Below, one piece after another: positions 1-64,000 of a DNA stretch of 64,000 nucleotides; positions within the stretch are counted from its first letter, which is position 1; each line of letters begins with the position of its first letter. The stretch spans positions 32,001-96,000 of the IMG/VR virus record IMGVR_UViG_2030936005_000025; one strand, written 5' to 3'. The notes below the pieces were generated by a model. That model did not search any database. It was not told the origin of the DNA and was given only the letters and a program-made list of their open reading frames with translations. Made by a program: the position numbers and the translations under genes. Source of the DNA: a virus (Duplodnaviria > Caudoviricetes).

Positions 1-198
1 ATCACCAACATCCGTATGCAGGCTGTAGGCCTCGATCTGCCGTACAAGACGACCTCTAACCCAATCCCATGGATCAATGGTTGGCTGGTCTCTGACAACG
101 TTCAGGTGGCTCCTCAGGAGGTAGAAGTATCCTCTTATCTGGTTGGCCAGATTGATGCCGATGTTAATACCGATGACTTCGACAACTTCCAGCTGTAG
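1..198 (+). CDS. nrdB: Ribonucleotide reductase class Ia beta subunit, C-terminal part (5' truncated by window)
   Basis: Frame open from base 1 ([14 protein letters not shown]...[33 protein letters not shown]...FQL*); closely matches the E. coli NrdB C-terminus as I recall it. Confidence 0.95.
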
Positions 199-207
199 TA
201 GATAACT

Positions 208-237
208 TAGAGAGCTGGGGATTACCCTGGCTCTCTA
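208..237 (+). terminator. Hairpin after nrdB, probable intrinsic terminator
   Basis: tagagagc...gctctcta inverted repeat just after the stop codon. Confidence 0.6.
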
Positions 238-282
238 GGAATCATTTGCTTAGCGATTACAGTTTCATATATAAGAGGGTTT

Positions 283-2433
283 ATGAATAGTCAAAAGACA
301 GCGTCCGTTGGTGGACGTGACATTTATTTGCGTGCAGACGGTGCGCTGACAGGTGACATTTTAACCGTCGCTTGTTTGATTGTCTGGGCTGATGATAAAT
401 CACCAATTGAAGGTTTAGATATTTATCGTCGTATGTTGGCGGGCAATGTTCTTCCTTCTGGTGATCTGAGTTCTTTCAATGAGTACTATGATCAACTGAC
501 CGGTACTTATTGGTTTGATATCAAAGTACGTCCTATTACTGAACCTACTGATGTGGTAATTCAAGCACGTGGGTTTGTTCATGGGACTGAGATTCCCGTT
601 CTGTTTGAAATGCATATTCCAGGTCCCTCTCCATTAGTGGTGAGTCCAATTACCTTTGACGGTAATATCATGCGTTTTGAAATCGGTAACACTTCAGGTA
701 AACTGCTTCAGTATCCGCTCTCGGTGAAAGCTGTACGCGAGATCGACGGTAACGCTGCTGCACTACCTTCTAAACAGAAACGCATTCCCTATGCCTTCTA
801 TACACCAATTAACAACGGCCAGGTAGAAACCTTCGCAGTAATGGGTATGGCAGAAGTGGACGGCGTTAAACACAACTGGGTTGCTCGTACTGAAATCAAA
901 ACCAATGATGGTGAACTGTCATTGGAGCAGAAAGGTGAAAACCTGCTGGGTGTATCTGTTAAGCTGGCTAACCCGAAAGCCACTACCGAAATTAACTTAC
1001 CCGTGAAGTTTGAACTGGGTGACGGAACTTACGGTATCGCGAATCAGGTTCATGATTATAATCAGATCGATGATGTTGTTTATTTCGACATCCCACTTTC
1101 TGATATCAAAGATCAGACCAGTGTGAAAGTTTCATTCCACCTGAATGAAACCAGCAACAGTAATGCACCAATCTTCCTGATGGGTCAAGCACCGGTAAAA
1201 CGCTGGAGCAATGGTCAGTCTAAAATCAAGATTGAAATTGACAGCCATACTTTCAAGCGCAATGTTGATACCTTATATGCACATGTGTTCTGGGAAGACG
1301 GTACGCCAGTAAAAGGTTTCCGTTTAAAGAACATTACTCCGGAATGTCATTCTGGTGTTAAAGGTAATCAGATCATCTTGTCCCGTAAGTTTGTTCCTAA
1401 TCAACACAAAGAGAATAAACTGACCCTGGGTGCAACGGTTGACCTGACTCCGTTTGGTATCGAAGAAGAAACGTCATTCGAAGACATACTGTCAATCGGT
1501 AGCGACATTCTGCCTATTCGTGTGGTTTCGGGTTTGGGTACAGTGCTGGGTGATGAAGTTCATTTCAATATTGCTGTCCGTCAGAATAACGGTGATATCT
1601 TCAACGATGCCGTACTGGATGTGTTTAACGCCAATGCGAAGATTAAAAATCAGAGCTATGACAAAGACAGCGGTATTGTTTCATTCACTGTTCCCAATAC
1701 TGCGATTAACGTTATTGATGAACGTGCCAATGTGGCAACCAAGTTCACGGTAACAACGGATGAAGCTTTGCAGGGAACGTTTAATGGAACTATCAAAATT
1801 GATGTTCCTTATACCATCAAAGCAGATCTTCCTATTTGGAAATATCGTCGTGACCAACTGACCGGCAGAATTTATATTGATGCAACGTGGGTGTTAAAAG
1901 GTAGTGATGGTAACTATCCAAATACAGCCAACATTGCCGATGTAAAACTCAACGGGATGGGTGTAACAGACTACAAGAAAAGTTACAACCAGTCATTTGG
2001 TGCGTTATCTCTTTCATTCCCTGTTAGTCTTCAGCCTGGTGGCATGCTTTATGTATCTGCTACTGCCAGTGCATCAGGTTTGGGTAATTTCTTTAACCTT
2101 CCTGCTTTGGACAGCCGATATCGTGAGCCAGGTACTGTTCGGTACGTGAATCATGAATTCACTGAAGACAATAAAGTAAAAGTCTTCTTTGATGTTCAGG
2201 GTTGGGATAGTTTACCTCCTGCCGAAGTCCAGATCGAAGATAACTCCTGGAACCGAGTTGAAGGCGTTAAGTATGGGAAGTCGTATTCTGAATACGATCC
2301 AAAGAAAGGCGTGTTGATGGTTCAGTTTGATTTGTTTGATCCGAATGCTCCGGTGTTCAAAGGTGAGACGTCAATGAAGTTGAACTATGCTGACATGACG
2401 ACGTATCCAATCAGTTTCTCCTTTACCAAATAA
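283..2433 (+). CDS. 716-aa beta-rich protein of about seven ~100-aa Ig-like modules, probable virion/fibre protein
   Basis: Long ORF with SD-like gaggg; alternating hydrophobic beta-strand pattern recurring about every 100 aa; sits upstream of the fibre cluster. Confidence 0.6.
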   Translation: MNSQKTASVGGRDIYLRADGALTGDILTVACLIVWADDKSPIEGLDIYRRMLAGNVLPSGDLSSFNEYYDQLTGTYWFDIKVRPITEPTDVVIQARGFVHGTEIPVLFEMHIPGPSPLVVSPITFDGNIMRFEIGNTSGKLLQYPLSVKAVREIDGNAAALPSKQKRIPYAFYTPINNGQVETFAVMGMAEVDGVKHNWVARTEIKTNDGELSLEQKGENLLGVSVKLANPKATTEINLPVKFELGDGTYGIANQVHDYNQIDDVVYFDIPLSDIKDQTSVKVSFHLNETSNSNAPIFLMGQAPVKRWSNGQSKIKIEIDSHTFKRNVDTLYAHVFWEDGTPVKGFRLKNITPECHSGVKGNQIILSRKFVPNQHKENKLTLGATVDLTPFGIEEETSFEDILSIGSDILPIRVVSGLGTVLGDEVHFNIAVRQNNGDIFNDAVLDVFNANAKIKNQSYDKDSGIVSFTVPNTAINVIDERANVATKFTVTTDEALQGTFNGTIKIDVPYTIKADLPIWKYRRDQLTGRIYIDATWVLKGSDGNYPNTANIADVKLNGMGVTDYKKSYNQSFGALSLSFPVSLQPGGMLYVSATASASGLGNFFNLPALDSRYREPGTVRYVNHEFTEDNKVKVFFDVQGWDSLPPAEVQIEDNSWNRVEGVKYGKSYSEYDPKKGVLMVQFDLFDPNAPVFKGETSMKLNYADMTTYPISFSFTK

Positions 2434-2437
2434 CATA

Positions 2438-2469
2438 TAGAACTTCTGGGGTCATTCCCAGAAGTTCTA
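2438..2469 (+). terminator. 13-bp-stem hairpin
   Basis: tagaacttctggg-gtcatt-cccagaagttcta directly after the stop codon. Confidence 0.75.
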
Positions 2470-2554
2470 GTTATATTGTAGGGCGTTTCGAATCTTTTGC
2501 TTTAGTATGTATTTTTGACCTTAGATTATTTATTCATGTATAGGAGTCTGTCGC

Positions 2555-5500
2555 ATGGCAGAGTTGATTAAAGTTAATAAGAAAGTTATTAACGATCCAC
2601 TCTTCACGCCAGTCATTGCTTTCTTGAAAGAGCGTATTGCGAATCTTGAAATCAATGGACCGGAAGATGAGTTAGCATTATCCAAGCAGCGTTATGACGG
2701 CTTGGTGGCTGGCGATCTCGTTATTGAGAGTGCTGTCCGTTTTCCTGATAATGTCGTTCGTGTTTGTATCATTTCTCGTAAGACGGGCTTTGCTCGTGTA
2801 GACCTTGATATCAAGTACGCTAAGATGAAAGACATCTTAGAAGACTTTACTGTTCCTCTGGTAGAGATTGAAGATGTCGACCATCTGAAAACTTATGTCA
2901 AAGCGAACAGTGACATCGAACCGACTTTGCTATACCTGAAGTATAAAGACACTTACGGTGTTCTGATCACTCAGGATCAAGCGAAGACCCACGAAGGTCC
3001 GATGACTGCTTTCGGTAACTTGTTCTTCGAGAACTATACCACAACTCGTGAGAGCTTGAACTCGATCGATTGGGAAAGTCTTGAGTGCGGTACCGTTACC
3101 ATTACTGACCCGTCATTTGGTCAGGGTGTTTATCCGCTGTTCATTTATGAACTGGTTTTAGCTGAAGCCCAGCTTCCTGAAATCACCTCAAACCTGCCGA
3201 CTTCTATTACCAGTCGTCGTGGTGAAACCTTTGATATCCCGAACACTTACTGGTTCGCGGGCACTCAGGACATTACCACTACCGCCACGGTTGAACTCAG
3301 TACCAAGTTAGGTTACGCCAACCTTGAGCGTTCTTCTGACTTACTGCAGATCGACGGTGAAACCATCTATGGTTCTGCTGATCAAGAAATCACAGACACC
3401 ATCGTTGTGCGTGTGTCGTATGACTGGAACGGTAAGTTAGTTCGTAAGAACTTCTATATCGAACTGAAGATCGAGAAAGATTTACCCAGTGAATTGGTGA
3501 TCACTTCTGTTCCAACGGAAGTTAAAGCAACCAGCGGTGATATCGTTGAGCTGACCCTGACAGCTAAGCTGCGCGGTGACAAGGTTGAGATTCTCATCCC
3601 ACCAACTATGCTGCGTTCTCAGAAAGGTTTCGGTAACCTGGCTTATGTTAAAACTAACAAAGACCTGACCATGGTGTATCGTGGCAAGGTTAATGTGAGT
3701 TGGCCAAGGGATGTGGAACAAGTTGCTGATCTTTGGTATGCAGAGTTTAGTTATAACGATGCTGGTACCATTATCAAGAACACGGCCTACATCAACTCGA
3801 TTCTGGTTAAGCCTGAAACACTACCTGCCTTTACTGTGACTGGCGTTCCAACTCTGTTACAGGGTTACAAGAACCAGACCGGTAAATACAAACCTACTGT
3901 CATGTACGGTGAGCAAGAGATCGCTCTGACCCAAGTACAAATTGACACCGGGGTGCAGGGTAGTAAACAACTGGTTGATATTACCGAAGTCACTGATGCG
4001 GGTGTGAGTTGGAAACTGATTGATGATTCTCAGACTCCAGGAACAGCAATCCGTGATAGTTTCACTCAGACTTATGAGTGGCTGGATCCTCGCGGTGTAC
4101 TGCAAACCAAAAGCTTTGTTATCCAAGTAAACGTTTTACTGGATTCCATCGTTGAACTGGTTCCGGTTCCCCCACAACCTCGTAATGTGGTTCGTTATCA
4201 GACCGGTGGTCCAACCTTTACTTTCATGGTAAACGGTACCCCACGTTCTGGTTTGATTCGCACTATACGGGTTGATCCAATTGCGGATCCAAAGAAACAG
4301 TACATCGTTAACAACCCGAAAGCAAACAACCAATGGATGGTTGCGCTGGCAGATGAAACAGGTCCTGTGGATTACACAGCGAACTTCACAATCACTGCTC
4401 TGGTTGATGGTGTTATCAAGACGTACAAGTTCCCGCAAGAGTTTATCATTGCTAAATATGTGCCGGGTACTAACGACACGGGTAGCAATACTGGTCCTGG
4501 CGGGAATACCGGTCCTACAGATCCAACCAGTCCTGGCGGTGAGGGTAACCCAAATAGCCCAGGTAGTGGGGATGGTCCTTACAACACCAATATCAAAGCT
4601 GAACCTCTGTCGTACAGCATCGGTGATAAAGGTGAGAAGTCTGCTAAGTTAACCTTTAAGGTTCTTGAAGGTACGACTGATATTACCGCAGATTGCCATC
4701 TGTTAACCGAGTCGACAGTCACTCCATCTAACGTTTCGTTTGATAACCTCACGTATGACGCTGACAACAACGTCTTTGTGGTGGACTATACCAAACTGGG
4801 TAAAGGTCAGAGTGAAGGTGCGGTATTTGCTTGTAAGAAAGCAGATGCTAATCCAGCTAAGGTTGATATCGCTCGTATTTGGATTAACACCAAAATTGGT
4901 ATAGGTGATGGCCCCCCAGTTGACGACAGCGATCCAGACAACCCTGGTGGTGGTCCTGCTCCTGGTGAAACTGGCACAGGTCCTGGTGGTAGCACTGGCC
5001 CAACCGATCCAACTGAACCGGGTGGCGATCAGAACCCTGATAGTCCTGGTGAAGGCGACGGTCCGTATAACGCCGATATCACTGCGGTTCCAACTTCGTT
5101 CACTATTGGTGGTGAATCGGATAAGAACTATAAGATGTCCTTCAAGATCTTCCAAGGTACGGAAGACGTTACTGCTAAATCTGAGATCATGTCAGATTAC
5201 ACAGTACTCCCTGAATTCGTCACATTGAACCCTATCACTTACGATGCGACCAACAATGTGTTCGTGATGACCTACACCAAAGATAAAGGTGGTGAGTCTC
5301 AGGGTGCGATCTTTGCTAAGCTGAAAGCGACGCAGAATCCGACCAAGAAAGAGATTGCACGTGTTTGGCTGAACGTCAACATTACGCAAACTAAAATCTT
5401 GAAAGTCATCAACCCACCAAAATCCATTAACTTGGATGTGGGCGTTGGAAATGATTTCCCGCTGACAGTGGAGTTCTCTGGTAAAGAGATCAATCTGTTA

Positions 5501-8500
5501 GAACCTGGTCTTACCATCGAGAAGACACCGGTCACCGACACCCGTATTGAGGTCATTGATCTTAACGCGATTCTGTTGATGAACGATACCTGGTCTTACG
5601 TTGGTACGACAAATAAAGAAGTGTCTGGCTTCAAGTTAACTTATGTTGACCCAGAAGACAAAAAGGAATACACCACCAGTTTCCCATTTGACATCTATGT
5701 GACTTATCCTGCACTGGAATTAAAGTACACTGGACCTCAAGAGATCAATGCAAAGATCTGGGATACCGGAACGTTCCCGATTCAGTTGATCGCGGGAACC
5801 AAGGATTTCACTTCTTCTATTGTTGCGACCAGTGTAGTAACGGGTAAGAAATATGTTTCTGTCAACAAACTCGATTGGGATGTGATTCTTGCTGAATCTA
5901 CAGCAACCTCTCAGATTGTTGGTTTGAACATTGGCTGGCGTGTTGGTAAATCTAGCGGTAACTTCCCTGCTGACTTCAAGTTTAACTTGGCGGCTTGGGA
6001 TGGTATTACTTTCGCAGAAACCGCTCACAGCCCGGAAAAGATCGAAGGTGCTTCTGGCGACAAAGGCGAATTCACTGCCTCCTTTATCTATAAAGGTAAA
6101 GATGCCACAGCCACCACAAAGTTTGACAAAGCAAGTTCCACTATCCCTGATACGGTGATTCTGGGTACTCCAGCTTACGACGCAGATAAAGGTCTGGTGA
6201 TTCCTTACGAGTTGACGCTCGGCGGTGACTTCCCAATGACACTTGTTTTTGTTTCACCTTCTGACCCTGACATGACTGTCTCTATTAATGTTGACACGTC
6301 CGTGGCATGGCCTGACGATATTAACATCGTTAATAAAGGTGATAACGTTCGTGGGTATTGGAATGACTCGGTTACCTATCCACTGGTAATCAACGTTGCA
6401 GGTACGCCGGTTAATTTAACCGATGCTAACCTCAGCTTGAATTTCAGTTCAGGTGATGATAATCCGATTGAGCTGACGGAAGCCAAAGAAACAAGTCTGA
6501 TCTTGTTACTGGCCAAAGGTGGTGATCTGGGTACGTCCTACGATTACACCATCACGATTGACTTGGAATATACCAATCAGGCAACTGGTAAAGTGTACAA
6601 CAAGCAGATCGAAGTTCCTGCTACCATTCGTGTTCCTGATGTGAAGGCGACGAATAACCCGACCATCAATGCCAATGTGTTCGACATCGGTAAGATTCCA
6701 GTTACGCTGGTTGATGAGCGCGGTAAAACGATTGAAATCACCAAGTGGGGATTATCGGGCGCAGGTACTAACGTCATTCTCATGGATCCTAGCAACTGGT
6801 ACATCACTAACGGTTCAACCATTGGTTCTGTTCCAGGTGAGCTTCCACTTCGTCTGGGTTACACCATGGGCGGTGTTGAGCGCACTATTGATGTGCTCGA
6901 GAAGTTTACCATTGCTAAGTGGGATGGAGTTTACTTCAAAGCTACTACCAAAGTTGTCAAGATTGAAGGCAACGGTGGTGACACTGGCGAGATTCCTTTT
7001 GAGTTTACTTATCAGGGTCTACCGAGTGTAGGTGTTACGCTTGATCGTAGTCGTTCAGATATTCCAGACAACATTGCCATTGGCGAGTTGGATGATGAGA
7101 ACAATCTGACCTACACCCTGTCTGGACAAGATGAGGGAGATCTCAAACTGTGCTTCGTTCGTCCTGATGCTATTGAACCAATGCAGGAAGGTCGTGACTA
7201 TGCACTGGTCTCGTTCTCTGTTAAGACGACGTCTACCAACTTACCGTTCACGCTGGAAAGCAGCGATAACAAAGTTGATGTGGATTGGGGTAAAACGGCA
7301 ACGGTGAAGTTCGTTGTTAAATACGGCGACAAAGTTGTTCCTAATGACACTCCAGGTCTGAAGATCACGCTGGCTGATGCTGCAGTGCATGGTATCAGTA
7401 TTCAGAAAGTGACCAAAGACGGCATTGAGATCAAAGGGATTCGCTCTGATGTAGCAGGTTCGACTAAGTCGTACGCTGAGACATTCAATGTGAGCTATGA
7501 AGTGGGTGCACCAGAACCTAAGCAGGTGTCTTTCGATACCACTGCTAATGTGAGTATGGGTGCTGCGACCATCTTCAACAACAACGATGTCAAAGTTAAG
7601 ATTTGGGACACGGGTTCATTCGCACAGGTCGTGCAGTTCAATGGTATCACGTTGAACACCATCGATCACTTCGAAATTCAGAACAGTGCCGATAATAAAT
7701 ATATCGAAGTCACCCCTCCTCGCGGTTATGAAGTTATTGGTGCTGAGATTGCTACTGGATCTCAGGAAATCCCAATGACGGTTTACTACCGTGTTGATGG
7801 AACCACTGAGTTGCAGAAGTTAGACTTTAAAGCCACCTTCACCATTACTGGCTCAACGTCTGTACGATTCAAGGTCACACCAAGCCCAACCAAAGTTGAG
7901 GGTTCTCTCAACAATGAATCTGTGGTGCGTTGCACACCTATCTATAAAGACAAACCAGTTGGCGGACGTGCTACCTTCAAACCTGCACTTTCTACCATTC
8001 CTCCTCAGTTAACACTGAAAGATTTTAAAGTGGTCAACAATGACTACGTTATTACTTTCGTGGGTGCTAAAGGCGGTCTGGCAACAATGGACTTGGTCTT
8101 CTGGGCTCCAGATGTCACTGATCCACCGAAAGCACGTGATGTTGCTACTGCAACGTTTGATGTTAAAGTCATGGGTGAATTGGGACTTGAGATCGGTACA
8201 CGTGACAACCTGCTTACAGGTAAGAACGCAGACACCGGTACTTATCGTCTCCAGATCTTGTTTGGTGGTATTCCGATCGATGCTGCAGCAGATATTGCTT
8301 CAGGTAATCTGACTGCCACAAGGGAAGCAGGTGTTCCTTCGTCGATGAACGCTAACGTGATCACGATTGATAAATGGAACGCAGAGTCCTACGACTACAC
8401 CTTGGCTGGTTGTGTACAACCTAACGCAACAGTGAACGTATCCGATTTCATCAACTTGACTTATAAGTACGGTGGAACGAACTATACACGTCGCGTTGAG

Positions 8501-11500
8501 ATTCCTCTGAAGTATACCAGTAGCACGCCTGATTTCACCGGCTGGCCAACTGCGTACCTCAAGGTCTTCTCTAAAGGGACATTGTCACCAACCGTGAAAT
8601 GTGATGGGGTAACTATTAACGGTATCAACTCTATTGCCAACTATGGCGATACGGATGACGCTTATGTGACCCTGGGTGGAACAACTAAGCAATATGAGAT
8701 CTTTAACGGCGACACCGTCGATATTACTCATTTGGTTCATGCTCGTGTTATCGGTCTTTACCGTAACTGGACCTGGACTGCTGAAATTGACATTCCATTC
8801 AACATCCTGGCTTGGAACCAAAGAACCTGGGATCCGACATTATCGGGTGCTCCTTGGTCAGTGTATATGGACCTCACCGGTACAGCGACTCGTCAGGTTA
8901 ACTTGACGGCGTATTACCGCAATGGGCTTTACTCTGGGTTCTCAAGTAAAACAGGTGATTTGATTTACCGAGATAAGACTGATCTTCTTGGTTTAGTTGG
9001 TCTGGATTATTCAGCGTATGCATCCGCAACCACCCAGTTCTACCGGATGACTGCGAAGAAACCTGGAAAGGGAACATTAAAACTCTCCTTCCGCAATCCT
9101 GAAAGCACAACTGTTCCAGGTAAAGAAGGTGTGGATTACACCAACGTTGATTATGACGTTGAGGTAAAAGAAAACACACTGATTGGATCCACATCGGGCA
9201 CACCTACCGGTGGTAATGGCGATACTGCTACTATTACCTTGGTTGTTCGTCAGGAATCCAACAACAGTCAAATCCAAAACACTAACCAGTATTTGGAAAT
9301 TGCAACGGTTAATGAAGATGTGTTTAAAATCACATCGAAAGCTGCAAGTACGATTACTGTTCTGGTAACGGCACCGCTCTCTGTTCCTGATGGCGTTGTG
9401 AATGTTCCGATGACCTTTAAGTACACCGACCCTAACACTGGGTTTGTGACCAAAGGTACGTTTGACTATCCGTTTATCATTAAGCGTCCTTCTGATTATC
9501 CAACTGTGCGTCAGACTAACACAGTGCAGACTTACCGTCTGTTCGACTATGGACCTAACCCGTTCACAGTAACTTCAGAAGGCCAGAACGTTAGTGCTAA
9601 AGTTATCCCGATCTCCTGTAATGATACCATTAGCGCTGGAGTCGGAACAGGCAACCAACCTCCTTATATGGAGATGTCTTACAACGATCCGGTTGATGGT
9701 AACTGGTTCTGGATTACTAAGGTGTTCAATGTTAGTCAATCCCAGGGTCGTGTAAGTGAGTGGGTCATTCGTGTCCCTTATCGTGGCTCAACGGTTGATA
9801 TTACCGCACGGTTCAGTTATAACCTGTATGGCGGAACCAACATTACTGAGTTCTACGTTGCTGCTAACCAAAGCAAGTTCTTGACAATGAAGGTAGGTGA
9901 CCAAGTCACTCTTCCATTCACCATCAAGTATCGTAACCTTGCCTACGGTAAAGCGGTATTCAAGCCTGATGCAGTCGCCACAGAACAGGGTTATCCTACT
10001 CCGTTCAGTGAAAACTATAAGTTCATCAAGCAAGAATATGATCCTTCAACTCAATTGACGAACATTACCTTTGAGGTTGTGAAGTTAAATCTCAATGCAA
10101 CAGTACCGTTTATCTTTGACTTGAAAGCTGATCAAACTAACCCAGTGATGAACAGTAACCGCGGACTTGGTTTTTCCGTTGCTTATGGTTTAACGATTAC
10201 CCCATCGACAGATAACATCTGGAACATGTGGCAAACTCGTTTCCTGAGCGGCATGGTTTCTATCAAGGATGGTAGCACCGAACTGGTTTCAAGCTGTACA
10301 GTTCTGTCAGTAAGCAGCCCACTGTTCGTACAACAAAGTACCGGGGTCAACCCACGCTTTGCATTGCAGAGTGATGTGGCAATACCTGCTCAGAAACTTG
10401 ATGTTGTTTATGAGATTCAGCTGCCTGCAGCTTATTTCAATACGGTTATCAAAGTAACGATTCCAGCAAACATCAATGAGTATGACGGTGTTGAGTTCTA
10501 TATCGAACGTAATGGTAGTGGTCCAAGCTGGCCAGTTGCGGCGATCGGTAGCACTAAAGTTGCGGTTGACTATCTGTGGTGTTATTACCGTGGTTCTCGT
10601 ATGACTGCTAGTTTAATCCCTAGTCAGGTGACGAGTACAACGGCTGCATTAAGAGAAAAGAACAAGGATGTGGATGGCGGTTCTGGATTAATTTGGAATG
10701 GGATGTCGTACAATACCAGCTCCAACCTTCAGTTCCTGAGTTTCTCATCTGGCAGACAGATTAACGGTAAAGATGTTGTCTTCCCGATCGACTATAAAGG
10801 TCCGGGATATGATAATTACCCAGTAGGAACTAAAGGCAAGAACTACTTTGAGTATACGGTACCTGCTGCTAAGTTCTACGAGAATGCACTTTATCCTTAT
10901 CCATCGGACAAAGTGATTGATCAAGTACAAGGGTCTAAAGGGGATCGTGTTAACGTTCCAATTACCTTTACTGTGGGTAAAGACTTCACCGACAACCCAA
11001 TACTTCCAGGAAACCTGACAAGTTGGGTAATCATCAATGCCAGCGATTTAGCCGGTGTGGTGAGCAAGCCATCGAGTAACCCGAACACAGCAACGGGAAT
11101 TGTTCTTCAGGTTAACTTGGATAACCGTGGTGACGATGTTCTTGTAAATGTACCTATCCGCTTTACCTATAACACCACATATCGTGGGACTTCTATTAAC
11201 AGCTCTGTCGACATGACTGTTCCGCTGTTAATTAAAGGTACAGGGACAGGCGATCAGGTTGTTGTAACACCAGGCACTTTTACAAACTCTCGTGTGTGGG
11301 ATGTCAGTGGGCCAGCGTTGGCAATCACCGTTAACGGCGTGGCAATCACTTACAATCAGATTACCGATATTCAGATTGCTCCTAATCCGTATATCCGTCG
11401 GCCTGAGGTCAACCCTAATACGACAAGTCGTTGGTTTGAGATCTACAATGGTAAAACAGATGGACCGACGCAAACGACCGCAACGTTCACTGTGACGTTT

Positions 11501-14500
11501 AATGATGGTGCTCGTACTCGCACTATTACTCAAGACGTTCCAATTACCATTCAGAAGTACAGTGGTAGTCCTTGGGCAATCACGGTAATGGTTCCGAATA
11601 ACCCGAATAACACGACGTACAACATCGGTTTAAGTGGTTATCTTAATAGTTACCAAAACCTGAGCTTGATGGTTTACTACAAAAATGCTGCCTTGACTGA
11701 AGCATTTGCAAGCACCATTGGGATGGATGTAACTGCGGGGAGTTTCGACACTCCTGGATTCAGTAACCCAACGACACAACAGTACTACTATGTCACGGCT
11801 GGTAACACTAATCCTGGTCCTTGCTTCCAGATTCTGTTCCGGGCGGGTGCAGTTGATACTTTAGAGAAGAAAGCCGGTAAGATCAAGTTTGGTTTCCTTA
11901 ACAAACTGACTGACCCTAATTCTGTCGAAGGTCAAGACTGGGTGTATGTGGATGTATCTTGCTTAACTTATGTTTCTGGCAAGACCTACATTTACGAACA
12001 AGGTGTAACGGAATTCACCAGTAAATACACTAACCCAATTACCAAGGTCAAGTTGCCGTTCAAAATCCGTCGTGATAACCAAATGGTAGGATTGAACGTT
12101 ACTTCGTATAACCCTGCGCTTTCTAATCAGGGTAACTTGGCACTGGTGTTCAACGAGAGTGATGTGGCTACCAATATCACAGTAGGTTTCAATGCTGAAC
12201 TTGTTTCTCAGAAACAGCAGACGTTGGACACTATTGTCTGGATTGGTAACGGACAGAATAACACACTGTCTGCTCAGGGTGTGGTGAGAGCGACCCAAAT
12301 CTCCAACTACGACTTCCCAACTGTCGGAACGGTGAATTCTGTTAATGCTCAGTTGAACCAACGTGGTGGATTACCATTCACCTTGAAGGATGATTCTGGC
12401 AACGACATTACTTCTACTGCAACGATTACAGCGATCTCGACTAACGATTACGTTAAGTTAGATTCAGGTCAATGGCTCTGCTACAGTGTACGTTCTGCGG
12501 ATACTCAAATCCAAGTTACGTTCACGTATCAGCTCACTTACAAAGGCAACTTGCTCACCATGAAGCAAGATGTTCCGTTTGTGATTAAGCCGTTCACTGG
12601 TCAACCTACCGTTAGTGATGTTCAGGTTGTTAATGGGAAAGTATGGGATATCGGAAGTAAGATTCCGTTCACCATCAATATCAATGGCAATCCAGTACCG
12701 AGCACTTGGATCACAGCACTGACAGGAACCTCTGCCAATAACCGTGTTCAAGTTACCAGTCTGGCAGAACCTTGGTATATCGTAGCGGGTAGTAAGGATG
12801 CTGCTGTTTCTGATACCGTGAGCTACGTAGCAACAGTCACCGATGGAACCAATACCTGGACAGTTAAACAGGATGTGGTCTTCAACATCGCGAAATACGA
12901 TGGAGTGGAACTCTCAGCCCGTATTCTGACGTCAGGTGGTGGTAACGCTGAATTGCAAACGGTGTTCTATCCGTACAACGCAACCAGCATTGTGGGGATT
13001 ATCTTCAATCTCTACTCTAAAGGTAGGTTGGTCGCTAATACGGGGATTGCGAGTCTCAATGTAGGTAAAGGGCTCGTTGCTTCAGGAACAAGTGCATCTG
13101 GAGCCAATGCAACATGCAACATCAAAGGTAATAACACTGTTAGTGGAAATACTGAAACGTCCATGACAGTTCAGTTGACCATTCGTGGATCCGCTGCAAC
13201 AACAGAGGGTATCGACATTCTGACAGTGACCATTCCGGTGTTTATGGTTCAGGGTACGGGTCAGTTGTTGGTTCACCCAAGAACAACGAAAGCCATGACA
13301 GGCAAATACGGCACGCCGGTTTCTCTTGACGCTTATCTCATTAAGTATGTCAGTGAAGCAGGAAGTCGATTCGTTGATCTAACAACCGGTAACACTACTA
13401 TTACGTTTGCCCCATCAGACGTTATTACCTTGGTCCCTGGTTCTATTACAGCTCAAGGCTATAAGGTCAACTTCGCATCTCGTCTGTACGCGGACACGGT
13501 GAAGGATGTCGTGGTAACGGTAACCAATGGCGGTGTTTCGAAAACTTACACCTTGAACACAACGCAGTTGGCTTCTCCTGCTGATCAACCGGATGTGAAG
13601 GATAATAACGGTCAAACAGCAAGTGTCAACCAGTCTGGTGCAATGCCATTCAAGTTAGTTGATCCTGATACTCAGGAAGACGTAACCTCAAAAGCGACTA
13701 TCTCTTCTATTGCTAGCAACGATTACATCGAGCTGGTTAACGGTAAGTGGTACGCTAAGAAGGACGTGGCAACTGACACCCACACCAACGTGACCTTTAC
13801 CTTAACTTTGAATTATCGCGACAAAGATATCGGTATGGACGTTGTGGTTGATTTCTTGATCAAACCGTTTGATGGGAAGTTTACTGTCACGGACAAGAAA
13901 GATATCACCGCTAAGGTGTGGGATAGAGGAACAGTTCCTCCATTTGGTCTCAGTGTAAACGGCAACCCAGTTCCAACTTCTTGGATTACAAGCTGGGAAA
14001 CCTCGCCTACTGACACCTACGTAGCAGTTGCTGCAAATGGTTCATGGCAGGTTATTGCAGGCGATCAAACCAAAGGCGTCACTGTTACTGTTGGATATGC
14101 TGCGAACATTACTGTTCCGGGTGGGAATACCACTAAGAACGTAACGCAGGTTACTTTCAACATTAGTCAGTATGACGGTATTGAGTTCAAACTCAACCTG
14201 GCTAACCTTCAGGCAGGTAATAAAGAACTGCAAGCTATCTTCCTCACCTATAATGCCAGCAGTACCAATGGCATTTATTTCGAAGGTCGATACCGCGGAG
14301 ATCTTGTACCGAGTCCTATTGGTGTGTCGTTGAGTGGGGGTTATCTGAGAATCGGTAACGGACCTATTAATGGTGCGTCTTCCGTTGCTTGGGCAGTTCA
14401 ACCTTCCGGTGCTCCGGCTAGAGGCACAGCTGCCTGGACGGCGAGAATTAAGCGTGCAAGTAGTGCTGGTAACATTGAGAACTCAGATGTTGCTTCATTA

Positions 14501-16549
14501 CCGATCCCAGCTTATTTCGTAGTAGGTGCTGGCGATATGTTCGTTCACACTGGTACAACAAAAACAGCTTCGGGCAAGAAAGGTGATCAACTTGATCTTG
14601 TACTGAATATGTTCCGTTATTCCGGTACGCCGACGACCACAACCCTGACAGATTTGACCGCTGGCAGTACAACAGTTGAGTTCTCCCCTGCAAATGTGAT
14701 TGAACTGGTTCCTGGTTCTATTACAGCGCATGGGTATAAGGTGCGTTTCATCAACACCCTGTATCAAGACACAAATACCCAAGTTACCGCTACTGTGAAA
14801 ACAGCATCAGGTAATGTAAGTTATGTGATTGATGTGACTCAGTTGGCTTCTCCTGCTGCACAGCCTGATGTGGTTGGTAATAACACACAGACTGCTGGCA
14901 TCAACCAGACTGGCACCATGCCGTTTAAACTGGTAGATCCAGACACCCAAGAAGACGTCACTTCTGCCGCCACCGTTACTTCTGTCGACAGTAATCCTTA
15001 TGTCGAGTGGGTTGACGGTAAATGGCGAGTGAAATCAGATGTTTCAGCGGATACCCATTCCGATGTAACATTTAATCTGACGATCACTTACCGCGGCATC
15101 ACCAGTGACATGCATGTTACCACGGACTTCCTGATTAAACCATTCGACGGTGTATTCACGTTTGGTAATGTCGAGCCGATCTCTGGTAACGTGTGGGATC
15201 GTGGTACTGCTATTGACATGGGTATTAAAGTCAACGGCAACGCGATCCCGGTAGATTGGATCACAGGTTATCTGGCGACTCCAGAAAGCAACTACGTTAC
15301 TGTTGGAGCTAACGGTGTATGGCAGATTGTTGCGGGCAGTAAAGACGAAGCAATCACCGAAACTGTAGGTTACACAGCGACTGTTGCTGTTCCAGGAACC
15401 ACCTCTTATCCAGCCACTGTTCAAGTGACATACAACATCGGTAAGTACGATGGGGTTGAATTCAAACTTCGACTCACTAATCTGAACGCGGATGATGTGT
15501 TGTTTGGTCAGGCAGGATTGGCGGCTCGTGGTTATCTGGAAGGCAGGTATCGTAATGATCTGATTGGTGGAACTTCAGGATATGGATGGACAGTAATCAC
15601 TCGCGTGAACTTACATCCGACGACGCCGATTTCAGGTGTTAACCTCAGTGGGTCTTCTAAGATCTATGACTTTAATACTGTTGACGCGCCGGCTGCTCGG
15701 GCACAGAACGTGGTTCGTTTCGTTCGCCCTGGTGGTAAAGATCCTAAGACTGATAACACTGCTGTTAAAGATGTTGACTACGTTGATATGGTTATTCCGA
15801 TCACCACCTGGAAATCCGACACACTCGTAGCTGGTCAGACCCCAGATAAGTTTGAAGGTAAACTGGGTGATGTACTGGATGTGAGAGCCAACGCTTACTA
15901 CAGTAGCACCAGACTCAGTCTTGACTCCAGTGTACTTCAAATCACGCCTGACGCCTCCCTGGGTATTGAGATCGTTCCTGACTCTATCACCGCGGATGGT
16001 TTCAAAGTGAGATTCGTTGCTGACGTAACAGAACAGACAACTGTCGCATCTGTTATCACGTACAAGTACACGAATGGATCTACTACTGGAACGGCTACCC
16101 CAGCGTTTACAGTGGTTCAGAATCCAGGAGATGTCAGTCCTGATGTTAACGCCACCGGCACCATGGCACCTATGAAATACGGCGAGACTGGTAACATCGT
16201 CTTGACGGGCACTGTAGGTTCTGATGCACTGGCTGGTAAAGTCACCTTCGTTCCTGAAAGCAGTGACAATAAGGGACTGGTCACGTTCGGTGATCCTGTT
16301 AACAATGAAGACGGTACAGTTTCTATTCCTGTTACCGCTGACAAAGTTGGTAAAGATAACCTGACTATCCATATTACGGTAAATGGTGCAACCGGAAATG
16401 TCTCTGGCAAGGATTATTTGGATGTCATCGTCGCAGCTGAAGTTACCTATGGTGATCTCGGTGAAGGTGATGGCTTTGAAACCAATGCCACAGGCACGAG
16501 CGGTGAACCTGTAACTGTTATTCAATGGACGTACATGCCAGAAGAGTAA
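2555..16549 (+). CDS. Giant 4664-aa tandem Ig-like-repeat protein, probable fibre/adhesin with a distinct N-terminal anchor domain
   Basis: Uninterrupted 14-kb ORF with SD aggag; about 40 ~100-aa beta modules with a recurring K(I/V)WDxG motif; Gly/Pro linkers; internal duplications. Confidence 0.8.
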   Translation: MAELIKVNKKVINDPLFTPVIAFLKERIANLEINGPEDELALSKQRYDGLVAGDLVIESAVRFPDNVVRVCIISRKTGFARVDLDIKYAKMKDILEDFTVPLVEIEDVDHLKTYVKANSDIEPTLLYLKYKDTYGVLITQDQAKTHEGPMTAFGNLFFENYTTTRESLNSIDWESLECGTVTITDPSFGQGVYPLFIYELVLAEAQLPEITSNLPTSITSRRGETFDIPNTYWFAGTQDITTTATVELSTKLGYANLERSSDLLQIDGETIYGSADQEITDTIVVRVSYDWNGKLVRKNFYIELKIEKDLPSELVITSVPTEVKATSGDIVELTLTAKLRGDKVEILIPPTMLRSQKGFGNLAYVKTNKDLTMVYRGKVNVSWPRDVEQVADLWYAEFSYNDAGTIIKNTAYINSILVKPETLPAFTVTGVPTLLQGYKNQTGKYKPTVMYGEQEIALTQVQIDTGVQGSKQLVDITEVTDAGVSWKLIDDSQTPGTAIRDSFTQTYEWLDPRGVLQTKSFVIQVNVLLDSIVELVPVPPQPRNVVRYQTGGPTFTFMVNGTPRSGLIRTIRVDPIADPKKQYIVNNPKANNQWMVALADETGPVDYTANFTITALVDGVIKTYKFPQEFIIAKYVPGTNDTGSNTGPGGNTGPTDPTSPGGEGNPNSPGSGDGPYNTNIKAEPLSYSIGDKGEKSAKLTFKVLEGTTDITADCHLLTESTVTPSNVSFDNLTYDADNNVFVVDYTKLGKGQSEGAVFACKKADANPAKVDIARIWINTKIGIGDGPPVDDSDPDNPGGGPAPGETGTGPGGSTGPTDPTEPGGDQNPDSPGEGDGPYNADITAVPTSFTIGGESDKNYKMSFKIFQGTEDVTAKSEIMSDYTVLPEFVTLNPITYDATNNVFVMTYTKDKGGESQGAIFAKLKATQNPTKKEIARVWLNVNITQTKILKVINPPKSINLDVGVGNDFPLTVEFSGKEINLLEPGLTIEKTPVTDTRIEVIDLNAILLMNDTWSYVGTTNKEVSGFKLTYVDPEDKKEYTTSFPFDIYVTYPALELKYTGPQEINAKIWDTGTFPIQLIAGTKDFTSSIVATSVVTGKKYVSVNKLDWDVILAESTATSQIVGLNIGWRVGKSSGNFPADFKFNLAAWDGITFAETAHSPEKIEGASGDKGEFTASFIYKGKDATATTKFDKASSTIPDTVILGTPAYDADKGLVIPYELTLGGDFPMTLVFVSPSDPDMTVSINVDTSVAWPDDINIVNKGDNVRGYWNDSVTYPLVINVAGTPVNLTDANLSLNFSSGDDNPIELTEAKETSLILLLAKGGDLGTSYDYTITIDLEYTNQATGKVYNKQIEVPATIRVPDVKATNNPTINANVFDIGKIPVTLVDERGKTIEITKWGLSGAGTNVILMDPSNWYITNGSTIGSVPGELPLRLGYTMGGVERTIDVLEKFTIAKWDGVYFKATTKVVKIEGNGGDTGEIPFEFTYQGLPSVGVTLDRSRSDIPDNIAIGELDDENNLTYTLSGQDEGDLKLCFVRPDAIEPMQEGRDYALVSFSVKTTSTNLPFTLESSDNKVDVDWGKTATVKFVVKYGDKVVPNDTPGLKITLADAAVHGISIQKVTKDGIEIKGIRSDVAGSTKSYAETFNVSYEVGAPEPKQVSFDTTANVSMGAATIFNNNDVKVKIWDTGSFAQVVQFNGITLNTIDHFEIQNSADNKYIEVTPPRGYEVIGAEIATGSQEIPMTVYYRVDGTTELQKLDFKATFTITGSTSVRFKVTPSPTKVEGSLNNESVVRCTPIYKDKPVGGRATFKPALSTIPPQLTLKDFKVVNNDYVITFVGAKGGLATMDLVFWAPDVTDPPKARDVATATFDVKVMGELGLEIGTRDNLLTGKNADTGTYRLQILFGGIPIDAAADIASGNLTATREAGVPSSMNANVITIDKWNAESYDYTLAGCVQPNATVNVSDFINLTYKYGGTNYTRRVEIPLKYTSSTPDFTGWPTAYLKVFSKGTLSPTVKCDGVTINGINSIANYGDTDDAYVTLGGTTKQYEIFNGDTVDITHLVHARVIGLYRNWTWTAEIDIPFNILAWNQRTWDPTLSGAPWSVYMDLTGTATRQVNLTAYYRNGLYSGFSSKTGDLIYRDKTDLLGLVGLDYSAYASATTQFYRMTAKKPGKGTLKLSFRNPESTTVPGKEGVDYTNVDYDVEVKENTLIGSTSGTPTGGNGDTATITLVVRQESNNSQIQNTNQYLEIATVNEDVFKITSKAASTITVLVTAPLSVPDGVVNVPMTFKYTDPNTGFVTKGTFDYPFIIKRPSDYPTVRQTNTVQTYRLFDYGPNPFTVTSEGQNVSAKVIPISCNDTISAGVGTGNQPPYMEMSYNDPVDGNWFWITKVFNVSQSQGRVSEWVIRVPYRGSTVDITARFSYNLYGGTNITEFYVAANQSKFLTMKVGDQVTLPFTIKYRNLAYGKAVFKPDAVATEQGYPTPFSENYKFIKQEYDPSTQLTNITFEVVKLNLNATVPFIFDLKADQTNPVMNSNRGLGFSVAYGLTITPSTDNIWNMWQTRFLSGMVSIKDGSTELVSSCTVLSVSSPLFVQQSTGVNPRFALQSDVAIPAQKLDVVYEIQLPAAYFNTVIKVTIPANINEYDGVEFYIERNGSGPSWPVAAIGSTKVAVDYLWCYYRGSRMTASLIPSQVTSTTAALREKNKDVDGGSGLIWNGMSYNTSSNLQFLSFSSGRQINGKDVVFPIDYKGPGYDNYPVGTKGKNYFEYTVPAAKFYENALYPYPSDKVIDQVQGSKGDRVNVPITFTVGKDFTDNPILPGNLTSWVIINASDLAGVVSKPSSNPNTATGIVLQVNLDNRGDDVLVNVPIRFTYNTTYRGTSINSSVDMTVPLLIKGTGTGDQVVVTPGTFTNSRVWDVSGPALAITVNGVAITYNQITDIQIAPNPYIRRPEVNPNTTSRWFEIYNGKTDGPTQTTATFTVTFNDGARTRTITQDVPITIQKYSGSPWAITVMVPNNPNNTTYNIGLSGYLNSYQNLSLMVYYKNAALTEAFASTIGMDVTAGSFDTPGFSNPTTQQYYYVTAGNTNPGPCFQILFRAGAVDTLEKKAGKIKFGFLNKLTDPNSVEGQDWVYVDVSCLTYVSGKTYIYEQGVTEFTSKYTNPITKVKLPFKIRRDNQMVGLNVTSYNPALSNQGNLALVFNESDVATNITVGFNAELVSQKQQTLDTIVWIGNGQNNTLSAQGVVRATQISNYDFPTVGTVNSVNAQLNQRGGLPFTLKDDSGNDITSTATITAISTNDYVKLDSGQWLCYSVRSADTQIQVTFTYQLTYKGNLLTMKQDVPFVIKPFTGQPTVSDVQVVNGKVWDIGSKIPFTININGNPVPSTWITALTGTSANNRVQVTSLAEPWYIVAGSKDAAVSDTVSYVATVTDGTNTWTVKQDVVFNIAKYDGVELSARILTSGGGNAELQTVFYPYNATSIVGIIFNLYSKGRLVANTGIASLNVGKGLVASGTSASGANATCNIKGNNTVSGNTETSMTVQLTIRGSAATTEGIDILTVTIPVFMVQGTGQLLVHPRTTKAMTGKYGTPVSLDAYLIKYVSEAGSRFVDLTTGNTTITFAPSDVITLVPGSITAQGYKVNFASRLYADTVKDVVVTVTNGGVSKTYTLNTTQLASPADQPDVKDNNGQTASVNQSGAMPFKLVDPDTQEDVTSKATISSIASNDYIELVNGKWYAKKDVATDTHTNVTFTLTLNYRDKDIGMDVVVDFLIKPFDGKFTVTDKKDITAKVWDRGTVPPFGLSVNGNPVPTSWITSWETSPTDTYVAVAANGSWQVIAGDQTKGVTVTVGYAANITVPGGNTTKNVTQVTFNISQYDGIEFKLNLANLQAGNKELQAIFLTYNASSTNGIYFEGRYRGDLVPSPIGVSLSGGYLRIGNGPINGASSVAWAVQPSGAPARGTAAWTARIKRASSAGNIENSDVASLPIPAYFVVGAGDMFVHTGTTKTASGKKGDQLDLVLNMFRYSGTPTTTTLTDLTAGSTTVEFSPANVIELVPGSITAHGYKVRFINTLYQDTNTQVTATVKTASGNVSYVIDVTQLASPAAQPDVVGNNTQTAGINQTGTMPFKLVDPDTQEDVTSAATVTSVDSNPYVEWVDGKWRVKSDVSADTHSDVTFNLTITYRGITSDMHVTTDFLIKPFDGVFTFGNVEPISGNVWDRGTAIDMGIKVNGNAIPVDWITGYLATPESNYVTVGANGVWQIVAGSKDEAITETVGYTATVAVPGTTSYPATVQVTYNIGKYDGVEFKLRLTNLNADDVLFGQAGLAARGYLEGRYRNDLIGGTSGYGWTVITRVNLHPTTPISGVNLSGSSKIYDFNTVDAPAARAQNVVRFVRPGGKDPKTDNTAVKDVDYVDMVIPITTWKSDTLVAGQTPDKFEGKLGDVLDVRANAYYSSTRLSLDSSVLQITPDASLGIEIVPDSITADGFKVRFVADVTEQTTVASVITYKYTNGSTTGTATPAFTVVQNPGDVSPDVNATGTMAPMKYGETGNIVLTGTVGSDALAGKVTFVPESSDNKGLVTFGDPVNNEDGTVSIPVTADKVGKDNLTIHITVNGATGNVSGKDYLDVIVAAEVTYGDLGEGDGFETNATGTSGEPVTVIQWTYMPEE
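4490..5400 (+). repeat. Internal duplication of Gly/Pro/Asp linker plus Ig-like module (period 486 nt)
   Basis: TGPGGNTGPTDPTSPGGEGNPNSPGSGDGPYN vs TGPGGSTGPTDPTEPGGDQNPDSPGEGDGPYN; each followed by a similar module (..RIWINTKI / ..RVWLNVNI). Confidence 0.9.
12310..16130 (+). repeat. Three tandem ~425-aa (four-module) units in the giant protein
   Basis: MPFKLVDPDTQEDVTS, (K/N)VWD(I/R)G, NGN(P/A)(V/I)P..WIT, YDG(V/I)E(F/L) recur; cagttggcttctcctgctg at 13565 and 14840 (1275 nt apart). Confidence 0.9.
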
Positions 16550-16581
16550 TAGATCGTATCCCTTAATAAAGGACTTTATGA

Positions 16582-18153
16582 ATGACCACCGCTAACCAAG
16601 TGTTAAGCGTTAACGGTCAGAAGTTAAGTAATAAGGATCCTGATTTGACAATCACTCTGGACGATCATCCGGTCGTCCAGATTTCTTCTATTCAAGAGGA
16701 GTCCATTACGTACTCCTTCTTGACGAATGTCGAAGCAGAAATCTCTTACAACCTTAACCTGACATTTACGTACAAGAACAAATATCGCCTTGTTGTTCCG
16801 ATGACCTTTGTTCACAAAGTGTTCACGGAGAACTTCGTGATTGCACCTGAGTTGTCAGAACTCTCGACAACCACTGATCATGACTTCACCCTTCTGTTTG
16901 ATGCAACGCTAAACGGAACTGGGAATGCTCGTGACATCTCACTGGACACCGCTAACTCGACATTGAGTGCAGGCATCAGTGTGGTTTCTCAAGCAGCACA
17001 GAGTGACACGCAATACCAGGTTGTCCTGAATGCGCAGTCACCGGTTGAAGCCGATAACACCTTCTTGTTCTTAAGAGAAGGGAAAACCGCCGATGGTAAA
17101 GAAGGCAGTGACTTTGCGAAAGCTGTGATTAAACTGGATATCAAGAATGGTATCAACACAGCCACGTGGGATCCTAACTTCAAAGCCGTGGGTGCAGATC
17201 GAAACTACATCCCAATTACCGTTGTTGATAAAGACGGTAATCCGCTGGAAGGTGTCACCATTTCTTCACTGAACATTACTGCTAATCCGCGTAATGGGGT
17301 GTTGAATGGATACAGTAACACGCTCTTAGCAGGGGATGACGGTCAACCGGGTAGTTACAAAATCCGTGTTGATTTGGATCATTTGCCAGGAACAATTACT
17401 GTTAAGTTGGCACTCTCCTTTAACGGGACTACTTTCACTATTCCTGATGAAGTCTTTACGGTCCCAGCCGGTCCTTATACCGTGACCGTGGATCCAGCTT
17501 CTGTTGTTCAAGATCAAACGGTTGATCTGAGTCTGAACATTATTCAAGCACGTTATGGTGACAGTAACCACAAGTTCACTGGTCGCATTACTGCAATTGA
17601 ATCAACTGAAGATTCGATTACTGTTAACACTCCAACGCCTATCACGATTACCGATGGTGTGGCTTCTATTAATGTCACCGGTAAGAATCCTGCTGAAAGT
17701 ACCATTGCGGCCACTGCACAGGAATATGATAGCAATATGGATGTGTGGCGTGAAGCCGGTGAAATTCACATTTATGTGAAGACTATCGCTGCGCCTGATG
17801 TTGAACCAGAAATCCAAGATGGCACCACAGACATGACTCTGAATCTGTGGGATACACAAGCTATCAATTATAAAGTAATGGCAGGTGAAACGGATATCAC
17901 GTCTAGCGTTACGAATGTCACGGATCAAACTGATCCTAACGACGCGATCGAGCTGGTTAAAGTCGACGATACCCACTGGGGCTTCCAAGCCGTTAAAGCA
18001 CGCACTGATGAGGATCTGGTTATCGATGCTATGGTAGATGTTCACGTTATGTATCAAGGTACCGAGCGTGTCATCCCAATGACTATCGATGTGGTAGTGA
18101 AAGCCAATACTACTGGCATTCCTGAAAACCGCTTCAACGTCGAAATGCTTTAA
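16582..18153 (+). CDS. 523-aa Ig-like-repeat fibre protein (putative adaptor) with C-terminal donor-like strand NRFNVEML
   Basis: SD aagga; modules paralogous to the giant protein; begins mid-module; last module paralogous to the last module of the 414-aa ORF. Confidence 0.75.
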   Translation: MTTANQVLSVNGQKLSNKDPDLTITLDDHPVVQISSIQEESITYSFLTNVEAEISYNLNLTFTYKNKYRLVVPMTFVHKVFTENFVIAPELSELSTTTDHDFTLLFDATLNGTGNARDISLDTANSTLSAGISVVSQAAQSDTQYQVVLNAQSPVEADNTFLFLREGKTADGKEGSDFAKAVIKLDIKNGINTATWDPNFKAVGADRNYIPITVVDKDGNPLEGVTISSLNITANPRNGVLNGYSNTLLAGDDGQPGSYKIRVDLDHLPGTITVKLALSFNGTTFTIPDEVFTVPAGPYTVTVDPASVVQDQTVDLSLNIIQARYGDSNHKFTGRITAIESTEDSITVNTPTPITITDGVASINVTGKNPAESTIAATAQEYDSNMDVWREAGEIHIYVKTIAAPDVEPEIQDGTTDMTLNLWDTQAINYKVMAGETDITSSVTNVTDQTDPNDAIELVKVDDTHWGFQAVKARTDEDLVIDAMVDVHVMYQGTERVIPMTIDVVVKANTTGIPENRFNVEML

Positions 18154-18162
18154 TTTTAAATA

Positions 18163-18180
18163 GAACCTCTTCGGGGGTTC
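18163..18180 (+). terminator. UUCG-tetraloop hairpin between the 523-aa and 414-aa genes
   Basis: gaacctc-ttcg-ggggttc followed by attctttatt. Confidence 0.65.
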
Positions 18181-18204
18181 ATTCTTTATTACATAGAGGT
18201 AAAA

Positions 18205-19449
18205 ATGGATAAGCAACTTACATTGCTTGAAGGTCAGAGTGGTAGCATCAAAGTCAAACCTACTTTCGAAGGCAAGGCAGCTGCAGATAAGGTTGAACTG
18301 TCGCAGTCACTGAGTAACGCGGATATTCTCCAACTGACCTCGGCACCTGTTGCCAGTGAGAACAACACTGTTGCTACTGTCGCCGTCAAAGTGGGTGCGA
18401 TTGCTGATCTGACCGGTAACCTGGTGTTTAAATACACCGGCAATGAATCTGAAGTCGAAAACATCGGCATCAGTACCAAAGAGATCGGCATTAAAGTTAA
18501 TGCTGCTCAACTGGCGACCCAAGAAGCTCCCTCACCAACCAAGTTCAAGTACACGCCGGGTGCCCAGCTTGTTATCAACGTTCTGTATAAGAATGGCGAT
18601 GAGAATCTGGAAAACACCGATCCACATCTGAATCTGTCTGTGGGTGACTCTGTGTTGGAACTGGTGAGTCGTGATGCGACTGGCGTGACTTTGAAAATCA
18701 AAGACGACGCTGATCCAGCCACTGCTCCAGGTGTTCTGCAACTTCTGGCAACTTACTACTCCGGTAGTTCAAGCACTGACTTGACTCTGGTTGCTAAACC
18801 AAACCTGACTATCGAGACCACTCCACTGAGTCTGACCAATGGTGAAAACCATGCGTTCCCAGTTGTGGTTAAGAAGGGTGATGACGATATTACTTCTTCT
18901 ATCACCAACATTCAGGCCACCGCGGATGAATACTTCACTGTTGATGCCAACGGTAACATCACTGTTATCAAAGCAGATACCGCTGAAGTTCAACGTACCA
19001 TCCACTACACCTTCGACTACACCGAAGATGGTCTGACCTGGACCTACACTGCTGACGTTACTGCGACTATCGCAGCGACCGAAACTCCTGACCAGTTCTC
19101 GCTGACCGATGTGTCAACGCCACTGACGATGGATCTGTGGGCTAAACAGACCCTGAGCTACAAAGTGATGGACGGCGAAACTGATGTTACTTCAAGCGTG
19201 ACCTCTGTGACTGTTAGCAATGCTGACGCGATCAAAGACAAGTTCGAAGTTACTCAGGACGGCGTTACCACGACCTTCCAGTCTGTTAGTTCTAGCAGCA
19301 CTGAGCAGGTTACCGCGACAGCTAACGTTGTTATCGCTGGTACCTACAACGGTCAAGAGTTCAGCCTCCCTGCTGACATCAATCTGGTTACTAACGTTAA
19401 CGACGGTAGCATCCCTACCAACCGTTTCGACGTTCAGATGGATCAGTAA
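18205..19449 (+). CDS. 414-aa acidic four-module Ig-like protein (putative polymerising shaft subunit)
   Basis: SD gaggt; N-terminal module lacks its first strand; C-terminal tail IPTNRFDVQMDQ; codon choice typical of high expression. Confidence 0.75.
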   Translation: MDKQLTLLEGQSGSIKVKPTFEGKAAADKVELSQSLSNADILQLTSAPVASENNTVATVAVKVGAIADLTGNLVFKYTGNESEVENIGISTKEIGIKVNAAQLATQEAPSPTKFKYTPGAQLVINVLYKNGDENLENTDPHLNLSVGDSVLELVSRDATGVTLKIKDDADPATAPGVLQLLATYYSGSSSTDLTLVAKPNLTIETTPLSLTNGENHAFPVVVKKGDDDITSSITNIQATADEYFTVDANGNITVIKADTAEVQRTIHYTFDYTEDGLTWTYTADVTATIAATETPDQFSLTDVSTPLTMDLWAKQTLSYKVMDGETDVTSSVTSVTVSNADAIKDKFEVTQDGVTTTFQSVSSSSTEQVTATANVVIAGTYNGQEFSLPADINLVTNVNDGSIPTNRFDVQMDQ

Positions 19450-19459
19450 TTTAACGAGC

Positions 19460-19485
19460 GAGAGGGTTCCGAAAGGAGCCTTCTC
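19460..19485 (+). terminator. GAAA-tetraloop hairpin between the 414-aa and 296-aa genes
   Basis: gagagggttcc-gaaa-ggagccttctc followed by ctcttt. Confidence 0.7.
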
Positions 19486-19507
19486 CTCTTTAACATAAGG
19501 AGGTAAT

Positions 19508-27364: not shown

Positions 27365-27859
27365 TTATTTGTTACCGTCAACATCAGGTTGATAATTCTG
27401 ACGATGGTTCAGGTCAGTTTTACCTACCGGAGAAGATTTAGTTGGTTTCCTGATATCAGCAAAAGCAACATCTGGATGAAGACCAGGATGACCGTTACCT
27501 TTAAGGTTAACGCGACCATCAGGAGAATGTTTCTGATGACGATTACCTTGCTTGGTAATTGACATCTGTTCAGCCCATGATGGGTTAACAACCGGACGCG
27601 GACTAACAACGACGTTCCGTTCTTTCACTGGCAGGCCCAGGGATTTGCTCAGCAGGTCGATCTTGTCCTGCACTTCATCAATCTGAGCACACAGCTCAGC
27701 CCACTGCTGACCAGAACCCTTTACACCTTTCAGTGCTTGGCGTTGTTCGCGCAGAGCTTTGACCTTGGTAATCAAACTAAAGCGTTGCTCTTTGAGCTGG
27801 TCTTTCAAAACGTTCATACGTGGAGCAGGAGTAAATGGTTTCTTAGCGGCTACGTTCAT
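27365..27859 (-). CDS. Basic protein with N-terminal coiled coil (start revised to MNVAAKK)
   Basis: Heptad pattern LKDQLKEQRFSLITKVKALREQ; SD aagga. Confidence 0.65.
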   Translation of the reverse strand: MNVAAKKPFTPAPRMNVLKDQLKEQRFSLITKVKALREQRQALKGVKGSGQQWAELCAQIDEVQDKIDLLSKSLGLPVKERNVVVSPRPVVNPSWAEQMSITKQGNRHQKHSPDGRVNLKGNGHPGLHPDVAFADIRKPTKSSPVGKTDLNHRQNYQPDVDGNK

Positions 27860-27896
27860 ACTGGTCTTTCCTTCTATCAATAAGTGGTTGGGTTAA

Positions 27897-28055
27897 TTAA
27901 ACGAGTGATTCTAAATCTTTGCGCACTACACGGGCTATTTCCATTAGCCTGTCATGTTCTTCTCCTTCAGCTTCTTTGAGTTTCAGCTGCAGAGTACCCA
28001 GACGGTCAGCGAGTTCAATCATAATGGCATTGACTTCTGCTGTTTTACTATCCAT
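27897..28055 (-). CDS. 52-aa helical peptide (below the ORF-track cutoff)
   Basis: Read manually: MDSKTAEVNAIMIELADRLGTLQLKLKEAEGEEHDRLMEIARVVRKDLESLV*; SD aagga; first gene after the promoter motif. Confidence 0.7.
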   Translation of the reverse strand: MDSKTAEVNAIMIELADRLGTLQLKLKEAEGEEHDRLMEIARVVRKDLESLV

Positions 28056-28082
28056 AACAAATCCTTAAATATTTGGTTTACT

Positions 28083-28109
28083 TACACTTTAATAATATCG
28101 AACTAAAAA
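28083..28109 (-). promoter_or_regulatory. Putative phage early-type promoter (GATATTAT-N5-TGTA)
   Basis: - strand tttttagttc-gatattat-taaag-tgta; same motif at 36313 and 45464. Confidence 0.7.
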
Positions 28110-28123
28110 ATAATGTAAGTGAA

Positions 28124-28153
28124 AAGGGACGAGAGCTTTCGCCCCCGTCCTTT
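28124..28153 (-). terminator. GAAA-tetraloop terminator
   Basis: aaggacgggggc-gaaa-gctctcgtccc-ttttc on the - strand. Confidence 0.75.
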
Positions 28154-28157
28154 TTAA

Positions 28158-28865
28158 TTAATGAATTGAGTAATCTTCCTTGGGGAGAACCACATACATC
28201 CCGCTTTCTTCATCCTTAACCAGGTAGTCACCTTTCTCAGGTGCCCAGTAGATTTTGTTGCGGAAGTAGATGAGTTTCTCCAACTCTACTTCATATTCCT
28301 TACCGTTAGCTACAACGAAACATGACTTAACCTTGGGTTGGTCAAAGTCATCAATCTGCCCCAGGAATGTGTACTTGTTGGCTGCGATAAACTCGCCGGC
28401 GACAAATTCATTGCAAAGAGGTTTCAGTGTAACTACGATAACAGGAATGTCAGAACCTTCCAGTTTAAGCTCAAACGTGTACTGTTTCTTGTAGTGAGTG
28501 TCGACCAGGTTTTTCATTTCCTTTTCGATACCGTCTACGAACTCTTTCCACTGTACACTATCAGGAACATGTTCCTCATTGATACTGCTGTTGAGATGCG
28601 GAGCACAGTCCAGGTTATACAGGAAGTCCAGCGCACTATCCAAAGCACAAGTTGGATAGGATTCATAAGGGCGCAGGCAACCTACATCACCAGAAACAAT
28701 TGTACTCGTCATCCCTACCCAGGCGTTGCTTTGTCCCAATGCACGTCGGAAGTCAACCTTGGCTTCACCAGATACATGGACTTGAAGGTTACCGAAAGTA
28801 CTCATGAGCTTCAACAACTCAGCGGAGATATTACGGTTATAGACTTCCGTATCAAAGTCTGACAT
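28158..28865 (-). CDS. Hypothetical protein
   Basis: ORF track; C-terminal PEKGDYLVKD..G.Y motif of a type common in phage proteins. Confidence 0.7.
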   Translation of the reverse strand: MSDFDTEVYNRNISAELLKLMSTFGNLQVHVSGEAKVDFRRALGQSNAWVGMTSTIVSGDVGCLRPYESYPTCALDSALDFLYNLDCAPHLNSSINEEHVPDSVQWKEFVDGIEKEMKNLVDTHYKKQYTFELKLEGSDIPVIVVTLKPLCNEFVAGEFIAANKYTFLGQIDDFDQPKVKSCFVVANGKEYEVELEKLIYFRNKIYWAPEKGDYLVKDEESGMYVVLPKEDYSIH

Positions 28866-28881
28866 GATGACAGCTCCTTTA

Positions 28882-30252
28882 TTAGTTTAGTGTGGAGATC
28901 TCCGCATAGATGTTAATGCGGGACCGGATTTGATCAAGCAGGGAATTGACAATGGTTTCACCCACTTTACCAATCACTGCTTTCTCTTTCTCAAATGCAA
29001 TTGACGCTGCTTTCTTCCACAACGCACTGCTTCGAGAATACTGGCCACCGAATGGAGCAATCGGGAATGATGGTGGAGTATAGCCCCAACCGCCAGGACG
29101 CTGCTCAGTTTCCAATTTCGGTGGTTCTTGTTCAGTCACCAGCTCAGGGAAGAATTCCTTGATGCTGAAAATTTGATCGCCGACCATAATGTCACACTGG
29201 TTGACGCGAACAAATGGAACGGGTTTGGTTGCCGCGAACATACCGTAGTCAATACGACGTTCAACCGTCAACATCCACTCACCTTCATAGTAGCCGGCGT
29301 AATCGGATACAGGTTCATACCCTTTACCGATTTTACCATATCCGTGAGCGACATACGGATGCAAATACTGGTTAGCCGCTTTGAAGGAGAACTGGTTATT
29401 GTTAGGCATGCTGTGCATTGAAATAGTGAAATCATTTCCACCCGATGCACGATCCATGTTGATTGACTTCACGCCGGTAATAGACGCGCCAGTGATATCA
29501 GTATCAGTAATCGTTACAGAGTACTGAGCATGCAGGTAAACGCCGTAAAGATGAGTGTCATCAATCGTTGAGTACTGATGAGAACCGCAGATTGTTGAGA
29601 ACTCGATACTTGAGTCAATCAGGGTCAACATTCCGTCACCGGTTACAGAGGCATTTTTCAGAGAGACATCACCCGCTACAACCAGAGATTTAGCAGAGAG
29701 CTCACTCGCCACAATAACCAGTTTTGGAGCTTGTTTGACGTGTGGAGTTTCTTCCCAACCTAAGTCCGCATTCATGCGCTGAGAAATGGTAAGCTTGGAG
29801 CCATTAGTGATGTAAATGTCAACACCAGCAATGTGGTAATGTTTAAACTTAACATCTTTGGAAAGAAGCTCGGCATGCGGGTTGGCATGATAAGACTGGT
29901 TGGTGTATCTTTTATGGTAAGAACGACCAACAAGAATATTCTCTTTACTAAACTTACTCCAGGTTGCCAGTCCCAGTTTACTCACTTCCTCAGGAGTGAC
30001 GTCACGACCTGTGAAAGTTTTACCTGCCACCTCGACGATACCGTCAGCCAAAAGTTCTGTGCGATAAGGACGAGAAACAGAATAGTCTCCTGCTGGCTTC
30101 AGGAATGGGATACCTTGGTTGTCCATGTCAAACGAAGCAGCTGGTAGTTCTTCTCCAACTTCTTCTTGAGCAGCGACTACTGAATCGAGAACTTTCTCGA
30201 CAACTTCAACCGGCTTTAATTCAACAGTGGTTTCTTTTGATTTCTTGGTCAT
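28882..30252 (-). CDS. Hypothetical 456-aa protein with a central beta-solenoid-like stretch
   Basis: ORF track; periodic S/T/I/V/D strands (SLKNASVTGDGMLTLIDSSIEFSTI...ITDTDITGASITG). Confidence 0.7.
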   Translation of the reverse strand: MTKKSKETTVELKPVEVVEKVLDSVVAAQEEVGEELPAASFDMDNQGIPFLKPAGDYSVSRPYRTELLADGIVEVAGKTFTGRDVTPEEVSKLGLATWSKFSKENILVGRSYHKRYTNQSYHANPHAELLSKDVKFKHYHIAGVDIYITNGSKLTISQRMNADLGWEETPHVKQAPKLVIVASELSAKSLVVAGDVSLKNASVTGDGMLTLIDSSIEFSTICGSHQYSTIDDTHLYGVYLHAQYSVTITDTDITGASITGVKSINMDRASGGNDFTISMHSMPNNNQFSFKAANQYLHPYVAHGYGKIGKGYEPVSDYAGYYEGEWMLTVERRIDYGMFAATKPVPFVRVNQCDIMVGDQIFSIKEFFPELVTEQEPPKLETEQRPGGWGYTPPSFPIAPFGGQYSRSSALWKKAASIAFEKEKAVIGKVGETIVNSLLDQIRSRINIYAEISTLN

Positions 30253-30311
30253 GATTATACCTTTTTAAGAAGGTGAATTTTAGTCCACCTTATGGAGAGG
30301 GTTGTTATTTA

Positions 30312-30764
30312 TTATTCTACGATTGAGTTCTTACGCAGCAATTCTTCTGTGTCATGCACCAATTCAGCCTGATACATATTCATGGCGTAATTGATGACCT
30401 GAATCAGACGAGGGTCAAACACAACGTCATTACCCTGTCTAACGGTGCGTTGGAATCCGCAGTTACTCAGGATGAACTCTTTGTGTGACATATCAATCGA
30501 AGACGGCATCCACAAATCTTTCTTTGCAGATTCGATGGTGTCCGATTCACTGCTCGTCATGGTGGCTGTTTTCTTCAGCTTCACCATACGGTCGTGAGTG
30601 TCTTTGAGTGGAGAGCTTCCGATTTCTGGTTTACCGTAAACCTTTACCGGTGGTTCTACCTCTGCTTTAATATGAGAGAACCCGTGCTTACGAGAAATCT
30701 TGTTGTGAGTTTTCTCTTTAACAGAGAAGAACCACTTGATGCCTTCCCAAATAGATCTGAACAT
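30312..30764 (-). CDS. Hypothetical protein
   Basis: ORF track; SD gaggt. Confidence 0.65.
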   Translation of the reverse strand: MFRSIWEGIKWFFSVKEKTHNKISRKHGFSHIKAEVEPPVKVYGKPEIGSSPLKDTHDRMVKLKKTATMTSSESDTIESAKKDLWMPSSIDMSHKEFILSNCGFQRTVRQGNDVVFDPRLIQVINYAMNMYQAELVHDTEELLRKNSIVE

Positions 30765-31057
30765 TAGTTATACCTCACGTTCCATGAACCTAAAAACAAA
30801 CCGTTTTTACACATCACTCCTTGAACGTCTTTACCTCGTTCATTCTTACCTTTGAAGTGATACCCATACTGCTTATCAGGACAACCCCAGAAAGCCAGTG
30901 TAGAGATTTCCGCTGACTCGATGCCGTTAGATTCCAGGACACGTTTCTCTTCATCGCCAGGATTCCACACACTGAGGACACAGAAAGCCGCAATCAACCC
31001 GAAGAACAACCAGACGATGATTTTGGCTTGTAAAGAGATAGGACGACCTTTTGACAT
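30764..31057 (-). CDS. Small N-terminally membrane-anchored protein with a Cys pair
   Basis: TM IIVWLFFGLIAAFCVLSV; FWGC...G.DVQGVMC..GLF pattern typical of small phage membrane proteins. Confidence 0.7.
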   Translation of the reverse strand: MSKGRPISLQAKIIVWLFFGLIAAFCVLSVWNPGDEEKRVLESNGIESAEISTLAFWGCPDKQYGYHFKGKNERGKDVQGVMCKNGLFLGSWNVRYN

Positions 31058-31066
31058 GATGACCTC

Positions 31067-31444
31067 TTACAGTGAGTCAGTTGCTTTACCGGCACGTAAC
31101 ATATAGACCGTACCTTTGTGATGTTTGCTATTCTCAGTTACGAAACAAAGAACGAAGTATTCATCATGCTGCCAAAACCAGAAGTAGCCATCACCTTTGG
31201 TATCCTTGGTAGGATCAAGTCTCTTAGCAGCTTTGTCACCGATTAAGAAAGTATCAGGTTTGGTATCCAATACTTCTTTGCTGAGAACACGATCTAACTC
31301 GGATGGTTGATTTGGATCAATCTTTATTTTATCCGCGCCGGTATAAATGAAAACCTTACCTTCGCGGACATAAAAGATTCCTTTCTTGTCCTTTAACAAC
31401 TTCAAATTAAAGAAATCCATTTCTTCTAATTGATGTACAGCCAT
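31067..31444 (-). CDS. Hypothetical protein, paralog family B
   Basis: FYVREGKVFIY is similar to the next ORF. Confidence 0.7.
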   Translation of the reverse strand: MAVHQLEEMDFFNLKLLKDKKGIFYVREGKVFIYTGADKIKIDPNQPSELDRVLSKEVLDTKPDTFLIGDKAAKRLDPTKDTKGDGYFWFWQHDEYFVLCFVTENSKHHKGTVYMLRAGKATDSL

Positions 31445-31451
31445 AATGACC

Positions 31452-31790
31452 TTAGTTGATTGTTGGACGAGGTGCGATACGCAATACGACCAGAGGGTTA
31501 GAACGAATGGCAGGATTCATGATACCGAGAATCCAACCCTGTGCGTTTTGGTTGAAGTAGATCTGACCTTCGTAGGTAAAGTCTTTAGAGAAATCCAGAC
31601 TCGCTGTCTTCACATTCTCAGAAAGGTCTTCATCCTGCCACTGATCTTCTTTACGAAGAGGGACAACTTCATAACGCTTTTCAGCGATATAGATGAAACA
31701 TTTACCTTTACGAACATAAACCTTTGCAGGTTCTCTGTTCAATGCCTGACACTGATACATGTCAAGCGATTTCAATTCAACACGATCCAT
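31452..31790 (-). CDS. Hypothetical protein, paralog family B
   Basis: VYVRKGKCFIY. Confidence 0.7.
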   Translation of the reverse strand: MDRVELKSLDMYQCQALNREPAKVYVRKGKCFIYIAEKRYEVVPLRKEDQWQDEDLSENVKTASLDFSKDFTYEGQIYFNQNAQGWILGIMNPAIRSNPLVVLRIAPRPTIN

Positions 31791-32083
31791 TAACGCACTC
31801 CCTTACGTTTAGCAACAGGATACTGGTTACCTGCTTTACCTGTCACCACTTTCTTGTGACCACGGCCATTGGTAGAAATATCATGACCTAAGTCAGCTGA
31901 CTTAGGATCCTCTTTAGCAGGATTAAGAACTGATTCAACGGCATTGCACAGTAAATGTGTCTGGACATCTTTGAACGCACTCTCAGGAGGGATAGATCCC
32001 TGCTCACCTTTGATCAATTTGTTTCTTTCCAGCTGTTCGGGTAACAGGAGAGAATCTACTAAAGTTTTCTTTTCTTGAGACAT
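31790..32083 (-). CDS. Hypothetical protein with basic C-terminal motif
   Basis: Ends ISTNGRGHKKVVTGKAGNQYPVAKRKGVR*; SD aggag. Confidence 0.7.
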   Translation of the reverse strand: MSQEKKTLVDSLLLPEQLERNKLIKGEQGSIPPESAFKDVQTHLLCNAVESVLNPAKEDPKSADLGHDISTNGRGHKKVVTGKAGNQYPVAKRKGVR

Positions 32084-32098
32084 AACAAACTCCTATAA

Positions 32099-32126
32099 GC
32101 GTATCTAGGGATATCCCTAGATACGC
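32099..32126. repeat. Perfect 28-bp palindrome
   Basis: gcgtatctagggat|atccctagatacgc, intergenic. Confidence 0.85.
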
Positions 32127-32135
32127 CCTGTAGTA

Positions 32136-32276
32136 TTATTTCTTTTTGTCTTTGGCTTTGTCAGCATCGTTATATTCTTTACCGACAGATTGAGGAACCC
32201 CAACCTTTTTAGCAAACTCTGGTGAGTGTGCTACAGCCGCCATAAACTTCTTTTGTTTCTCAGATACACTGGGCAT
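32136..32276 (-). CDS. 46-aa basic peptide (below the ORF-track cutoff)
   Basis: Read manually: MPSVSEKQKKFMAAVAHSPEFAKKVGVPQSVGKEYNDADKAKDKKK*; SD ggag. Confidence 0.8.
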   Translation of the reverse strand: MPSVSEKQKKFMAAVAHSPEFAKKVGVPQSVGKEYNDADKAKDKKK

Positions 32277-32307
32277 GACATTCTCCAACGTTAAGTCAAA
32301 GAATTAA

Positions 32308-32676
32308 TTATGCTTTCAGTAGTTCACCAATCCAGGCTTCCATCATGTTGTTCATAGGACGCGACACTGTTTCAGCACAGTGATGAACAATTGGAATATG
32401 ACGGTAAGGTCCAGAGCCAGAGCCTGTACGAAGATACTTAAAAACATCGACCAACTTACCAGTCTGTGGGTTCCAGTGCCAACCAAAGCGAGAGAGAAGT
32501 TTCTTCTGGTTGCGTTTGGAAAGAGATTTAATTTTACCTTTATTTACTTCGGCGTGTTTTAGAAGTTGGGTGATCTTCTCACTATGTGAACTTTTTGAAC
32601 GAAGTACTTTGAGCAGGTATTGAGTATCAGCTGGAACTTCTTTACCAACCTCAACACCATTAGAGATATTGGTCAT
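32308..32676 (-). CDS. Hypothetical basic protein
   Basis: ORF track. Confidence 0.65.
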   Translation of the reverse strand: MTNISNGVEVGKEVPADTQYLLKVLRSKSSHSEKITQLLKHAEVNKGKIKSLSKRNQKKLLSRFGWHWNPQTGKLVDVFKYLRTGSGSGPYRHIPIVHHCAETVSRPMNNMMEAWIGELLKA

Positions 32677-32688
32677 AAATACTCTTCT

Positions 32689-33048
32689 TTATTTATATTT
32701 GTGATAGTGGACCAGAAGCGGCTTACCTTCTATCAGTTTAGCGGATTCTGAGAGATATTCATAAGGGGTAATATACAACCAGCACTCACCACCAATCTGC
32801 CAAGCCAGGAAACGACCGTCAATAATCGTATCTTTATCAAGGCTGATTAGATCGTGATCAATAAACATGTTGCTTTCAGTGTCATTACAAGAGGGTGCCG
32901 CGGCAGGGTATTCACCAACAATGCCTCGCCACTGTCCGTCCATGGTAAATGGAATCAACTCACCTTTATGAATGATAACCGAACCCAACTGACCGTTCAT
33001 CATTTTGTACTGACCAGCAGTAAGTTTAGGAAGACCTTTAACTGACAT
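32689..33048 (-). CDS. Hypothetical protein, possible distant family B paralog
   Basis: VIIHKGELIPF and GRFLAWQ..ECWLYI align loosely with 31067-31790. Confidence 0.65.
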   Translation of the reverse strand: MSVKGLPKLTAGQYKMMNGQLGSVIIHKGELIPFTMDGQWRGIVGEYPAAAPSCNDTESNMFIDHDLISLDKDTIIDGRFLAWQIGGECWLYITPYEYLSESAKLIEGKPLLVHYHKYK

Positions 33049-33053
33049 TTATT

Positions 33054-33269
33054 TTACCACCATTTGCGATCATCGCCACCGAAGAGATAACGGCGAACAG
33101 TGTTTGGAATAAAGAAATGTAACGTGCTGAATAACGAAATGGCCAACAACACGCTACAGATGACAATAGCAGGGTTTTTATCCAGCTCCTGATTGTATCC
33201 CATATAAGAGATGAAACCGGTGATCACCCAACACAACACCATAATGATAAACTCTAGGAATCTTTCCAT
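33054..33269 (-). CDS. Small membrane protein with two TM segments
   Basis: Two hydrophobic stretches. Confidence 0.7.
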   Translation of the reverse strand: MERFLEFIIMVLCWVITGFISYMGYNQELDKNPAIVICSVLLAISLFSTLHFFIPNTVRRYLFGGDDRKWW

Positions 33270-33577
33270 TAACGATGTCCTTTACGTGTTTTAGATACTG
33301 GCCAGGAGTGACGTTTACCTTTAACGATTTCCTGACGACTGTTACCTTTAACAGTGATCGGATTGTCTTTCGGTTCTTCCTTAATGATGTAATCGTATTC
33401 GAGCATTGCCTGGGTACCTTTAACAACCTGAAACCCAGCTGCTTCCAGTTCGTGAAGCCAGGAAGGTTCCATGGGATTACCGCCATGAACAATAACCTTT
33501 CTTGGTTCAGAATTAACGAAGTTATTACGACCCGTTATTTGGATCGCACCAATGTTCTTTGACGTTCTTCCTTCCAT
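33269..33577 (-). CDS. Hypothetical protein with basic C-terminal motif
   Basis: Ends ITVKGNSRQEIVKGKRHSWPVSKTRKGHR*. Confidence 0.7.
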   Translation of the reverse strand: MEGRTSKNIGAIQITGRNNFVNSEPRKVIVHGGNPMEPSWLHELEAAGFQVVKGTQAMLEYDYIIKEEPKDNPITVKGNSRQEIVKGKRHSWPVSKTRKGHR

Positions 33578-33759
33578 TATCGCTTACCTCGACGTTTGGG
33601 TTCAGGCCAGGAGTGTTTACCGCCGACAATACGTTTCTGACGGGAATTACCTGCTACCGTTTCCGGTTCATAATTCCGGTACTGTTTCATATTGGCTGTT
33701 GATGCTGCAACAAGTGAGAGTACTTTGATCAACTCACCCGTTATAAAGTTCTTTGACAT
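33577..33759 (-). CDS. 60-aa protein with the same basic C-terminal motif
   Basis: Ends ETVAGNSRQKRIVGGKHSWPEPKRRGKR*; SD aagga. Confidence 0.7.
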   Translation of the reverse strand: MSKNFITGELIKVLSLVAASTANMKQYRNYEPETVAGNSRQKRIVGGKHSWPEPKRRGKR

Positions 33760-33770
33760 ACATATCCTTA

Positions 33771-33796
33771 ATAGAGGGGGAGCAATCCCCCTCTAT
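33771..33796. terminator. 11-bp-stem hairpin
   Basis: atagaggggga-gcaa-tccccctctat. Confidence 0.7.
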
Positions 33797-33799
33797 TTA

Positions 33800-34393
33800 T
33801 TAGGAGAGCAGTAGCGAAGGTTTAAGTCTTTCAATAAAACGAAGACTGGTTGTAATCTCACCTTTCTCAACCAACTCACGAGCCACTTGACACAGTGAAC
33901 GTTCGGTAGTGAAAACAAGGCGGTTGCAATGACTGTCGTCAACATGGGAGAACGTATCAACAAAGTTGTCGATCTCTTCTGAATATTCAACGGTATTACG
34001 AAATGCGAACAAAGGTTCTGCTGTGATTTTCAGGTTATAATGATATACGGCCTGATAAAGGAAAACACGAACCTGATGCTGGTAGATCTTATCCGCAGAC
34101 TTGGTGTCGAAGATAAGTTCAATCCAGTTGCCACCGTTGCCCTTTAGTGTCGCTGTTAGCTCGTCAGCATACATATCCAAAGTGTAACCACGGTTGGCCA
34201 TAACCTTGGCTGCACCTTTCAGCTTGATGCGCTGAATGATATCTTCATGAATACTTGGGTATGCTTTCAATGCAGCACGCACAGGACAACCACTCAGACG
34301 GTCCATCTGAACTAAGCTCAGACCAGCCTGGATGTTTGATTTGTGGTGATGCATTTCACGAGCCAGCGTATTAGAAGGGTCTAAATTTAACAT
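33800..34393 (-). CDS. Hypothetical protein
   Basis: ORF track; SD aagga. Confidence 0.7.
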   Translation of the reverse strand: MLNLDPSNTLAREMHHHKSNIQAGLSLVQMDRLSGCPVRAALKAYPSIHEDIIQRIKLKGAAKVMANRGYTLDMYADELTATLKGNGGNWIELIFDTKSADKIYQHQVRVFLYQAVYHYNLKITAEPLFAFRNTVEYSEEIDNFVDTFSHVDDSHCNRLVFTTERSLCQVARELVEKGEITTSLRFIERLKPSLLLS

Positions 34394-34457
34394 GGGGGTA
34401 AATCCTTAAGCAAAGTAAAGTAAAAGTGTTATAGTCTTACATCGCTTCCGTATTAAG

Positions 34458-35408
34458 TTAATCCTTTTTATATCCCGACCTTCTTATGGTGAAGGCTTTC
34501 TTACCGAAAAGTAAGTTGGTATATTCTAAAGGAGAAAGAATAAAATCAGATAAAGTACACCAGTCGTTATTATCGACCTTGTTTTTGAGCGGTGCTCTGC
34601 CGCCGTTAATGAACCTTGACATTACATTTGTTTTTACATTATCTTTTAAATACGGATTGCCCGTATTAAAGACAACTGGATTCTCACGCAGCATAGCCGC
34701 ATAGAGATCTTCATTGGCAAGAAAAAGTCTCAGATGATAGGGAAATGCTGGGACGTATTTTAACTCATCAATTCCCACATCTTCGAACAACTTAATGAGT
34801 CGTTGAGATTCCTTTTCTTTGTGGATCAACGTCTTATTGAATCTAGCTAACTGGTAGATAGAGAACATGATTTCATCGTTGGATAAAACAGAACTGTTCG
34901 GATCCAACCAGAAGGCAGGATGATTCACATACTGTTGAATGTCCTCTACCGCCCCGTAGTACTTAACTGTAGGGTCTTTATGTTTAACGATCTTTGCTTG
35001 AGCAACAAAGATAGTCGGAACAGCAAGCTTGTCCTTCTTATCCTTATACGCGTAAAGACTTACTGGAACAGCAGTGTGACCTGCGGGGACTTCATCAGGA
35101 TAAAGGAAGCCGTATTCCTCACCGCACCACATCGGGTAATCTTTACCGAAGTAATCGATATCCCGTGCAATACGCCAACCACCCGTCATGGTTTCAACTT
35201 TACTTTCACCAGTTCCAGACAAACGAACATAAACGACATTCGCATCTTCAATAATACCACTACGAAGACACCAACCACCGCCGTTAGGCATGGCGTCGTG
35301 AATCTCGCCACTGTCATCAGTAATGAAGTACGGGTTCTTGAAACGTTGCCCATTGAAGGGAACAGTCATCCCAAATACAAATGGGTTATGGTTAAAATGC
35401 TTTTTCAT
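34458..35408 (-). CDS. Hypothetical protein
   Basis: ORF track; SD aagga; 4-nt overlap. Confidence 0.7.
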   Translation of the reverse strand: MKKHFNHNPFVFGMTVPFNGQRFKNPYFITDDSGEIHDAMPNGGGWCLRSGIIEDANVVYVRLSGTGESKVETMTGGWRIARDIDYFGKDYPMWCGEEYGFLYPDEVPAGHTAVPVSLYAYKDKKDKLAVPTIFVAQAKIVKHKDPTVKYYGAVEDIQQYVNHPAFWLDPNSSVLSNDEIMFSIYQLARFNKTLIHKEKESQRLIKLFEDVGIDELKYVPAFPYHLRLFLANEDLYAAMLRENPVVFNTGNPYLKDNVKTNVMSRFINGGRAPLKNKVDNNDWCTLSDFILSPLEYTNLLFGKKAFTIRRSGYKKD

Positions 35409-35878
35409 TTTTTATCCTTAGGAAGTTCCTGACCATAAAAGGTACATGTTTTACCATCGATGATCTTGGTTTCCCGATACCGATACCCAACTTTCGAGTC
35501 AGATAGTTTCAAGAGAACACTCACGGGGTTGAAGTCTTTAGGATCTGCAGACTTACCATATGTTAACCCAACCTCAGTAATTGATGCATCATCAAGAGGT
35601 TGAAGAGGAGCGTTTTCTAGAAAACGCTTGGCCATTGCTTTAGCTCGAGCAGTGTCATAGGGTTGATGAGAAGTAAATTCAATGCGCCCAGAAGAAGTTA
35701 TATTCAGTAATAAGGATGAACGGAAGGCGTCTTTCTGTTCTTGGGTCATGAAATGTTCAAAATCAAAACCAACAAGATGACCATCGTCATTGTAGATATG
35801 ATACAGCTGAAATAATTTTAAAAGATGAGGTGCTTGTTCGACATCTTCTTTACTTGGAGTAAAGTACTCTACGGTCAT
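35405..35878 (-). CDS. Hypothetical protein
   Basis: ORF track; SD aggag. Confidence 0.7.
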   Translation of the reverse strand: MTVEYFTPSKEDVEQAPHLLKLFQLYHIYNDDGHLVGFDFEHFMTQEQKDAFRSSLLLNITSSGRIEFTSHQPYDTARAKAMAKRFLENAPLQPLDDASITEVGLTYGKSADPKDFNPVSVLLKLSDSKVGYRYRETKIIDGKTCTFYGQELPKDKK

Positions 35879-35913
35879 GATAACTCCTAAGGGAATCCCT
35901 TCCCTCTTTTAAA

Positions 35914-36270
35914 TTAAGCGGATGGACGAGTCTTACCACTATTAGTCAAAGTGTGATTGTGGTTCAGGGAACGAACACGAGAAGATTCGATATCTTCCAT
36001 TTGTACCTGAACATCACAACGACCTTTACCGGTGTGAGACATCGTGATGGTATAACGAACGTCAAGACGTTCTGCAGCGACGAGAACAGCATCGAAGCTA
36101 ATTCCCTTAGTAATGTTATTACGGAGCTTAGAGATGATCCCAGGTGACATACGGATACTCTCTGCCAATTCACGGCCTGTAGTTCTCTGCAGGCGGAGAC
36201 CGACCAGATAGCTCATACGAGAGATCAACATTTTCTTTGCTTTGATAACTGTTTCATTACTATAACGCAT
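35914..36270 (-). CDS. XRE/Cro-like helix-turn-helix protein (start revised to MRYSNE)
   Basis: TGRELAESIRMSPGIISKLRN HTH pattern; SD gaggt before ATG 36270; promoter motif at 36313-36329. Confidence 0.7.
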   Translation of the reverse strand: MRYSNETVIKAKKMLISRMSYLVGLRLQRTTGRELAESIRMSPGIISKLRNNITKGISFDAVLVAAERLDVRYTITMSHTGKGRCDVQVQMEDIESSRVRSLNHNHTLTNSGKTRPSA

Positions 36271-36312
36271 GATGAATACCTCTAAATAGAATGGATTAAA
36301 TATCTGTGATTG

Positions 36313-36329
36313 TACACTCTGATAATATC
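36313..36329 (-). promoter_or_regulatory. Putative phage early-type promoter (GATATTAT-N5-TGTA)
   Basis: - strand gatattat-cagag-tgta, 43 nt upstream of the HTH gene ATG. Confidence 0.65.
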
Positions 36330-36367
36330 TGTCTGTATCCTTATGGGTTAAAGAAAACAACGATAAA

Positions 36368-36394
36368 CTGAATACCCTCATCGAGGGTATTCAG
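36368..36394. terminator. 12-bp-stem hairpin
   Basis: ctgaataccctc-atc-gagggtattcag followed on the - strand by tttatcgttgttttc. Confidence 0.75.
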
Positions 36395-36399
36395 AATGT

Positions 36400-37707
36400 T
36401 TATGCGAACATTTTAAACCAAGTCTGTTTGATACGAGAAACCAGACTCACCGTGGGGCTTTCCAATACCACGACGTTATCTTTACTGCTGTTGATTAGAC
36501 CATTAAGAACAAAGAAGTGATCGAAGATAAAGATGTTATCTCCTGCCACACATTCAATGGAATAATACGGTTTACCATTGGTCCACGATACACAACGTAC
36601 TCGTACACCTTTCTCATCAAAGTTAGAGAAGGTCAACTGCCCTTTTGCAACGCGACCTTTGATATTGTCCACGATATCCTGATAGCAGGTCTTACCAATA
36701 AAGAAACTGCTGGAGAACACATCTGGCGTGATCTCAATCGTCTCTACATTGTGACCCGACATTTCCTGATAGTCGTTACCGTATTCCTGACGAAGCAACG
36801 CCAAGCCATTGATCAGCGTTCCGATCAGAATCCGATCTTCATTCAGGGTAATGGCATCCATCGTTTTGTTGTTAGTCTCGATGAACTTAACACCACCCAG
36901 TTGAGGATCATTGATCCCGACAAGTTTGATCGCACGATCTTTGGTCTGTAGTGTCACACGGATCTCAGTCTTGCTGTCCTGACGAGCTAACAGACAGCCG
37001 GCTACCTTTTCGACCATGTTCAGTGTGATCGTACCAGATCCGTTGTTCTTGATCTGATTCACCAGGGTCTTCACTTCGTTCAAGCAGGTGATCTTTGGCG
37101 TGTACTTATTGACCAGAGCTTCTGTCTTGATAAAGAAGGGAAGATTGACTTTGGTAGAATGAATAATGGCATCATTCTGGATGATATTGAAACCGATTAC
37201 CGGTTCGCCTTTTACATAAGTAATAGTGTCGATCATGACACTGGCGATTAATTTTTGGGCTGCATGATGATTAATGTAGATCGGGTTATCCGATCCAAAA
37301 CGGAACCAGTTGTAGACACGTTTCATCACGCTTGCATAGATCTTAGCGTTTAACAGTGCTTTGCTGTTTTCTGTGAAGTACAACGTTTCAGGATAGGAAC
37401 CCTCACCAAAGAACAGATCGGTATAAGGAATGTTCCCGTAAGTGTCTTCAAGACGACTGAACTCATTCAGTGCTTTGTTCAGATCCTGAGTTTGGAAAAG
37501 ACCGTCGTCGTTTAATACGATCTTGGTCTGGCTGACTTTGGTTACCAGGAAAGGCAAACTGTTGTAAGTAAAGCTTGCGTTCTTGTTTTCTTCCGTGATT
37601 AATTCAGCTGTTTTCAACATCAGTTTAATAAACTGGACGTTATCACCAACAGTGGTTAACGGGAAAGTTTTACCCAAAAAGATACGAATGTCAGAATGTC
37701 GTGCCAT
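36400..37707 (-). CDS. Hypothetical 435-aa protein
   Basis: ORF track; no motif recognised. Confidence 0.7.
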   Translation of the reverse strand: MARHSDIRIFLGKTFPLTTVGDNVQFIKLMLKTAELITEENKNASFTYNSLPFLVTKVSQTKIVLNDDGLFQTQDLNKALNEFSRLEDTYGNIPYTDLFFGEGSYPETLYFTENSKALLNAKIYASVMKRVYNWFRFGSDNPIYINHHAAQKLIASVMIDTITYVKGEPVIGFNIIQNDAIIHSTKVNLPFFIKTEALVNKYTPKITCLNEVKTLVNQIKNNGSGTITLNMVEKVAGCLLARQDSKTEIRVTLQTKDRAIKLVGINDPQLGGVKFIETNNKTMDAITLNEDRILIGTLINGLALLRQEYGNDYQEMSGHNVETIEITPDVFSSSFFIGKTCYQDIVDNIKGRVAKGQLTFSNFDEKGVRVRCVSWTNGKPYYSIECVAGDNIFIFDHFFVLNGLINSSKDNVVVLESPTVSLVSRIKQTWFKMFA

Positions 37708-37769
37708 GTGTTACCCTTATTATATTAGACCAGTATTTTACCAACTAGCGTAACGAACAAACAAAAAGA

Positions 37770-37793
37770 ATAGATGAGGTTTCCCCCATCTAT
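37770..37793 (-). terminator. GAAA-loop terminator
   Basis: atagatgggg-gaaa-cctcatctat followed by tctttttgtttg on the - strand. Confidence 0.75.
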
Positions 37794-37808
37794 TTCTTAT
37801 TGGTGTTT

Positions 37809-40085
37809 TTATTTAACGGATTTTAGTACCCACTGTTCCAAGAACTTCAGGATATTCAACATTTTATCCTGATACGCCTTCTCCAGTTTGACCAGTTCAT
37901 CGGTAGCATATTCCCAAGAACACGCATCGATAGTTGAACCAGCAAGATCACTGGAAAGGTGTTTGTCCCAGAACTTGCTCTTATAGAAGTCATCTTCTTC
38001 AAGAGTACTTGCACTGAGTTTACCAGTGCGTTCAGCCATATCAGAAACTTGTTCAAGAATGGCGTAAACAAGATCACCCACTTCCTTGATCTTATCTTTA
38101 TTCAGCACCGGGACTTCAACCGCTTTGGTCTTCACATCCAGGCTGTCCAATCCTGCATCACTGATAACCCCAGTAATGAGTTCTGGTTTGATCGGATAAG
38201 AGGAATCGCCTTCAGAGATTGGCGTGTCTTCAGGAGAGTTCTTGAACTTGTTAAAGACTTTAACGCCGTTAGCAATACGCTCTTTAGCATTGCCGTGGGC
38301 TTTCTTGTAGGTTGCCTCTACACGAGAAGTCACCAGGTTCAAGATAGTCTTGGCATCAGCAGGTGAGTCGATGCTTTCCAACAGACCAGGAACAGAGAGC
38401 TTGACTTTACCAACGTTGATAAACTTCTGCTCTGCTTGCCACTTCTCAGAGGTATAGAGGTTAAACGCACCCCAACCTTCGCCAGTGTCTTTCTTGATCT
38501 TGGACAGTTCATGAGAGGCTGGTTTCTTCTTGAGCAAAGCAGCGATGTTATTAAAACCACTCTTAACTTGCTCCAGGAAACCTTCCATGCCCGCGATAGT
38601 CGGTTCGATCTCAGTACCGTAACGCTGCTTGATATCTTCAGCTGCCGCAGTTAGTAACTCGCTACCATCAGCGAACTGTTCCAGACCGGCAGACTCAGGT
38701 TCTGCATCACGGTAACCAGTAATTACAGTTTCCAGCGTTTCGATATCATTCTGCATATCAAACTGAGCTTCGATCAGTTCAGCACGACCAGGTTCGGCTG
38801 GTTCAATAGCTTCCACGAAGTCAGGATCAACCATTGGGTTGCGTTCAGCAGCTTCGGTGCTAACTTCAGGACCTGGCTCTGCGATCGTCGCAGCATCAAC
38901 GGCAGCAACACCACCTTCTGGCGCTTCAGCGGTCAGCGTGGCTTGTTCGATACCTTCTGGGGTATCCAGTACAGCGGGTTCTGGATTATCCGTTGGTAGG
39001 GTTTGCTGATCAGTGACTTCGGGACCGGCGTTGACATCAACAATGGTCGCAGTGATCAGGGTATTGGGTTTCTCTTCCAACACGACATTACAAGCGGCTT
39101 TATACTGATCGTGCCAGCCAGGCTGTGCCATATCGATAGTAGTGCCGTTTGGAGCGTGAAGGATGTCACCCAGGGATTCACCACCCATGATTTCGATTGG
39201 TATATAAGAAACGTCAGCATCTGGGTTTTCAGCCAGATAAGCTTGCCATTCATTATTATAGCGAACGATCGCAACTTGATCGCTACCATCACCAGTGCTA
39301 CCATCAGGGAAGTTTAGAATTGGAAAATCGGACATAACAACTTTCTCCTCTTCGATTCCCAGCGGATCTCGGCGATCATTCATACGCGCGAGTCGTGCTT
39401 CGAAATCGATAGGGTTGGATTCAGCTTTACCACCATTGGCGATAGCTGATTTCAAAGATTCATGAAACTCATCAGGACTACCTAACTCCTTAGCCCACTC
39501 TTTGATCCCTTGTTTCAATGACTTATTAAACCAGTCGGGATCATCGTTCATGTTTTCCATACCGGCAAGTGTAAAGAGATCTCCGGCCAAATAATCCTGA
39601 CCTAAGAACTCACCTTCACCCAGAACGATCTTCTTGCTAGCAGGGTCTGCTTCACAAGAATCGATGAAATCATTCCACGCGCCTTTCATCATACCGATGA
39701 AACCTTCCGTATTACCACGGGAGATGTAGCGTTGAATGTATTCTTCTTTCAATTCACGTTCTGGATATGCCAGCACATAATCGATACCTTGATCACGGAG
39801 CATCTCACGAACTGCTTCATGACTCGATACCAGAATAATCACATCGTCTAAACGCTCAAGGGTATCTTTGATGTGTTTGACGTAGTTACCAGGGAAGAAC
39901 TCTTTATCGAATTTAGAGCTATCAGAGTCGAATACAGGGATCCCATCACCAGCCGGTACTTGGATCTCATATTCTTTAGTAAAGTCGTTAAAGAAGACGT
40001 GAGCGGGTTTTAGACCACGTTCATCTGCTTCCTTAAAGATTGTGCTTTTACCCACCGCTGGGAAAGCAGAAAGAACAAGCTTCAT
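37809..40085 (-). CDS. 758-aa fusion: N-terminal P-loop-like domain, acidic linker, phiKZ-type internal head/ejection-like C-terminal domain
   Basis: LSAFPAVGKST Walker-A-like motif; three AG(M/L)E motifs matching the S/A/G-x-E prohead protease consensus of phiKZ-like phages. Confidence 0.6.
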   Translation of the reverse strand: MKLVLSAFPAVGKSTIFKEADERGLKPAHVFFNDFTKEYEIQVPAGDGIPVFDSDSSKFDKEFFPGNYVKHIKDTLERLDDVIILVSSHEAVREMLRDQGIDYVLAYPERELKEEYIQRYISRGNTEGFIGMMKGAWNDFIDSCEADPASKKIVLGEGEFLGQDYLAGDLFTLAGMENMNDDPDWFNKSLKQGIKEWAKELGSPDEFHESLKSAIANGGKAESNPIDFEARLARMNDRRDPLGIEEEKVVMSDFPILNFPDGSTGDGSDQVAIVRYNNEWQAYLAENPDADVSYIPIEIMGGESLGDILHAPNGTTIDMAQPGWHDQYKAACNVVLEEKPNTLITATIVDVNAGPEVTDQQTLPTDNPEPAVLDTPEGIEQATLTAEAPEGGVAAVDAATIAEPGPEVSTEAAERNPMVDPDFVEAIEPAEPGRAELIEAQFDMQNDIETLETVITGYRDAEPESAGLEQFADGSELLTAAAEDIKQRYGTEIEPTIAGMEGFLEQVKSGFNNIAALLKKKPASHELSKIKKDTGEGWGAFNLYTSEKWQAEQKFINVGKVKLSVPGLLESIDSPADAKTILNLVTSRVEATYKKAHGNAKERIANGVKVFNKFKNSPEDTPISEGDSSYPIKPELITGVISDAGLDSLDVKTKAVEVPVLNKDKIKEVGDLVYAILEQVSDMAERTGKLSASTLEEDDFYKSKFWDKHLSSDLAGSTIDACSWEYATDELVKLEKAYQDKMLNILKFLEQWVLKSVK

Positions 40086-40139
40086 TATCTAACCTCAGGT
40101 TATATGACATAAAATCAAAAAAAAATAAAGAGATAAACA

Positions 40140-40164
40140 AGGTACTGGAGATTCTCCAGTACCT
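40140..40164 (-). terminator. Terminator after rnhA
   Basis: aggtactggaga-t-tctccagtacct; long T tract on the - strand (A run ~40117-40125). Confidence 0.8.
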
Positions 40165-40172
40165 GTCTATTA

Positions 40173-40706
40173 TTATTTACCCTTAAAACGGTTCCACGGT
40201 TTGTACGGGGTCTTCTGGCTAGGAGGTGTTGGTGTGAACCCCTCATCTATTTCAGAAGGCTCTGCAGCCGCTGCTTTTGCTAATACGTCACAAAGTTCAT
40301 TATCAGGAATACCTGAGTGAGCTTTGACTTTAATGAACTCGACCTTATGAAAGAGGGTGAGTGCATGGAGACGCTTAAACAAGTCAGCATTTTTCACATC
40401 TTCAAATACACCAGGCTGCGGTTGTCTTTTCCATCCATTTTTAATCCAACCCCACACCCACTTTGTAGCACCATCAATAGTGTATTGACTATCAGTATGA
40501 ATCTTTACAACAGAACGTTCTTGAATCTGGGAAAGAGCATCGATAACTGCCATGATCTCCATCCGGTTGTTAGTGGTCTTGAAATAACCCTTAGAGTGTT
40601 CTGTTTTCAGATCGCCGTAAGTCGCTACCCAAGCGTACCCACCGGGGGCACCATCCGCACTACCATTCCCTAACGCAGATCCATCAGTATAAATTATGTA
40701 CTCCAA
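40173..40706 (-). CDS. rnhA: Ribonuclease HI
   Basis: YTDGS, TNNRME, TDSQY, NGWK, KNADL, VKAHSG..NE.CD.LA motifs. Confidence 0.95.
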   Translation of the reverse strand: MEYIIYTDGSALGNGSADGAPGGYAWVATYGDLKTEHSKGYFKTTNNRMEIMAVIDALSQIQERSVVKIHTDSQYTIDGATKWVWGWIKNGWKRQPQPGVFEDVKNADLFKRLHALTLFHKVEFIKVKAHSGIPDNELCDVLAKAAAAEPSEIDEGFTPTPPSQKTPYKPWNRFKGK

Positions 40707-40757
40707 GGTACACCTCCAATTTTTGTACTCCTATTATGGTGGGTTAACTGAAATAAA

Positions 40758-40781
40758 ACTCCTGAGTTTTACCCCAGGAGT
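40758..40781. terminator. Intergenic hairpin
   Basis: actcctg...caggagt inverted repeat. Confidence 0.5.
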
Positions 40782-40788
40782 AAATGGA

Positions 40789-41400
40789 CTAACTAAAGAG
40801 ACGAGGAATTTCTTTCTCGAAATCAAACGGTTCAGCAAAGGTAGAAGTATACTCTACTACTTCGCGACGTTTAATGACGTTACCTTCTGGCACACCATCA
40901 CGGAAAGGATGTTCATAACAGTCCAGTACGCGTACCACTTTGGTCGTATAGTAACTGTCGTATTTACGGAACACCTGATAAAGTGCACCATCACTTAGAC
41001 GACGGAACTCCCAGATTTGTTTTCCATTAAGGAACACAGGGATCTGTTTGAAGTCACTGACATCAGCACGAGTTGATGTCTCACCCAGGCGATGAAGAAC
41101 AGCCCAGAGACGATCTGTTTCAGTGTGATGCGGGGCACTGACTTTGCCAAAAGTACCCAACTGTATCTGACGGGCATGTTCCATCAGGATGTAGAACAGA
41201 GAAGATTCACAGTTAGGATGTTTACGATCGGTGATAGTGATCTCGGTTTCGTTATTATTCAAAGAAACGATAGAACCAAACTCTTCGGTTTTACCCATCG
41301 GTATTCCACGATCGATTTCACGGTGTGTGACCGTAACATCGATAACCAGTGAATTACCTTCGGTGATCTTCCACTCACGATAGCCCGTTACGATATTCAT
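40789..41400 (-). CDS. Hypothetical protein
   Basis: ORF track; 4-nt overlap. Confidence 0.7.
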   Translation of the reverse strand: MNIVTGYREWKITEGNSLVIDVTVTHREIDRGIPMGKTEEFGSIVSLNNNETEITITDRKHPNCESSLFYILMEHARQIQLGTFGKVSAPHHTETDRLWAVLHRLGETSTRADVSDFKQIPVFLNGKQIWEFRRLSDGALYQVFRKYDSYYTTKVVRVLDCYEHPFRDGVPEGNVIKRREVVEYTSTFAEPFDFEKEIPRLFS

Positions 41401-41720
41401 TTAAACAGTCCTTGTGCCTGACCCTGCATTGCTTTCATTACACCACCATCCTGCAACTTACCCATAACCATCACGAAAGTATCGCGATTGCTACCCAGGT
41501 AGTTGTTTTTGATAAGGGAGAGATTGAAGGCCCCCTGGATACGTGAAACCAAAGGACCGATCTGATCGTGATCCATGATCATTTCGATCGAGTGGGTTTT
41601 GATATCAGAAACAAAGAAGTTATCTTGCTCGCCAAGATCAGAGATGACGTCTTCAATCTTCTCTTTCATCTTTTCAAGAATACCACCACGAACAACAAGA
41701 ATAAACTTAAACATAACCAA
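41397..41720 (-). CDS. Hypothetical small alpha/beta protein
   Basis: ORF track; probable start at MFKFIL with SD aagga. Confidence 0.65.
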   Translation of the reverse strand: MVMFKFILVVRGGILEKMKEKIEDVISDLGEQDNFFVSDIKTHSIEMIMDHDQIGPLVSRIQGAFNLSLIKNNYLGSNRDTFVMVMGKLQDGGVMKAMQGQAQGLFK

Positions 41721-41723
41721 TCC

Positions 41724-42176
41724 TTAATTAGTCTTAGTAAAGTTAAAGGATGCACCGAAAATACAGCTGATTAGATTTAATCTGTCATCCATCCACGCAA
41801 GACGATGAGTAAATCCAGCCGCATTGATTTCGACCGACATGCAGAATGAGAATACTTCTGGCAATGGAAGACCAAGAGCTTTGTAGTCAATCTCAGGAAG
41901 TTTGAACTTCGAGATAGTTTCTTCACTCATGACCAACAAGTAAGGGACTTCAAAAGACACCTCTACTCTATTACGATCATCAGAGCTGATATCACACTGC
42001 ATATAAGGAGCCAGTGCATCACTACCGACTAAGACAACGCTGTTATCTTTGTCTCTTATCTCAAATGCGATTTGATTGAGATGAACGCGAAGGTCTCTGC
42101 GCCGGAGTCCAATGAAAACATTGTTCTCAAGGTAATCCACATTAACCTTTTCATTGTCACTCATTTCTTTCCCCAC
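41724..42176 (-). CDS. Hypothetical protein
   Basis: ORF track; probable start at MSDNEK. Confidence 0.65.
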   Translation of the reverse strand: MGKEMSDNEKVNVDYLENNVFIGLRRRDLRVHLNQIAFEIRDKDNSVVLVGSDALAPYMQCDISSDDRNRVEVSFEVPYLLVMSEETISKFKLPEIDYKALGLPLPEVFSFCMSVEINAAGFTHRLAWMDDRLNLISCIFGASFNFTKTN

Positions 42177-42184
42177 AAAAGAAA

Positions 42185-42204
42185 ACCGACCCTTTCGAGT
42201 CGGT
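42185..42204 (-). terminator. GAAA-loop terminator after ligA
   Basis: accgactc-gaaa-gggtcggt-tttcttt on the - strand. Confidence 0.8.
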
Positions 42205-42210
42205 GTGATG

Positions 42211-44178
42211 TTAGTTAGACAAGACCGCGATCATGCCTTTGAGATTATCCAGAGAACGGATATCAATCACCGGGATGTTGTACTTCTTCGCTTTCTCGAT
42301 TTTGCTGGCAGAAGGTTTCTCACCGATCATCAGGACTTTACAACTTTTGGTGACTTTATCGCTGAGTACGAAACCGGCTTCTCCCAACTTGTCAGTCAGC
42401 ATGTTTCTCGGCATCGCCACCCAACCACCGGAGATCGCAACTGGAATACCATCCAGGGACGGTGTCCGTTCAAGAGTAAAGTCATAGTGACTCAGGAAAT
42501 TGGTGATCTCATCCTGATTCTTGAGAACATGATTCCCAATCACTAAACCATCCAGTCCAAACAGATCGCTCAGGAACGTTGCATCAGACATCAGTGCAAT
42601 CAGTTCTTCTAAGTTATAGAAGTGGGTCCCTTCGTTGTTACGATTGGTGCCAGCATGGTTACTGATCTCAATCGCACGGACTTTACCCAGGCCTGGAATA
42701 CCGAGTGCGCATAACCAACGATGCAGATCAAAGCTGTTGAGGTCTTTAATCTGAGCAATGATGGATTCTGCCACACCACGATGGATACCTGAATTAATCA
42801 GATCGTCTTCTGTCAGTTTGAACAGGTCAGATGGATTAGAGAGGAAACCGTTATCCAGCAGACTTTGAATCCCTGCTTCACCCAGCCCTTTAATATCCAA
42901 TCCGTCTTTACGATCAACCAAACGAATAAGCTGACGCACTAACTGACCATCACAAGCTTGGTTATTACAGAAGGCCGTACCGGCTTCTTGATCCAGCGTG
43001 ACCATTTCCTGACAGAAAGGACATTGGTCAGGATACTTCAGACGCTCGCCATTACCCGCAGAGATCAGACCCACCATGCGTGGAATAATCTCGTTGGCTT
43101 TAATGACTTGAATCTTCGAGCCAATTGCCAGACCTTTATCAAAGTAACTCTGTGCATAATCGAGCTTAGCACGAGATAAGCTGGTTCCGTTATACTTCAC
43201 CGGTTTAAACAGAAGAGTGCCGATTAACTGACCAATCATAGACAACGACCAATCAATACCGGTGACTTCGGTTTCCATGTGAATACTTGGGAACTTATAA
43301 CACGTTGCATAAGTCCAGTACTCACCACCCTGAGGAACGTCCCAGGCACGCAGGTCATTGTTCTTTGCAACCAGACCATCAATCGGGTATTCAAGTTTAG
43401 GCGCACTTGGTAAATCCAAGAACTCCTGAAGCATCCCACCATCAACCAGCATCGGTACGTCGAAGCCGATATCGGTGAAGTGATTGCGCAGTTCCAGATA
43501 CGTGGCAAAATCTGCACGCACATTTGCGCTCGCACTGTAGACTTTGAAATAGATCGGGAGATCCTTATCGCGGTCTGTGGCTTGGTGACGCTTCATTAAA
43601 CCTGATACAGTAGAACGTGGATCAGTTTCTTCTTTATCCAGCTCATGCTTGGCGACATAACTGTCAAAGTCTTTGAACAAACAGAATGCTTCACCTGTGT
43701 ATTCAGTACGACCTTTGTTTACATCACCAGGAATATGGTCTGGAACATTATGTAGCAGGTGTCGGCGATGTGAGAGATCGGCACCATTGGTACGATCACC
43801 CCGAGTATGAATCCGAGCAAGATCCCCATCCACATAGATAATGCGGAGCGCCATGCCATCGAGTTTGTCCTCATGAACCGCGTTAGATTCGGTTTTCTCT
43901 TTTACCCAATCCAAGTAGTCGTCCTTTTTCTTCTTCTTACTGACAGAAAGCATCGGTTCAACTATTGGGACCAATTCCATTGAGGGATCAGGTGCAACGA
44001 AACCCTGTCCGTAAGTTGTGGTGTACTCAGGACGCGCTTCACGAAGTCTACGGTACTCGCTAGAGAGTTCTTCGTATTGATCGTCACTAATCTGTGGCTT
44101 GTCCATCTCGAAATAAAGATAGTCATGATATTTCAATTGACCTTCTAATTCAAGAAGGCGCTTGATTACATCTGGCAT
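42211..44178 (-). CDS. ligA: NAD-dependent DNA ligase
   Basis: YHDYLY..D.P.ISDDQYE (Ia domain), KLDG adenylation motif, TRGD, IDGLV, YKFP, C4 zinc finger (CPFC..FCNNQAC), HhH GLGE, BRCT-like end. Confidence 0.95.
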   Translation of the reverse strand: MPDVIKRLLELEGQLKYHDYLYFEMDKPQISDDQYEELSSEYRRLREARPEYTTTYGQGFVAPDPSMELVPIVEPMLSVSKKKKKDDYLDWVKEKTESNAVHEDKLDGMALRIIYVDGDLARIHTRGDRTNGADLSHRRHLLHNVPDHIPGDVNKGRTEYTGEAFCLFKDFDSYVAKHELDKEETDPRSTVSGLMKRHQATDRDKDLPIYFKVYSASANVRADFATYLELRNHFTDIGFDVPMLVDGGMLQEFLDLPSAPKLEYPIDGLVAKNNDLRAWDVPQGGEYWTYATCYKFPSIHMETEVTGIDWSLSMIGQLIGTLLFKPVKYNGTSLSRAKLDYAQSYFDKGLAIGSKIQVIKANEIIPRMVGLISAGNGERLKYPDQCPFCQEMVTLDQEAGTAFCNNQACDGQLVRQLIRLVDRKDGLDIKGLGEAGIQSLLDNGFLSNPSDLFKLTEDDLINSGIHRGVAESIIAQIKDLNSFDLHRWLCALGIPGLGKVRAIEISNHAGTNRNNEGTHFYNLEELIALMSDATFLSDLFGLDGLVIGNHVLKNQDEITNFLSHYDFTLERTPSLDGIPVAISGGWVAMPRNMLTDKLGEAGFVLSDKVTKSCKVLMIGEKPSASKIEKAKKYNIPVIDIRSLDNLKGMIAVLSN

Positions 44179-44249
44179 AATTACCTCTGGTTAAAATAGA
44201 GTGTCTTAATATAAGACATTCCCTGATTTATTAATAAACGGCAAAGGAC

Positions 44250-44281
44250 TAACTTGAGATGGCGTTACCCATCTCAAGTTA
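44250..44281. terminator. 13-bp-stem hairpin
   Basis: taacttgagatgg-cgttac-ccatctcaagtta. Confidence 0.75.
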
Positions 44282-44288
44282 AGTTAAG

Positions 44289-44564
44289 TTACATAGCAGC
44301 CAAAATGTTTGCAACCGAAGTCTCAGTAGATACATTGTTATCCGTCAGAGTATAACCGATCAAACTACCATCGTCTCCGAAAGTCAGAAACGCTTTAACT
44401 GCACCAGCAAAGCTGATTGTGCCAGTACGACCGCCAACTGGGTCATTCTGAATATCAACAATTGCATTGACGCCGCCGATAGATTGATCGAAACCCATAG
44501 ATGGAGTCAGAACAAGAGACAGCGGGTCGCAGATACAAGGGATACTGCGGGGGTTCATAAACAT
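44289..44564 (-). CDS. Hypothetical 91-aa protein
   Basis: ORF track; SD gagga. Confidence 0.6.
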   Translation of the reverse strand: MFMNPRSIPCICDPLSLVLTPSMGFDQSIGGVNAIVDIQNDPVGGRTGTISFAGAVKAFLTFGDDGSLIGYTLTDNNVSTETSVANILAAM

Positions 44565-44630
44565 GAGTTCTTCCTCAAATTAAAAATGTGTTCCTTTCAA
44601 AACATCAATGCGTGCGTCAAAATTAACTTT

Positions 44631-45413
44631 TTAAGATCCCCAACCGACAAATTGTGCGGTGTTGGCTTGTGCTGCAATCAGCTTCTCATCACCATTAAAG
44701 TAATCAGGTTGAGTTACTTTTGGTTGTTGGGCTGTCTTATAGCTTTTAATCTGATCAACGTAAGCTGCTCGCTCTCGTTCGACGATGGTGTTCATATAGG
44801 TACGGAATTCGCGAGCCGTTCGGACTTTGCCGTTAGGTTTGACGAAGAGTCCCCAGTTACCTTTAGAAATCTTCACAAGTCGATTCATTGGCGTGTTGCT
44901 GTTACTGTTGATAACCCTGACGGCCATATCACGCCCTAGGAAGTGGGTCATGTATTGGTCACCAAGTTTAACTTGGGATTCGGTTAAGTGAGTGCGTTCA
45001 ACAAGATATCGTTTAGAATCTAGAAGACTGGCGGCACCAATGAGTAGACTGGCTCGTGCATTCATTCGTGATGCGTTCGAGGAAAGTCCGACTTGACTAT
45101 GGTAGGCTTTGCGGTCTGCTGCCCAAGTACCTTTGGTATGTCCTAACATACCGGAGGCTGATGAGTGTTTACTTTGTGCACCCGATTTTAAATCTGATTC
45201 GATACTCGCAATGGCGGTTAAATCGCCCATGTCCATACCGGTTGTTTTAGAAGCATAATAGAGATCAGCTTTAACCTTGTTAAAACGCTCCGACATTACT
45301 TTCTTTGTGTAGTCAGTTGGATTAGCGCCAACTGAAGCATGCGCAACGGAAAGACTTCCTACAAAGACCAGCACCATTGCCAGCATAATAGAAAGGATAT
45401 TTGTGGATTTCAT
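44631..45413 (-). CDS. Lytic transglycosylase (SLT fold, phiKZ gp144-like catalytic domain) with N-terminal signal peptide
   Basis: AIASIES (catalytic Glu), SSASG, GTW, YMTHFLG; N-terminal MKS + hydrophobic core + AHA. Confidence 0.8.
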   Translation of the reverse strand: MKSTNILSIMLAMVLVFVGSLSVAHASVGANPTDYTKKVMSERFNKVKADLYYASKTTGMDMGDLTAIASIESDLKSGAQSKHSSASGMLGHTKGTWAADRKAYHSQVGLSSNASRMNARASLLIGAASLLDSKRYLVERTHLTESQVKLGDQYMTHFLGRDMAVRVINSNSNTPMNRLVKISKGNWGLFVKPNGKVRTAREFRTYMNTIVERERAAYVDQIKSYKTAQQPKVTQPDYFNGDEKLIAAQANTAQFVGWGS

Positions 45414-45463
45414 TTTAGTACCTATTGGTTTAAAGTGTAGTGAAAAGAATATTATTTTTCTTT

Positions 45464-45490
45464 TACATTTCGATAATATCTGCCTAAAAA
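45464..45490 (-). promoter_or_regulatory. Putative phage early-type promoter (GATATTAT-N5-TGTA)
   Basis: - strand tttttaggca-gatattat-cgaaa-tgta, upstream of the transglycosylase gene. Confidence 0.7.
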
Positions 45491-45561
45491 GATATACGTT
45501 GATAATTTCTATACATCGGTATTATCCGATATATAAATGCCGTGTTTAGCAAAGGATTAAA

Positions 45562-45589
45562 AGTCCCCTAGAGTTTCCTCTAAGAGACT
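45562..45589 (-). terminator. GAAA-loop hairpin
   Basis: agtctcttagag-gaaa-ctctaggggact-ttt on the - strand. Confidence 0.7.
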
Positions 45590-45604
45590 CATCCATTTTT
45601 ATTA

Positions 45605-46216
45605 TTATGCTACGATTTCACGGCGATAGGTCTGTACCACTTCCTGTGGTTTATTTTTGAACAGGGACACAGTAGAACGAGAGTCTTTGTGTTTCATGTC
45701 CAGTGTGATGCCCAGAATCTGCGGTTTATCATTGTCGTAATTCCCCACGGTGGAGAATTCTAAACAACGTGTACCGCGAGCATAATTCAACTTCAATTCA
45801 ATCTCTAAGAGATCAGGGTAGTTAGGACCGAGACCCTTGGTACCCGTTTGAGTATGGATGATGGAACGAGAAGGAATGCTTAATGTCCCGTTGAAGCCCC
45901 AGTTCGCTGCATCCAGTTTCTCAAGCTTGATACGATGATAAACACGGAACTGATCCCAATACCCTTCATAGTGCATGTGGAACAGGATGTCGTCCAGGTA
46001 GAAGTGATCCAGATCGATCTCTTCCGTTACCGACATATAACGTTCTTTAGGGCGGCACAACTCAACCAGGTTAGGAACCTTTCCTGGTTTGATGTATCCA
46101 GAAGAATAACCGCCAGCGGTGTAGTCAGGATCGATGATGTGCCAGGTATCAAAGATGGCCGGATCTACAAACAGGTGACGTGATTCTGCTGACGCGATTG
46201 GATAAAGTGCTTCCAT
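45605..46216 (-). CDS. Hypothetical 203-aa protein
   Basis: ORF track; SD aaggt. Confidence 0.7.
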   Translation of the reverse strand: MEALYPIASAESRHLFVDPAIFDTWHIIDPDYTAGGYSSGYIKPGKVPNLVELCRPKERYMSVTEEIDLDHFYLDDILFHMHYEGYWDQFRVYHRIKLEKLDAANWGFNGTLSIPSRSIIHTQTGTKGLGPNYPDLLEIELKLNYARGTRCLEFSTVGNYDNDKPQILGITLDMKHKDSRSTVSLFKNKPQEVVQTYRREIVA

Positions 46217-46241
46217 TGTAATACCTTTGAGTAAAGTAAAG

Positions 46242-46259
46242 AGGGGAGAACTCTCCCCT
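46242..46259 (-). terminator. Hairpin after sbcC
   Basis: aggggaga-ac-tctcccct. Confidence 0.6.
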
Positions 46260-46262
46260 AAA

Positions 46263-48752
46263 TTAACGAATTACGCTGTTCTCGTTGACAGCAAATCCAA
46301 CACGAATACCTTCGATGTTCAACGCGATGATGTTGGCAGCAAAGTTACCCGCATACTCTTTGTAGTTATGGGAGATCATAAAGGTCTGCGGTAATTTATC
46401 CAGTCGAGTCTGTTCTGCGATATACGCAAAGAACCGACCACGGTGAAGTTCATCAAACGCAACCCCTACCTCGTCCATCATCAATGGCAATGGACAACGT
46501 TCACCCAAATAACGACGTAAGACCAAACGGAAAGCAAAGTTAATAATCTCACGTTCACCACCAGAGCCATCGCCAATATCTTTACTGGCTTTGTTTTCAG
46601 ACCCGGAGATAAGTGGGAAGTTATAACTTAATTCAACATCTTCCTCAGACTTACTGGTTGAGCAGTTCAATACTGACAAACGGTTAGTCCAGATAGGTTG
46701 AATAATCGCATTCACGTTTGCGACCACTGATTTCAAGAAGTCATTCATTAGATAACCAATCAACCCTTTTACCGGTGACAGACCGTCTAATAAAAGCTGT
46801 GTGTGTTTCTCACGTTTCTCTAAATCAGCGATGTTGTCTTTGATAGATTGAATAACTGAATGCAAAGACTCAGCACGGATTAAGTTCGAGATAAGTTGTT
46901 CTTTACGTGGCGTCAGATCGTTAATGATATCTTCCACGCGAAGCTTAATCTTGAATTGCCCGTTACGATGCAAACGGTCAGATAATTCTTCCATCAGAAT
47001 AGCGAGACGATCACGTCGTTGTTCATCTTCCACAATGGCTTCCATTTGAACACGGATACCACTGAGTTTATCAAGAACACGGCGAACAGATCGTTGTGTA
47101 GCTGCTAACTCACGTTCAACGTACTCCGCACGTTTAAACAGTGTTTCGACGTCAGAGCTTTCCAAGAAAGTGATTTGCTTTTCAACAGATTCTTTTTCTT
47201 CATCCAGAACAGCTAATGTCTCTTTTACATTGCTGTATTCCATGGTGTCCTGCACCAGACTGATCAACACGTTAATATCACGTTTACCAATTCCATAGTT
47301 ACGAATCAACGTGTTATAGATCTGTGGAATATCTGACGCTTGTGAGAAACGCAACATATCCATCATCGAATCATACCAACCCTGGTTGTCCTCGATGTAA
47401 CTGGTGTACTCGGCAATCTTACTCTTCAGGTCTTGGCGTCTTACTGTGAAGTCCTGAGCCTGTTGGGTAAGTTGGTTAACATTGATTTCAGTGAAACCCG
47501 GTTTAAATCGAGTTTGGCATTTAGGACAGTCCACGGCATCGGCACGATTATAGTGTTCTAGCGTGTGATCGATCTCAGTGATCTTTCTTTTGAGGTTATC
47601 CGACTCATGAGTGACGGATACTAACTTCTGCTGAACTTCTTTAAACTTAGCCGACGTAATCTCTGGATCCACTGCACGGTTCACAGAACGAATCTGATAG
47701 ATGAAGTTACTGGCACGGTTAACGAAGTAAGCAAAGTCTCTGACGTCACTTGGTTGTGGGACAAAGTCAGGATGATCAGCGAAACGTTTGGTGAGATAAT
47801 CAAAACGGGTTTGGTTATCTTCGCGTTGAGTTAACAAGTTAGTTAAACGTAACTTGTAACTATCCAAGTTAGACCCTGTTTCACCTAAGCCTGCTAGTTG
47901 ACCTGCGAACTCTGTTAACATCGTGGAGAAACGAATCTCACGCGCTTTGTGATAATCCAATGTTCCTGTCAGGTTCTCTTTCTGTTGAAGCAGAACAGAC
48001 ATCGGTTGTTTCACCACACTCGAGCTACCGATCAAGAATGAGGTAATGTTGCCAATCTCATCTTTGAGTGGAGCAATACTTTCGTGGTTGATGTGTTGCA
48101 GTTCACCGTGAATGATTAACGCGTTCTTAATCTGTCCATCCAGCGTTCTGATTTCATCTTGCAGTTTAGCAGCATCCAAAGCAGCTAATTGTGCTAAACG
48201 ACCTTCCTCAACCACCAAACGTTGACGCTGTGTCTTCAACCCACCTTTAATCGCGTTGTGGTTCGATTTAAGCTTATCAAACATCTTCAAGGCGTAACTG
48301 GTGTCATTTGGGTTGATTGCCATCAGAAGCTCTTTACGGCGTGCTGATGAGAGAGTGGTAAATAAATCCCTGACATCCAAACCGGTCACAAAGTTTTTGA
48401 TGTTTTGTGTAATGCCGAAATGCAGCTTCACTAACTCACGTTGAGATAAGAGTGTATTTCCTTCATTCAGGTTTTTACCGTTGTGAATGAAATGATGCTC
48501 TGATGATTTCCCCGTGGATGATTTGAGGATATAAGTATCTTTGCCCGTGACAATATGGACTTCCTTATATCCGCCCGGTTCATAATCCGCGTTGTCTGGC
48601 GGAAATGGTGTAAGCTCACGCATTAGTGAGGTCTTACCAAATCCATTACGCCCCAGAATAATGTTGAACATATCTTTAGTCGTTAATTCGACATAAGTAA
48701 CATTCTTCTTAAACAGCGGGGTATAATTCTTTAGAATCAATTTGGTTATCAT
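46263..48752 (-). CDS. sbcC: SbcC/Rad50-like SMC-family ATPase
   Basis: Walker A GRNGFGKTS, coiled coils around a CPKC zinc hook, signature GSGGE, Walker B MMDE, ISH. Confidence 0.9.
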   Translation of the reverse strand: MITKLILKNYTPLFKKNVTYVELTTKDMFNIILGRNGFGKTSLMRELTPFPPDNADYEPGGYKEVHIVTGKDTYILKSSTGKSSEHHFIHNGKNLNEGNTLLSQRELVKLHFGITQNIKNFVTGLDVRDLFTTLSSARRKELLMAINPNDTSYALKMFDKLKSNHNAIKGGLKTQRQRLVVEEGRLAQLAALDAAKLQDEIRTLDGQIKNALIIHGELQHINHESIAPLKDEIGNITSFLIGSSSVVKQPMSVLLQQKENLTGTLDYHKAREIRFSTMLTEFAGQLAGLGETGSNLDSYKLRLTNLLTQREDNQTRFDYLTKRFADHPDFVPQPSDVRDFAYFVNRASNFIYQIRSVNRAVDPEITSAKFKEVQQKLVSVTHESDNLKRKITEIDHTLEHYNRADAVDCPKCQTRFKPGFTEINVNQLTQQAQDFTVRRQDLKSKIAEYTSYIEDNQGWYDSMMDMLRFSQASDIPQIYNTLIRNYGIGKRDINVLISLVQDTMEYSNVKETLAVLDEEKESVEKQITFLESSDVETLFKRAEYVERELAATQRSVRRVLDKLSGIRVQMEAIVEDEQRRDRLAILMEELSDRLHRNGQFKIKLRVEDIINDLTPRKEQLISNLIRAESLHSVIQSIKDNIADLEKREKHTQLLLDGLSPVKGLIGYLMNDFLKSVVANVNAIIQPIWTNRLSVLNCSTSKSEEDVELSYNFPLISGSENKASKDIGDGSGGEREIINFAFRLVLRRYLGERCPLPLMMDEVGVAFDELHRGRFFAYIAEQTRLDKLPQTFMISHNYKEYAGNFAANIIALNIEGIRVGFAVNENSVIR

Positions 48753-48772
48753 AATACCCTCAAAGGTCTAAT

Positions 48773-49753
48773 ATGAATATTCTTGAGTGCTTCGGGGTTG
48801 GTACTGTCGCTATGGACAAAGAGACCAACTCCGATGAAATACAGGTACACGTTAAGTCACTGTTTCCTGAAACGGATGGTGAAGTTCAAACCACAGCAGA
48901 AACTAAAACTGTAACTACACAAACACCCACAGGTGATACTAACTCCAGTACTACTTTACAAACTAACACCATCTCAGCGAAATGGATGGGGGTTAACACC
49001 AATCGTATCACGCCACCTGATGTGCGCGTCGGTAGTAAAGTAGTAATCTATAAATTCCAGGGTCAGAATACTTATCGTTGGACATACTTCGGGATGGACG
49101 GAACTTTACGTCTGGAAACGATAATCTGGGCGTTCTCTGCTTCTCCTAATGTCAATGAAAACTCTCCGGTTAACAAAGACAACTATTACATGTTCTTCCT
49201 CAGCACCCATCAGAAAAAGATTCAGCTGATTACAGGACAAGGTAATGGTGAACCAACCAGTTATGTCCTGGAGTTGAATACAGGCACTGGGCAGTTCAGT
49301 ATTGTGGATGGTGAGGAGAATGTGATTTCATTGAACTCGATGGAGCATGCTTTCTCTTACTTGAATGCCGAGAAGACATACTTTAACTTCATGAAGAAGA
49401 ACATCACGCTGTCTTGTGAAGATACCTTGATCTTGAAAGCTGCTGAGAAGATTCTGATGCAGTGTAAAGAACTGGTGTTGAAAGCCACTACGTCGATCAA
49501 CGTGGAAACACAAACCACAACGTGGAAGTCACCGAAGTTTAATCTTGAGGGTGATGTTACCCACAAAGGTAACTATACTCAGACGGGCAACTATACCCAA
49601 ACGGGTAACACTGAAATTACCGGCGCATTCAGTCAGTCTGGCGGTGCAGGTAATGTATCTGGTGGTTGGAAAATTGACAACGTCACTTACATTGGACACT
49701 TCCATAAAGGTGTTCAGAGTGGTGGTGCTCAAACAGACGGTCTTGCTGGATAA
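48773..49753 (+). CDS. Baseplate central spike / membrane-puncturing protein (phiKZ gp164-like)
   Basis: N-terminal OB-like region (PDVRVGSKVVI), beta-helix repeats (GNYTQTGNYTQTGN), C-terminal HxH iron site (GHFHKGVQSG). Confidence 0.85.
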   Translation: MNILECFGVGTVAMDKETNSDEIQVHVKSLFPETDGEVQTTAETKTVTTQTPTGDTNSSTTLQTNTISAKWMGVNTNRITPPDVRVGSKVVIYKFQGQNTYRWTYFGMDGTLRLETIIWAFSASPNVNENSPVNKDNYYMFFLSTHQKKIQLITGQGNGEPTSYVLELNTGTGQFSIVDGEENVISLNSMEHAFSYLNAEKTYFNFMKKNITLSCEDTLILKAAEKILMQCKELVLKATTSINVETQTTTWKSPKFNLEGDVTHKGNYTQTGNYTQTGNTEITGAFSQSGGAGNVSGGWKIDNVTYIGHFHKGVQSGGAQTDGLAG

Positions 49754-49762
49754 CAAATATAA

Positions 49763-49792
49763 CTCCTACTTCCCCAATTGGGGAAGTAGGAG
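49763..49792. terminator. Perfect 30-bp palindrome between convergent genes
   Basis: ctcctacttccccaa|ttggggaagtaggag. Confidence 0.85.
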
Positions 49793-49800
49793 AGTATGAC

Positions 49801-51480
49801 TTAGTTAACGAAATTCGGTTTCGCTGCAGTCCATTGAGGAGTATCGTCACTGAAATAGAGGTGAGCGGTTACTTTGTTCACATTCCATTTCGACAAGTCC
49901 TGGTTGAACCCACGACAACTGGTAAACATGCTTGTCATGTTAGTGACCGAGGTCGTGTCCCAGTTTCCAATATTACTATTGAATGCAGGAGTCAGACCAA
50001 ACATCGCTGCCATGCTGGTTACGCTACTTGTCACCCAGGTAGTGATATCCTGGTTAAACAGCTGGGCACTATAGAACATACCGTTCATCAGTTTAGCAGA
50101 ACGTGTATTCCACTTGTTGATCAAGCCGTTAAATACTTTCGCATTGTTAAACATGTCAGAGAAGTCAGTAACGCTTGATACATCCCACAGATTAAGCGTG
50201 CGATCAAACTTACCGGTGTTACGGAACATCTGACGCATCGTTGTCGCGAAGGAAGTATCCCAACCACCGATATTGGCATTGAAGTTAGTTGCACCGAAGA
50301 ACATGTCACTGAACTTGCTGACGTTCCCGGTATCCCAAGTATCAATCCCTTTACCAGTGAAGAAGGTTGCGTTCTCGAACATTGAGTCGAACGAGATCCC
50401 AACAACATCACTGAACTTCCACCCAGAGACAGAACCGTTGAACGTAGAGTTCAAGAACATCTCAGAGAAGTCGGTACAGTTATTGAAGGTTACATTCGGA
50501 ATGTCGATCTGGAACTTGGTCGTATTAGCGAACATACGGTTCACCTGCAACACGTTGCTACCATCCCAGCTCTCGAGGCTCTGATTAAAGTTCAGGGTTG
50601 ATTCAAACATACTGGTCTGAATCGCCTGTGGACCAAAGCTCCAACCTTCTACTGGACAGTTAAAACCAGACAACATGAACATACGTGTCATGTCGGTGAC
50701 TTTAGCAGGCTTCCAGTTGTTCAAGTTGAATGAACCATCTGCACCAAACAAGGTAGTGTTGTAGAACATCTCGAACATGGTGGTTGCATTGCTAACAACC
50801 CAAGCACCCAGATTACGCGCAAACTTCACAGCGTTATAGAACATACCAGAGAAGTCTGTAACACCAGACACATCCCATGATGCCAAGTTGGCGTTGAACG
50901 ACGTTGCGTTAGCAAACATACGTTTCATGAACTGCGCTGCGGTGGTGACCCAGCTACTGATGTCAATGTTGAATGCAGTTGCATTCTCAAACATCGAGGT
51001 GTAATCATTACCTGAGGTGACTTTCCACTTACTGATGTTGCCGTTAAACGCTGTAGCATTCATGAACATCTGTGCGAAGTTACTCACACGGATAACATCC
51101 CAGGTGCTCAAGTCTTGACTAAAGATCGAACAACCATAGAACATGTTCTTCATGTTGCGACAGTTACTGAGTTTCCATGTTCCCATCGGTTGGTTGTACT
51201 TAACACAGCCACTGAATGCACCTTCAAGTGTTTCCACTGAAGTGGTGTTCCATGCAGTCAGGTTCTGGTTAAAGTTAACCGCACCTTTAAAGATGTTGGA
51301 CATGTCAGTTACACCGCTCACATTCCAGGTGTCTAACCCGGTATAGGAAGCAGCCGTACTATTAGCAAACATTCCCGCCAATGAAGTAAAGCGAGTAGGC
51401 AGTGGAGCCGAGATAGCAAACGCAGAAGACCCAGCAAAGTTCATGGCAGTGATACTGTTACCAATTTGTTTCAGCTCACT
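49801..51480 (-). repeat. About 20 DUF285-like ~25-aa repeats
   Basis: e.g. WNVSGVTDMSNIF, WDVSGVTDFSGMF, WDVSSVTDFSDMF, WDTTSVTNMTSMF. Confidence 0.85.
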
Positions 51481-54400
51481 TAAACCATTCGCCCATACCA
51501 GAGACTTCATCCCTGTGATGGCAACCGTTACTACACCGGTATAAGAACTCGGGATAGTAAAGGTACCACCACCGGTATAAGTCTGTGCAACGTTGTTTAC
51601 TGTGATCTTGATGTTGGTGCCATCACTCACAGGAACTGCACGACTCTTCGCTGTATCCCACGTCATGATCGTTGGTTTAGCGGTTAAGAAGAATCGGTTA
51701 ATCGGCACACCTGAACCGTACACACCCATGAACGCTGGGAAAGATGAACCGTACCCATAGAAGTTCATGCGCTTGCCATCAACGACAGGCAACAGGTCAT
51801 TACGCCAACCATCTGGGTCATAGTGGTAGAAGATTTGATCCTTCAAGAAACCACATGGAACAATACCGGAGTTCGGTTCTGTTTCATAACCTTGCGGATT
51901 GTATTTGTGACCGTAAAGCACAGCACCGTCCGACATCGTACTGGTACCGCTTGACGTTGACTCGTAGAGCTTGATGAAGAGTTCATCACTACCCTGGAAG
52001 TTCTTCGCCGGTGCACTGATTGGTCCTTTAACGTAAACGCTGGAACCACCTGCGGTGATCACCGACCCAACAGGATAGATAGGTGTGCCCTCTATACTGT
52101 TCATCAACCCACCGTGAACAATCACCGTACCGATAGACTGGGAATAAAGCGCATACTCACCGGGTGTCTTACGGAAACTCCACATTGACTTCTTCAGCAT
52201 CACTGGCGTCTGATAGTTGATATGGAATTGTTGCGGTGTCTTAGTTCCGTACATGGTCAGTGCGTCATAATCGATCGCATAACCGTTGTTAGCGGAATAA
52301 GGGAACACAGGGTTGACTGCGTTTGTCTTCGGTCCAAAGGTTACTGTTCCTGTTGAACTGTCGATACTCAGATCAAATTCGAAATAGAAGTTATTGAACG
52401 GAGCCAAGTTTAACATCGCTTGATACGTGTTCTTGGTGCCGGTCTTATCCATCAACATCAGGTAAACGTCGGTAGCTTTGAATTCATCCCATCCAACGAT
52501 GTTGAGGTTACTCACATTCAAACTTGCTGCTTTGTTCACTTTAAGTGGGAACGCCGCACCACTGTCAGCCACATTACCTGTGATCTTAACTGTGCGAGTA
52601 TCGCCTTGAACGTCGATGTACGCATTCTTGATATAACCGTAATACGCATCGGTACCATCAGCTTTAATCTCTTTCGCTGAGATGGTCTGAGAAACCCAGA
52701 AAATCACCCCTTTAAAATAGAAGAACTGACGATGGTTCTGCACCCAACCACCACCGTTCTGCGCAACGTACGCAGTGATGGACTGATCCAGGGTAGTGGG
52801 ATCCAAGAACTGCAAAGGCGTTTGGATGTTACTGGTGTCGTAGGCATAACGACCGTACCCTTTGAAACTGTTTTGGTTGTTAAACACCAAACAGGAGTTT
52901 TCAAAGTTAGTGGCATCTGCATCATTACTGATAACAAATGACGGTACATTAACTGTGGTATCTTCGATCCAGGTTGTGCCTTGACGCCATGGTCCATGAT
53001 GATGACCAGTCGGTGTTAACAGTTCTGGCGCGTCATCCAACTCACAGCGGGCCACCGCCCAACGATAAGCATGCGTCCAGTCACGAGACAGTGTCAGGTA
53101 ATCAATCTGATTTCCGATTACGTTCAGTGGGATATGACGAAGGTGATCCCCATACAGTCCATCTTGGTTCAAGTTAGACATTTGGGTGTACTGGTATTTC
53201 ACCAACACAGGTTTGATCGTATCACCATCGGCTAACCAATCATCCACACCAGTAACGTTGTGCTGATAGTAACCCACATACTGACGGTTATAGAAGGTGT
53301 ACGTTTTAATGTGACCACCTTGTGCATCAAAGATCCCATCAAACACCATTGGGTGGAAGATATCGTCTTTAACGTTTCCGCCATACTGAACGAAGCGCCC
53401 TGCTTTATCCAAATCCAGATTGTCATTTAACGTCTGGATGTTACTGGTGATGTCACGCAGAGAGCTCACAGTGATGTTCACAGACTTCGCTGTATCATTT
53501 TCAGCTACCAGGAACGACAAGTCCATGTAGTAGTTGTTGTAATGTGCGTTGTCTTTGGTCCAGAATCCTAACCCTACACGCAGTGCGAAATCACCCTTCA
53601 GACGGTTACGCCAAGTAAAGGCAACTTTACTAACACGATCAGCATTGAACGCAGTACGAAGCGATGCAAGCTGAGCATCCGTGTAGTTGAGGATATCGCG
53701 CAGACGAATCATGATAGCGTTAGGTTTACCATCACGTTTCAACGCTTTAACTTTCGCTGACCCACTTACGGTGAAGTTTAAGGTCGGATAGTTATCCTCA
53801 ATGTAGGCTGTAGTTTCTGCACGGTTACCTGGACCTTTCTTAGCGTCAATTCCCGCCTCACTGAAGCTGTAAACGTTTAACTCGATCACCAGGTATAAGT
53901 CAGCGCCTTTACCTTCCAGGTCCGCATACACGCCTGTGGTGATGATATTGTAAACGTACTTCTCGCGTACCTCGACAATACCCTTCCAGTTGTTCGTCCA
54001 CTTCCCACTGTTTGACAAGACATCAAACGGTAAACGATAGCGGTTGTATCCACGCACCCCGACCATGTTACTTTCAACATAACCTACGGAGTGTTTATCG
54101 AACATGTGAGAAGAACCTTTTACCAGAATGTTCTCTGGTTCAAAGTTACTTTCCCCACGCAGATGTGAAGGTCGAGAACGACGCACATCAATGTTCTTGT
54201 TATAGATACGCACGTTGGTACCACCGAACTGGGTACTCGCGCGTTTAGCACGACCCGCATCCGCAGTAACCTGAGTTAACACGTCGCTGCCGTTCATAGA
54301 GGGCAGGATAAATGTCCCGCTGTCTGAACGGAACTGCCACGGTGTTTCGCTAAGGTAATAAAGAGGATCTTTGAACGACTGAATGACTTCGCCTTCACGC

Positions 54401-54870
54401 CAGTCAAATGGCCATTGTGGAATACTCCCCAACGTACCGCCTGATGCGATAGGAATTAAACGACCTTTGATGTACTTACTCGGGTCGATAGTCAGTCGTG
54501 CTTCGATCATGGCTTTCAAGCCAGCGGGATTCGCATAAACATCTTGCAGAACGCCTGCGACATGTTCATCTAGCGTACCCATGCGCCAGTTGTTTACCAA
54601 ATCCAATCCAACGGTCTTTTTAGTCTCGCCGTGGATAGCGCCTTTCTTACTGGTGTGAGCCAGTAAGGCAGCATCCATATCCATGACGTACTGATCCAAC
54701 ATTTGGTTAATGTTGTCCGTTGCCGTATCAACCTTTTCCTGTATGTCCGAAATCTCACCGCGATTTTCAATACGAGCATTATGAATGCCGATCATCGCGT
54801 TCAATACGGATCCCAGGTAATCCTCACGTTCATCCGGATTCGGTAATGCTTTACTCGGATCTACGTACAT
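49801..54870 (-). CDS. 1689-aa tail-fibre-like protein with C-terminal DUF285/BspA-type repeats
   Basis: N-terminal H..TKKTVGLDLVNN fibre motif; about 20 ~25-aa W(D/N)xSxVTxxxxMFxxxxxFNxxI repeats. Confidence 0.8.
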   Translation of the reverse strand: MYVDPSKALPNPDEREDYLGSVLNAMIGIHNARIENRGEISDIQEKVDTATDNINQMLDQYVMDMDAALLAHTSKKGAIHGETKKTVGLDLVNNWRMGTLDEHVAGVLQDVYANPAGLKAMIEARLTIDPSKYIKGRLIPIASGGTLGSIPQWPFDWREGEVIQSFKDPLYYLSETPWQFRSDSGTFILPSMNGSDVLTQVTADAGRAKRASTQFGGTNVRIYNKNIDVRRSRPSHLRGESNFEPENILVKGSSHMFDKHSVGYVESNMVGVRGYNRYRLPFDVLSNSGKWTNNWKGIVEVREKYVYNIITTGVYADLEGKGADLYLVIELNVYSFSEAGIDAKKGPGNRAETTAYIEDNYPTLNFTVSGSAKVKALKRDGKPNAIMIRLRDILNYTDAQLASLRTAFNADRVSKVAFTWRNRLKGDFALRVGLGFWTKDNAHYNNYYMDLSFLVAENDTAKSVNITVSSLRDITSNIQTLNDNLDLDKAGRFVQYGGNVKDDIFHPMVFDGIFDAQGGHIKTYTFYNRQYVGYYQHNVTGVDDWLADGDTIKPVLVKYQYTQMSNLNQDGLYGDHLRHIPLNVIGNQIDYLTLSRDWTHAYRWAVARCELDDAPELLTPTGHHHGPWRQGTTWIEDTTVNVPSFVISNDADATNFENSCLVFNNQNSFKGYGRYAYDTSNIQTPLQFLDPTTLDQSITAYVAQNGGGWVQNHRQFFYFKGVIFWVSQTISAKEIKADGTDAYYGYIKNAYIDVQGDTRTVKITGNVADSGAAFPLKVNKAASLNVSNLNIVGWDEFKATDVYLMLMDKTGTKNTYQAMLNLAPFNNFYFEFDLSIDSSTGTVTFGPKTNAVNPVFPYSANNGYAIDYDALTMYGTKTPQQFHINYQTPVMLKKSMWSFRKTPGEYALYSQSIGTVIVHGGLMNSIEGTPIYPVGSVITAGGSSVYVKGPISAPAKNFQGSDELFIKLYESTSSGTSTMSDGAVLYGHKYNPQGYETEPNSGIVPCGFLKDQIFYHYDPDGWRNDLLPVVDGKRMNFYGYGSSFPAFMGVYGSGVPINRFFLTAKPTIMTWDTAKSRAVPVSDGTNIKITVNNVAQTYTGGGTFTIPSSYTGVVTVAITGMKSLVWANGLSELKQIGNSITAMNFAGSSAFAISAPLPTRFTSLAGMFANSTAASYTGLDTWNVSGVTDMSNIFKGAVNFNQNLTAWNTTSVETLEGAFSGCVKYNQPMGTWKLSNCRNMKNMFYGCSIFSQDLSTWDVIRVSNFAQMFMNATAFNGNISKWKVTSGNDYTSMFENATAFNIDISSWVTTAAQFMKRMFANATSFNANLASWDVSGVTDFSGMFYNAVKFARNLGAWVVSNATTMFEMFYNTTLFGADGSFNLNNWKPAKVTDMTRMFMLSGFNCPVEGWSFGPQAIQTSMFESTLNFNQSLESWDGSNVLQVNRMFANTTKFQIDIPNVTFNNCTDFSEMFLNSTFNGSVSGWKFSDVVGISFDSMFENATFFTGKGIDTWDTGNVSKFSDMFFGATNFNANIGGWDTSFATTMRQMFRNTGKFDRTLNLWDVSSVTDFSDMFNNAKVFNGLINKWNTRSAKLMNGMFYSAQLFNQDITTWVTSSVTSMAAMFGLTPAFNSNIGNWDTTSVTNMTSMFTSCRGFNQDLSKWNVNKVTAHLYFSDDTPQWTAAKPNFVN

Positions 54871-54888
54871 GAACTACTCCTGAAAATA

Positions 54889-54909
54889 AAGGGGAGAAGT
54901 TCTCCCCTT
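54889..54909. terminator. Intergenic hairpin
   Basis: aaggggagaa-g-ttctcccctt; stem nearly identical to 46242-46259. Confidence 0.6.
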
Positions 54910-54913
54910 CTTA

Positions 54914-57900
54914 TTAATTATCGTAAAGCTCACTACGAGACAGGAACTTATACGTACCCTGTTCAGTAATGGATCCAGATGATACCGGGACACCCATATC
55001 ACGCGTACGTGTTAATGGGAAACCTGAGATACTGAAGCTTTGACGACGATCGATGGTAACAATGCCGAAATCATCAGTGGTAATGATCGCAACAAGAACA
55101 TGTCCAGCATTGTGATTACGTAAGATCTTGGTAATCTCATAGATCGCCATTGAACCGTTCATAACACAGTACATGTAGAACTTCTGGTTACGATACACAT
55201 CGGTAAGGTCACGCAGATCCCAGTTGGTTGCTTTCGCAATCATGTTCTGACCGTTAAAGGTAACGGAGATATCGGCGTTAACAAACAGTGACCAGTTACC
55301 CTCAACATACGTTGCACCGTACATAACTAACCAAGGTGCAGGAATCGTTGTCGGCTGATAAATGTCTGTACGACCATCCCAAGGCATCTGCAAGTTCATT
55401 GCAGCACCTGACCAGTTCGCACCCACACCGGCAAGCCAACCCAACTGAGCATTGGCACACAGCTGCCAAGAATACTCATAGTTAAATGCTTGACCTTGTC
55501 GTGTTCCCACAGTGGCTTCAGTGATTCCATTCTTACGACGGCGGAAGATCACGCGGTTAGTTGTACCGTTACCCGAGATCTGTAACTGTAAGCCAGAGAA
55601 CCAGGCGATCTCCATGTTCTGGGCTCCCTCACTTTCGAAGTCTAATACTTCTGTGTGACGGAACTTGGTTTGGAGTCCACCGGTATACGTGATGTTCCAT
55701 TGGTTATTGATATCAAGCGTAGCCCAGTTATTGGCCAGAATGTTTGAATCGTTACCAGGGTTCAGTTTAGAGTTGACAAACTGAGTAGTGGTAAATGGAT
55801 ATTGCATCCCCACCACTTTCAGAACACGGATACCATCAGCACCAGTTGAAGCCACATCCCAAGTAAACGTACCAACGATCATGCGGATAGACGAAGGGCT
55901 ACCCGTGAGGTGATATGTCGCTGACCAGAAGGAGAAGACCTGATCACCACCTGTACCCGGTTGTCCACCAATATAGAAGTCAACGCAAAGGTCAATCAGG
56001 CTATTGGCATGTGAGCCCAATGCGGACATCACCATGTCAAGATAAACAGAACGTGGAATACGAACTTGTTTAGCTTTATTAGGGCGGGCATTCAAGAACT
56101 TACCAACGGTATCGAGAGTGTAGTCCATATCAAGGTTGATGATGATACTGTTATCTGACTCGGTGGTAATGTCTTTCATGATCCCATTGGCATCGGCTTG
56201 TTGTGTCCAGTTAAACGGAGCACCTGGGCTACGATGGATACCTTTACGCCACCAACTGAATCCTGTACCTGCTTTACTCTGTGCGGTCTTACGACCTGGT
56301 CGGTTGGTAAAGAATGTGTTCACATTCATACCGGTACACTGACCAAAGTTGGAGTTCGTCTTACGACCACGGATAGGGAAAGGAATGTAATCAGATTGCA
56401 GAGAAGAACGCTGATCATAACCATCGTCCGTTCCACCTTCAGTAATACGATAGAAGGTCTGCTGAGTCTGTGCTTCATTTTCAGCGGTAAAGATTTCAAT
56501 CGGATACTGACGCACACCGGTGGTCAATGCATACAAATCAGAGAACGCACGTGGGAATCCTGCCACACCAAACGGTGACTTCATTCGGAATGGAACCTGC
56601 CACAGTGATCTTAAACCGGCATCACTGGTCCAGTGGTTAGGATAGAACATGTATTCATAGTCCCTGTCCTTATTCCCATCACGGTTAATCTGCCAAGTAC
56701 GGAAGTTATACGGTGGTGTGCCTGTCTGGTCACTTCGCATAGCGATCGCACCAAAACCAGCAAGATAGGTGATACAGGTATTAACATACCCAATCCACAT
56801 CCCATCAATGTCACCAGCGACAATGTAGTCACTCTGTTGCTGAGTTAATCCAACGTACTTACCGGTGCCACCTGTGGTGTCAACCATGTCACCCGTTGGC
56901 ATACTCCATGTACTTGCCAGTGTCAAGATGTTATTCTCGACATCCCAATCATAGTTAATGATGATATAGAAACCTGCTGAACGCTGGTCTGGGGTATTCG
57001 CATACGGAGAGATCATCAACTTGAGACGTGCAAGTTTCGGGTTGTTCGGGTTAGGAACAATGATCCAACCTTTCTTACGGTTCAGGTAACATTGTTTAAC
57101 CGGGGAGTTGAACTTTATCCCATATTCAGTAGCCAGCGTTTTTGTTGCGTCAGTAAACTGCATACGCTGAGGAATAAAGGTGTTCTTGCCAGTACGACGT
57201 TCACGCCACAGTGTGTCGTAAGTCACGTTAACACGGGTAAAGGTGATAGACGTTTTACTGTCATCGTTTAAGTCCGCATATGGGAAGCGGAACATCACGG
57301 TCTGCCAGTGGTCAGCGGCGAAACTGTTTGAGTAGTTAGCTTCATCATCACCTTGGAAGGAAGAGGCGTCAGCAAACAGATAAACCCAGTTACCCACTTT
57401 AGAGATCTTGTACGTACCTGGACGCATCAAGCTACCGGTCAGGGATTGAACCTGATTAAGAACCGCTGTCATATTGACAGGCTTCATGGTGTGACTTGAA
57501 GGGTCAAAGGTTGAGTTAGCCGCACAGATCCACCAGTTACCGTCACCCAGGATAGCAGGACCCGTTGGGTCAGGAACGTTGCCCACCATGAGGACAGTAC
57601 CGTCAGAACCATCAATCACGTAGTTCGGTGTCTTACCGGCTGCGGTGATAACAGGGTGCTGATACTGAACATAAGTATCTTGCCACGGTGTACGGTTTGG
57701 ATCACGGTCAGTCATGTCAGTCTTGTAGGCATAATACAAGTTCTTAACACGACCATCAAAAGCACGGAACAAACACACCAACCAACCATTACCTTCCAGG
57801 TTCATGGCAGAGTTTTCTGAGTCACCACCCAGTCCTTCAAAGGAACCGGTAATCGGAGGAGGAAGATAAATTCCTGAACCGTAATAGGTGAACGGCAGTT

Positions 57901-58711
57901 CTGCTTGAACCACAAAGTTTTCTGTCACAGGCTGTGTTTCAGAAATCAGACGGTTAAGACCTTTAGGAGTAGAATACAGATCGCTACGAGTTGCTTCTGC
58001 ATCTTGCTGAGGAGTCGCCAGGAAATAGTTGGAGAGTTTATCTGCATCAACATCTGCCGGCACAACACCGTGTGGGTTGTTGTAATCACGAACGTGTTTC
58101 ATGATCGCACCCCACTTCAGTTTCTGAATATAGTCTAAACGGTTATACATCTCCGTCTGGACTTTTTCCAGTAACTCAACAGCACGACCACTGTCAGTAA
58201 TCTGCGTATTGGTGAACAGGGTAAAGAGTTCGACCAGTCCACCAAAACCTACCAGCTCATTCGGGTTCTGAATGTCGTGAGAGTGCAGAGCAGGCCAAAC
58301 ACTACCCGGCTTGTTTCCTACCTGGGTATCCCAATCCACAGGTTTACCCGAGATGACCATGTCTTCAAGCATCTGAAGTAATGTCTTAACAGAAATAACA
58401 GGTTTACCGACTTGCTGGTAAATAACAGTTACTTCTCCTTTACTTGCAAGAATGTCATCAGCAAGTTCAACATACAGACAGACGGCACGGCCGGTTAGCT
58501 TTGTTAAATCAGTAACATCGGATACAGCTTTAAACTTGTCAGAATCAATATCCAACCCACCTTTAAGCACTCGAAGAGAGTCCTTATAGAAAGGTCCTTC
58601 TTCAGGGACAATCCAAGGTGAGGAGATTTTGGATAAATCGACATCGTCTTCTTTCTTATACTCAGCGTTCTTCCCCGAGTAATCGATATCGATTAATTGA
58701 ATATCTTTCAT
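54914..58711 (-). CDS. 1265-aa tail-fibre-like virion protein (paralog)
   Basis: NNPHGV..ADV motif; LPF..YGSG..LPPPI.GSFEGLGG shared with the 1239-aa ORF; similar C-terminal domain. Confidence 0.75.
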   Translation of the reverse strand: MKDIQLIDIDYSGKNAEYKKEDDVDLSKISSPWIVPEEGPFYKDSLRVLKGGLDIDSDKFKAVSDVTDLTKLTGRAVCLYVELADDILASKGEVTVIYQQVGKPVISVKTLLQMLEDMVISGKPVDWDTQVGNKPGSVWPALHSHDIQNPNELVGFGGLVELFTLFTNTQITDSGRAVELLEKVQTEMYNRLDYIQKLKWGAIMKHVRDYNNPHGVVPADVDADKLSNYFLATPQQDAEATRSDLYSTPKGLNRLISETQPVTENFVVQAELPFTYYGSGIYLPPPITGSFEGLGGDSENSAMNLEGNGWLVCLFRAFDGRVKNLYYAYKTDMTDRDPNRTPWQDTYVQYQHPVITAAGKTPNYVIDGSDGTVLMVGNVPDPTGPAILGDGNWWICAANSTFDPSSHTMKPVNMTAVLNQVQSLTGSLMRPGTYKISKVGNWVYLFADASSFQGDDEANYSNSFAADHWQTVMFRFPYADLNDDSKTSITFTRVNVTYDTLWRERRTGKNTFIPQRMQFTDATKTLATEYGIKFNSPVKQCYLNRKKGWIIVPNPNNPKLARLKLMISPYANTPDQRSAGFYIIINYDWDVENNILTLASTWSMPTGDMVDTTGGTGKYVGLTQQQSDYIVAGDIDGMWIGYVNTCITYLAGFGAIAMRSDQTGTPPYNFRTWQINRDGNKDRDYEYMFYPNHWTSDAGLRSLWQVPFRMKSPFGVAGFPRAFSDLYALTTGVRQYPIEIFTAENEAQTQQTFYRITEGGTDDGYDQRSSLQSDYIPFPIRGRKTNSNFGQCTGMNVNTFFTNRPGRKTAQSKAGTGFSWWRKGIHRSPGAPFNWTQQADANGIMKDITTESDNSIIINLDMDYTLDTVGKFLNARPNKAKQVRIPRSVYLDMVMSALGSHANSLIDLCVDFYIGGQPGTGGDQVFSFWSATYHLTGSPSSIRMIVGTFTWDVASTGADGIRVLKVVGMQYPFTTTQFVNSKLNPGNDSNILANNWATLDINNQWNITYTGGLQTKFRHTEVLDFESEGAQNMEIAWFSGLQLQISGNGTTNRVIFRRRKNGITEATVGTRQGQAFNYEYSWQLCANAQLGWLAGVGANWSGAAMNLQMPWDGRTDIYQPTTIPAPWLVMYGATYVEGNWSLFVNADISVTFNGQNMIAKATNWDLRDLTDVYRNQKFYMYCVMNGSMAIYEITKILRNHNAGHVLVAIITTDDFGIVTIDRRQSFSISGFPLTRTRDMGVPVSSGSITEQGTYKFLSRSELYDN

Positions 58712-58730
58712 CTAAACCTCGATAAATAAA

Positions 58731-58760
58731 TAATAGAGCGATCAAAAGATCGCTCTATTA
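58731..58760. terminator. 13-bp-stem hairpin
   Basis: taatagagcgatc-aaaa-gatcgctctatta. Confidence 0.75.
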
Positions 58761-58770
58761 GTTTTTATTG

Positions 58771-61700
58771 TTATGAAATGAAATCAGTGTCAAGCAGAAT
58801 GGTTGAAGTGTCACCGATATCAAACAGAGAACCTGAAGATGCCAGAATAGCAGAACCTTCACGCTTCGCTGATATTTGTGCTCCGTCCATTGTGAAACGA
58901 TTATACGGCTCAATACGATCGATCTGAGTCGGGCCGCAATAAACAGTACCAATCAATGCCTGGGAACTGGATTCAGGACGAACATCCTTGGTGATGTTAT
59001 AAACACCTTGCCCACCTGAGTATTGCAAATAGATGTAGTACTTCTTGTTTGCAGGACTGCTATCAAGCGTCAAGATATCAATATAGGTTGCAGGAATGTC
59101 ATACATTTTTCCGGCAATCAATACATCGTTCGCATTCTGGAAGTACACCGTGTATTGTGGTGTCAGAATGTTACTCATCCCAATGGCACTGGTTCCGTTG
59201 TATGTGTTGCCCGCAAACTTATCATAGATATTGCCCGTGGTATCGAAGATATCGGAAGCTAATGCCGCACCTTCAAAGATATAAGCATTAGGAAGTGCTG
59301 CACCGACACCGTTGTACGGGTTAACAACCATGAAGTTATCTGGACCCCACACTGCTGCATCACGGAAATCAAGCTTGGTCATTTCTGTACCAGCGGCATT
59401 GATTTCAAAGTGCACCTGCATCGGTCGACTGTTGCCTTGATACATATGCTGCGCAATGCCCTGCATGAATCCATAGTAACCCGTGTTGTCGTAAGTAGAT
59501 CCACGATCCCACGCTTTGTATGGAATCCCGATACCATTAGCGTACGCGTTACCAGAAGTAGCACCATAATAAGTGTGAGTGATCGTATTGGTATTGGTTG
59601 CATTAACCTTACGGGTGATCTTAACAGGCGAGAGAACAGTGATCTCGCAATCAGCATAATACTGATAACCGTCTTTTGTCACCGCAGTTCCTTTGGGAGC
59701 GACTGTGGTAACAATGCCTGCATAATACAAGTCAGGCATACGAGGTGAGAGGAAAGTCCATACTGCATGCCAAGTTCCGTTCGGTGCTTGATAATGGTGA
59801 ACTTGATAAGTTTCCAATACCTGCTCTTGGGTAAATCCTTGAGCAACCAACAATGGAACCAAGGTACGGATGATCGCAGGAATCACGTTGTATGCAGTCA
59901 CCACCTGAATGGTAGGAACATTATCAACAATCTTCATCTGAGAGTCATACGGCCAGATTCCATCACCACGACGTTTGCCTACTCCATTTGGATCAGTAGG
60001 ATTAGTAGGTGCTTTTCCGTCAATACGCGTGTCACTGTTACAACCCAACATTCTGCGGAAGACGTCTTTGGCATTTACGCCAGCGCGGGGATAATGCGTT
60101 CCCAACATGTACCATTGACCAATATCAGTAAGTACTCCGGATGGAGTAAACGGATAGTTCTGGAAACTCTTTCCTTGGAACGTGGATTGCTGAGACGGTT
60201 TAACATGCTGGAAGTTACTGTCCAGGAACGGCGTGTAACGGAAGTACCAACGCAGACCGACACCAGGGATACCCTGTGTTCCGATGATACACGCTTTGGT
60301 GTAGTCATCACTGTCAGCACAAACTAAACGCTGGTTAGCCCACAATGTTCCCATCCCCAATGGGTTCGTCTCATTAAACATCAGGCGGTCGTAAACAACA
60401 TCCCAAGGACCTGACTGAGGTGATTCTAACATCTTCTCAGCAGACTCTAAATAACGAGCACGGACAATAGCATAAGCAGGTGGGAAGGCGGTATTACCAA
60501 ATCCTTGAGTAAAGGAAATGTAAGCACCGGTCAGAGCAGCAGAACCCGTGTTATCCAAAGCAGACGGATAATAGGTAGATGCGTTCATGACATAACGGTT
60601 GTAGTTATCCCATTCCTTCTTACCACTGACTTGACCACCCACTGTGGTATCGACTGTATAAATTTTATCAAAACCCGGTGCCGGTGTGACATCGATTGTG
60701 AAGTCCGCACCATTACGGGTAATCTTAAAGGAACCTGCCCAGGTACTCCAGCCTTGGAAGTTTACTGTATTGTATCCAATGTTGTTATTCGCCACTTCAA
60801 TACGAACAGCGAACTCACCCAATGTCCCCTTACCTAACCAATAAGCATTAGGGTCTCGGAATGCCCAGCAACCATCAATGGGAGGATCATACACTGCGAA
60901 GTGAGAGGTACAAACACGTTTACCATTAATGTTCTCATACTTCGGCGCATACGGCATAAAGTAACTGTCGTTAGCATTACCCCAAAGCGGATGATTGAAG
61001 TTAATGTGAGCACGTTTGATTGTGCCTGACTTCCCGGCCACGATGTTGATGCTGTACGCAATACGCTGTAGCGGGTAGTTGTTCCAGGCACCGTAACCTA
61101 ATGTCTTCCATTCAGGGAAAGCTGACGGACGGCGTTCTGCAAATTCAGGCGCACGATAAGCCTGAACGATACCCCAGTAGTCAGCGTAGTTTGCATCCGC
61201 AATAACGTTTGCACCATCCACGTTGTTATAAATATCGGCTGGGTTAATGTTCCCCACGATATCCTGGGTTACCCATTCACCGGAAAGTGGAATCAGAACG
61301 TGACGATCTGGGTTAAAGGTTCCTTTGGTTTCACACCACCACCACAGATTTTTGATGCTGTCACCCACAACCATAACGTATTTGTTAGAACCATTAATAA
61401 TGGAGTCCAACGTAGCACCGGCTGCGGTTGCAGTAGGATGCTGATACAGGTAGGAAGTGAAGTCATAGACCGCATCTTTAGCTTGCCAGTTACGGCAGCG
61501 GATGAAATACAGACCACGATACTTACCGTTGTTACGGTGATTCAGAATCAACAACGTACCATCAGTTTCGATGATCGCCCCACCACGACGTGATGACCCA
61601 CCTAACCCTTCAAAGCTTCCTGCAATTGTCGGTGGGATAAAGGTATCCGAACCGTAACGCAGAATAGGAAGTGAACCCGATGGGAACAGTTTATCGTTAC

Positions 61701-62490
61701 GCCCTGAGGACGCCTCAGCCGCTTTAGCAGCGTTGTAAACTGTGATACGTAAATCGTCACGGGTTCCGTCTAAAGTCTCTTCTAAGGTAGCTACAGAGAC
61801 GTTAGCAACATTACCTAAACCGATCGCTGCTTTATTGACACCATGCGCATCTTGTTTGTTGGCAATATGACGATCCAGCATCTTGGTTAAGATGTCTTTA
61901 TACCCATCAATATAAACTGCAAGATGATCTTGGAAACTTTCCAGCATGAAGTCAGTGGCTGAACTTGTCAATGCCACATAACTCGCAATACGATTCAGTT
62001 CTCTGACCAAGTCAGTAAAACCGAAGATATCGTAAGCCAGATCGTGTTGATGGATATCTGGAATATACCACAACGGTTTGTTGTCGATATTATCCCACAT
62101 CACGAAACGGTCATCCTGATAGATACTCTGAAGCATGTTCAGAATCTCATTGGTAATCGCGTTGAAGTTACCCACAACTTGATAATCCATTTTCCATTCA
62201 ACAATGGAGTCTTTCAGGAGACGAACGAACAGACCCACAGGTTTACCGGTATACTGAGTTAGCTTACCCATGATACCGTAGAACTCGTAATCTGTACCTT
62301 CCACCATAAGTTTACCAGAGGTGTCGTACATCTTAAATGACTTCTGGTAGAAAGGACCTTTTGGCGGAATAAAGATATGGTTGTTAACAACCTCGGTTCT
62401 GGATTTTGATTCTTGTAACACCAGGTTGTATTTCGAACTCCCGGTGAGATCAAGCTTATATAAAGGAATATCTTCTTTGATCATTGTCAA
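58771..62490 (-). CDS. 1239-aa tail-fibre-like virion protein (paralog); probable ATG start at 62484
   Basis: HGVNKAAIGLGNVAN fibre motif; GPFY, PxxHQHD, GSFEGLGG shared with neighbouring ORFs. Confidence 0.75.
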   Translation of the reverse strand: MTMIKEDIPLYKLDLTGSSKYNLVLQESKSRTEVVNNHIFIPPKGPFYQKSFKMYDTSGKLMVEGTDYEFYGIMGKLTQYTGKPVGLFVRLLKDSIVEWKMDYQVVGNFNAITNEILNMLQSIYQDDRFVMWDNIDNKPLWYIPDIHQHDLAYDIFGFTDLVRELNRIASYVALTSSATDFMLESFQDHLAVYIDGYKDILTKMLDRHIANKQDAHGVNKAAIGLGNVANVSVATLEETLDGTRDDLRITVYNAAKAAEASSGRNDKLFPSGSLPILRYGSDTFIPPTIAGSFEGLGGSSRRGGAIIETDGTLLILNHRNNGKYRGLYFIRCRNWQAKDAVYDFTSYLYQHPTATAAGATLDSIINGSNKYVMVVGDSIKNLWWWCETKGTFNPDRHVLIPLSGEWVTQDIVGNINPADIYNNVDGANVIADANYADYWGIVQAYRAPEFAERRPSAFPEWKTLGYGAWNNYPLQRIAYSINIVAGKSGTIKRAHINFNHPLWGNANDSYFMPYAPKYENINGKRVCTSHFAVYDPPIDGCWAFRDPNAYWLGKGTLGEFAVRIEVANNNIGYNTVNFQGWSTWAGSFKITRNGADFTIDVTPAPGFDKIYTVDTTVGGQVSGKKEWDNYNRYVMNASTYYPSALDNTGSAALTGAYISFTQGFGNTAFPPAYAIVRARYLESAEKMLESPQSGPWDVVYDRLMFNETNPLGMGTLWANQRLVCADSDDYTKACIIGTQGIPGVGLRWYFRYTPFLDSNFQHVKPSQQSTFQGKSFQNYPFTPSGVLTDIGQWYMLGTHYPRAGVNAKDVFRRMLGCNSDTRIDGKAPTNPTDPNGVGKRRGDGIWPYDSQMKIVDNVPTIQVVTAYNVIPAIIRTLVPLLVAQGFTQEQVLETYQVHHYQAPNGTWHAVWTFLSPRMPDLYYAGIVTTVAPKGTAVTKDGYQYYADCEITVLSPVKITRKVNATNTNTITHTYYGATSGNAYANGIGIPYKAWDRGSTYDNTGYYGFMQGIAQHMYQGNSRPMQVHFEINAAGTEMTKLDFRDAAVWGPDNFMVVNPYNGVGAALPNAYIFEGAALASDIFDTTGNIYDKFAGNTYNGTSAIGMSNILTPQYTVYFQNANDVLIAGKMYDIPATYIDILTLDSSPANKKYYIYLQYSGGQGVYNITKDVRPESSSQALIGTVYCGPTQIDRIEPYNRFTMDGAQISAKREGSAILASSGSLFDIGDTSTILLDTDFIS

Positions 62491-62504
62491 AAGACCTTGT
62501 GATA

Positions 62505-62531
62505 CTTAACTGGGATTGTCTCCCAGTTAAG
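62505..62531. terminator. 11-bp-stem hairpin
   Basis: cttaactggga-ttgtc-tcccagttaag. Confidence 0.7.
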
Positions 62532-62538
62532 ATAATGG

Positions 62539-63300
62539 TTATTGCCATTCACCAGTTTGATAACCACGGATCATTGCTTTCATGAAAGCAACATTAACCA
62601 GCAGGTTCTCAGCGTTACCCGACATGTCAGCAGGGTACTGTGCCATTGCCCAGTCTTCCAGGTTATTAACACCCAGCATTGAGAGAGTAGCTTTGTGGGC
62701 TTTCTGAAGATCATCTTTAAGATGCTGTTCAAAACGACTCATCCACGTTGCATCTGGGTTCTGAGTGATCGCGTCCATATAGGACTTCATCCAGACAATC
62801 AGGTCACCGTAGTTCATGGTGTCTGAAGCAGGATGTTGATGCGGGTCAGCAGGCCACGTCAACGGCAGATTAACGATGTTGTTCCAGTCAGTGGTACGTG
62901 GAGACGTCAACTGGTTAGCAACTGCTTCTGCATAGGCCAGATCGCTTAATACGAAGTCACCACCAATGGTGTCGTAAGAGATCAGGAAGTCAGCAGGTGA
63001 AGTCACCCCTTTAACCTGAATTGCACCCCAAGCTAAACGATTGTAGCGTTCGTTGAAAGCACCGAATGGATAAAGGAAAGAATAGTCGCCGGCTTCAAAG
63101 CTCAGTACACGACCTGAGTCTTTTAATTTGATGGTGAAGTCACGACTAAAGAATGGACCACAGCGTGGAACAATAATTCCTGCACCATTTGAATCAGCCT
63201 GTTGTTCTTCATCAGTGATGCGGTTAGCCGGGTTATCTTGGAAGGGATTCCAAGCATAGGTGATCTTACCGAGCACCTGGAGTTTTGCATCATTTGACAT
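62539..63300 (-). CDS. 253-aa virion structural protein, homologous to the N-terminal domain of the fibre paralogs
   Basis: GPFF, W.NI.N.P..WP...HQH...D..YG motif shared with the 1239-aa and 1265-aa N-termini. Confidence 0.7.
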   Translation of the reverse strand: MSNDAKLQVLGKITYAWNPFQDNPANRITDEEQQADSNGAGIIVPRCGPFFSRDFTIKLKDSGRVLSFEAGDYSFLYPFGAFNERYNRLAWGAIQVKGVTSPADFLISYDTIGGDFVLSDLAYAEAVANQLTSPRTTDWNNIVNLPLTWPADPHQHPASDTMNYGDLIVWMKSYMDAITQNPDATWMSRFEQHLKDDLQKAHKATLSMLGVNNLEDWAMAQYPADMSGNAENLLVNVAFMKAMIRGYQTGEWQ

Positions 63301-63335
63301 TAACTTTGTTCCTCTGAAAAAGGGTTTTTTAACGC

Positions 63336-64000
63336 ATGTACACTTATAAATATTCGGTGGGGCGATATAAAAACTATAGACCGGGATACCACATCGTGGA
63401 TATCAAGGACTACAGTGTAGCTGATCTAGAGAAACTGTTTGACATTCTTTATATCGTCATCAACGATGGCTTTTATAAAGTTGACATGAGTATCTCTCTT
63501 GAAGACTATCGCTTTTCTTTCGCCGCCAATCCGACAATGGATATCGGAGAGTGGTTAACATCCCAAAATGGAAATAACCTTAAGTCAGCAGGGATCTTCC
63601 CAGGTGACACATACCAGTATGTAAAACTGGAAAGGATATTTACTTATGGGTATTTCCATTATCCAGCTGATTTAAATCTTGCAAATGATAGACAGGCCGA
63701 CCTGTTTTCTGACATGGCTCCTGACGTTCGTATTGCCCACTACATGTATGACAATGTGGACTATGGCAAGATCAATGATTACTCGCTGTTCACTGTGAAC
63801 GGTGTCTTTATGAGAAGTGTTTCTCGAAGCGACGGTATCTTCTTAAAAGGTGCTGGACTCGATTACATTAAACACCGTAATGACCTTCGCATCGGTGCGC
63901 TCAACTTTGAGAAATTGGGTAAAGTAAAAACAGTTCCCATCACTGAAGATATTCTTTTAGAAGAAGAATTCGATGGTGGCAAACGTCTGTCATGTCAATT
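63336..64000 (+). CDS. Probable virion structural protein, 3' truncated (not in ORF track)
   Basis: Read manually: MYTYKYSVGRYKNYRPGYHIVDIK...FTVNGVF...GALNFEKLGKVKTVPIT..., open to the end of the window. Confidence 0.7.
   Translation, partial: MYTYKYSVGRYKNYRPGYHIVDIKDYSVADLEKLFDILYIVINDGFYKVDMSISLEDYRFSFAANPTMDIGEWLTSQNGNNLKSAGIFPGDTYQYVKLERIFTYGYFHYPADLNLANDRQADLFSDMAPDVRIAHYMYDNVDYGKINDYSLFTVNGVFMRSVSRSDGIFLKGAGLDYIKHRNDLRIGALNFEKLGKVKTVPITEDILLEEEFDGGKRLSCQ

Follow-up and report, generated by a model that had tools for sequence, protein, structure and literature searches.

A 14-kb gene in the 64,000-nucleotide stretch of phage DNA analysed here (the window) appears, on balance, to encode the main shaft, anchored at one end, of an adhesion fibre that would be very long, thin and flexible. 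The gene lies in the complete 264-kb genome of an uncultured OBP-like (phiKZ-related) jumbo phage and is a single, intact open reading frame (2555..16549, + strand), which starts with ATG and encodes 4,664 aa, in agreement with the ~4,660 aa of the original prediction made from the nucleotide sequence. The product, of about 513 kDa and a net charge of −118, is at roughly 0.5 MDa among the largest proteins of these genomes. Its N-terminal domain would hold it on the virion, and a chain of 40 beads would point outward from the particle; at 3.5–4.5 nm per bead, the length of the chain is estimated as about 140–180 nm, consistent with the reach of >100 nm predicted earlier from ~4 nm per module.

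To define the architecture of the protein, 1,630 residues were covered by two AlphaFold models (pLDDT 89.5 and 85.9), which were all-beta beyond residue 207 and contained there only Ig-like beta-sandwich beads. Thirteen beads were seen directly in the models and the others were tiled over the remainder by profile-profile homology (hhalign), yielding the 40 beads, in line with the ~40 modules of the original prediction. The pTM values of the models were low (0.58 and 0.40), therefore the placement of the beads relative to one another is not confidently predicted. Super-repeats were mapped by self-BLAST of protein chunks; self-BLAST of the whole protein gave the self match only.

The first domain is followed by four unique proximal Ig-like beads (aa 208–309, 312–420, 424–530 and 533–634; 3176..4456, +; AlphaFold pLDDT about 90) and by a tandem pair of a 162-aa unit (4457..5383, +), in which each unit consists of a Gly/Pro-rich linker (aa 635–679 and 778–840) and a bead (aa 680–781 and 841–943). 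When compared with the homologues, the duplication of the 162-aa unit was found in this phage only. A bead at aa 944–1051 and seven triplet-type super-repeats (aa 1052–3249) occupy 5384..12301 (+), assigned by self-BLAST and hhalign mapping only; the order within a triplet is a (KIWDxG-type), b and c, with c missing from one. Three 425-aa super-repeats of four beads (a-a'-b-c; 12311..16120, +) were located by chunked self-BLAST and an AlphaFold model (pLDDT 85.9) at aa 3253–3672, 3675–4097 and 4100–4522. These share 40–60% identity with each other and their copy number differs between homologues. The terminal bead (aa 4529–4632; 16139..16450, +) is cohesin/Rib/Big-like in the AlphaFold model (Z 8.2–8.6).

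The motif K[IV]WD.G occurs four times, at aa 1067, 1682, 3362 and 3787 only, against 0.001 expected, and a relaxed form seven times against 0.05. The mark noted in the original prediction is real and far above chance, but it does not alternate from module to module; it belongs to one bead class, 'a', present in 14 copies, once per three-bead super-repeat (aa 1052 to 3001) and twice per four-bead super-repeat distally. The composition does shift along the chain as described earlier, from acidic up to about aa 1600 (D+E 12–16%, net charge −6 to −14 per 200 aa) to richer in Asn and aromatic residues at about aa 2000–3600 (D+E 6–10%, net charge about 0). The 'long insertions' assigned to 8500–12300 were not recovered. 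Profile alignment to the modelled beads gave the same bead types, slightly enlarged, and segments of this region aligned with validated two-bead units over 203–248 columns, which limits the enlargement to about 30 aa or less for each pair of beads. Neither the cadherin-type calcium motif D.ND[NDG] nor the RTX nonapeptide pattern GGxGxDxUx was found in the giant protein. A tape-measure or inner-body protein was rejected, as the models show chains of all-beta beads in both regions covered and the remainder was assigned to the same bead types by profile mapping.

Structure prediction agreed with the proposal that the modules are beta-sandwiches, placing them with the bacterial Ig-like or cadherin-like kind in both models. 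Structural matches were to tandem Ig/cadherin-like chains and to single Big-type domains. The best was SbcC (Z 10.4, rmsd 2.1 Å over 85 aa), with Sap, intimin D00-D0 (Z 9.5), SraP and LigA also among the best, and the proximal beads matched SbcC, Sap, intimin and others at Z 8–10. Protocadherin ectodomains matched the beads with a Foldseek E of 1e-13, domains of lambda gpV, T5 pb6 and phi29 matched at Z 7.4–7.8, and the matches further included Hoc-like proteins and long Ig-chain proteins of Y3, JA11 and Atu_ph07. The likeness is at the fold level only: no Ig-like sequence families (Big_2, I-set, FN3) were detected in the giant protein, scans of its whole length with Pfam (E ≤ 0.1) and PHROG (0.001) gave no family, including no tail-fibre, Big or HemolysinCabind family, a PDB sequence search returned nothing at E ≤ 1, and protein atlas feature searches with two bead regions returned unnamed clusters only. 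A sub-threshold Pfam match to TcpC was taken as chance.

These models also bear on the view that the protein is a classical homotrimeric tail fibre, whose bead appearance is due to modelling as a monomer. Tail fibres usually combine a conserved N-terminal region with a distal part that varies, as does the giant protein, whose N-terminal region would be the site of attachment, and the three helices with which its N-terminal domain opens (aa 2–52, AlphaFold model) could bundle, as do the N-termini of the phiKZ gp131 family (PMC13250141). However, every modelled bead is a complete and confident Ig-like sandwich as a monomer and matches monomeric domains, and no trimeric-fibre-like shaft (beta-helix, triple beta-spiral, coiled coil or collagen-like) and no C-terminal receptor-binding tip or chaperone domain was seen in the 1,630 residues modelled as monomer or in the family scans. 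Together with the lack of a tail-fibre family in the Pfam and PHROG scans, and with the presence at another place in the window of genes for gp131-like paralogues that share a 'virion structural / minor tail' N-terminus, this makes a homotrimer very improbable.

The N-terminal domain (aa 1–207; 2555..3175, +), recognized earlier as a unique region of ~200 aa, was modelled as an alpha/beta domain (pLDDT 89.5) and lies within the most conserved part of the protein (aa 1–300, 71% mean identity). A profile search with this anchor domain identified 72 cluster representatives, in which the match was N-terminal except for a few weak matches. The proteins bearing it span 138 to 5,283 aa, with the domain at or near the N-terminus, and include OBP_209 and YUBABA_00840; a separate 199-aa copy is encoded in the same genome as the giant protein, and in distant relatives three or four genes in a row start with an anchor-like N-terminus. 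A 716-aa gene upstream, suspected as a second anchor carrier from matches of 711–716 aa, showed no similarity by BLAST or HMM. Searches of named structures (PDB and viral folds) with the 640-aa model gave no match to the anchor; the lists were filled by the Ig beads, thus the anchor was barely tested by the fold search and this result is not evidence of a new fold. A protein atlas feature search with the anchor gave no usable match.

By analogy with the attachment domains of receptor-binding proteins, where one domain heads several alternative proteins, we infer that the anchor domain fixes the giant protein to the virion. The phiKZ gp131 family, also of phiKZ-related phages, resembles the anchor family in consisting of paralogues with a common N-terminal attachment domain and distal divergence (PMC13250141). 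Between the anchor and candidate gp131-like paralogues at 49.8–62.5 kb of the window, however, no similarity was detectable, and the C-terminus of gp131 is a seven-bladed propeller whereas that of the giant protein is an Ig chain.

The giant protein belongs to a family (OBP_207 / AH04_197) of 44 members of 3,308–5,134 aa on jumbo-phage contigs. All 44 are unnamed, and among the records examined the public labels read 'hypothetical' and once 'adhesin'. The OBP record labels nearly all products 'hypothetical', and structural proteins are not marked in it. The 43 homologues are collinear with the giant protein (HSPs of 1,600–3,500 aa), with 45–73% identity over aa 1–640, and the position of the gene after nrdB is kept in AH04, Yubaba, OBP, pEt-SU, ZPAH34 and metagenomic relatives. 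Mean identity is 45–55% over aa 1100–2000, about 25–30% over the 8500–12300 segment and 17–24% over aa 4300–4630. The proposal that the middle segment is a hypervariable, ligand-binding part was not supported; it does fall below aa 1100–2000, yet the distal end varies more and is the least conserved part of the protein, and the chain probably runs on into three more proteins. No ligand-binding domain was identified in the giant protein, which counts against the favoured adhesion fibre. In ZPAH34, a homologue of 1,065 aa adjoins tailspike and depolymerase genes, and a DUF1353 gene, of a family annotated as 'tail assembly-like' in ZPAH34, adjoins a distant homologue.

The surroundings of the gene are nrdB and small unknown genes rather than a recognizable tail module, which counts against a fibre, and these non-structural-looking neighbours are consistent with a protein that acts away from the virion, in the infected cell or after lysis, for example as a released adhesin or matrix protein aggregating cells or debris or as a surface-exposed blocker of superinfection. 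The public labels noted above would accommodate such a role; virion proteomics are absent from the ZPAH34, N1M2, Kc263 and SXP01 papers. However, on reading, the N-terminus has no obvious hydrophobic leader and the protein has no RTX repeats, so there is no evident export route. The vicinity of the gene holds no OBP-type early promoter motif, and a conserved N-terminal domain common to distally differing paralogues fits an assembly site. A role away from the virion is consequently considered improbable.

The second reading of a virion-borne chain is that of a non-specific decoration, a 'hair' on the capsid or tail sheath following the logic of Hoc, with the anchor on a repeated lattice site. 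Weak adherence of the Ig beads to surface glycans of plants, to mucus or to the matrix of biofilms would then keep the phage near its hosts without receptor recognition. Phage-surface Ig-like domains have been proposed as accessory adhesins (Fraser 2006, as cited in PMC5259590). T4 Hoc, T5 pb10, the C-terminal domain of lambda gpV and the Big_2 domain of the phi29 capsid are virion Ig-like beads thought to provide weak carbohydrate adherence; such decoration proteins carry 1–4 Ig domains, as against 40 in the giant protein. Hoc binds the capsid via its own C-terminal domain, whereas the conserved end of the giant protein is N-terminal. The hairy jumbo phages CBB, phAPEC6, Y3, JA11 and Atu_ph07 bear long (~119 nm), thin and flexible filaments on tail and capsid, with a proposed role in host interaction and coding genes that are unidentified. 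The structural matches given above include Hoc-like proteins as well as long Ig-chain proteins of the hairy Y3 and JA11, and the separate anchor proteins of ~200 aa would be apt as small decoration proteins on a lattice.

Against this, such structural matches are generic to Ig chains, and equipping each capsid with hundreds of copies of a 513-kDa protein would come at a very high cost. The anchor paralogue arrays with differing distal parts and the tailspike neighbourhood in ZPAH34 resemble alternative receptor-binding proteins. The hairy phages are of lineages unrelated to the OBP-like phages; the OBP-like papers examined report no hairs, with the EM descriptions of N1M2 and Kc263 making no mention of them. 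A Hoc-like decoration is therefore judged unlikely, though less so than a role away from the virion. The N1M2 paper also reports that EM showed no tail fibres, which counts against the favoured adhesion fibre; a chain one bead thick may be invisible in negative stain.

The C-terminus of the giant protein suggests how an adhesion fibre could be extended. After the terminal bead, the chain ends with a class A tail peptide (aa 4633–4664; 16451..16546, +; alignment and AlphaFold model), ending DGFETNATGTSGEPVTVIQWTYMPEE. This peptide duplicates the opening strand of the bead that comes next, and the chain goes no further. Model confidence is lower here (block-mean pLDDT 63–75 in the last three blocks), and within the last 136 aa conservation peaks in this peptide of ~30 residues, which is kept even where the bead before it differs. 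Three Ig-chain genes follow: dn523 (16582..18153, +), the proposed first extension, has a first bead of the alpha type and a tail of class B; dn414 (18205..19449, +) has a tail of class B as well, but its first bead is of the beta type; and dn296 (19508..20398, +) has a beta-type first bead without a tail and is a candidate cap. Programmed read-through from the giant gene into dn523 was rejected, since the double stop TAATAG is followed by a 32-nt spacer and dn523 lies in another frame with its own Shine-Dalgarno sequence (AAAGGA).

Residues 2–124 of dn523 align inside pEt-SU-type proteins of roughly 5,100 aa and near the C-terminus of N1M2-type proteins, and the dn523-like segment there directly follows a segment homologous to the last bead and tail of the giant protein. 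By alignment, the giant protein and dn523 are one continuous polypeptide in other phages. Five homologues terminate in a dn523/dn414-type bead and tail, and in one of these dn414- and dn296-like genes are directly next, with no dn523 gene. The first bead of the followers is 44–71% identical among followers of 301–824 aa. Wherever a junction was read (AH04, Yubaba, OBP and this window), the class of the tail fits that of the first bead encoded by the following gene. The same pairing held at three more junctions, in pEt-SU and the P0013 genome, for which it had been forecast.

This fission and fusion of neighbouring genes and the co-varying termini demonstrate functional linkage, as distinct from physical binding. 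From the tail peptide, the dn523 fusions and the agreement between tail and first-bead classes, it is probable that several genes supply a fibre assembled head to tail, in which the giant protein is the shaft that carries the anchor. Its tail peptide would attach without a covalent bond to the first bead of dn523, which would hand the chain on likewise to dn414 and dn296. An ordered, extracellular-type polymer of this kind, as the tail-to-bead code implies, also argues against a protein acting away from the virion. A wider proposal, which we consider plausible but short of an even chance, is that in OBP-like jumbo phages an address code links several gene products head to tail into a fibre of about 200–300 nm, with the giant protein as anchored base, in a pilus-like non-covalent polymerization undescribed for any virus. 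Each chain would end in an orphan copy of the first beta-strand of the first Ig bead of the next protein, at least three classes of tail would each have their partner among three classes of bead, and the cap would be a protein that lacks a tail. Breakpoints would shift freely by fission and fusion, and length would change by whole super-repeats.

The strand-donation pili (chaperone-usher; type V of Bacteroidota) resemble the proposed fibre in having Ig-like subunits in operon order and a tail-less cap, and the predicted joint would likewise be non-covalent, through a terminal peptide that belongs to the fold of the neighbour. Unlike these pili, an usher or chaperone is not evident for the giant protein, and its first subunit has 40 beads. 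dn523 also retains its own copy of the first strand, which counts against simple docking of the tail; the joint may therefore be strand addition rather than completion of a fold.

The original prediction likened the protein to the giant adhesins LapA and SiiE rather than to trimeric phage fibres. With respect to architecture this holds, as the Ig-like beads, the lack of anything like a trimeric shaft in the modelled residues and the estimated length of 140–180 nm place it closer to bacterial giant adhesins than to classical phage fibres. LapA of Pseudomonas, SiiE of Salmonella and MpIBP are, like the giant protein, chains of several thousand residues with tens of bacterial Ig-like repeats, forming a thin extender of >100 nm with acidic composition and variable repeat copy number. 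However, the giant protein is not a member of the LapA/SiiE group, having no RTX repeats, no T1SS, no Pfam match and a phage-specific N-terminal anchor; no secretion genes were found near the gene, whose neighbours are nrdB, the 716-aa gene and the three genes for Ig chains. In contrast to LapA and SiiE, its C-terminus is a family-specific tail peptide and not an RTX/T1SS signal region, and other gene products appear to prolong its chain.

Little is understood of the way in which jumbo phages, which diffuse slowly, locate their hosts. The assembled fibre would bind weakly, multivalently and reversibly to polysaccharide or other structures on the host surface. A large particle of slow diffusion could thereby capture hosts over a wider radius before commitment to infection by the baseplate fibres, whose genes probably lie at 49.8–62.5 kb of the window. 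If the giant protein is a virion fibre, its length would about equal that of the tails of two relatives, reported as 158–175 nm. The coding of one thin-filament family on giant phages would then be explained, with a model for the hairs of unrelated phages, super-repeat copy number would offer a length-tunable module for studies of host capture, and follower and stand-alone anchor genes could be named across more than 70 protein clusters. Tail-to-bead docking, if true, would be a new mode of viral fibre assembly and a source of modular connectors for phage engineering.

Some features of the locus may relate to its expression. A scan for sigma-70 promoters gave fewer sites than in shuffles, and is uninformative because the phage has its own RNA polymerases. 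A Shine-Dalgarno sequence, AGGAG (2544..2548, +), was read 7 nt 5' of the ATG of the giant gene. The conserved 716-aa gene (283..2433, +) lies upstream in the same + strand block, with orthologue-sized genes in AH04 and the P0013 genome. Directly 3' of it is a hairpin (2438..2469, +) with a 14-bp stem containing 6 GC, a candidate terminator-like or RNA-processing site.

The giant gene proved to be one unbroken ORF of 4,664 codons (window 2555..16549, + strand), bearing out the original prediction of a 14-kb gene encoding a ~4,660-aa chain of Ig-like modules, an observation that is real and largely correct. A Shine-Dalgarno sequence, AGGAG, lies 7 nt 5' of the ATG, and the preceding gene ends in a 14-bp hairpin (2438-2469). 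No match to the OBP/N1M2-type early promoter core (TTTYARRYAKATATTATY), perfect or with 2 mismatches, was found near the giant gene; the sole perfect match in the window is at 45472-45489 (- strand) and 2-mismatch copies are at 28091-28108 and 36321-36338 (- strand). The viral record containing the window is 264,203 bp, is rated 100% complete and has minimal nucleotide matches to known phages, these being short stretches of Erwinia phage AH04 and Serratia phage Yubaba. The giant protein had no match in Pfam, PHROG or PDB-sequence searches.

A search seeded on the N-terminus recovered 44 proteins of 3,308-5,134 aa, all unnamed and without precomputed Pfam domains, many of them encoded on contigs >100 kb, up to ~285 kb. 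Orthologues were located by tblastn in OBP (OBP_207, 4,079 aa), AH04 (3,445 aa), Yubaba/Sureiya (3,373 aa) and pEt-SU (5,119 aa), and additionally in Kc263, N1M2, SXP01 and Survivor. Remoter forms (~25% identity), named 'adhesin' in one record, are present in Aeromonas jumbo phages; the ZPAH34 form is 1,065 aa and its gene adjoins tailspike and depolymerase genes. No paper among those that could be searched and read discusses the family; the N1M2 paper mentions gene products up to 3,375 aa and no more on the subject.

The family proteins are collinear across 1,600-3,500 residues and their length variation largely represents whole repeat units. Chunked self-BLAST resolved the repeats of the giant protein into three systems: a 162-aa unit in a tandem pair (aa 653-781 and 815-943, ~50% identical), duplicated in the present phage only; a ~307-aa unit in three copies (aa 1055-1871, 27-31% identical); and a 425-aa unit, also in three copies (aa 3250-4540, 40-60% identical), which is a quartet of beads whose copy number varies between homologues. 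Two regions were modelled with AlphaFold2 on family alignments, aa 1-640 and aa 3675-4664. The first (pLDDT 89.5) comprises an alpha/beta domain, aa 1-207 (the anchor), which corresponds to the ~200-aa N-terminal domain originally described, and four all-beta modules (aa 208-309, 312-420, 424-530 and 533-634). The second (pLDDT 85.9) is all-beta, with four beads per 425-aa unit, a terminal bead after the repeats (aa 4529-4632) and a C-terminal tail with a mean pLDDT of 63-75 across its final three 10-residue blocks. Bead-to-bead placement is not confidently predicted, because pTM was low (0.58 and 0.40 respectively).

The modelled beads then served as profiles with which to probe a query-anchored profile of the giant protein that spans the family. 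The KIWDxG-type bead, a, occurs 14 times, and the stretches at first uncovered by the probes were all homologous to validated two-bead units (aa 2643-2898 against 3448-3774, probability 93; aa 2087-2311 against 1148-1359, probability 96). The resulting order is the anchor, four unique proximal beads, two units of a Gly/Pro-rich linker plus a bead, one further bead, seven triplet-type super-repeats (a-b-c), one without c, three quartets (a-a'-b-c), the terminal bead and the tail peptide. The sum by models and profile homology, 40 beads, agrees with the ~40 modules originally described. The K(I/V)WDxG mark is real (K[IV]WD.G observed four times against 0.001 expected, at aa 1067, 1682, 3362 and 3787 only; relaxed form seven against 0.05), but it recurs once per super-repeat rather than alternating. 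The shift in composition along the chain was confirmed by composition analysis; the long insertions proposed at 8500-12300 were not supported, the excess by homology mapping being at most ~30 aa per bead pair. Towards the proximal end, the duplicated bead has a low-complexity Gly/Pro/Thr/Asp-rich linker on either side (45 residues, aa 635-679, window 4457-4591; 63 residues, aa 778-840, window 4886-5074; + strand), and these two linkers may be flexible hinges close to the anchor.

The top Foldseek matches in the PDB (E ~1e-13) were protocadherin/cadherin ectodomains, the S-layer proteins SbsB and Sap, and titin, all of which are tandem beta-sandwich chains. With an independent aligner, single beads matched SbcC (Z 10.4, rmsd 2.1 A over 85 aa), intimin D00-D0 (Z 9.5), Sap, SraP, LigA, filamin and the Ig-like domains of lambda gpV, T5 pb6 and the phi29 capsid protein; distal beads matched cohesin, Rib, intimin and cadherin domains at Z 7-8.6. 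The predicted resemblance to giant bacterial Ig-repeat adhesins, which would work alike, therefore holds for fold and general architecture, but not for membership of the LapA/SiiE group, as there are no RTX repeats, no nearby secretion genes and no sequence-family match. Phage Ig-like decoration proteins are alike in fold and presumed role, but differ from the giant protein in bead number (~ten-fold), conserved-end polarity and sequence family. The nearest morphological analogue is the hairs seen on unrelated hairy jumbo phages; no gene has been assigned to those hairs, so the likeness is one of form and carries no claim of homology.

Mean identity over 43 homologues was about 65-71% at aa 1-300, 44-55% at aa 1100-2000, 21-32% at aa 2400-3200 and 17-24% at aa 4300-4664, where only about half of the homologues could be aligned. 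The 8500-12300 segment, originally proposed as the variable, ligand-binding part, is thus a comparatively variable part of the chain, yet not as variable as the distal end.

The anchor profile (aa 1-207) was searched against 1.84 billion proteins and matched 72 cluster representatives, at the N-terminus except in a few weak matches. The carriers range from 138 to 5,283 aa, many being ~200 aa (stand-alone) or ~1,060 aa, and include OBP_209 and YUBABA_00840; ten diverse carriers had no Pfam domains. Two distant metagenomic relatives have runs of three or four consecutive genes with an anchor-like N-terminus (by eye) and different downstream parts (L009:6659-19188 and L010:9366-18221), the latter array with nrdB before and a DUF1353 gene after. 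Virion-attachment modules typically show themselves as an N-terminal domain that alternative long proteins have in common, as in the phiKZ gp131 paralogues (PMC13250141). The present genome has a second, stand-alone anchor protein of 199 aa ~10 kb upstream of the giant gene and outside the window (L008:1498-2097 = G000:C1 ~23831-24430, + strand; E 2.6e-46 to the anchor profile), of a kind that is numerous in other phages; it could occupy or prime the putative virion site of the giant protein. The anchor had no match among named structures, the hit lists being filled by beads so that it was barely tested.

By their C-terminal sequences the 44 homologues sort into tail classes. The motif PVT(L/V)xQxxxLP closes class A proteins (the giant protein, OBP, pEt-SU and most others), GSIPxNRF(N/D)VE(M/F)(M/F) closes class B, and PFKVISPR or PFKVEVAQ closes class C. 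The class A peptide has the top conservation within the last 136 residues and persists after an unrelated preceding bead. Class B is also the tail type of dn523 and dn414, the first two of three downstream genes (dn523, 16582..18153; dn414, 18205-19449; dn296, 19508-20398; all + strand). Residues 2-124 of dn523 align within pEt-SU-type proteins (~3293-3414) and near the C-terminus of N1M2-type proteins (~3255-3344), directly following the part homologous to the last bead and tail of the giant protein. What is a single polypeptide in those types is interrupted in the present genome, where TAATAG is followed by 32 nt and then by a separate Shine-Dalgarno sequence and ATG. The end of the giant protein (EPVTVIQWTYM) and the start of dn523 (TTANQVLSVNG) both align to one first strand of the fused bead, therefore the giant protein ends in an orphan copy of the first strand of the next bead.

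After class A tails the next gene opens with an alpha-type bead (M..xNQSLxVNGQxLSNxDP...), and after class B tails with a beta-type bead (...LLEGQxG...PTFEGK); downstream of Yubaba_820, with its class C tail, the next gene opens with a similar strand. This pairing was kept at all junctions read, in AH04, Yubaba, OBP and the present window. It also held at three junctions predicted beforehand in the P0013 genome and pEt-SU. In the former, dn523 is absent and the class B giant is directly succeeded by a 415-aa beta-bead gene, then by a cap-like gene of 294 aa. In the latter, the gene after 133 (class A) is 132 (3,124 aa, alpha bead, class B tail), and after 132 comes 131 with a beta bead. The chain of 133, 132 and 131 (5,119 + 3,124 + 223 = ~8,466 residues, roughly 78 beads) is the longest version seen; no gene follows 131, whose bead is of the beta type and whose tail is class B. 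These comparisons show that the giant and downstream genes code for parts of a single evolving chain, and we infer that the tail would dock on the first bead of its follower; dn523 retains its own first strand, which bears on the geometry of any docking. If the proposed code applies, dn414 could bind itself and polymerise, since its first bead is beta-type and its tail is class B. dn296 has a beta bead and no tail and, under the same code, would cap the chain. In the P0013 genome, gene calling splits the small-subunit ribonucleotide reductase gene (L011:3203-4627) into two ORFs (237 and 134 aa) that lie 300 nt apart; the gap may reflect an intron, the remnant of an intein or a disruption.

In the proposed mechanism, the anchor would attach the giant protein to the virion and the bead chain would reach out ~140-180 nm, comparable to the 158-175 nm reported for N1M2 and Kc263 tails, with dn523, dn414 and dn296 contributing perhaps ~12 more beads. 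Adhesion by the fibre would be weak, multivalent and reversible, and would come before commitment by baseplate fibres. Confidence in this functional reading, in which the giant protein would belong to the virion, is moderate. The analysis adds a conserved anchor family, a super-repeat grammar and evidence for placing the giant protein at the base of a chain encoded by several genes.

Three paralogues of 1,689, 1,265 and 1,239 aa (window 49801-62490, - strand) lie beside a baseplate gene (48773-49753), have in common an N-terminal 'virion structural / minor tail' domain (phrog_2163) and are laid out as the phiKZ gp131 fibre paralogues. They are better candidates than the giant protein for canonical baseplate fibres, and the giant protein is therefore probably an additional appendage. 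The 1,689-aa paralogue contains six DUF285 repeats.

Follow-up and report, generated by a model that had tools for sequence, protein, structure and literature searches.

Organization of the fibre locus

Within the window, which denotes the whole stretch of 64,000 nucleotides analyzed here, a giant fibre gene is followed on the same strand by genes for proteins of 523, 414, and 296 aa. The joint between the giant and 523-aa proteins is referred to below as type 1, and the 523-to-414 and 414-to-296 joints as type 2.

2555..16549, + strand: gene for the giant fibre protein, 4,664 aa of consecutive Ig-like modules (ORF list and translation).
9122..9424, + strand: paralogue of the split module that stands uncut inside the giant protein, residues 2190-2290 (six-module profile positions 2-101, iE 4.7e-9).
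16175..16456, + strand: last complete Ig-like domain of the giant protein, residues about 4541-4634 (type-2 acceptor N-terminus profile matches 4541-4616, iE 4.8e-10).
16457..16546, + strand: putative donor tail, giant residues 4635-4664 (intact-module profile positions 2-43).
16508..16546, + strand: tail copy of the duplicated strand, PVTVIQWTYMPEE (conserved; gapless alignment to the intact-module segment that residues 1-13 of the 523-aa protein also match).
16547..16581, + strand: tandem TAA TAG stop codons, with a spacer of 32 nt (sequence and in-frame stop analysis).
16582..18153, + strand: 523-aa adaptor gene, with a conserved acceptor domain, a non-conserved middle, and a C-terminal module that is again conserved and finishes in a type-2 donor end.
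16582..16620, + strand: acceptor copy of the duplicated strand, MTTANQVLSVNGQ (joint alignment; Q6 in 44/52, G12 in 52/52).
16582..16815, + strand: putative acceptor domain, residues 1-78 of the 523-aa protein, with strands B to G of the divided module (iE about 1e-22 at positions 39-124 of the intact-module profile).
17791..18150, + strand: Ig-like module at the C-terminus of the 523-aa protein, with ...IPENRFNVEML as its last residues, the putative type-2 donor (same module and end in the 414-aa protein and in relatives).
18205..19449, + strand: 414-aa protein with a type-2 acceptor N-terminus and a type-2 donor C-terminus (translation; type-2 acceptor profile).
19508..20398, + strand: 296-aa protein with a type-2 acceptor N-terminus and no donor end (translation; type-2 acceptor alignment).

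The letters at the C-terminus of the giant protein are PVTVIQWTYMPEE, followed directly by TAA TAG, and this C-terminus is common to relatives of 3,445-4,121 aa. The 523-aa ORF, whose N-terminus reads MTTANQVLSVNGQ, lies in a different frame from that of the giant ORF; a Shine-Dalgarno sequence (AAAGGA, 16569-16574) is located upstream of it within the spacer, and its reading frame is shut by a TGA at 16579-16581, immediately 5' of the ATG. The giant ORF ends at 16549 and the 523-aa ORF starts at 16582. The initial annotation had placed a shared CAA codon at 16523 and 16597, and its coordinates and sequences proved accurate; the two codons correspond to Gln4657 of the giant protein and Gln6 of the 523-aa protein. 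The 30-residue tail follows directly on the complete domain at 4541-4634 and is therefore an extension beyond the last domain of the giant protein. The 414-aa and 296-aa proteins each begin with a homologue of that last domain. The tail carries the motif F4641, G4647, P4652, Q4657, and P4662, which is kept in 18/18 tails. Across distant phages F is found in 17 of the 18 tails and both G and Q in all 18, while a Pro five residues past the Gln is present in 16. Compared with its relatives, the 523-aa protein is 62-86% identical over the N-terminal part, 10-34% over the middle, and 32-89% over the C-terminal part, so that the acceptor and the C-terminal module are kept while the middle is swapped out.

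One module divided between two genes

In six related giant proteins the module is uncut, and the tail motif is continuous with the acceptor sequence; these are the fused versions that the initial annotation had proposed to seek at the junction in related phages. A profile of the intact module was built from only these six relatives. Giant residues 4616-4657 fell on its positions 2-43 (E 1e-6 to 2e-5), and in the 523-aa protein residues 2-87 fell on positions 39-124 (E about 1e-22); the two matches are collinear and adjoin with a short overlap. Both halves are thus homologous to uncut modules, as expected if one module were divided between two genes. Such adjoining matches were obtained at 14/14 junctions in contigs and 6/6 in named phages, that is, at 20/20 junctions drawn from 14 phage genomes or contigs, among them Erwinia AH04, Pseudomonas OBP, pEt-SU, Kc263, N1M2, and Survivor, and the position of the cut is constant. 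The pattern of tail and acceptor persists where the domain ahead of the tail is unrelated. Among 50 database representatives with an acceptor (84 to 3,124 aa, from 1.84 billion proteins), the acceptor domain begins at residue 1 in 45, and in the other five it is internal with a tail motif ahead of each. Judged by sequence, the putative type-1 joint recurs throughout a group of OBP-like jumbo phages.

It can be observed in the joint alignment that about 13 residues of the tail and about 13 N-terminal residues of the 523-aa protein map without gaps onto one segment of the intact module. Both copies are conserved, which bears out the earlier suggestion of a duplicated strand. Joining the two at the shared Gln, as had been proposed, recreates to within one residue the module that relatives carry uncut. 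Resemblance to modules within the giant protein itself, on which that proposal was based, held to a lesser extent: BLAST of either half against the giant protein gave E values of only 0.03-0.3, whereas the profile found one paralogue, at residues 2190-2290. The decisive support for a split module accordingly comes from the relatives and not from the internal modules. In one lineage a second cut is located inside the following module; this cut is again intradomain, and a strand is again duplicated.

Structural models of the split module

In the AlphaFold2 (AF2) model of the intact module, the segment equivalent to the tail folds into two short strands at a pLDDT above 90, while the acceptor modeled alone reached a pLDDT of 93.9 and pTM of 0.80. 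By VIA-align, the intact module matched chain 2698-2800 of 7a7d_a with Z 8.5 and rmsd 2.8 over 94 residues, and the acceptor alone matched 2720-2802 with Z 5.3. On solved cadherin-like domains (7a7d_a, 5co1, 6qx4, 6s5w, 6tqd, 8yt8, and 5tfm) the acceptor begins 16-27 residues late, whereas the intact module spans these domains from their start. The A strands of the fold, which the extension would supply, are absent from the acceptor in the structural alignment of the models, and the intact module is predicted to receive them from its tail-like segment. The donor tail is thus predicted to comprise the A*/A strands of a split cadherin-like module together with a copy of the next strand. The initial annotation had taken a complete domain at the N-terminus of the 523-aa protein as the point against its own reading; here the models give a divided answer, since the acceptor folds alone yet its alignment with cadherin-like domains starts late. 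The confident folding of the acceptor alone also suggests that the role of the tail may be to extend a sheet, and not to stabilize a fold that would otherwise be unstable.

The structural matches are middling, with Z about 8 for the intact module and about 5.5 for the acceptor, a level that is common for beta-sandwiches. Many matches of the intact module to cadherin, Sap S-layer, Rib, and intimin domains lie at Z 7-8, and Z under 8 is common for such folds. A Pfam search with the module matched no family, cadherin included. Covalent Ig domains of the tag/catcher type, with isopeptide or ester cross-links, possess an invariant reactive pair and a catalytic acid (Lys-Asn/Asp-Glu, or Thr-Gln with His/Asp). 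Across 57 sequences, the invariant residues of the acceptor were N17, Y44, F62, and Y64, and none of its Lys, Glu, or His residues was invariant; the Gln of the tail is invariant.

Two types of joint and the order of assembly

Profiles of the type-1 and type-2 joints gave no cross-match in either direction, and the donor/acceptor pair at the end of the giant protein is distinct in sequence from the two that follow, as had been proposed. The term adaptor is also apt, since a 201-aa protein of one relative consists of a type-1 acceptor and a type-2 donor end and nothing else. The further proposal that this pair would set the order of assembly needs qualifying. The joint types do differ in sequence; however, type alone is insufficient generally, because two or three type-1 joints occur in series within single loci of relatives, where assembly order would therefore need finer specificity between pairs. 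Overall, the interpretation given in the initial annotation is partly supported.

A probable joint formed by a split domain, and its alternatives

Extension and partner together correspond to one complete Ig-like domain, as judged from the six uncut modules, the AF2 models, and the 20 junctions. We consider it probable that the 30-residue tail of the giant protein and residues 1-78 of the 523-aa protein belong to a single small Ig/cadherin-like domain, forming a split-domain joint, and the models together with the alignments suggest that the end of one protein most likely plugs into the start of the other. We infer the physical docking of the tail on the acceptor, as well as its strength and specificity. 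In the proposed process, the tail at the end of the giant protein would provide the A*/A strands, with the near-invariant Phe, Gly, and Gln. Translation of the 523-aa gene would be initiated independently, 32 nt downstream and at a ribosome-binding site of its own, giving a product that opens with the remaining strands of the sandwich. After synthesis, the tail would dock onto the acceptor domain and complete the sandwich. The 523-aa adaptor would thereby be tied non-covalently to the end of the giant protein, and the 414-aa and 296-aa proteins would follow through the second kind of joint. The short spacer and the adjacency of the genes may favor 1:1 assembly of products from the same mRNA. 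Weighing against this reading are the confident fold of the acceptor by itself, the middling structural matches, the presence of the strand on both chains, either copy of which may take the canonical place, and the part of the acceptor conservation that an RNA hairpin explains (see below).

Three other explanations were weighed. The tail and N-terminal domain might serve only as a conserved linker in the DNA, at which distal fibre segments are exchanged by homologous recombination, with attachment through other surfaces, or with the acceptor binding elsewhere on the virion. The sole nucleotide-level match to AH04 (79% identity, window about 16313-16818) does cover exactly the last domain of the giant protein, the tail, and the acceptor, the DNA to either side having diverged, and the middles of the adaptors are replaced wholesale. 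However, the protein motifs persist among relatives at 35-60% identity, where DNA homology is lost, and the cut falls at one structural position inside the fold every time. Recombination is moreover compatible with docking, a conserved joint making such swapping viable, so that the linker as a full explanation is unlikely. Slightly less likely again is a self-sufficient acceptor, with the tail as a flexible C-terminal extension that has some other role, for example in contacting a chaperone, the tail sheath, or the host, and the gene adjacency as a relic of fission. The high-confidence fold of the acceptor alone and its retention of its own copy of the strand after the cut are consistent with this. 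A relic tail should nevertheless decay, yet F, G, Q, and P are each kept in 15-18 of 18 tails; the tail is paired with the acceptor of the next gene at every one of the 20 junctions, and the missing A strands argue against a self-sufficient domain.

Production of one polypeptide by frameshift, readthrough, or a gene-60-like Met-to-Met bypass into the next ATG is highly improbable: the window does have an ATG at 16535, four codons 5' of the giant stop and 47 nt upstream of the ATG at 16582, and the relative L002 also has a Met near its stop, but AH04, L003, L004, and L005 have no Met in the final 12 codons, in-frame stops shut the downstream frame between giant stop and ATG in the window, L002, L003, and L004, the tandem stops of the window argue against readthrough, the spacers (14 to 33 nt among junctions) and inconstant frame offset argue against translational joining, an SD-like site precedes the ATG at every junction, and a Met-to-Met product would hold both strand copies, which the natural uncut module does not. 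Neither conserved take-off and landing codons nor a conserved stop-free path, as in the T4 gene 60 type of bypass or frameshift, were found in the relatives; frameshift and Met-to-Met bypass are excluded or unsupported.

Comparison with known systems

The split-domain joint favored here has a solved precedent in the baseplate tripod of Lactococcus phage Tuc2009, where a 25-residue C-terminal hairpin of BppU completes a sheet of BppA domain 2 to give a composite titin-like domain (PDB 5E7T; PMC4742702). In both systems a C-terminal extension would complete an Ig-like domain of a partner protein. The Tuc2009 joint is single, belongs to a siphophage baseplate, and involves the C-terminal domain of the partner, whereas the joint in the jumbo-phage fibre would lie at the N-terminal domain of the protein encoded by the following gene, and in relatives as many as three such joints occur one after another. 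The jumbo-phage joint is also distinguished by fused forms found in nature and by a duplicated strand that is conserved, and no sequence relation was found between it and Tuc2009 BppU/BppA.

In chaperone-usher pili (FimA, PapA, Caf1), an Ig-like subunit lacks one strand, which its neighbor supplies, so that a non-covalent chain is formed. Donor-strand complementation of this kind was considered and rejected as a match, since there the C-terminal G strand is missing and an N-terminal extension donates, whereas in the phage joint the N-terminal A strands are missing and a C-terminal tail would donate. These pili also depend on a dedicated chaperone in the periplasm and an usher in the outer membrane; no gene for either was seen among the ORFs next to the fibre genes, and assembly of the phage joint would be cytoplasmic. 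In the type V pili of Bacteroidota (FimA/Mfa1), the C-terminal strands of a subunit fill the groove of the next, where an N-terminal strand is absent. There the groove is opened by proteolysis of the N-terminal strand of a lipoprotein precursor, whereas the phage acceptor is translated without A strands and, unlike the pilin, keeps a copy of the strand after the cut. As in classical cadherin EC1, the sandwich has an A* strand binding in trans (here predicted) and an aromatic anchor, the Phe of the tail being near-invariant; the EC1 swap is, however, reciprocal between complete domains, whereas the phage donation would be one-way, to an acceptor without the strand.

A hairpin within the acceptor-coding region

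The region coding for the acceptor also contains a new feature.

16656..16681, + strand: conserved hairpin in the mRNA-sense strand, 11-bp stem and 4-nt loop, encoding L-D-D-H-P-V-V-Q (terminator-like scan).

The hairpin is unique in the genome, and an Rfam search with it gave no match. It is located at the same codons in 17/20 acceptor genes and is missing from 3/3 intact modules, only the split forms carrying it. Covariation of its codons is compensatory, the observed score being reached in 0/500 shuffles; pairing is seen in 81.8% of cells, and sliding the partner lowers this to 39.7% or less. The hairpin is thus maintained by complementary codon pairs. The DDH motif is limited to one clade and is accounted for by the RNA hairpin; the LDDHPVVQ part of the conservation of the acceptor is accordingly explained by RNA pairing and not by protein contacts.

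Organization of the fibre locus

The source virus record of the window measures 264 kb, and the virus is related to Erwinia phage AH04 (Meadowvirus). Pseudomonas phage OBP, Edwardsiella phage pEt-SU, Kosakonia phage Kc263, Klebsiella phage N1M2, Pantoea phage Survivor and jumbo phages of Serratia and Shewanella are more distant kin. The fibre locus is a row of five genes, all on the + strand, delimited by ORF calling and translation:

283-2433, + strand, gene of the 716-aa protein
2555-16549, + strand, gene of the giant fibre protein (4,664 aa)
16582-18153, + strand, gene of the 523-aa protein (adaptor)
18205-19449, + strand, gene of the 414-aa protein
19508-20398, + strand, gene of the 296-aa protein

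The giant terminates in ...GFETNATGTSGEPVTVIQWTYMPEE, followed by TAA TAG. After a spacer of 32 nt that includes AAAGGA, the 523-aa ORF begins with MTTANQVLSVNGQ in a frame different from that of the giant, with TGA immediately 5' of its ATG. The two Gln codons (CAA) at which the initial annotation joined the proteins encode Gln4657 in the giant and Gln6 in the 523-aa protein. Pfam and PHROGs returned no family for the giant's C-terminus, for the 523-, 414-, 296- and 716-aa proteins or for the module alignment, and in OBP-like jumbo phages all genes concerned are annotated as hypothetical. The adaptor homologue of Kc263 (L016:9001-12750) carries the annotation "attaching and effacing protein", a label that probably reflects merely its Ig-like (intimin-type) repeats. 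At 20471-20501, 3' of the 296-aa gene, where a block of opposite-strand genes begins, a strong 14-bp bidirectional terminator-like hairpin is located.

One module divided between two genes

It had been proposed that the giant's last residues (the tail) and the N-terminus of the 523-aa protein (the acceptor) are parts of a single module, on account of their likeness to modules inside the giant. This likeness is weak and not significant alone (BLAST E 0.03-0.3), and it is the relatives that supply strong evidence. Residues 1-85 of the 523-aa protein were used as a phmmer query against 1.84 billion representatives, with a cut-off of E 1e-3 or better. Fifty matches to the acceptor domain were obtained. 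In 45 of them, proteins of 84-3,124 aa, residue 1 is the first residue of the domain; in the other five the domain is internal. The tail motif (xFxTxGxG....PxxLxQ) directly precedes all five internal copies, as well as a sixth in L004, a relative's locus. By their sequences, these six copies, in which the tail motif runs into the acceptor, are natural uncut modules, the fused versions for which a comparison of related phages had been suggested.

A profile made from the six uncut modules only was then aligned with both proteins. Residues 4616-4657 of the giant occupy profile positions 2-43 and residues 2-87 of the 523-aa protein occupy positions 39-124, collinear with the giant's match. Both sides were collected for 20 junctions (14 on contigs, 6 belonging to named phages), and in every one the upstream C-terminus stops at position 43-47 and the downstream N-terminus begins at 39-42. 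The tail motif is retained in three relatives' loci (L003, L004 and L006) despite an unrelated preceding domain. No relatives turned up when viral_contigs and metagenome_contigs were scanned with the acceptor alignment. One homologue, P0009 (384 aa, JGI metagenome), has a normal acceptor N-terminus followed by 60 unrelated C-terminal residues rich in Trp, His and Lys, and may derive from a chimeric or misassembled contig.

The strand described as duplicated is present in both proteins: when tail and acceptor are aligned jointly with uncut modules, the 13 C-terminal residues of the former and the 13 N-terminal residues of the latter fall, gap-free, on one and the same segment of the uncut module. 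The tail Gln is conserved in 18/18 sequences and the Pro five residues beyond it in 16/18, while the acceptor Gln is conserved in 44/52 and Gly12 in 52/52. Since both copies are conserved, the overlap does not resemble a scar in decay. The uncut relatives and the 20 of 20 collinear junctions bear out the split of one module, and together with the conserved strand copies they confirm the original observation as a whole.

Predicted structure of the divided module

The AF2 model of the acceptor, calculated from the acceptor alignment, is a confident eight-strand sandwich (pLDDT 93.9). The model of an uncut module (P0054:1640-1770, a relative's protein, alignment A4) displays an acceptor-like sandwich with two additional short N-terminal strands, which correspond to the tail-equivalent segment and have pLDDT above 90. 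In VIA-align comparisons the uncut module covers entire cadherin-like or Ig-like domains, such as 7a7d_a (Z 8.5, rmsd 2.8 over 94 residues, chain 2698-2800), and protocadherin, cadherin-23, Sap S-layer, Rib and intimin domains were matched at Z 7-8. For the acceptor alone, alignment to the same chains begins 16-27 residues further in, with Z of about 5.3-5.6; the stretch covered on 7a7d_a is 2720-2802, and a like shift is observed on 5co1, 1eut, 6qx4, 6s5w, 6tqd, 8yt8 and 5tfm. Taken with the homology of the tail, this shift therefore indicates that the acceptor is the predicted fold minus the A*/A strands, and that it is precisely to these strands that the tail is homologous. The fold class is likely cadherin-like/Ig-like, at Z-scores that are middling. 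A Foldseek search of the acceptor model against the PDB gave cadherin-like rows only, all weak (E ~0.1).

Proposed joint between the giant and the 523-aa protein

The giant and the 523-aa protein are probably joined by non-covalent strand complementation, as judged from the sequences and models. Their joint is designated type 1, and those between the proteins further along the locus are designated type 2. The demonstrated basis for this mechanism is the homology of both halves to uncut modules, the fixed position of the cut, an acceptor without A strands and the conservation of the motif residues. In the docking step, the giant's tail would complete the N-terminal domain of the 523-aa protein, so fastening the distal chain to the giant; the conserved Phe would become buried, and assembly at a 1:1 ratio may be favoured by the adjacency and close spacing of the genes. 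The acceptor of the 523-aa protein is 62-86% identical to that of relatives, the middle 10-34% and the C-terminal module 32-89%, the pattern of a connector whose body can be replaced. The adaptor of locus L015 (L015:13455-14060) has only 201 aa, the type-1 acceptor being followed directly by the C-terminal module with its type-2 donor end; on sequence grounds it is a minimal converter between the two types of joint.

Two other explanations for the conserved block deserve mention. The block might serve only DNA exchange, as a pure recombination linker, which we consider distinctly unlikely, or the tail might be a relic of an old gene fission, which appears very unlikely. Both fit some observations, among them that the sole DNA-level match to AH04 extends over exactly this block, but both leave unexplained why the motif is conserved at 35-60% protein identity and why the cut has a constant structural position. 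Recoding, by which the two ORFs would be joined in translation, is hardly credible given the in-frame stops that shut the downstream frame 5' of the ATG in the window and in L002-L004, spacers of 14-33 nt with a frame offset that is not constant among junctions, and an SD-like site at each junction. A Met-to-Met bypass was rejected because no Met lies close to the stop in AH04 or in L003-L005; its product would, moreover, hold both strand copies, whereas the uncut module does not.

The nearest solved case to the proposed strand complementation is that of phage Tuc2009, in which a 25-residue C-terminal hairpin of BppU completes a sheet of BppA domain 2, so that a titin-like composite domain results (PMC4742702). 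The principle is shared by chaperone-usher and type V pili, but there it has the other polarity, or involves proteolysis and helper proteins, and the giant-to-523 joint is a member of neither system. A search of the literature on strand complementation in phage fibres and on AH04/pEt-SU gave genome announcements only, and no paper was found on a joint of this type in OBP-like jumbo phages, here comprising AH04, OBP, pEt-SU, Kc263, N1M2, Survivor and many metagenomic relatives. The joint illustrates how such phages could assemble very long fibres from separately encoded pieces, and would account for the exchange of distal pieces with attachment retained. Both tail (30 residues) and acceptor (78 residues) are small and could become protein-joining parts.

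Type-2 joints and assembly order

The two following junctions, 523-to-414 at 18140-18230 and 414-to-296 at 19430-19530, are of type 2, with a donor end of ...IPxNRFxVxxx and an acceptor start of MxxKxLxLxxGQ.G. Type-1 and type-2 profiles do not cross-match, and the type-2 acceptor is homologous to the last complete domain of the giant (residues 4541-4616). The initial annotation proposed that sequence-distinct joints would set the order of assembly, with the giant binding only the adaptor, an interpretation that is partly supported. The types are indeed distinct, which fits an ordered chain in the window phage. Several relatives (L008, OBP, Survivor and L009), however, carry two or three type-1 joints in series, and therefore junction type alone cannot set the order in those phages. 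In L008 (L008:2983-14472), three serial type-1 joints connect proteins of 5,114, 2,823, 837 and 1,559 aa, with tails and acceptors mutually diverged. Paralogous type-1 pairs are only about half identical, and may therefore be specific to their own partners.

RNA hairpin in the acceptor gene

Within the acceptor-coding region, the segment 16656-16681, which encodes L-D-D-H-P-V-V-Q, forms an 11-bp hairpin (dG about -18) on the mRNA-sense strand. Of 20 type-1 acceptor genes, 17 have it at the same codons, 75 nt past the ATG; the three uncut modules examined lack it. In the inner stem, amino acids are replaced in pairs, and their codons stay exactly complementary: Asp GAT/GAC with Val GTC, Asn AAC with Val GTT, Ala GCT with Ser AGC, Pro CCT/CCC with Gly GGG, and Ser TCC with Gly GGA. 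In alignment A5, 81.8% of cells are paired; sliding the partner lowers this to 39.7% or less. Double changes occur in 6 of 11 stem pairs, and the observed covariation was reached by none of 500 shuffles. U-G wobbles are compatible with the mRNA-sense strand only. The motif is unique in the genome, no Rfam family was matched around it, and of 848 windows of 42 nt taken from the fibre genes only 2 fold as stably. This codon-level compensation represents an unusually clear constraint of RNA structure on protein sequence. The covariation accounts for a conservation of DDHPVVQIS that is limited to split forms; for the same reason, a catalytic or cross-linking role of the DDH motif was dropped.

The type-2 junction spacers carry stable hairpins of their own (18163-18180 and about 19460-19490), and the giant-to-523 spacer, which is short, does not. 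Our preferred guess is therefore that the acceptor hairpin, displaced into the next gene, serves the transcript of the giant as a 3'-end stabiliser or attenuator; alternatively, it may make ribosomes pause.

A broader and speculative reading, rather unlikely to hold in all of its parts together, treats the duplicated strand as functional rather than as a scar and tail docking as chaperone-free donor-strand exchange. Before the tail arrives, the open domain would be capped by the N-terminal strand that the acceptor itself carries; the second strand copy, in the tail, would then zip in beside this strand or displace it. The two or three diverged type-1 joints of a relative would be mutually orthogonal, and the hairpin in the acceptor mRNA, confined to split forms, would tune synthesis of both partners. 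Were all this true, type-1 joints would form a naturally occurring toolkit of programmable connectors for proteins.

A second cut site

In L004, P0054, P0064 and N1M2 gp162 the module is uncut, and the protein ends about 35 residues later within the next module (...PFKVIxPR stop). The protein 3' of this cut has a GTG start, and its N-terminus repeats the cut strand (...VPFxV...). This lineage-specific second cut site was located at the following positions in relatives' loci:

L004:1100-1330, second cut site
L020:6750-7030, second cut site
L021:11480-11760, second cut site
L017:4220-4345 (N1M2), second cut site

P0062 and P0063 are uncut at both sites. An evolutionary series is thereby present at one position: uncut, cut past the A strands, and with the cut half a module further on. 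As aligned here, gene fissions at the fibre locus fall inside domains and not between them; in this series they survive only there, where the pieces could re-associate. At the second cut of N1M2 (gp162/gp161, L017:4346-4969), 624 nt carry no annotated gene, compared with 18-22 nt in other phages, and this stretch could be the remnant of an inserted element.
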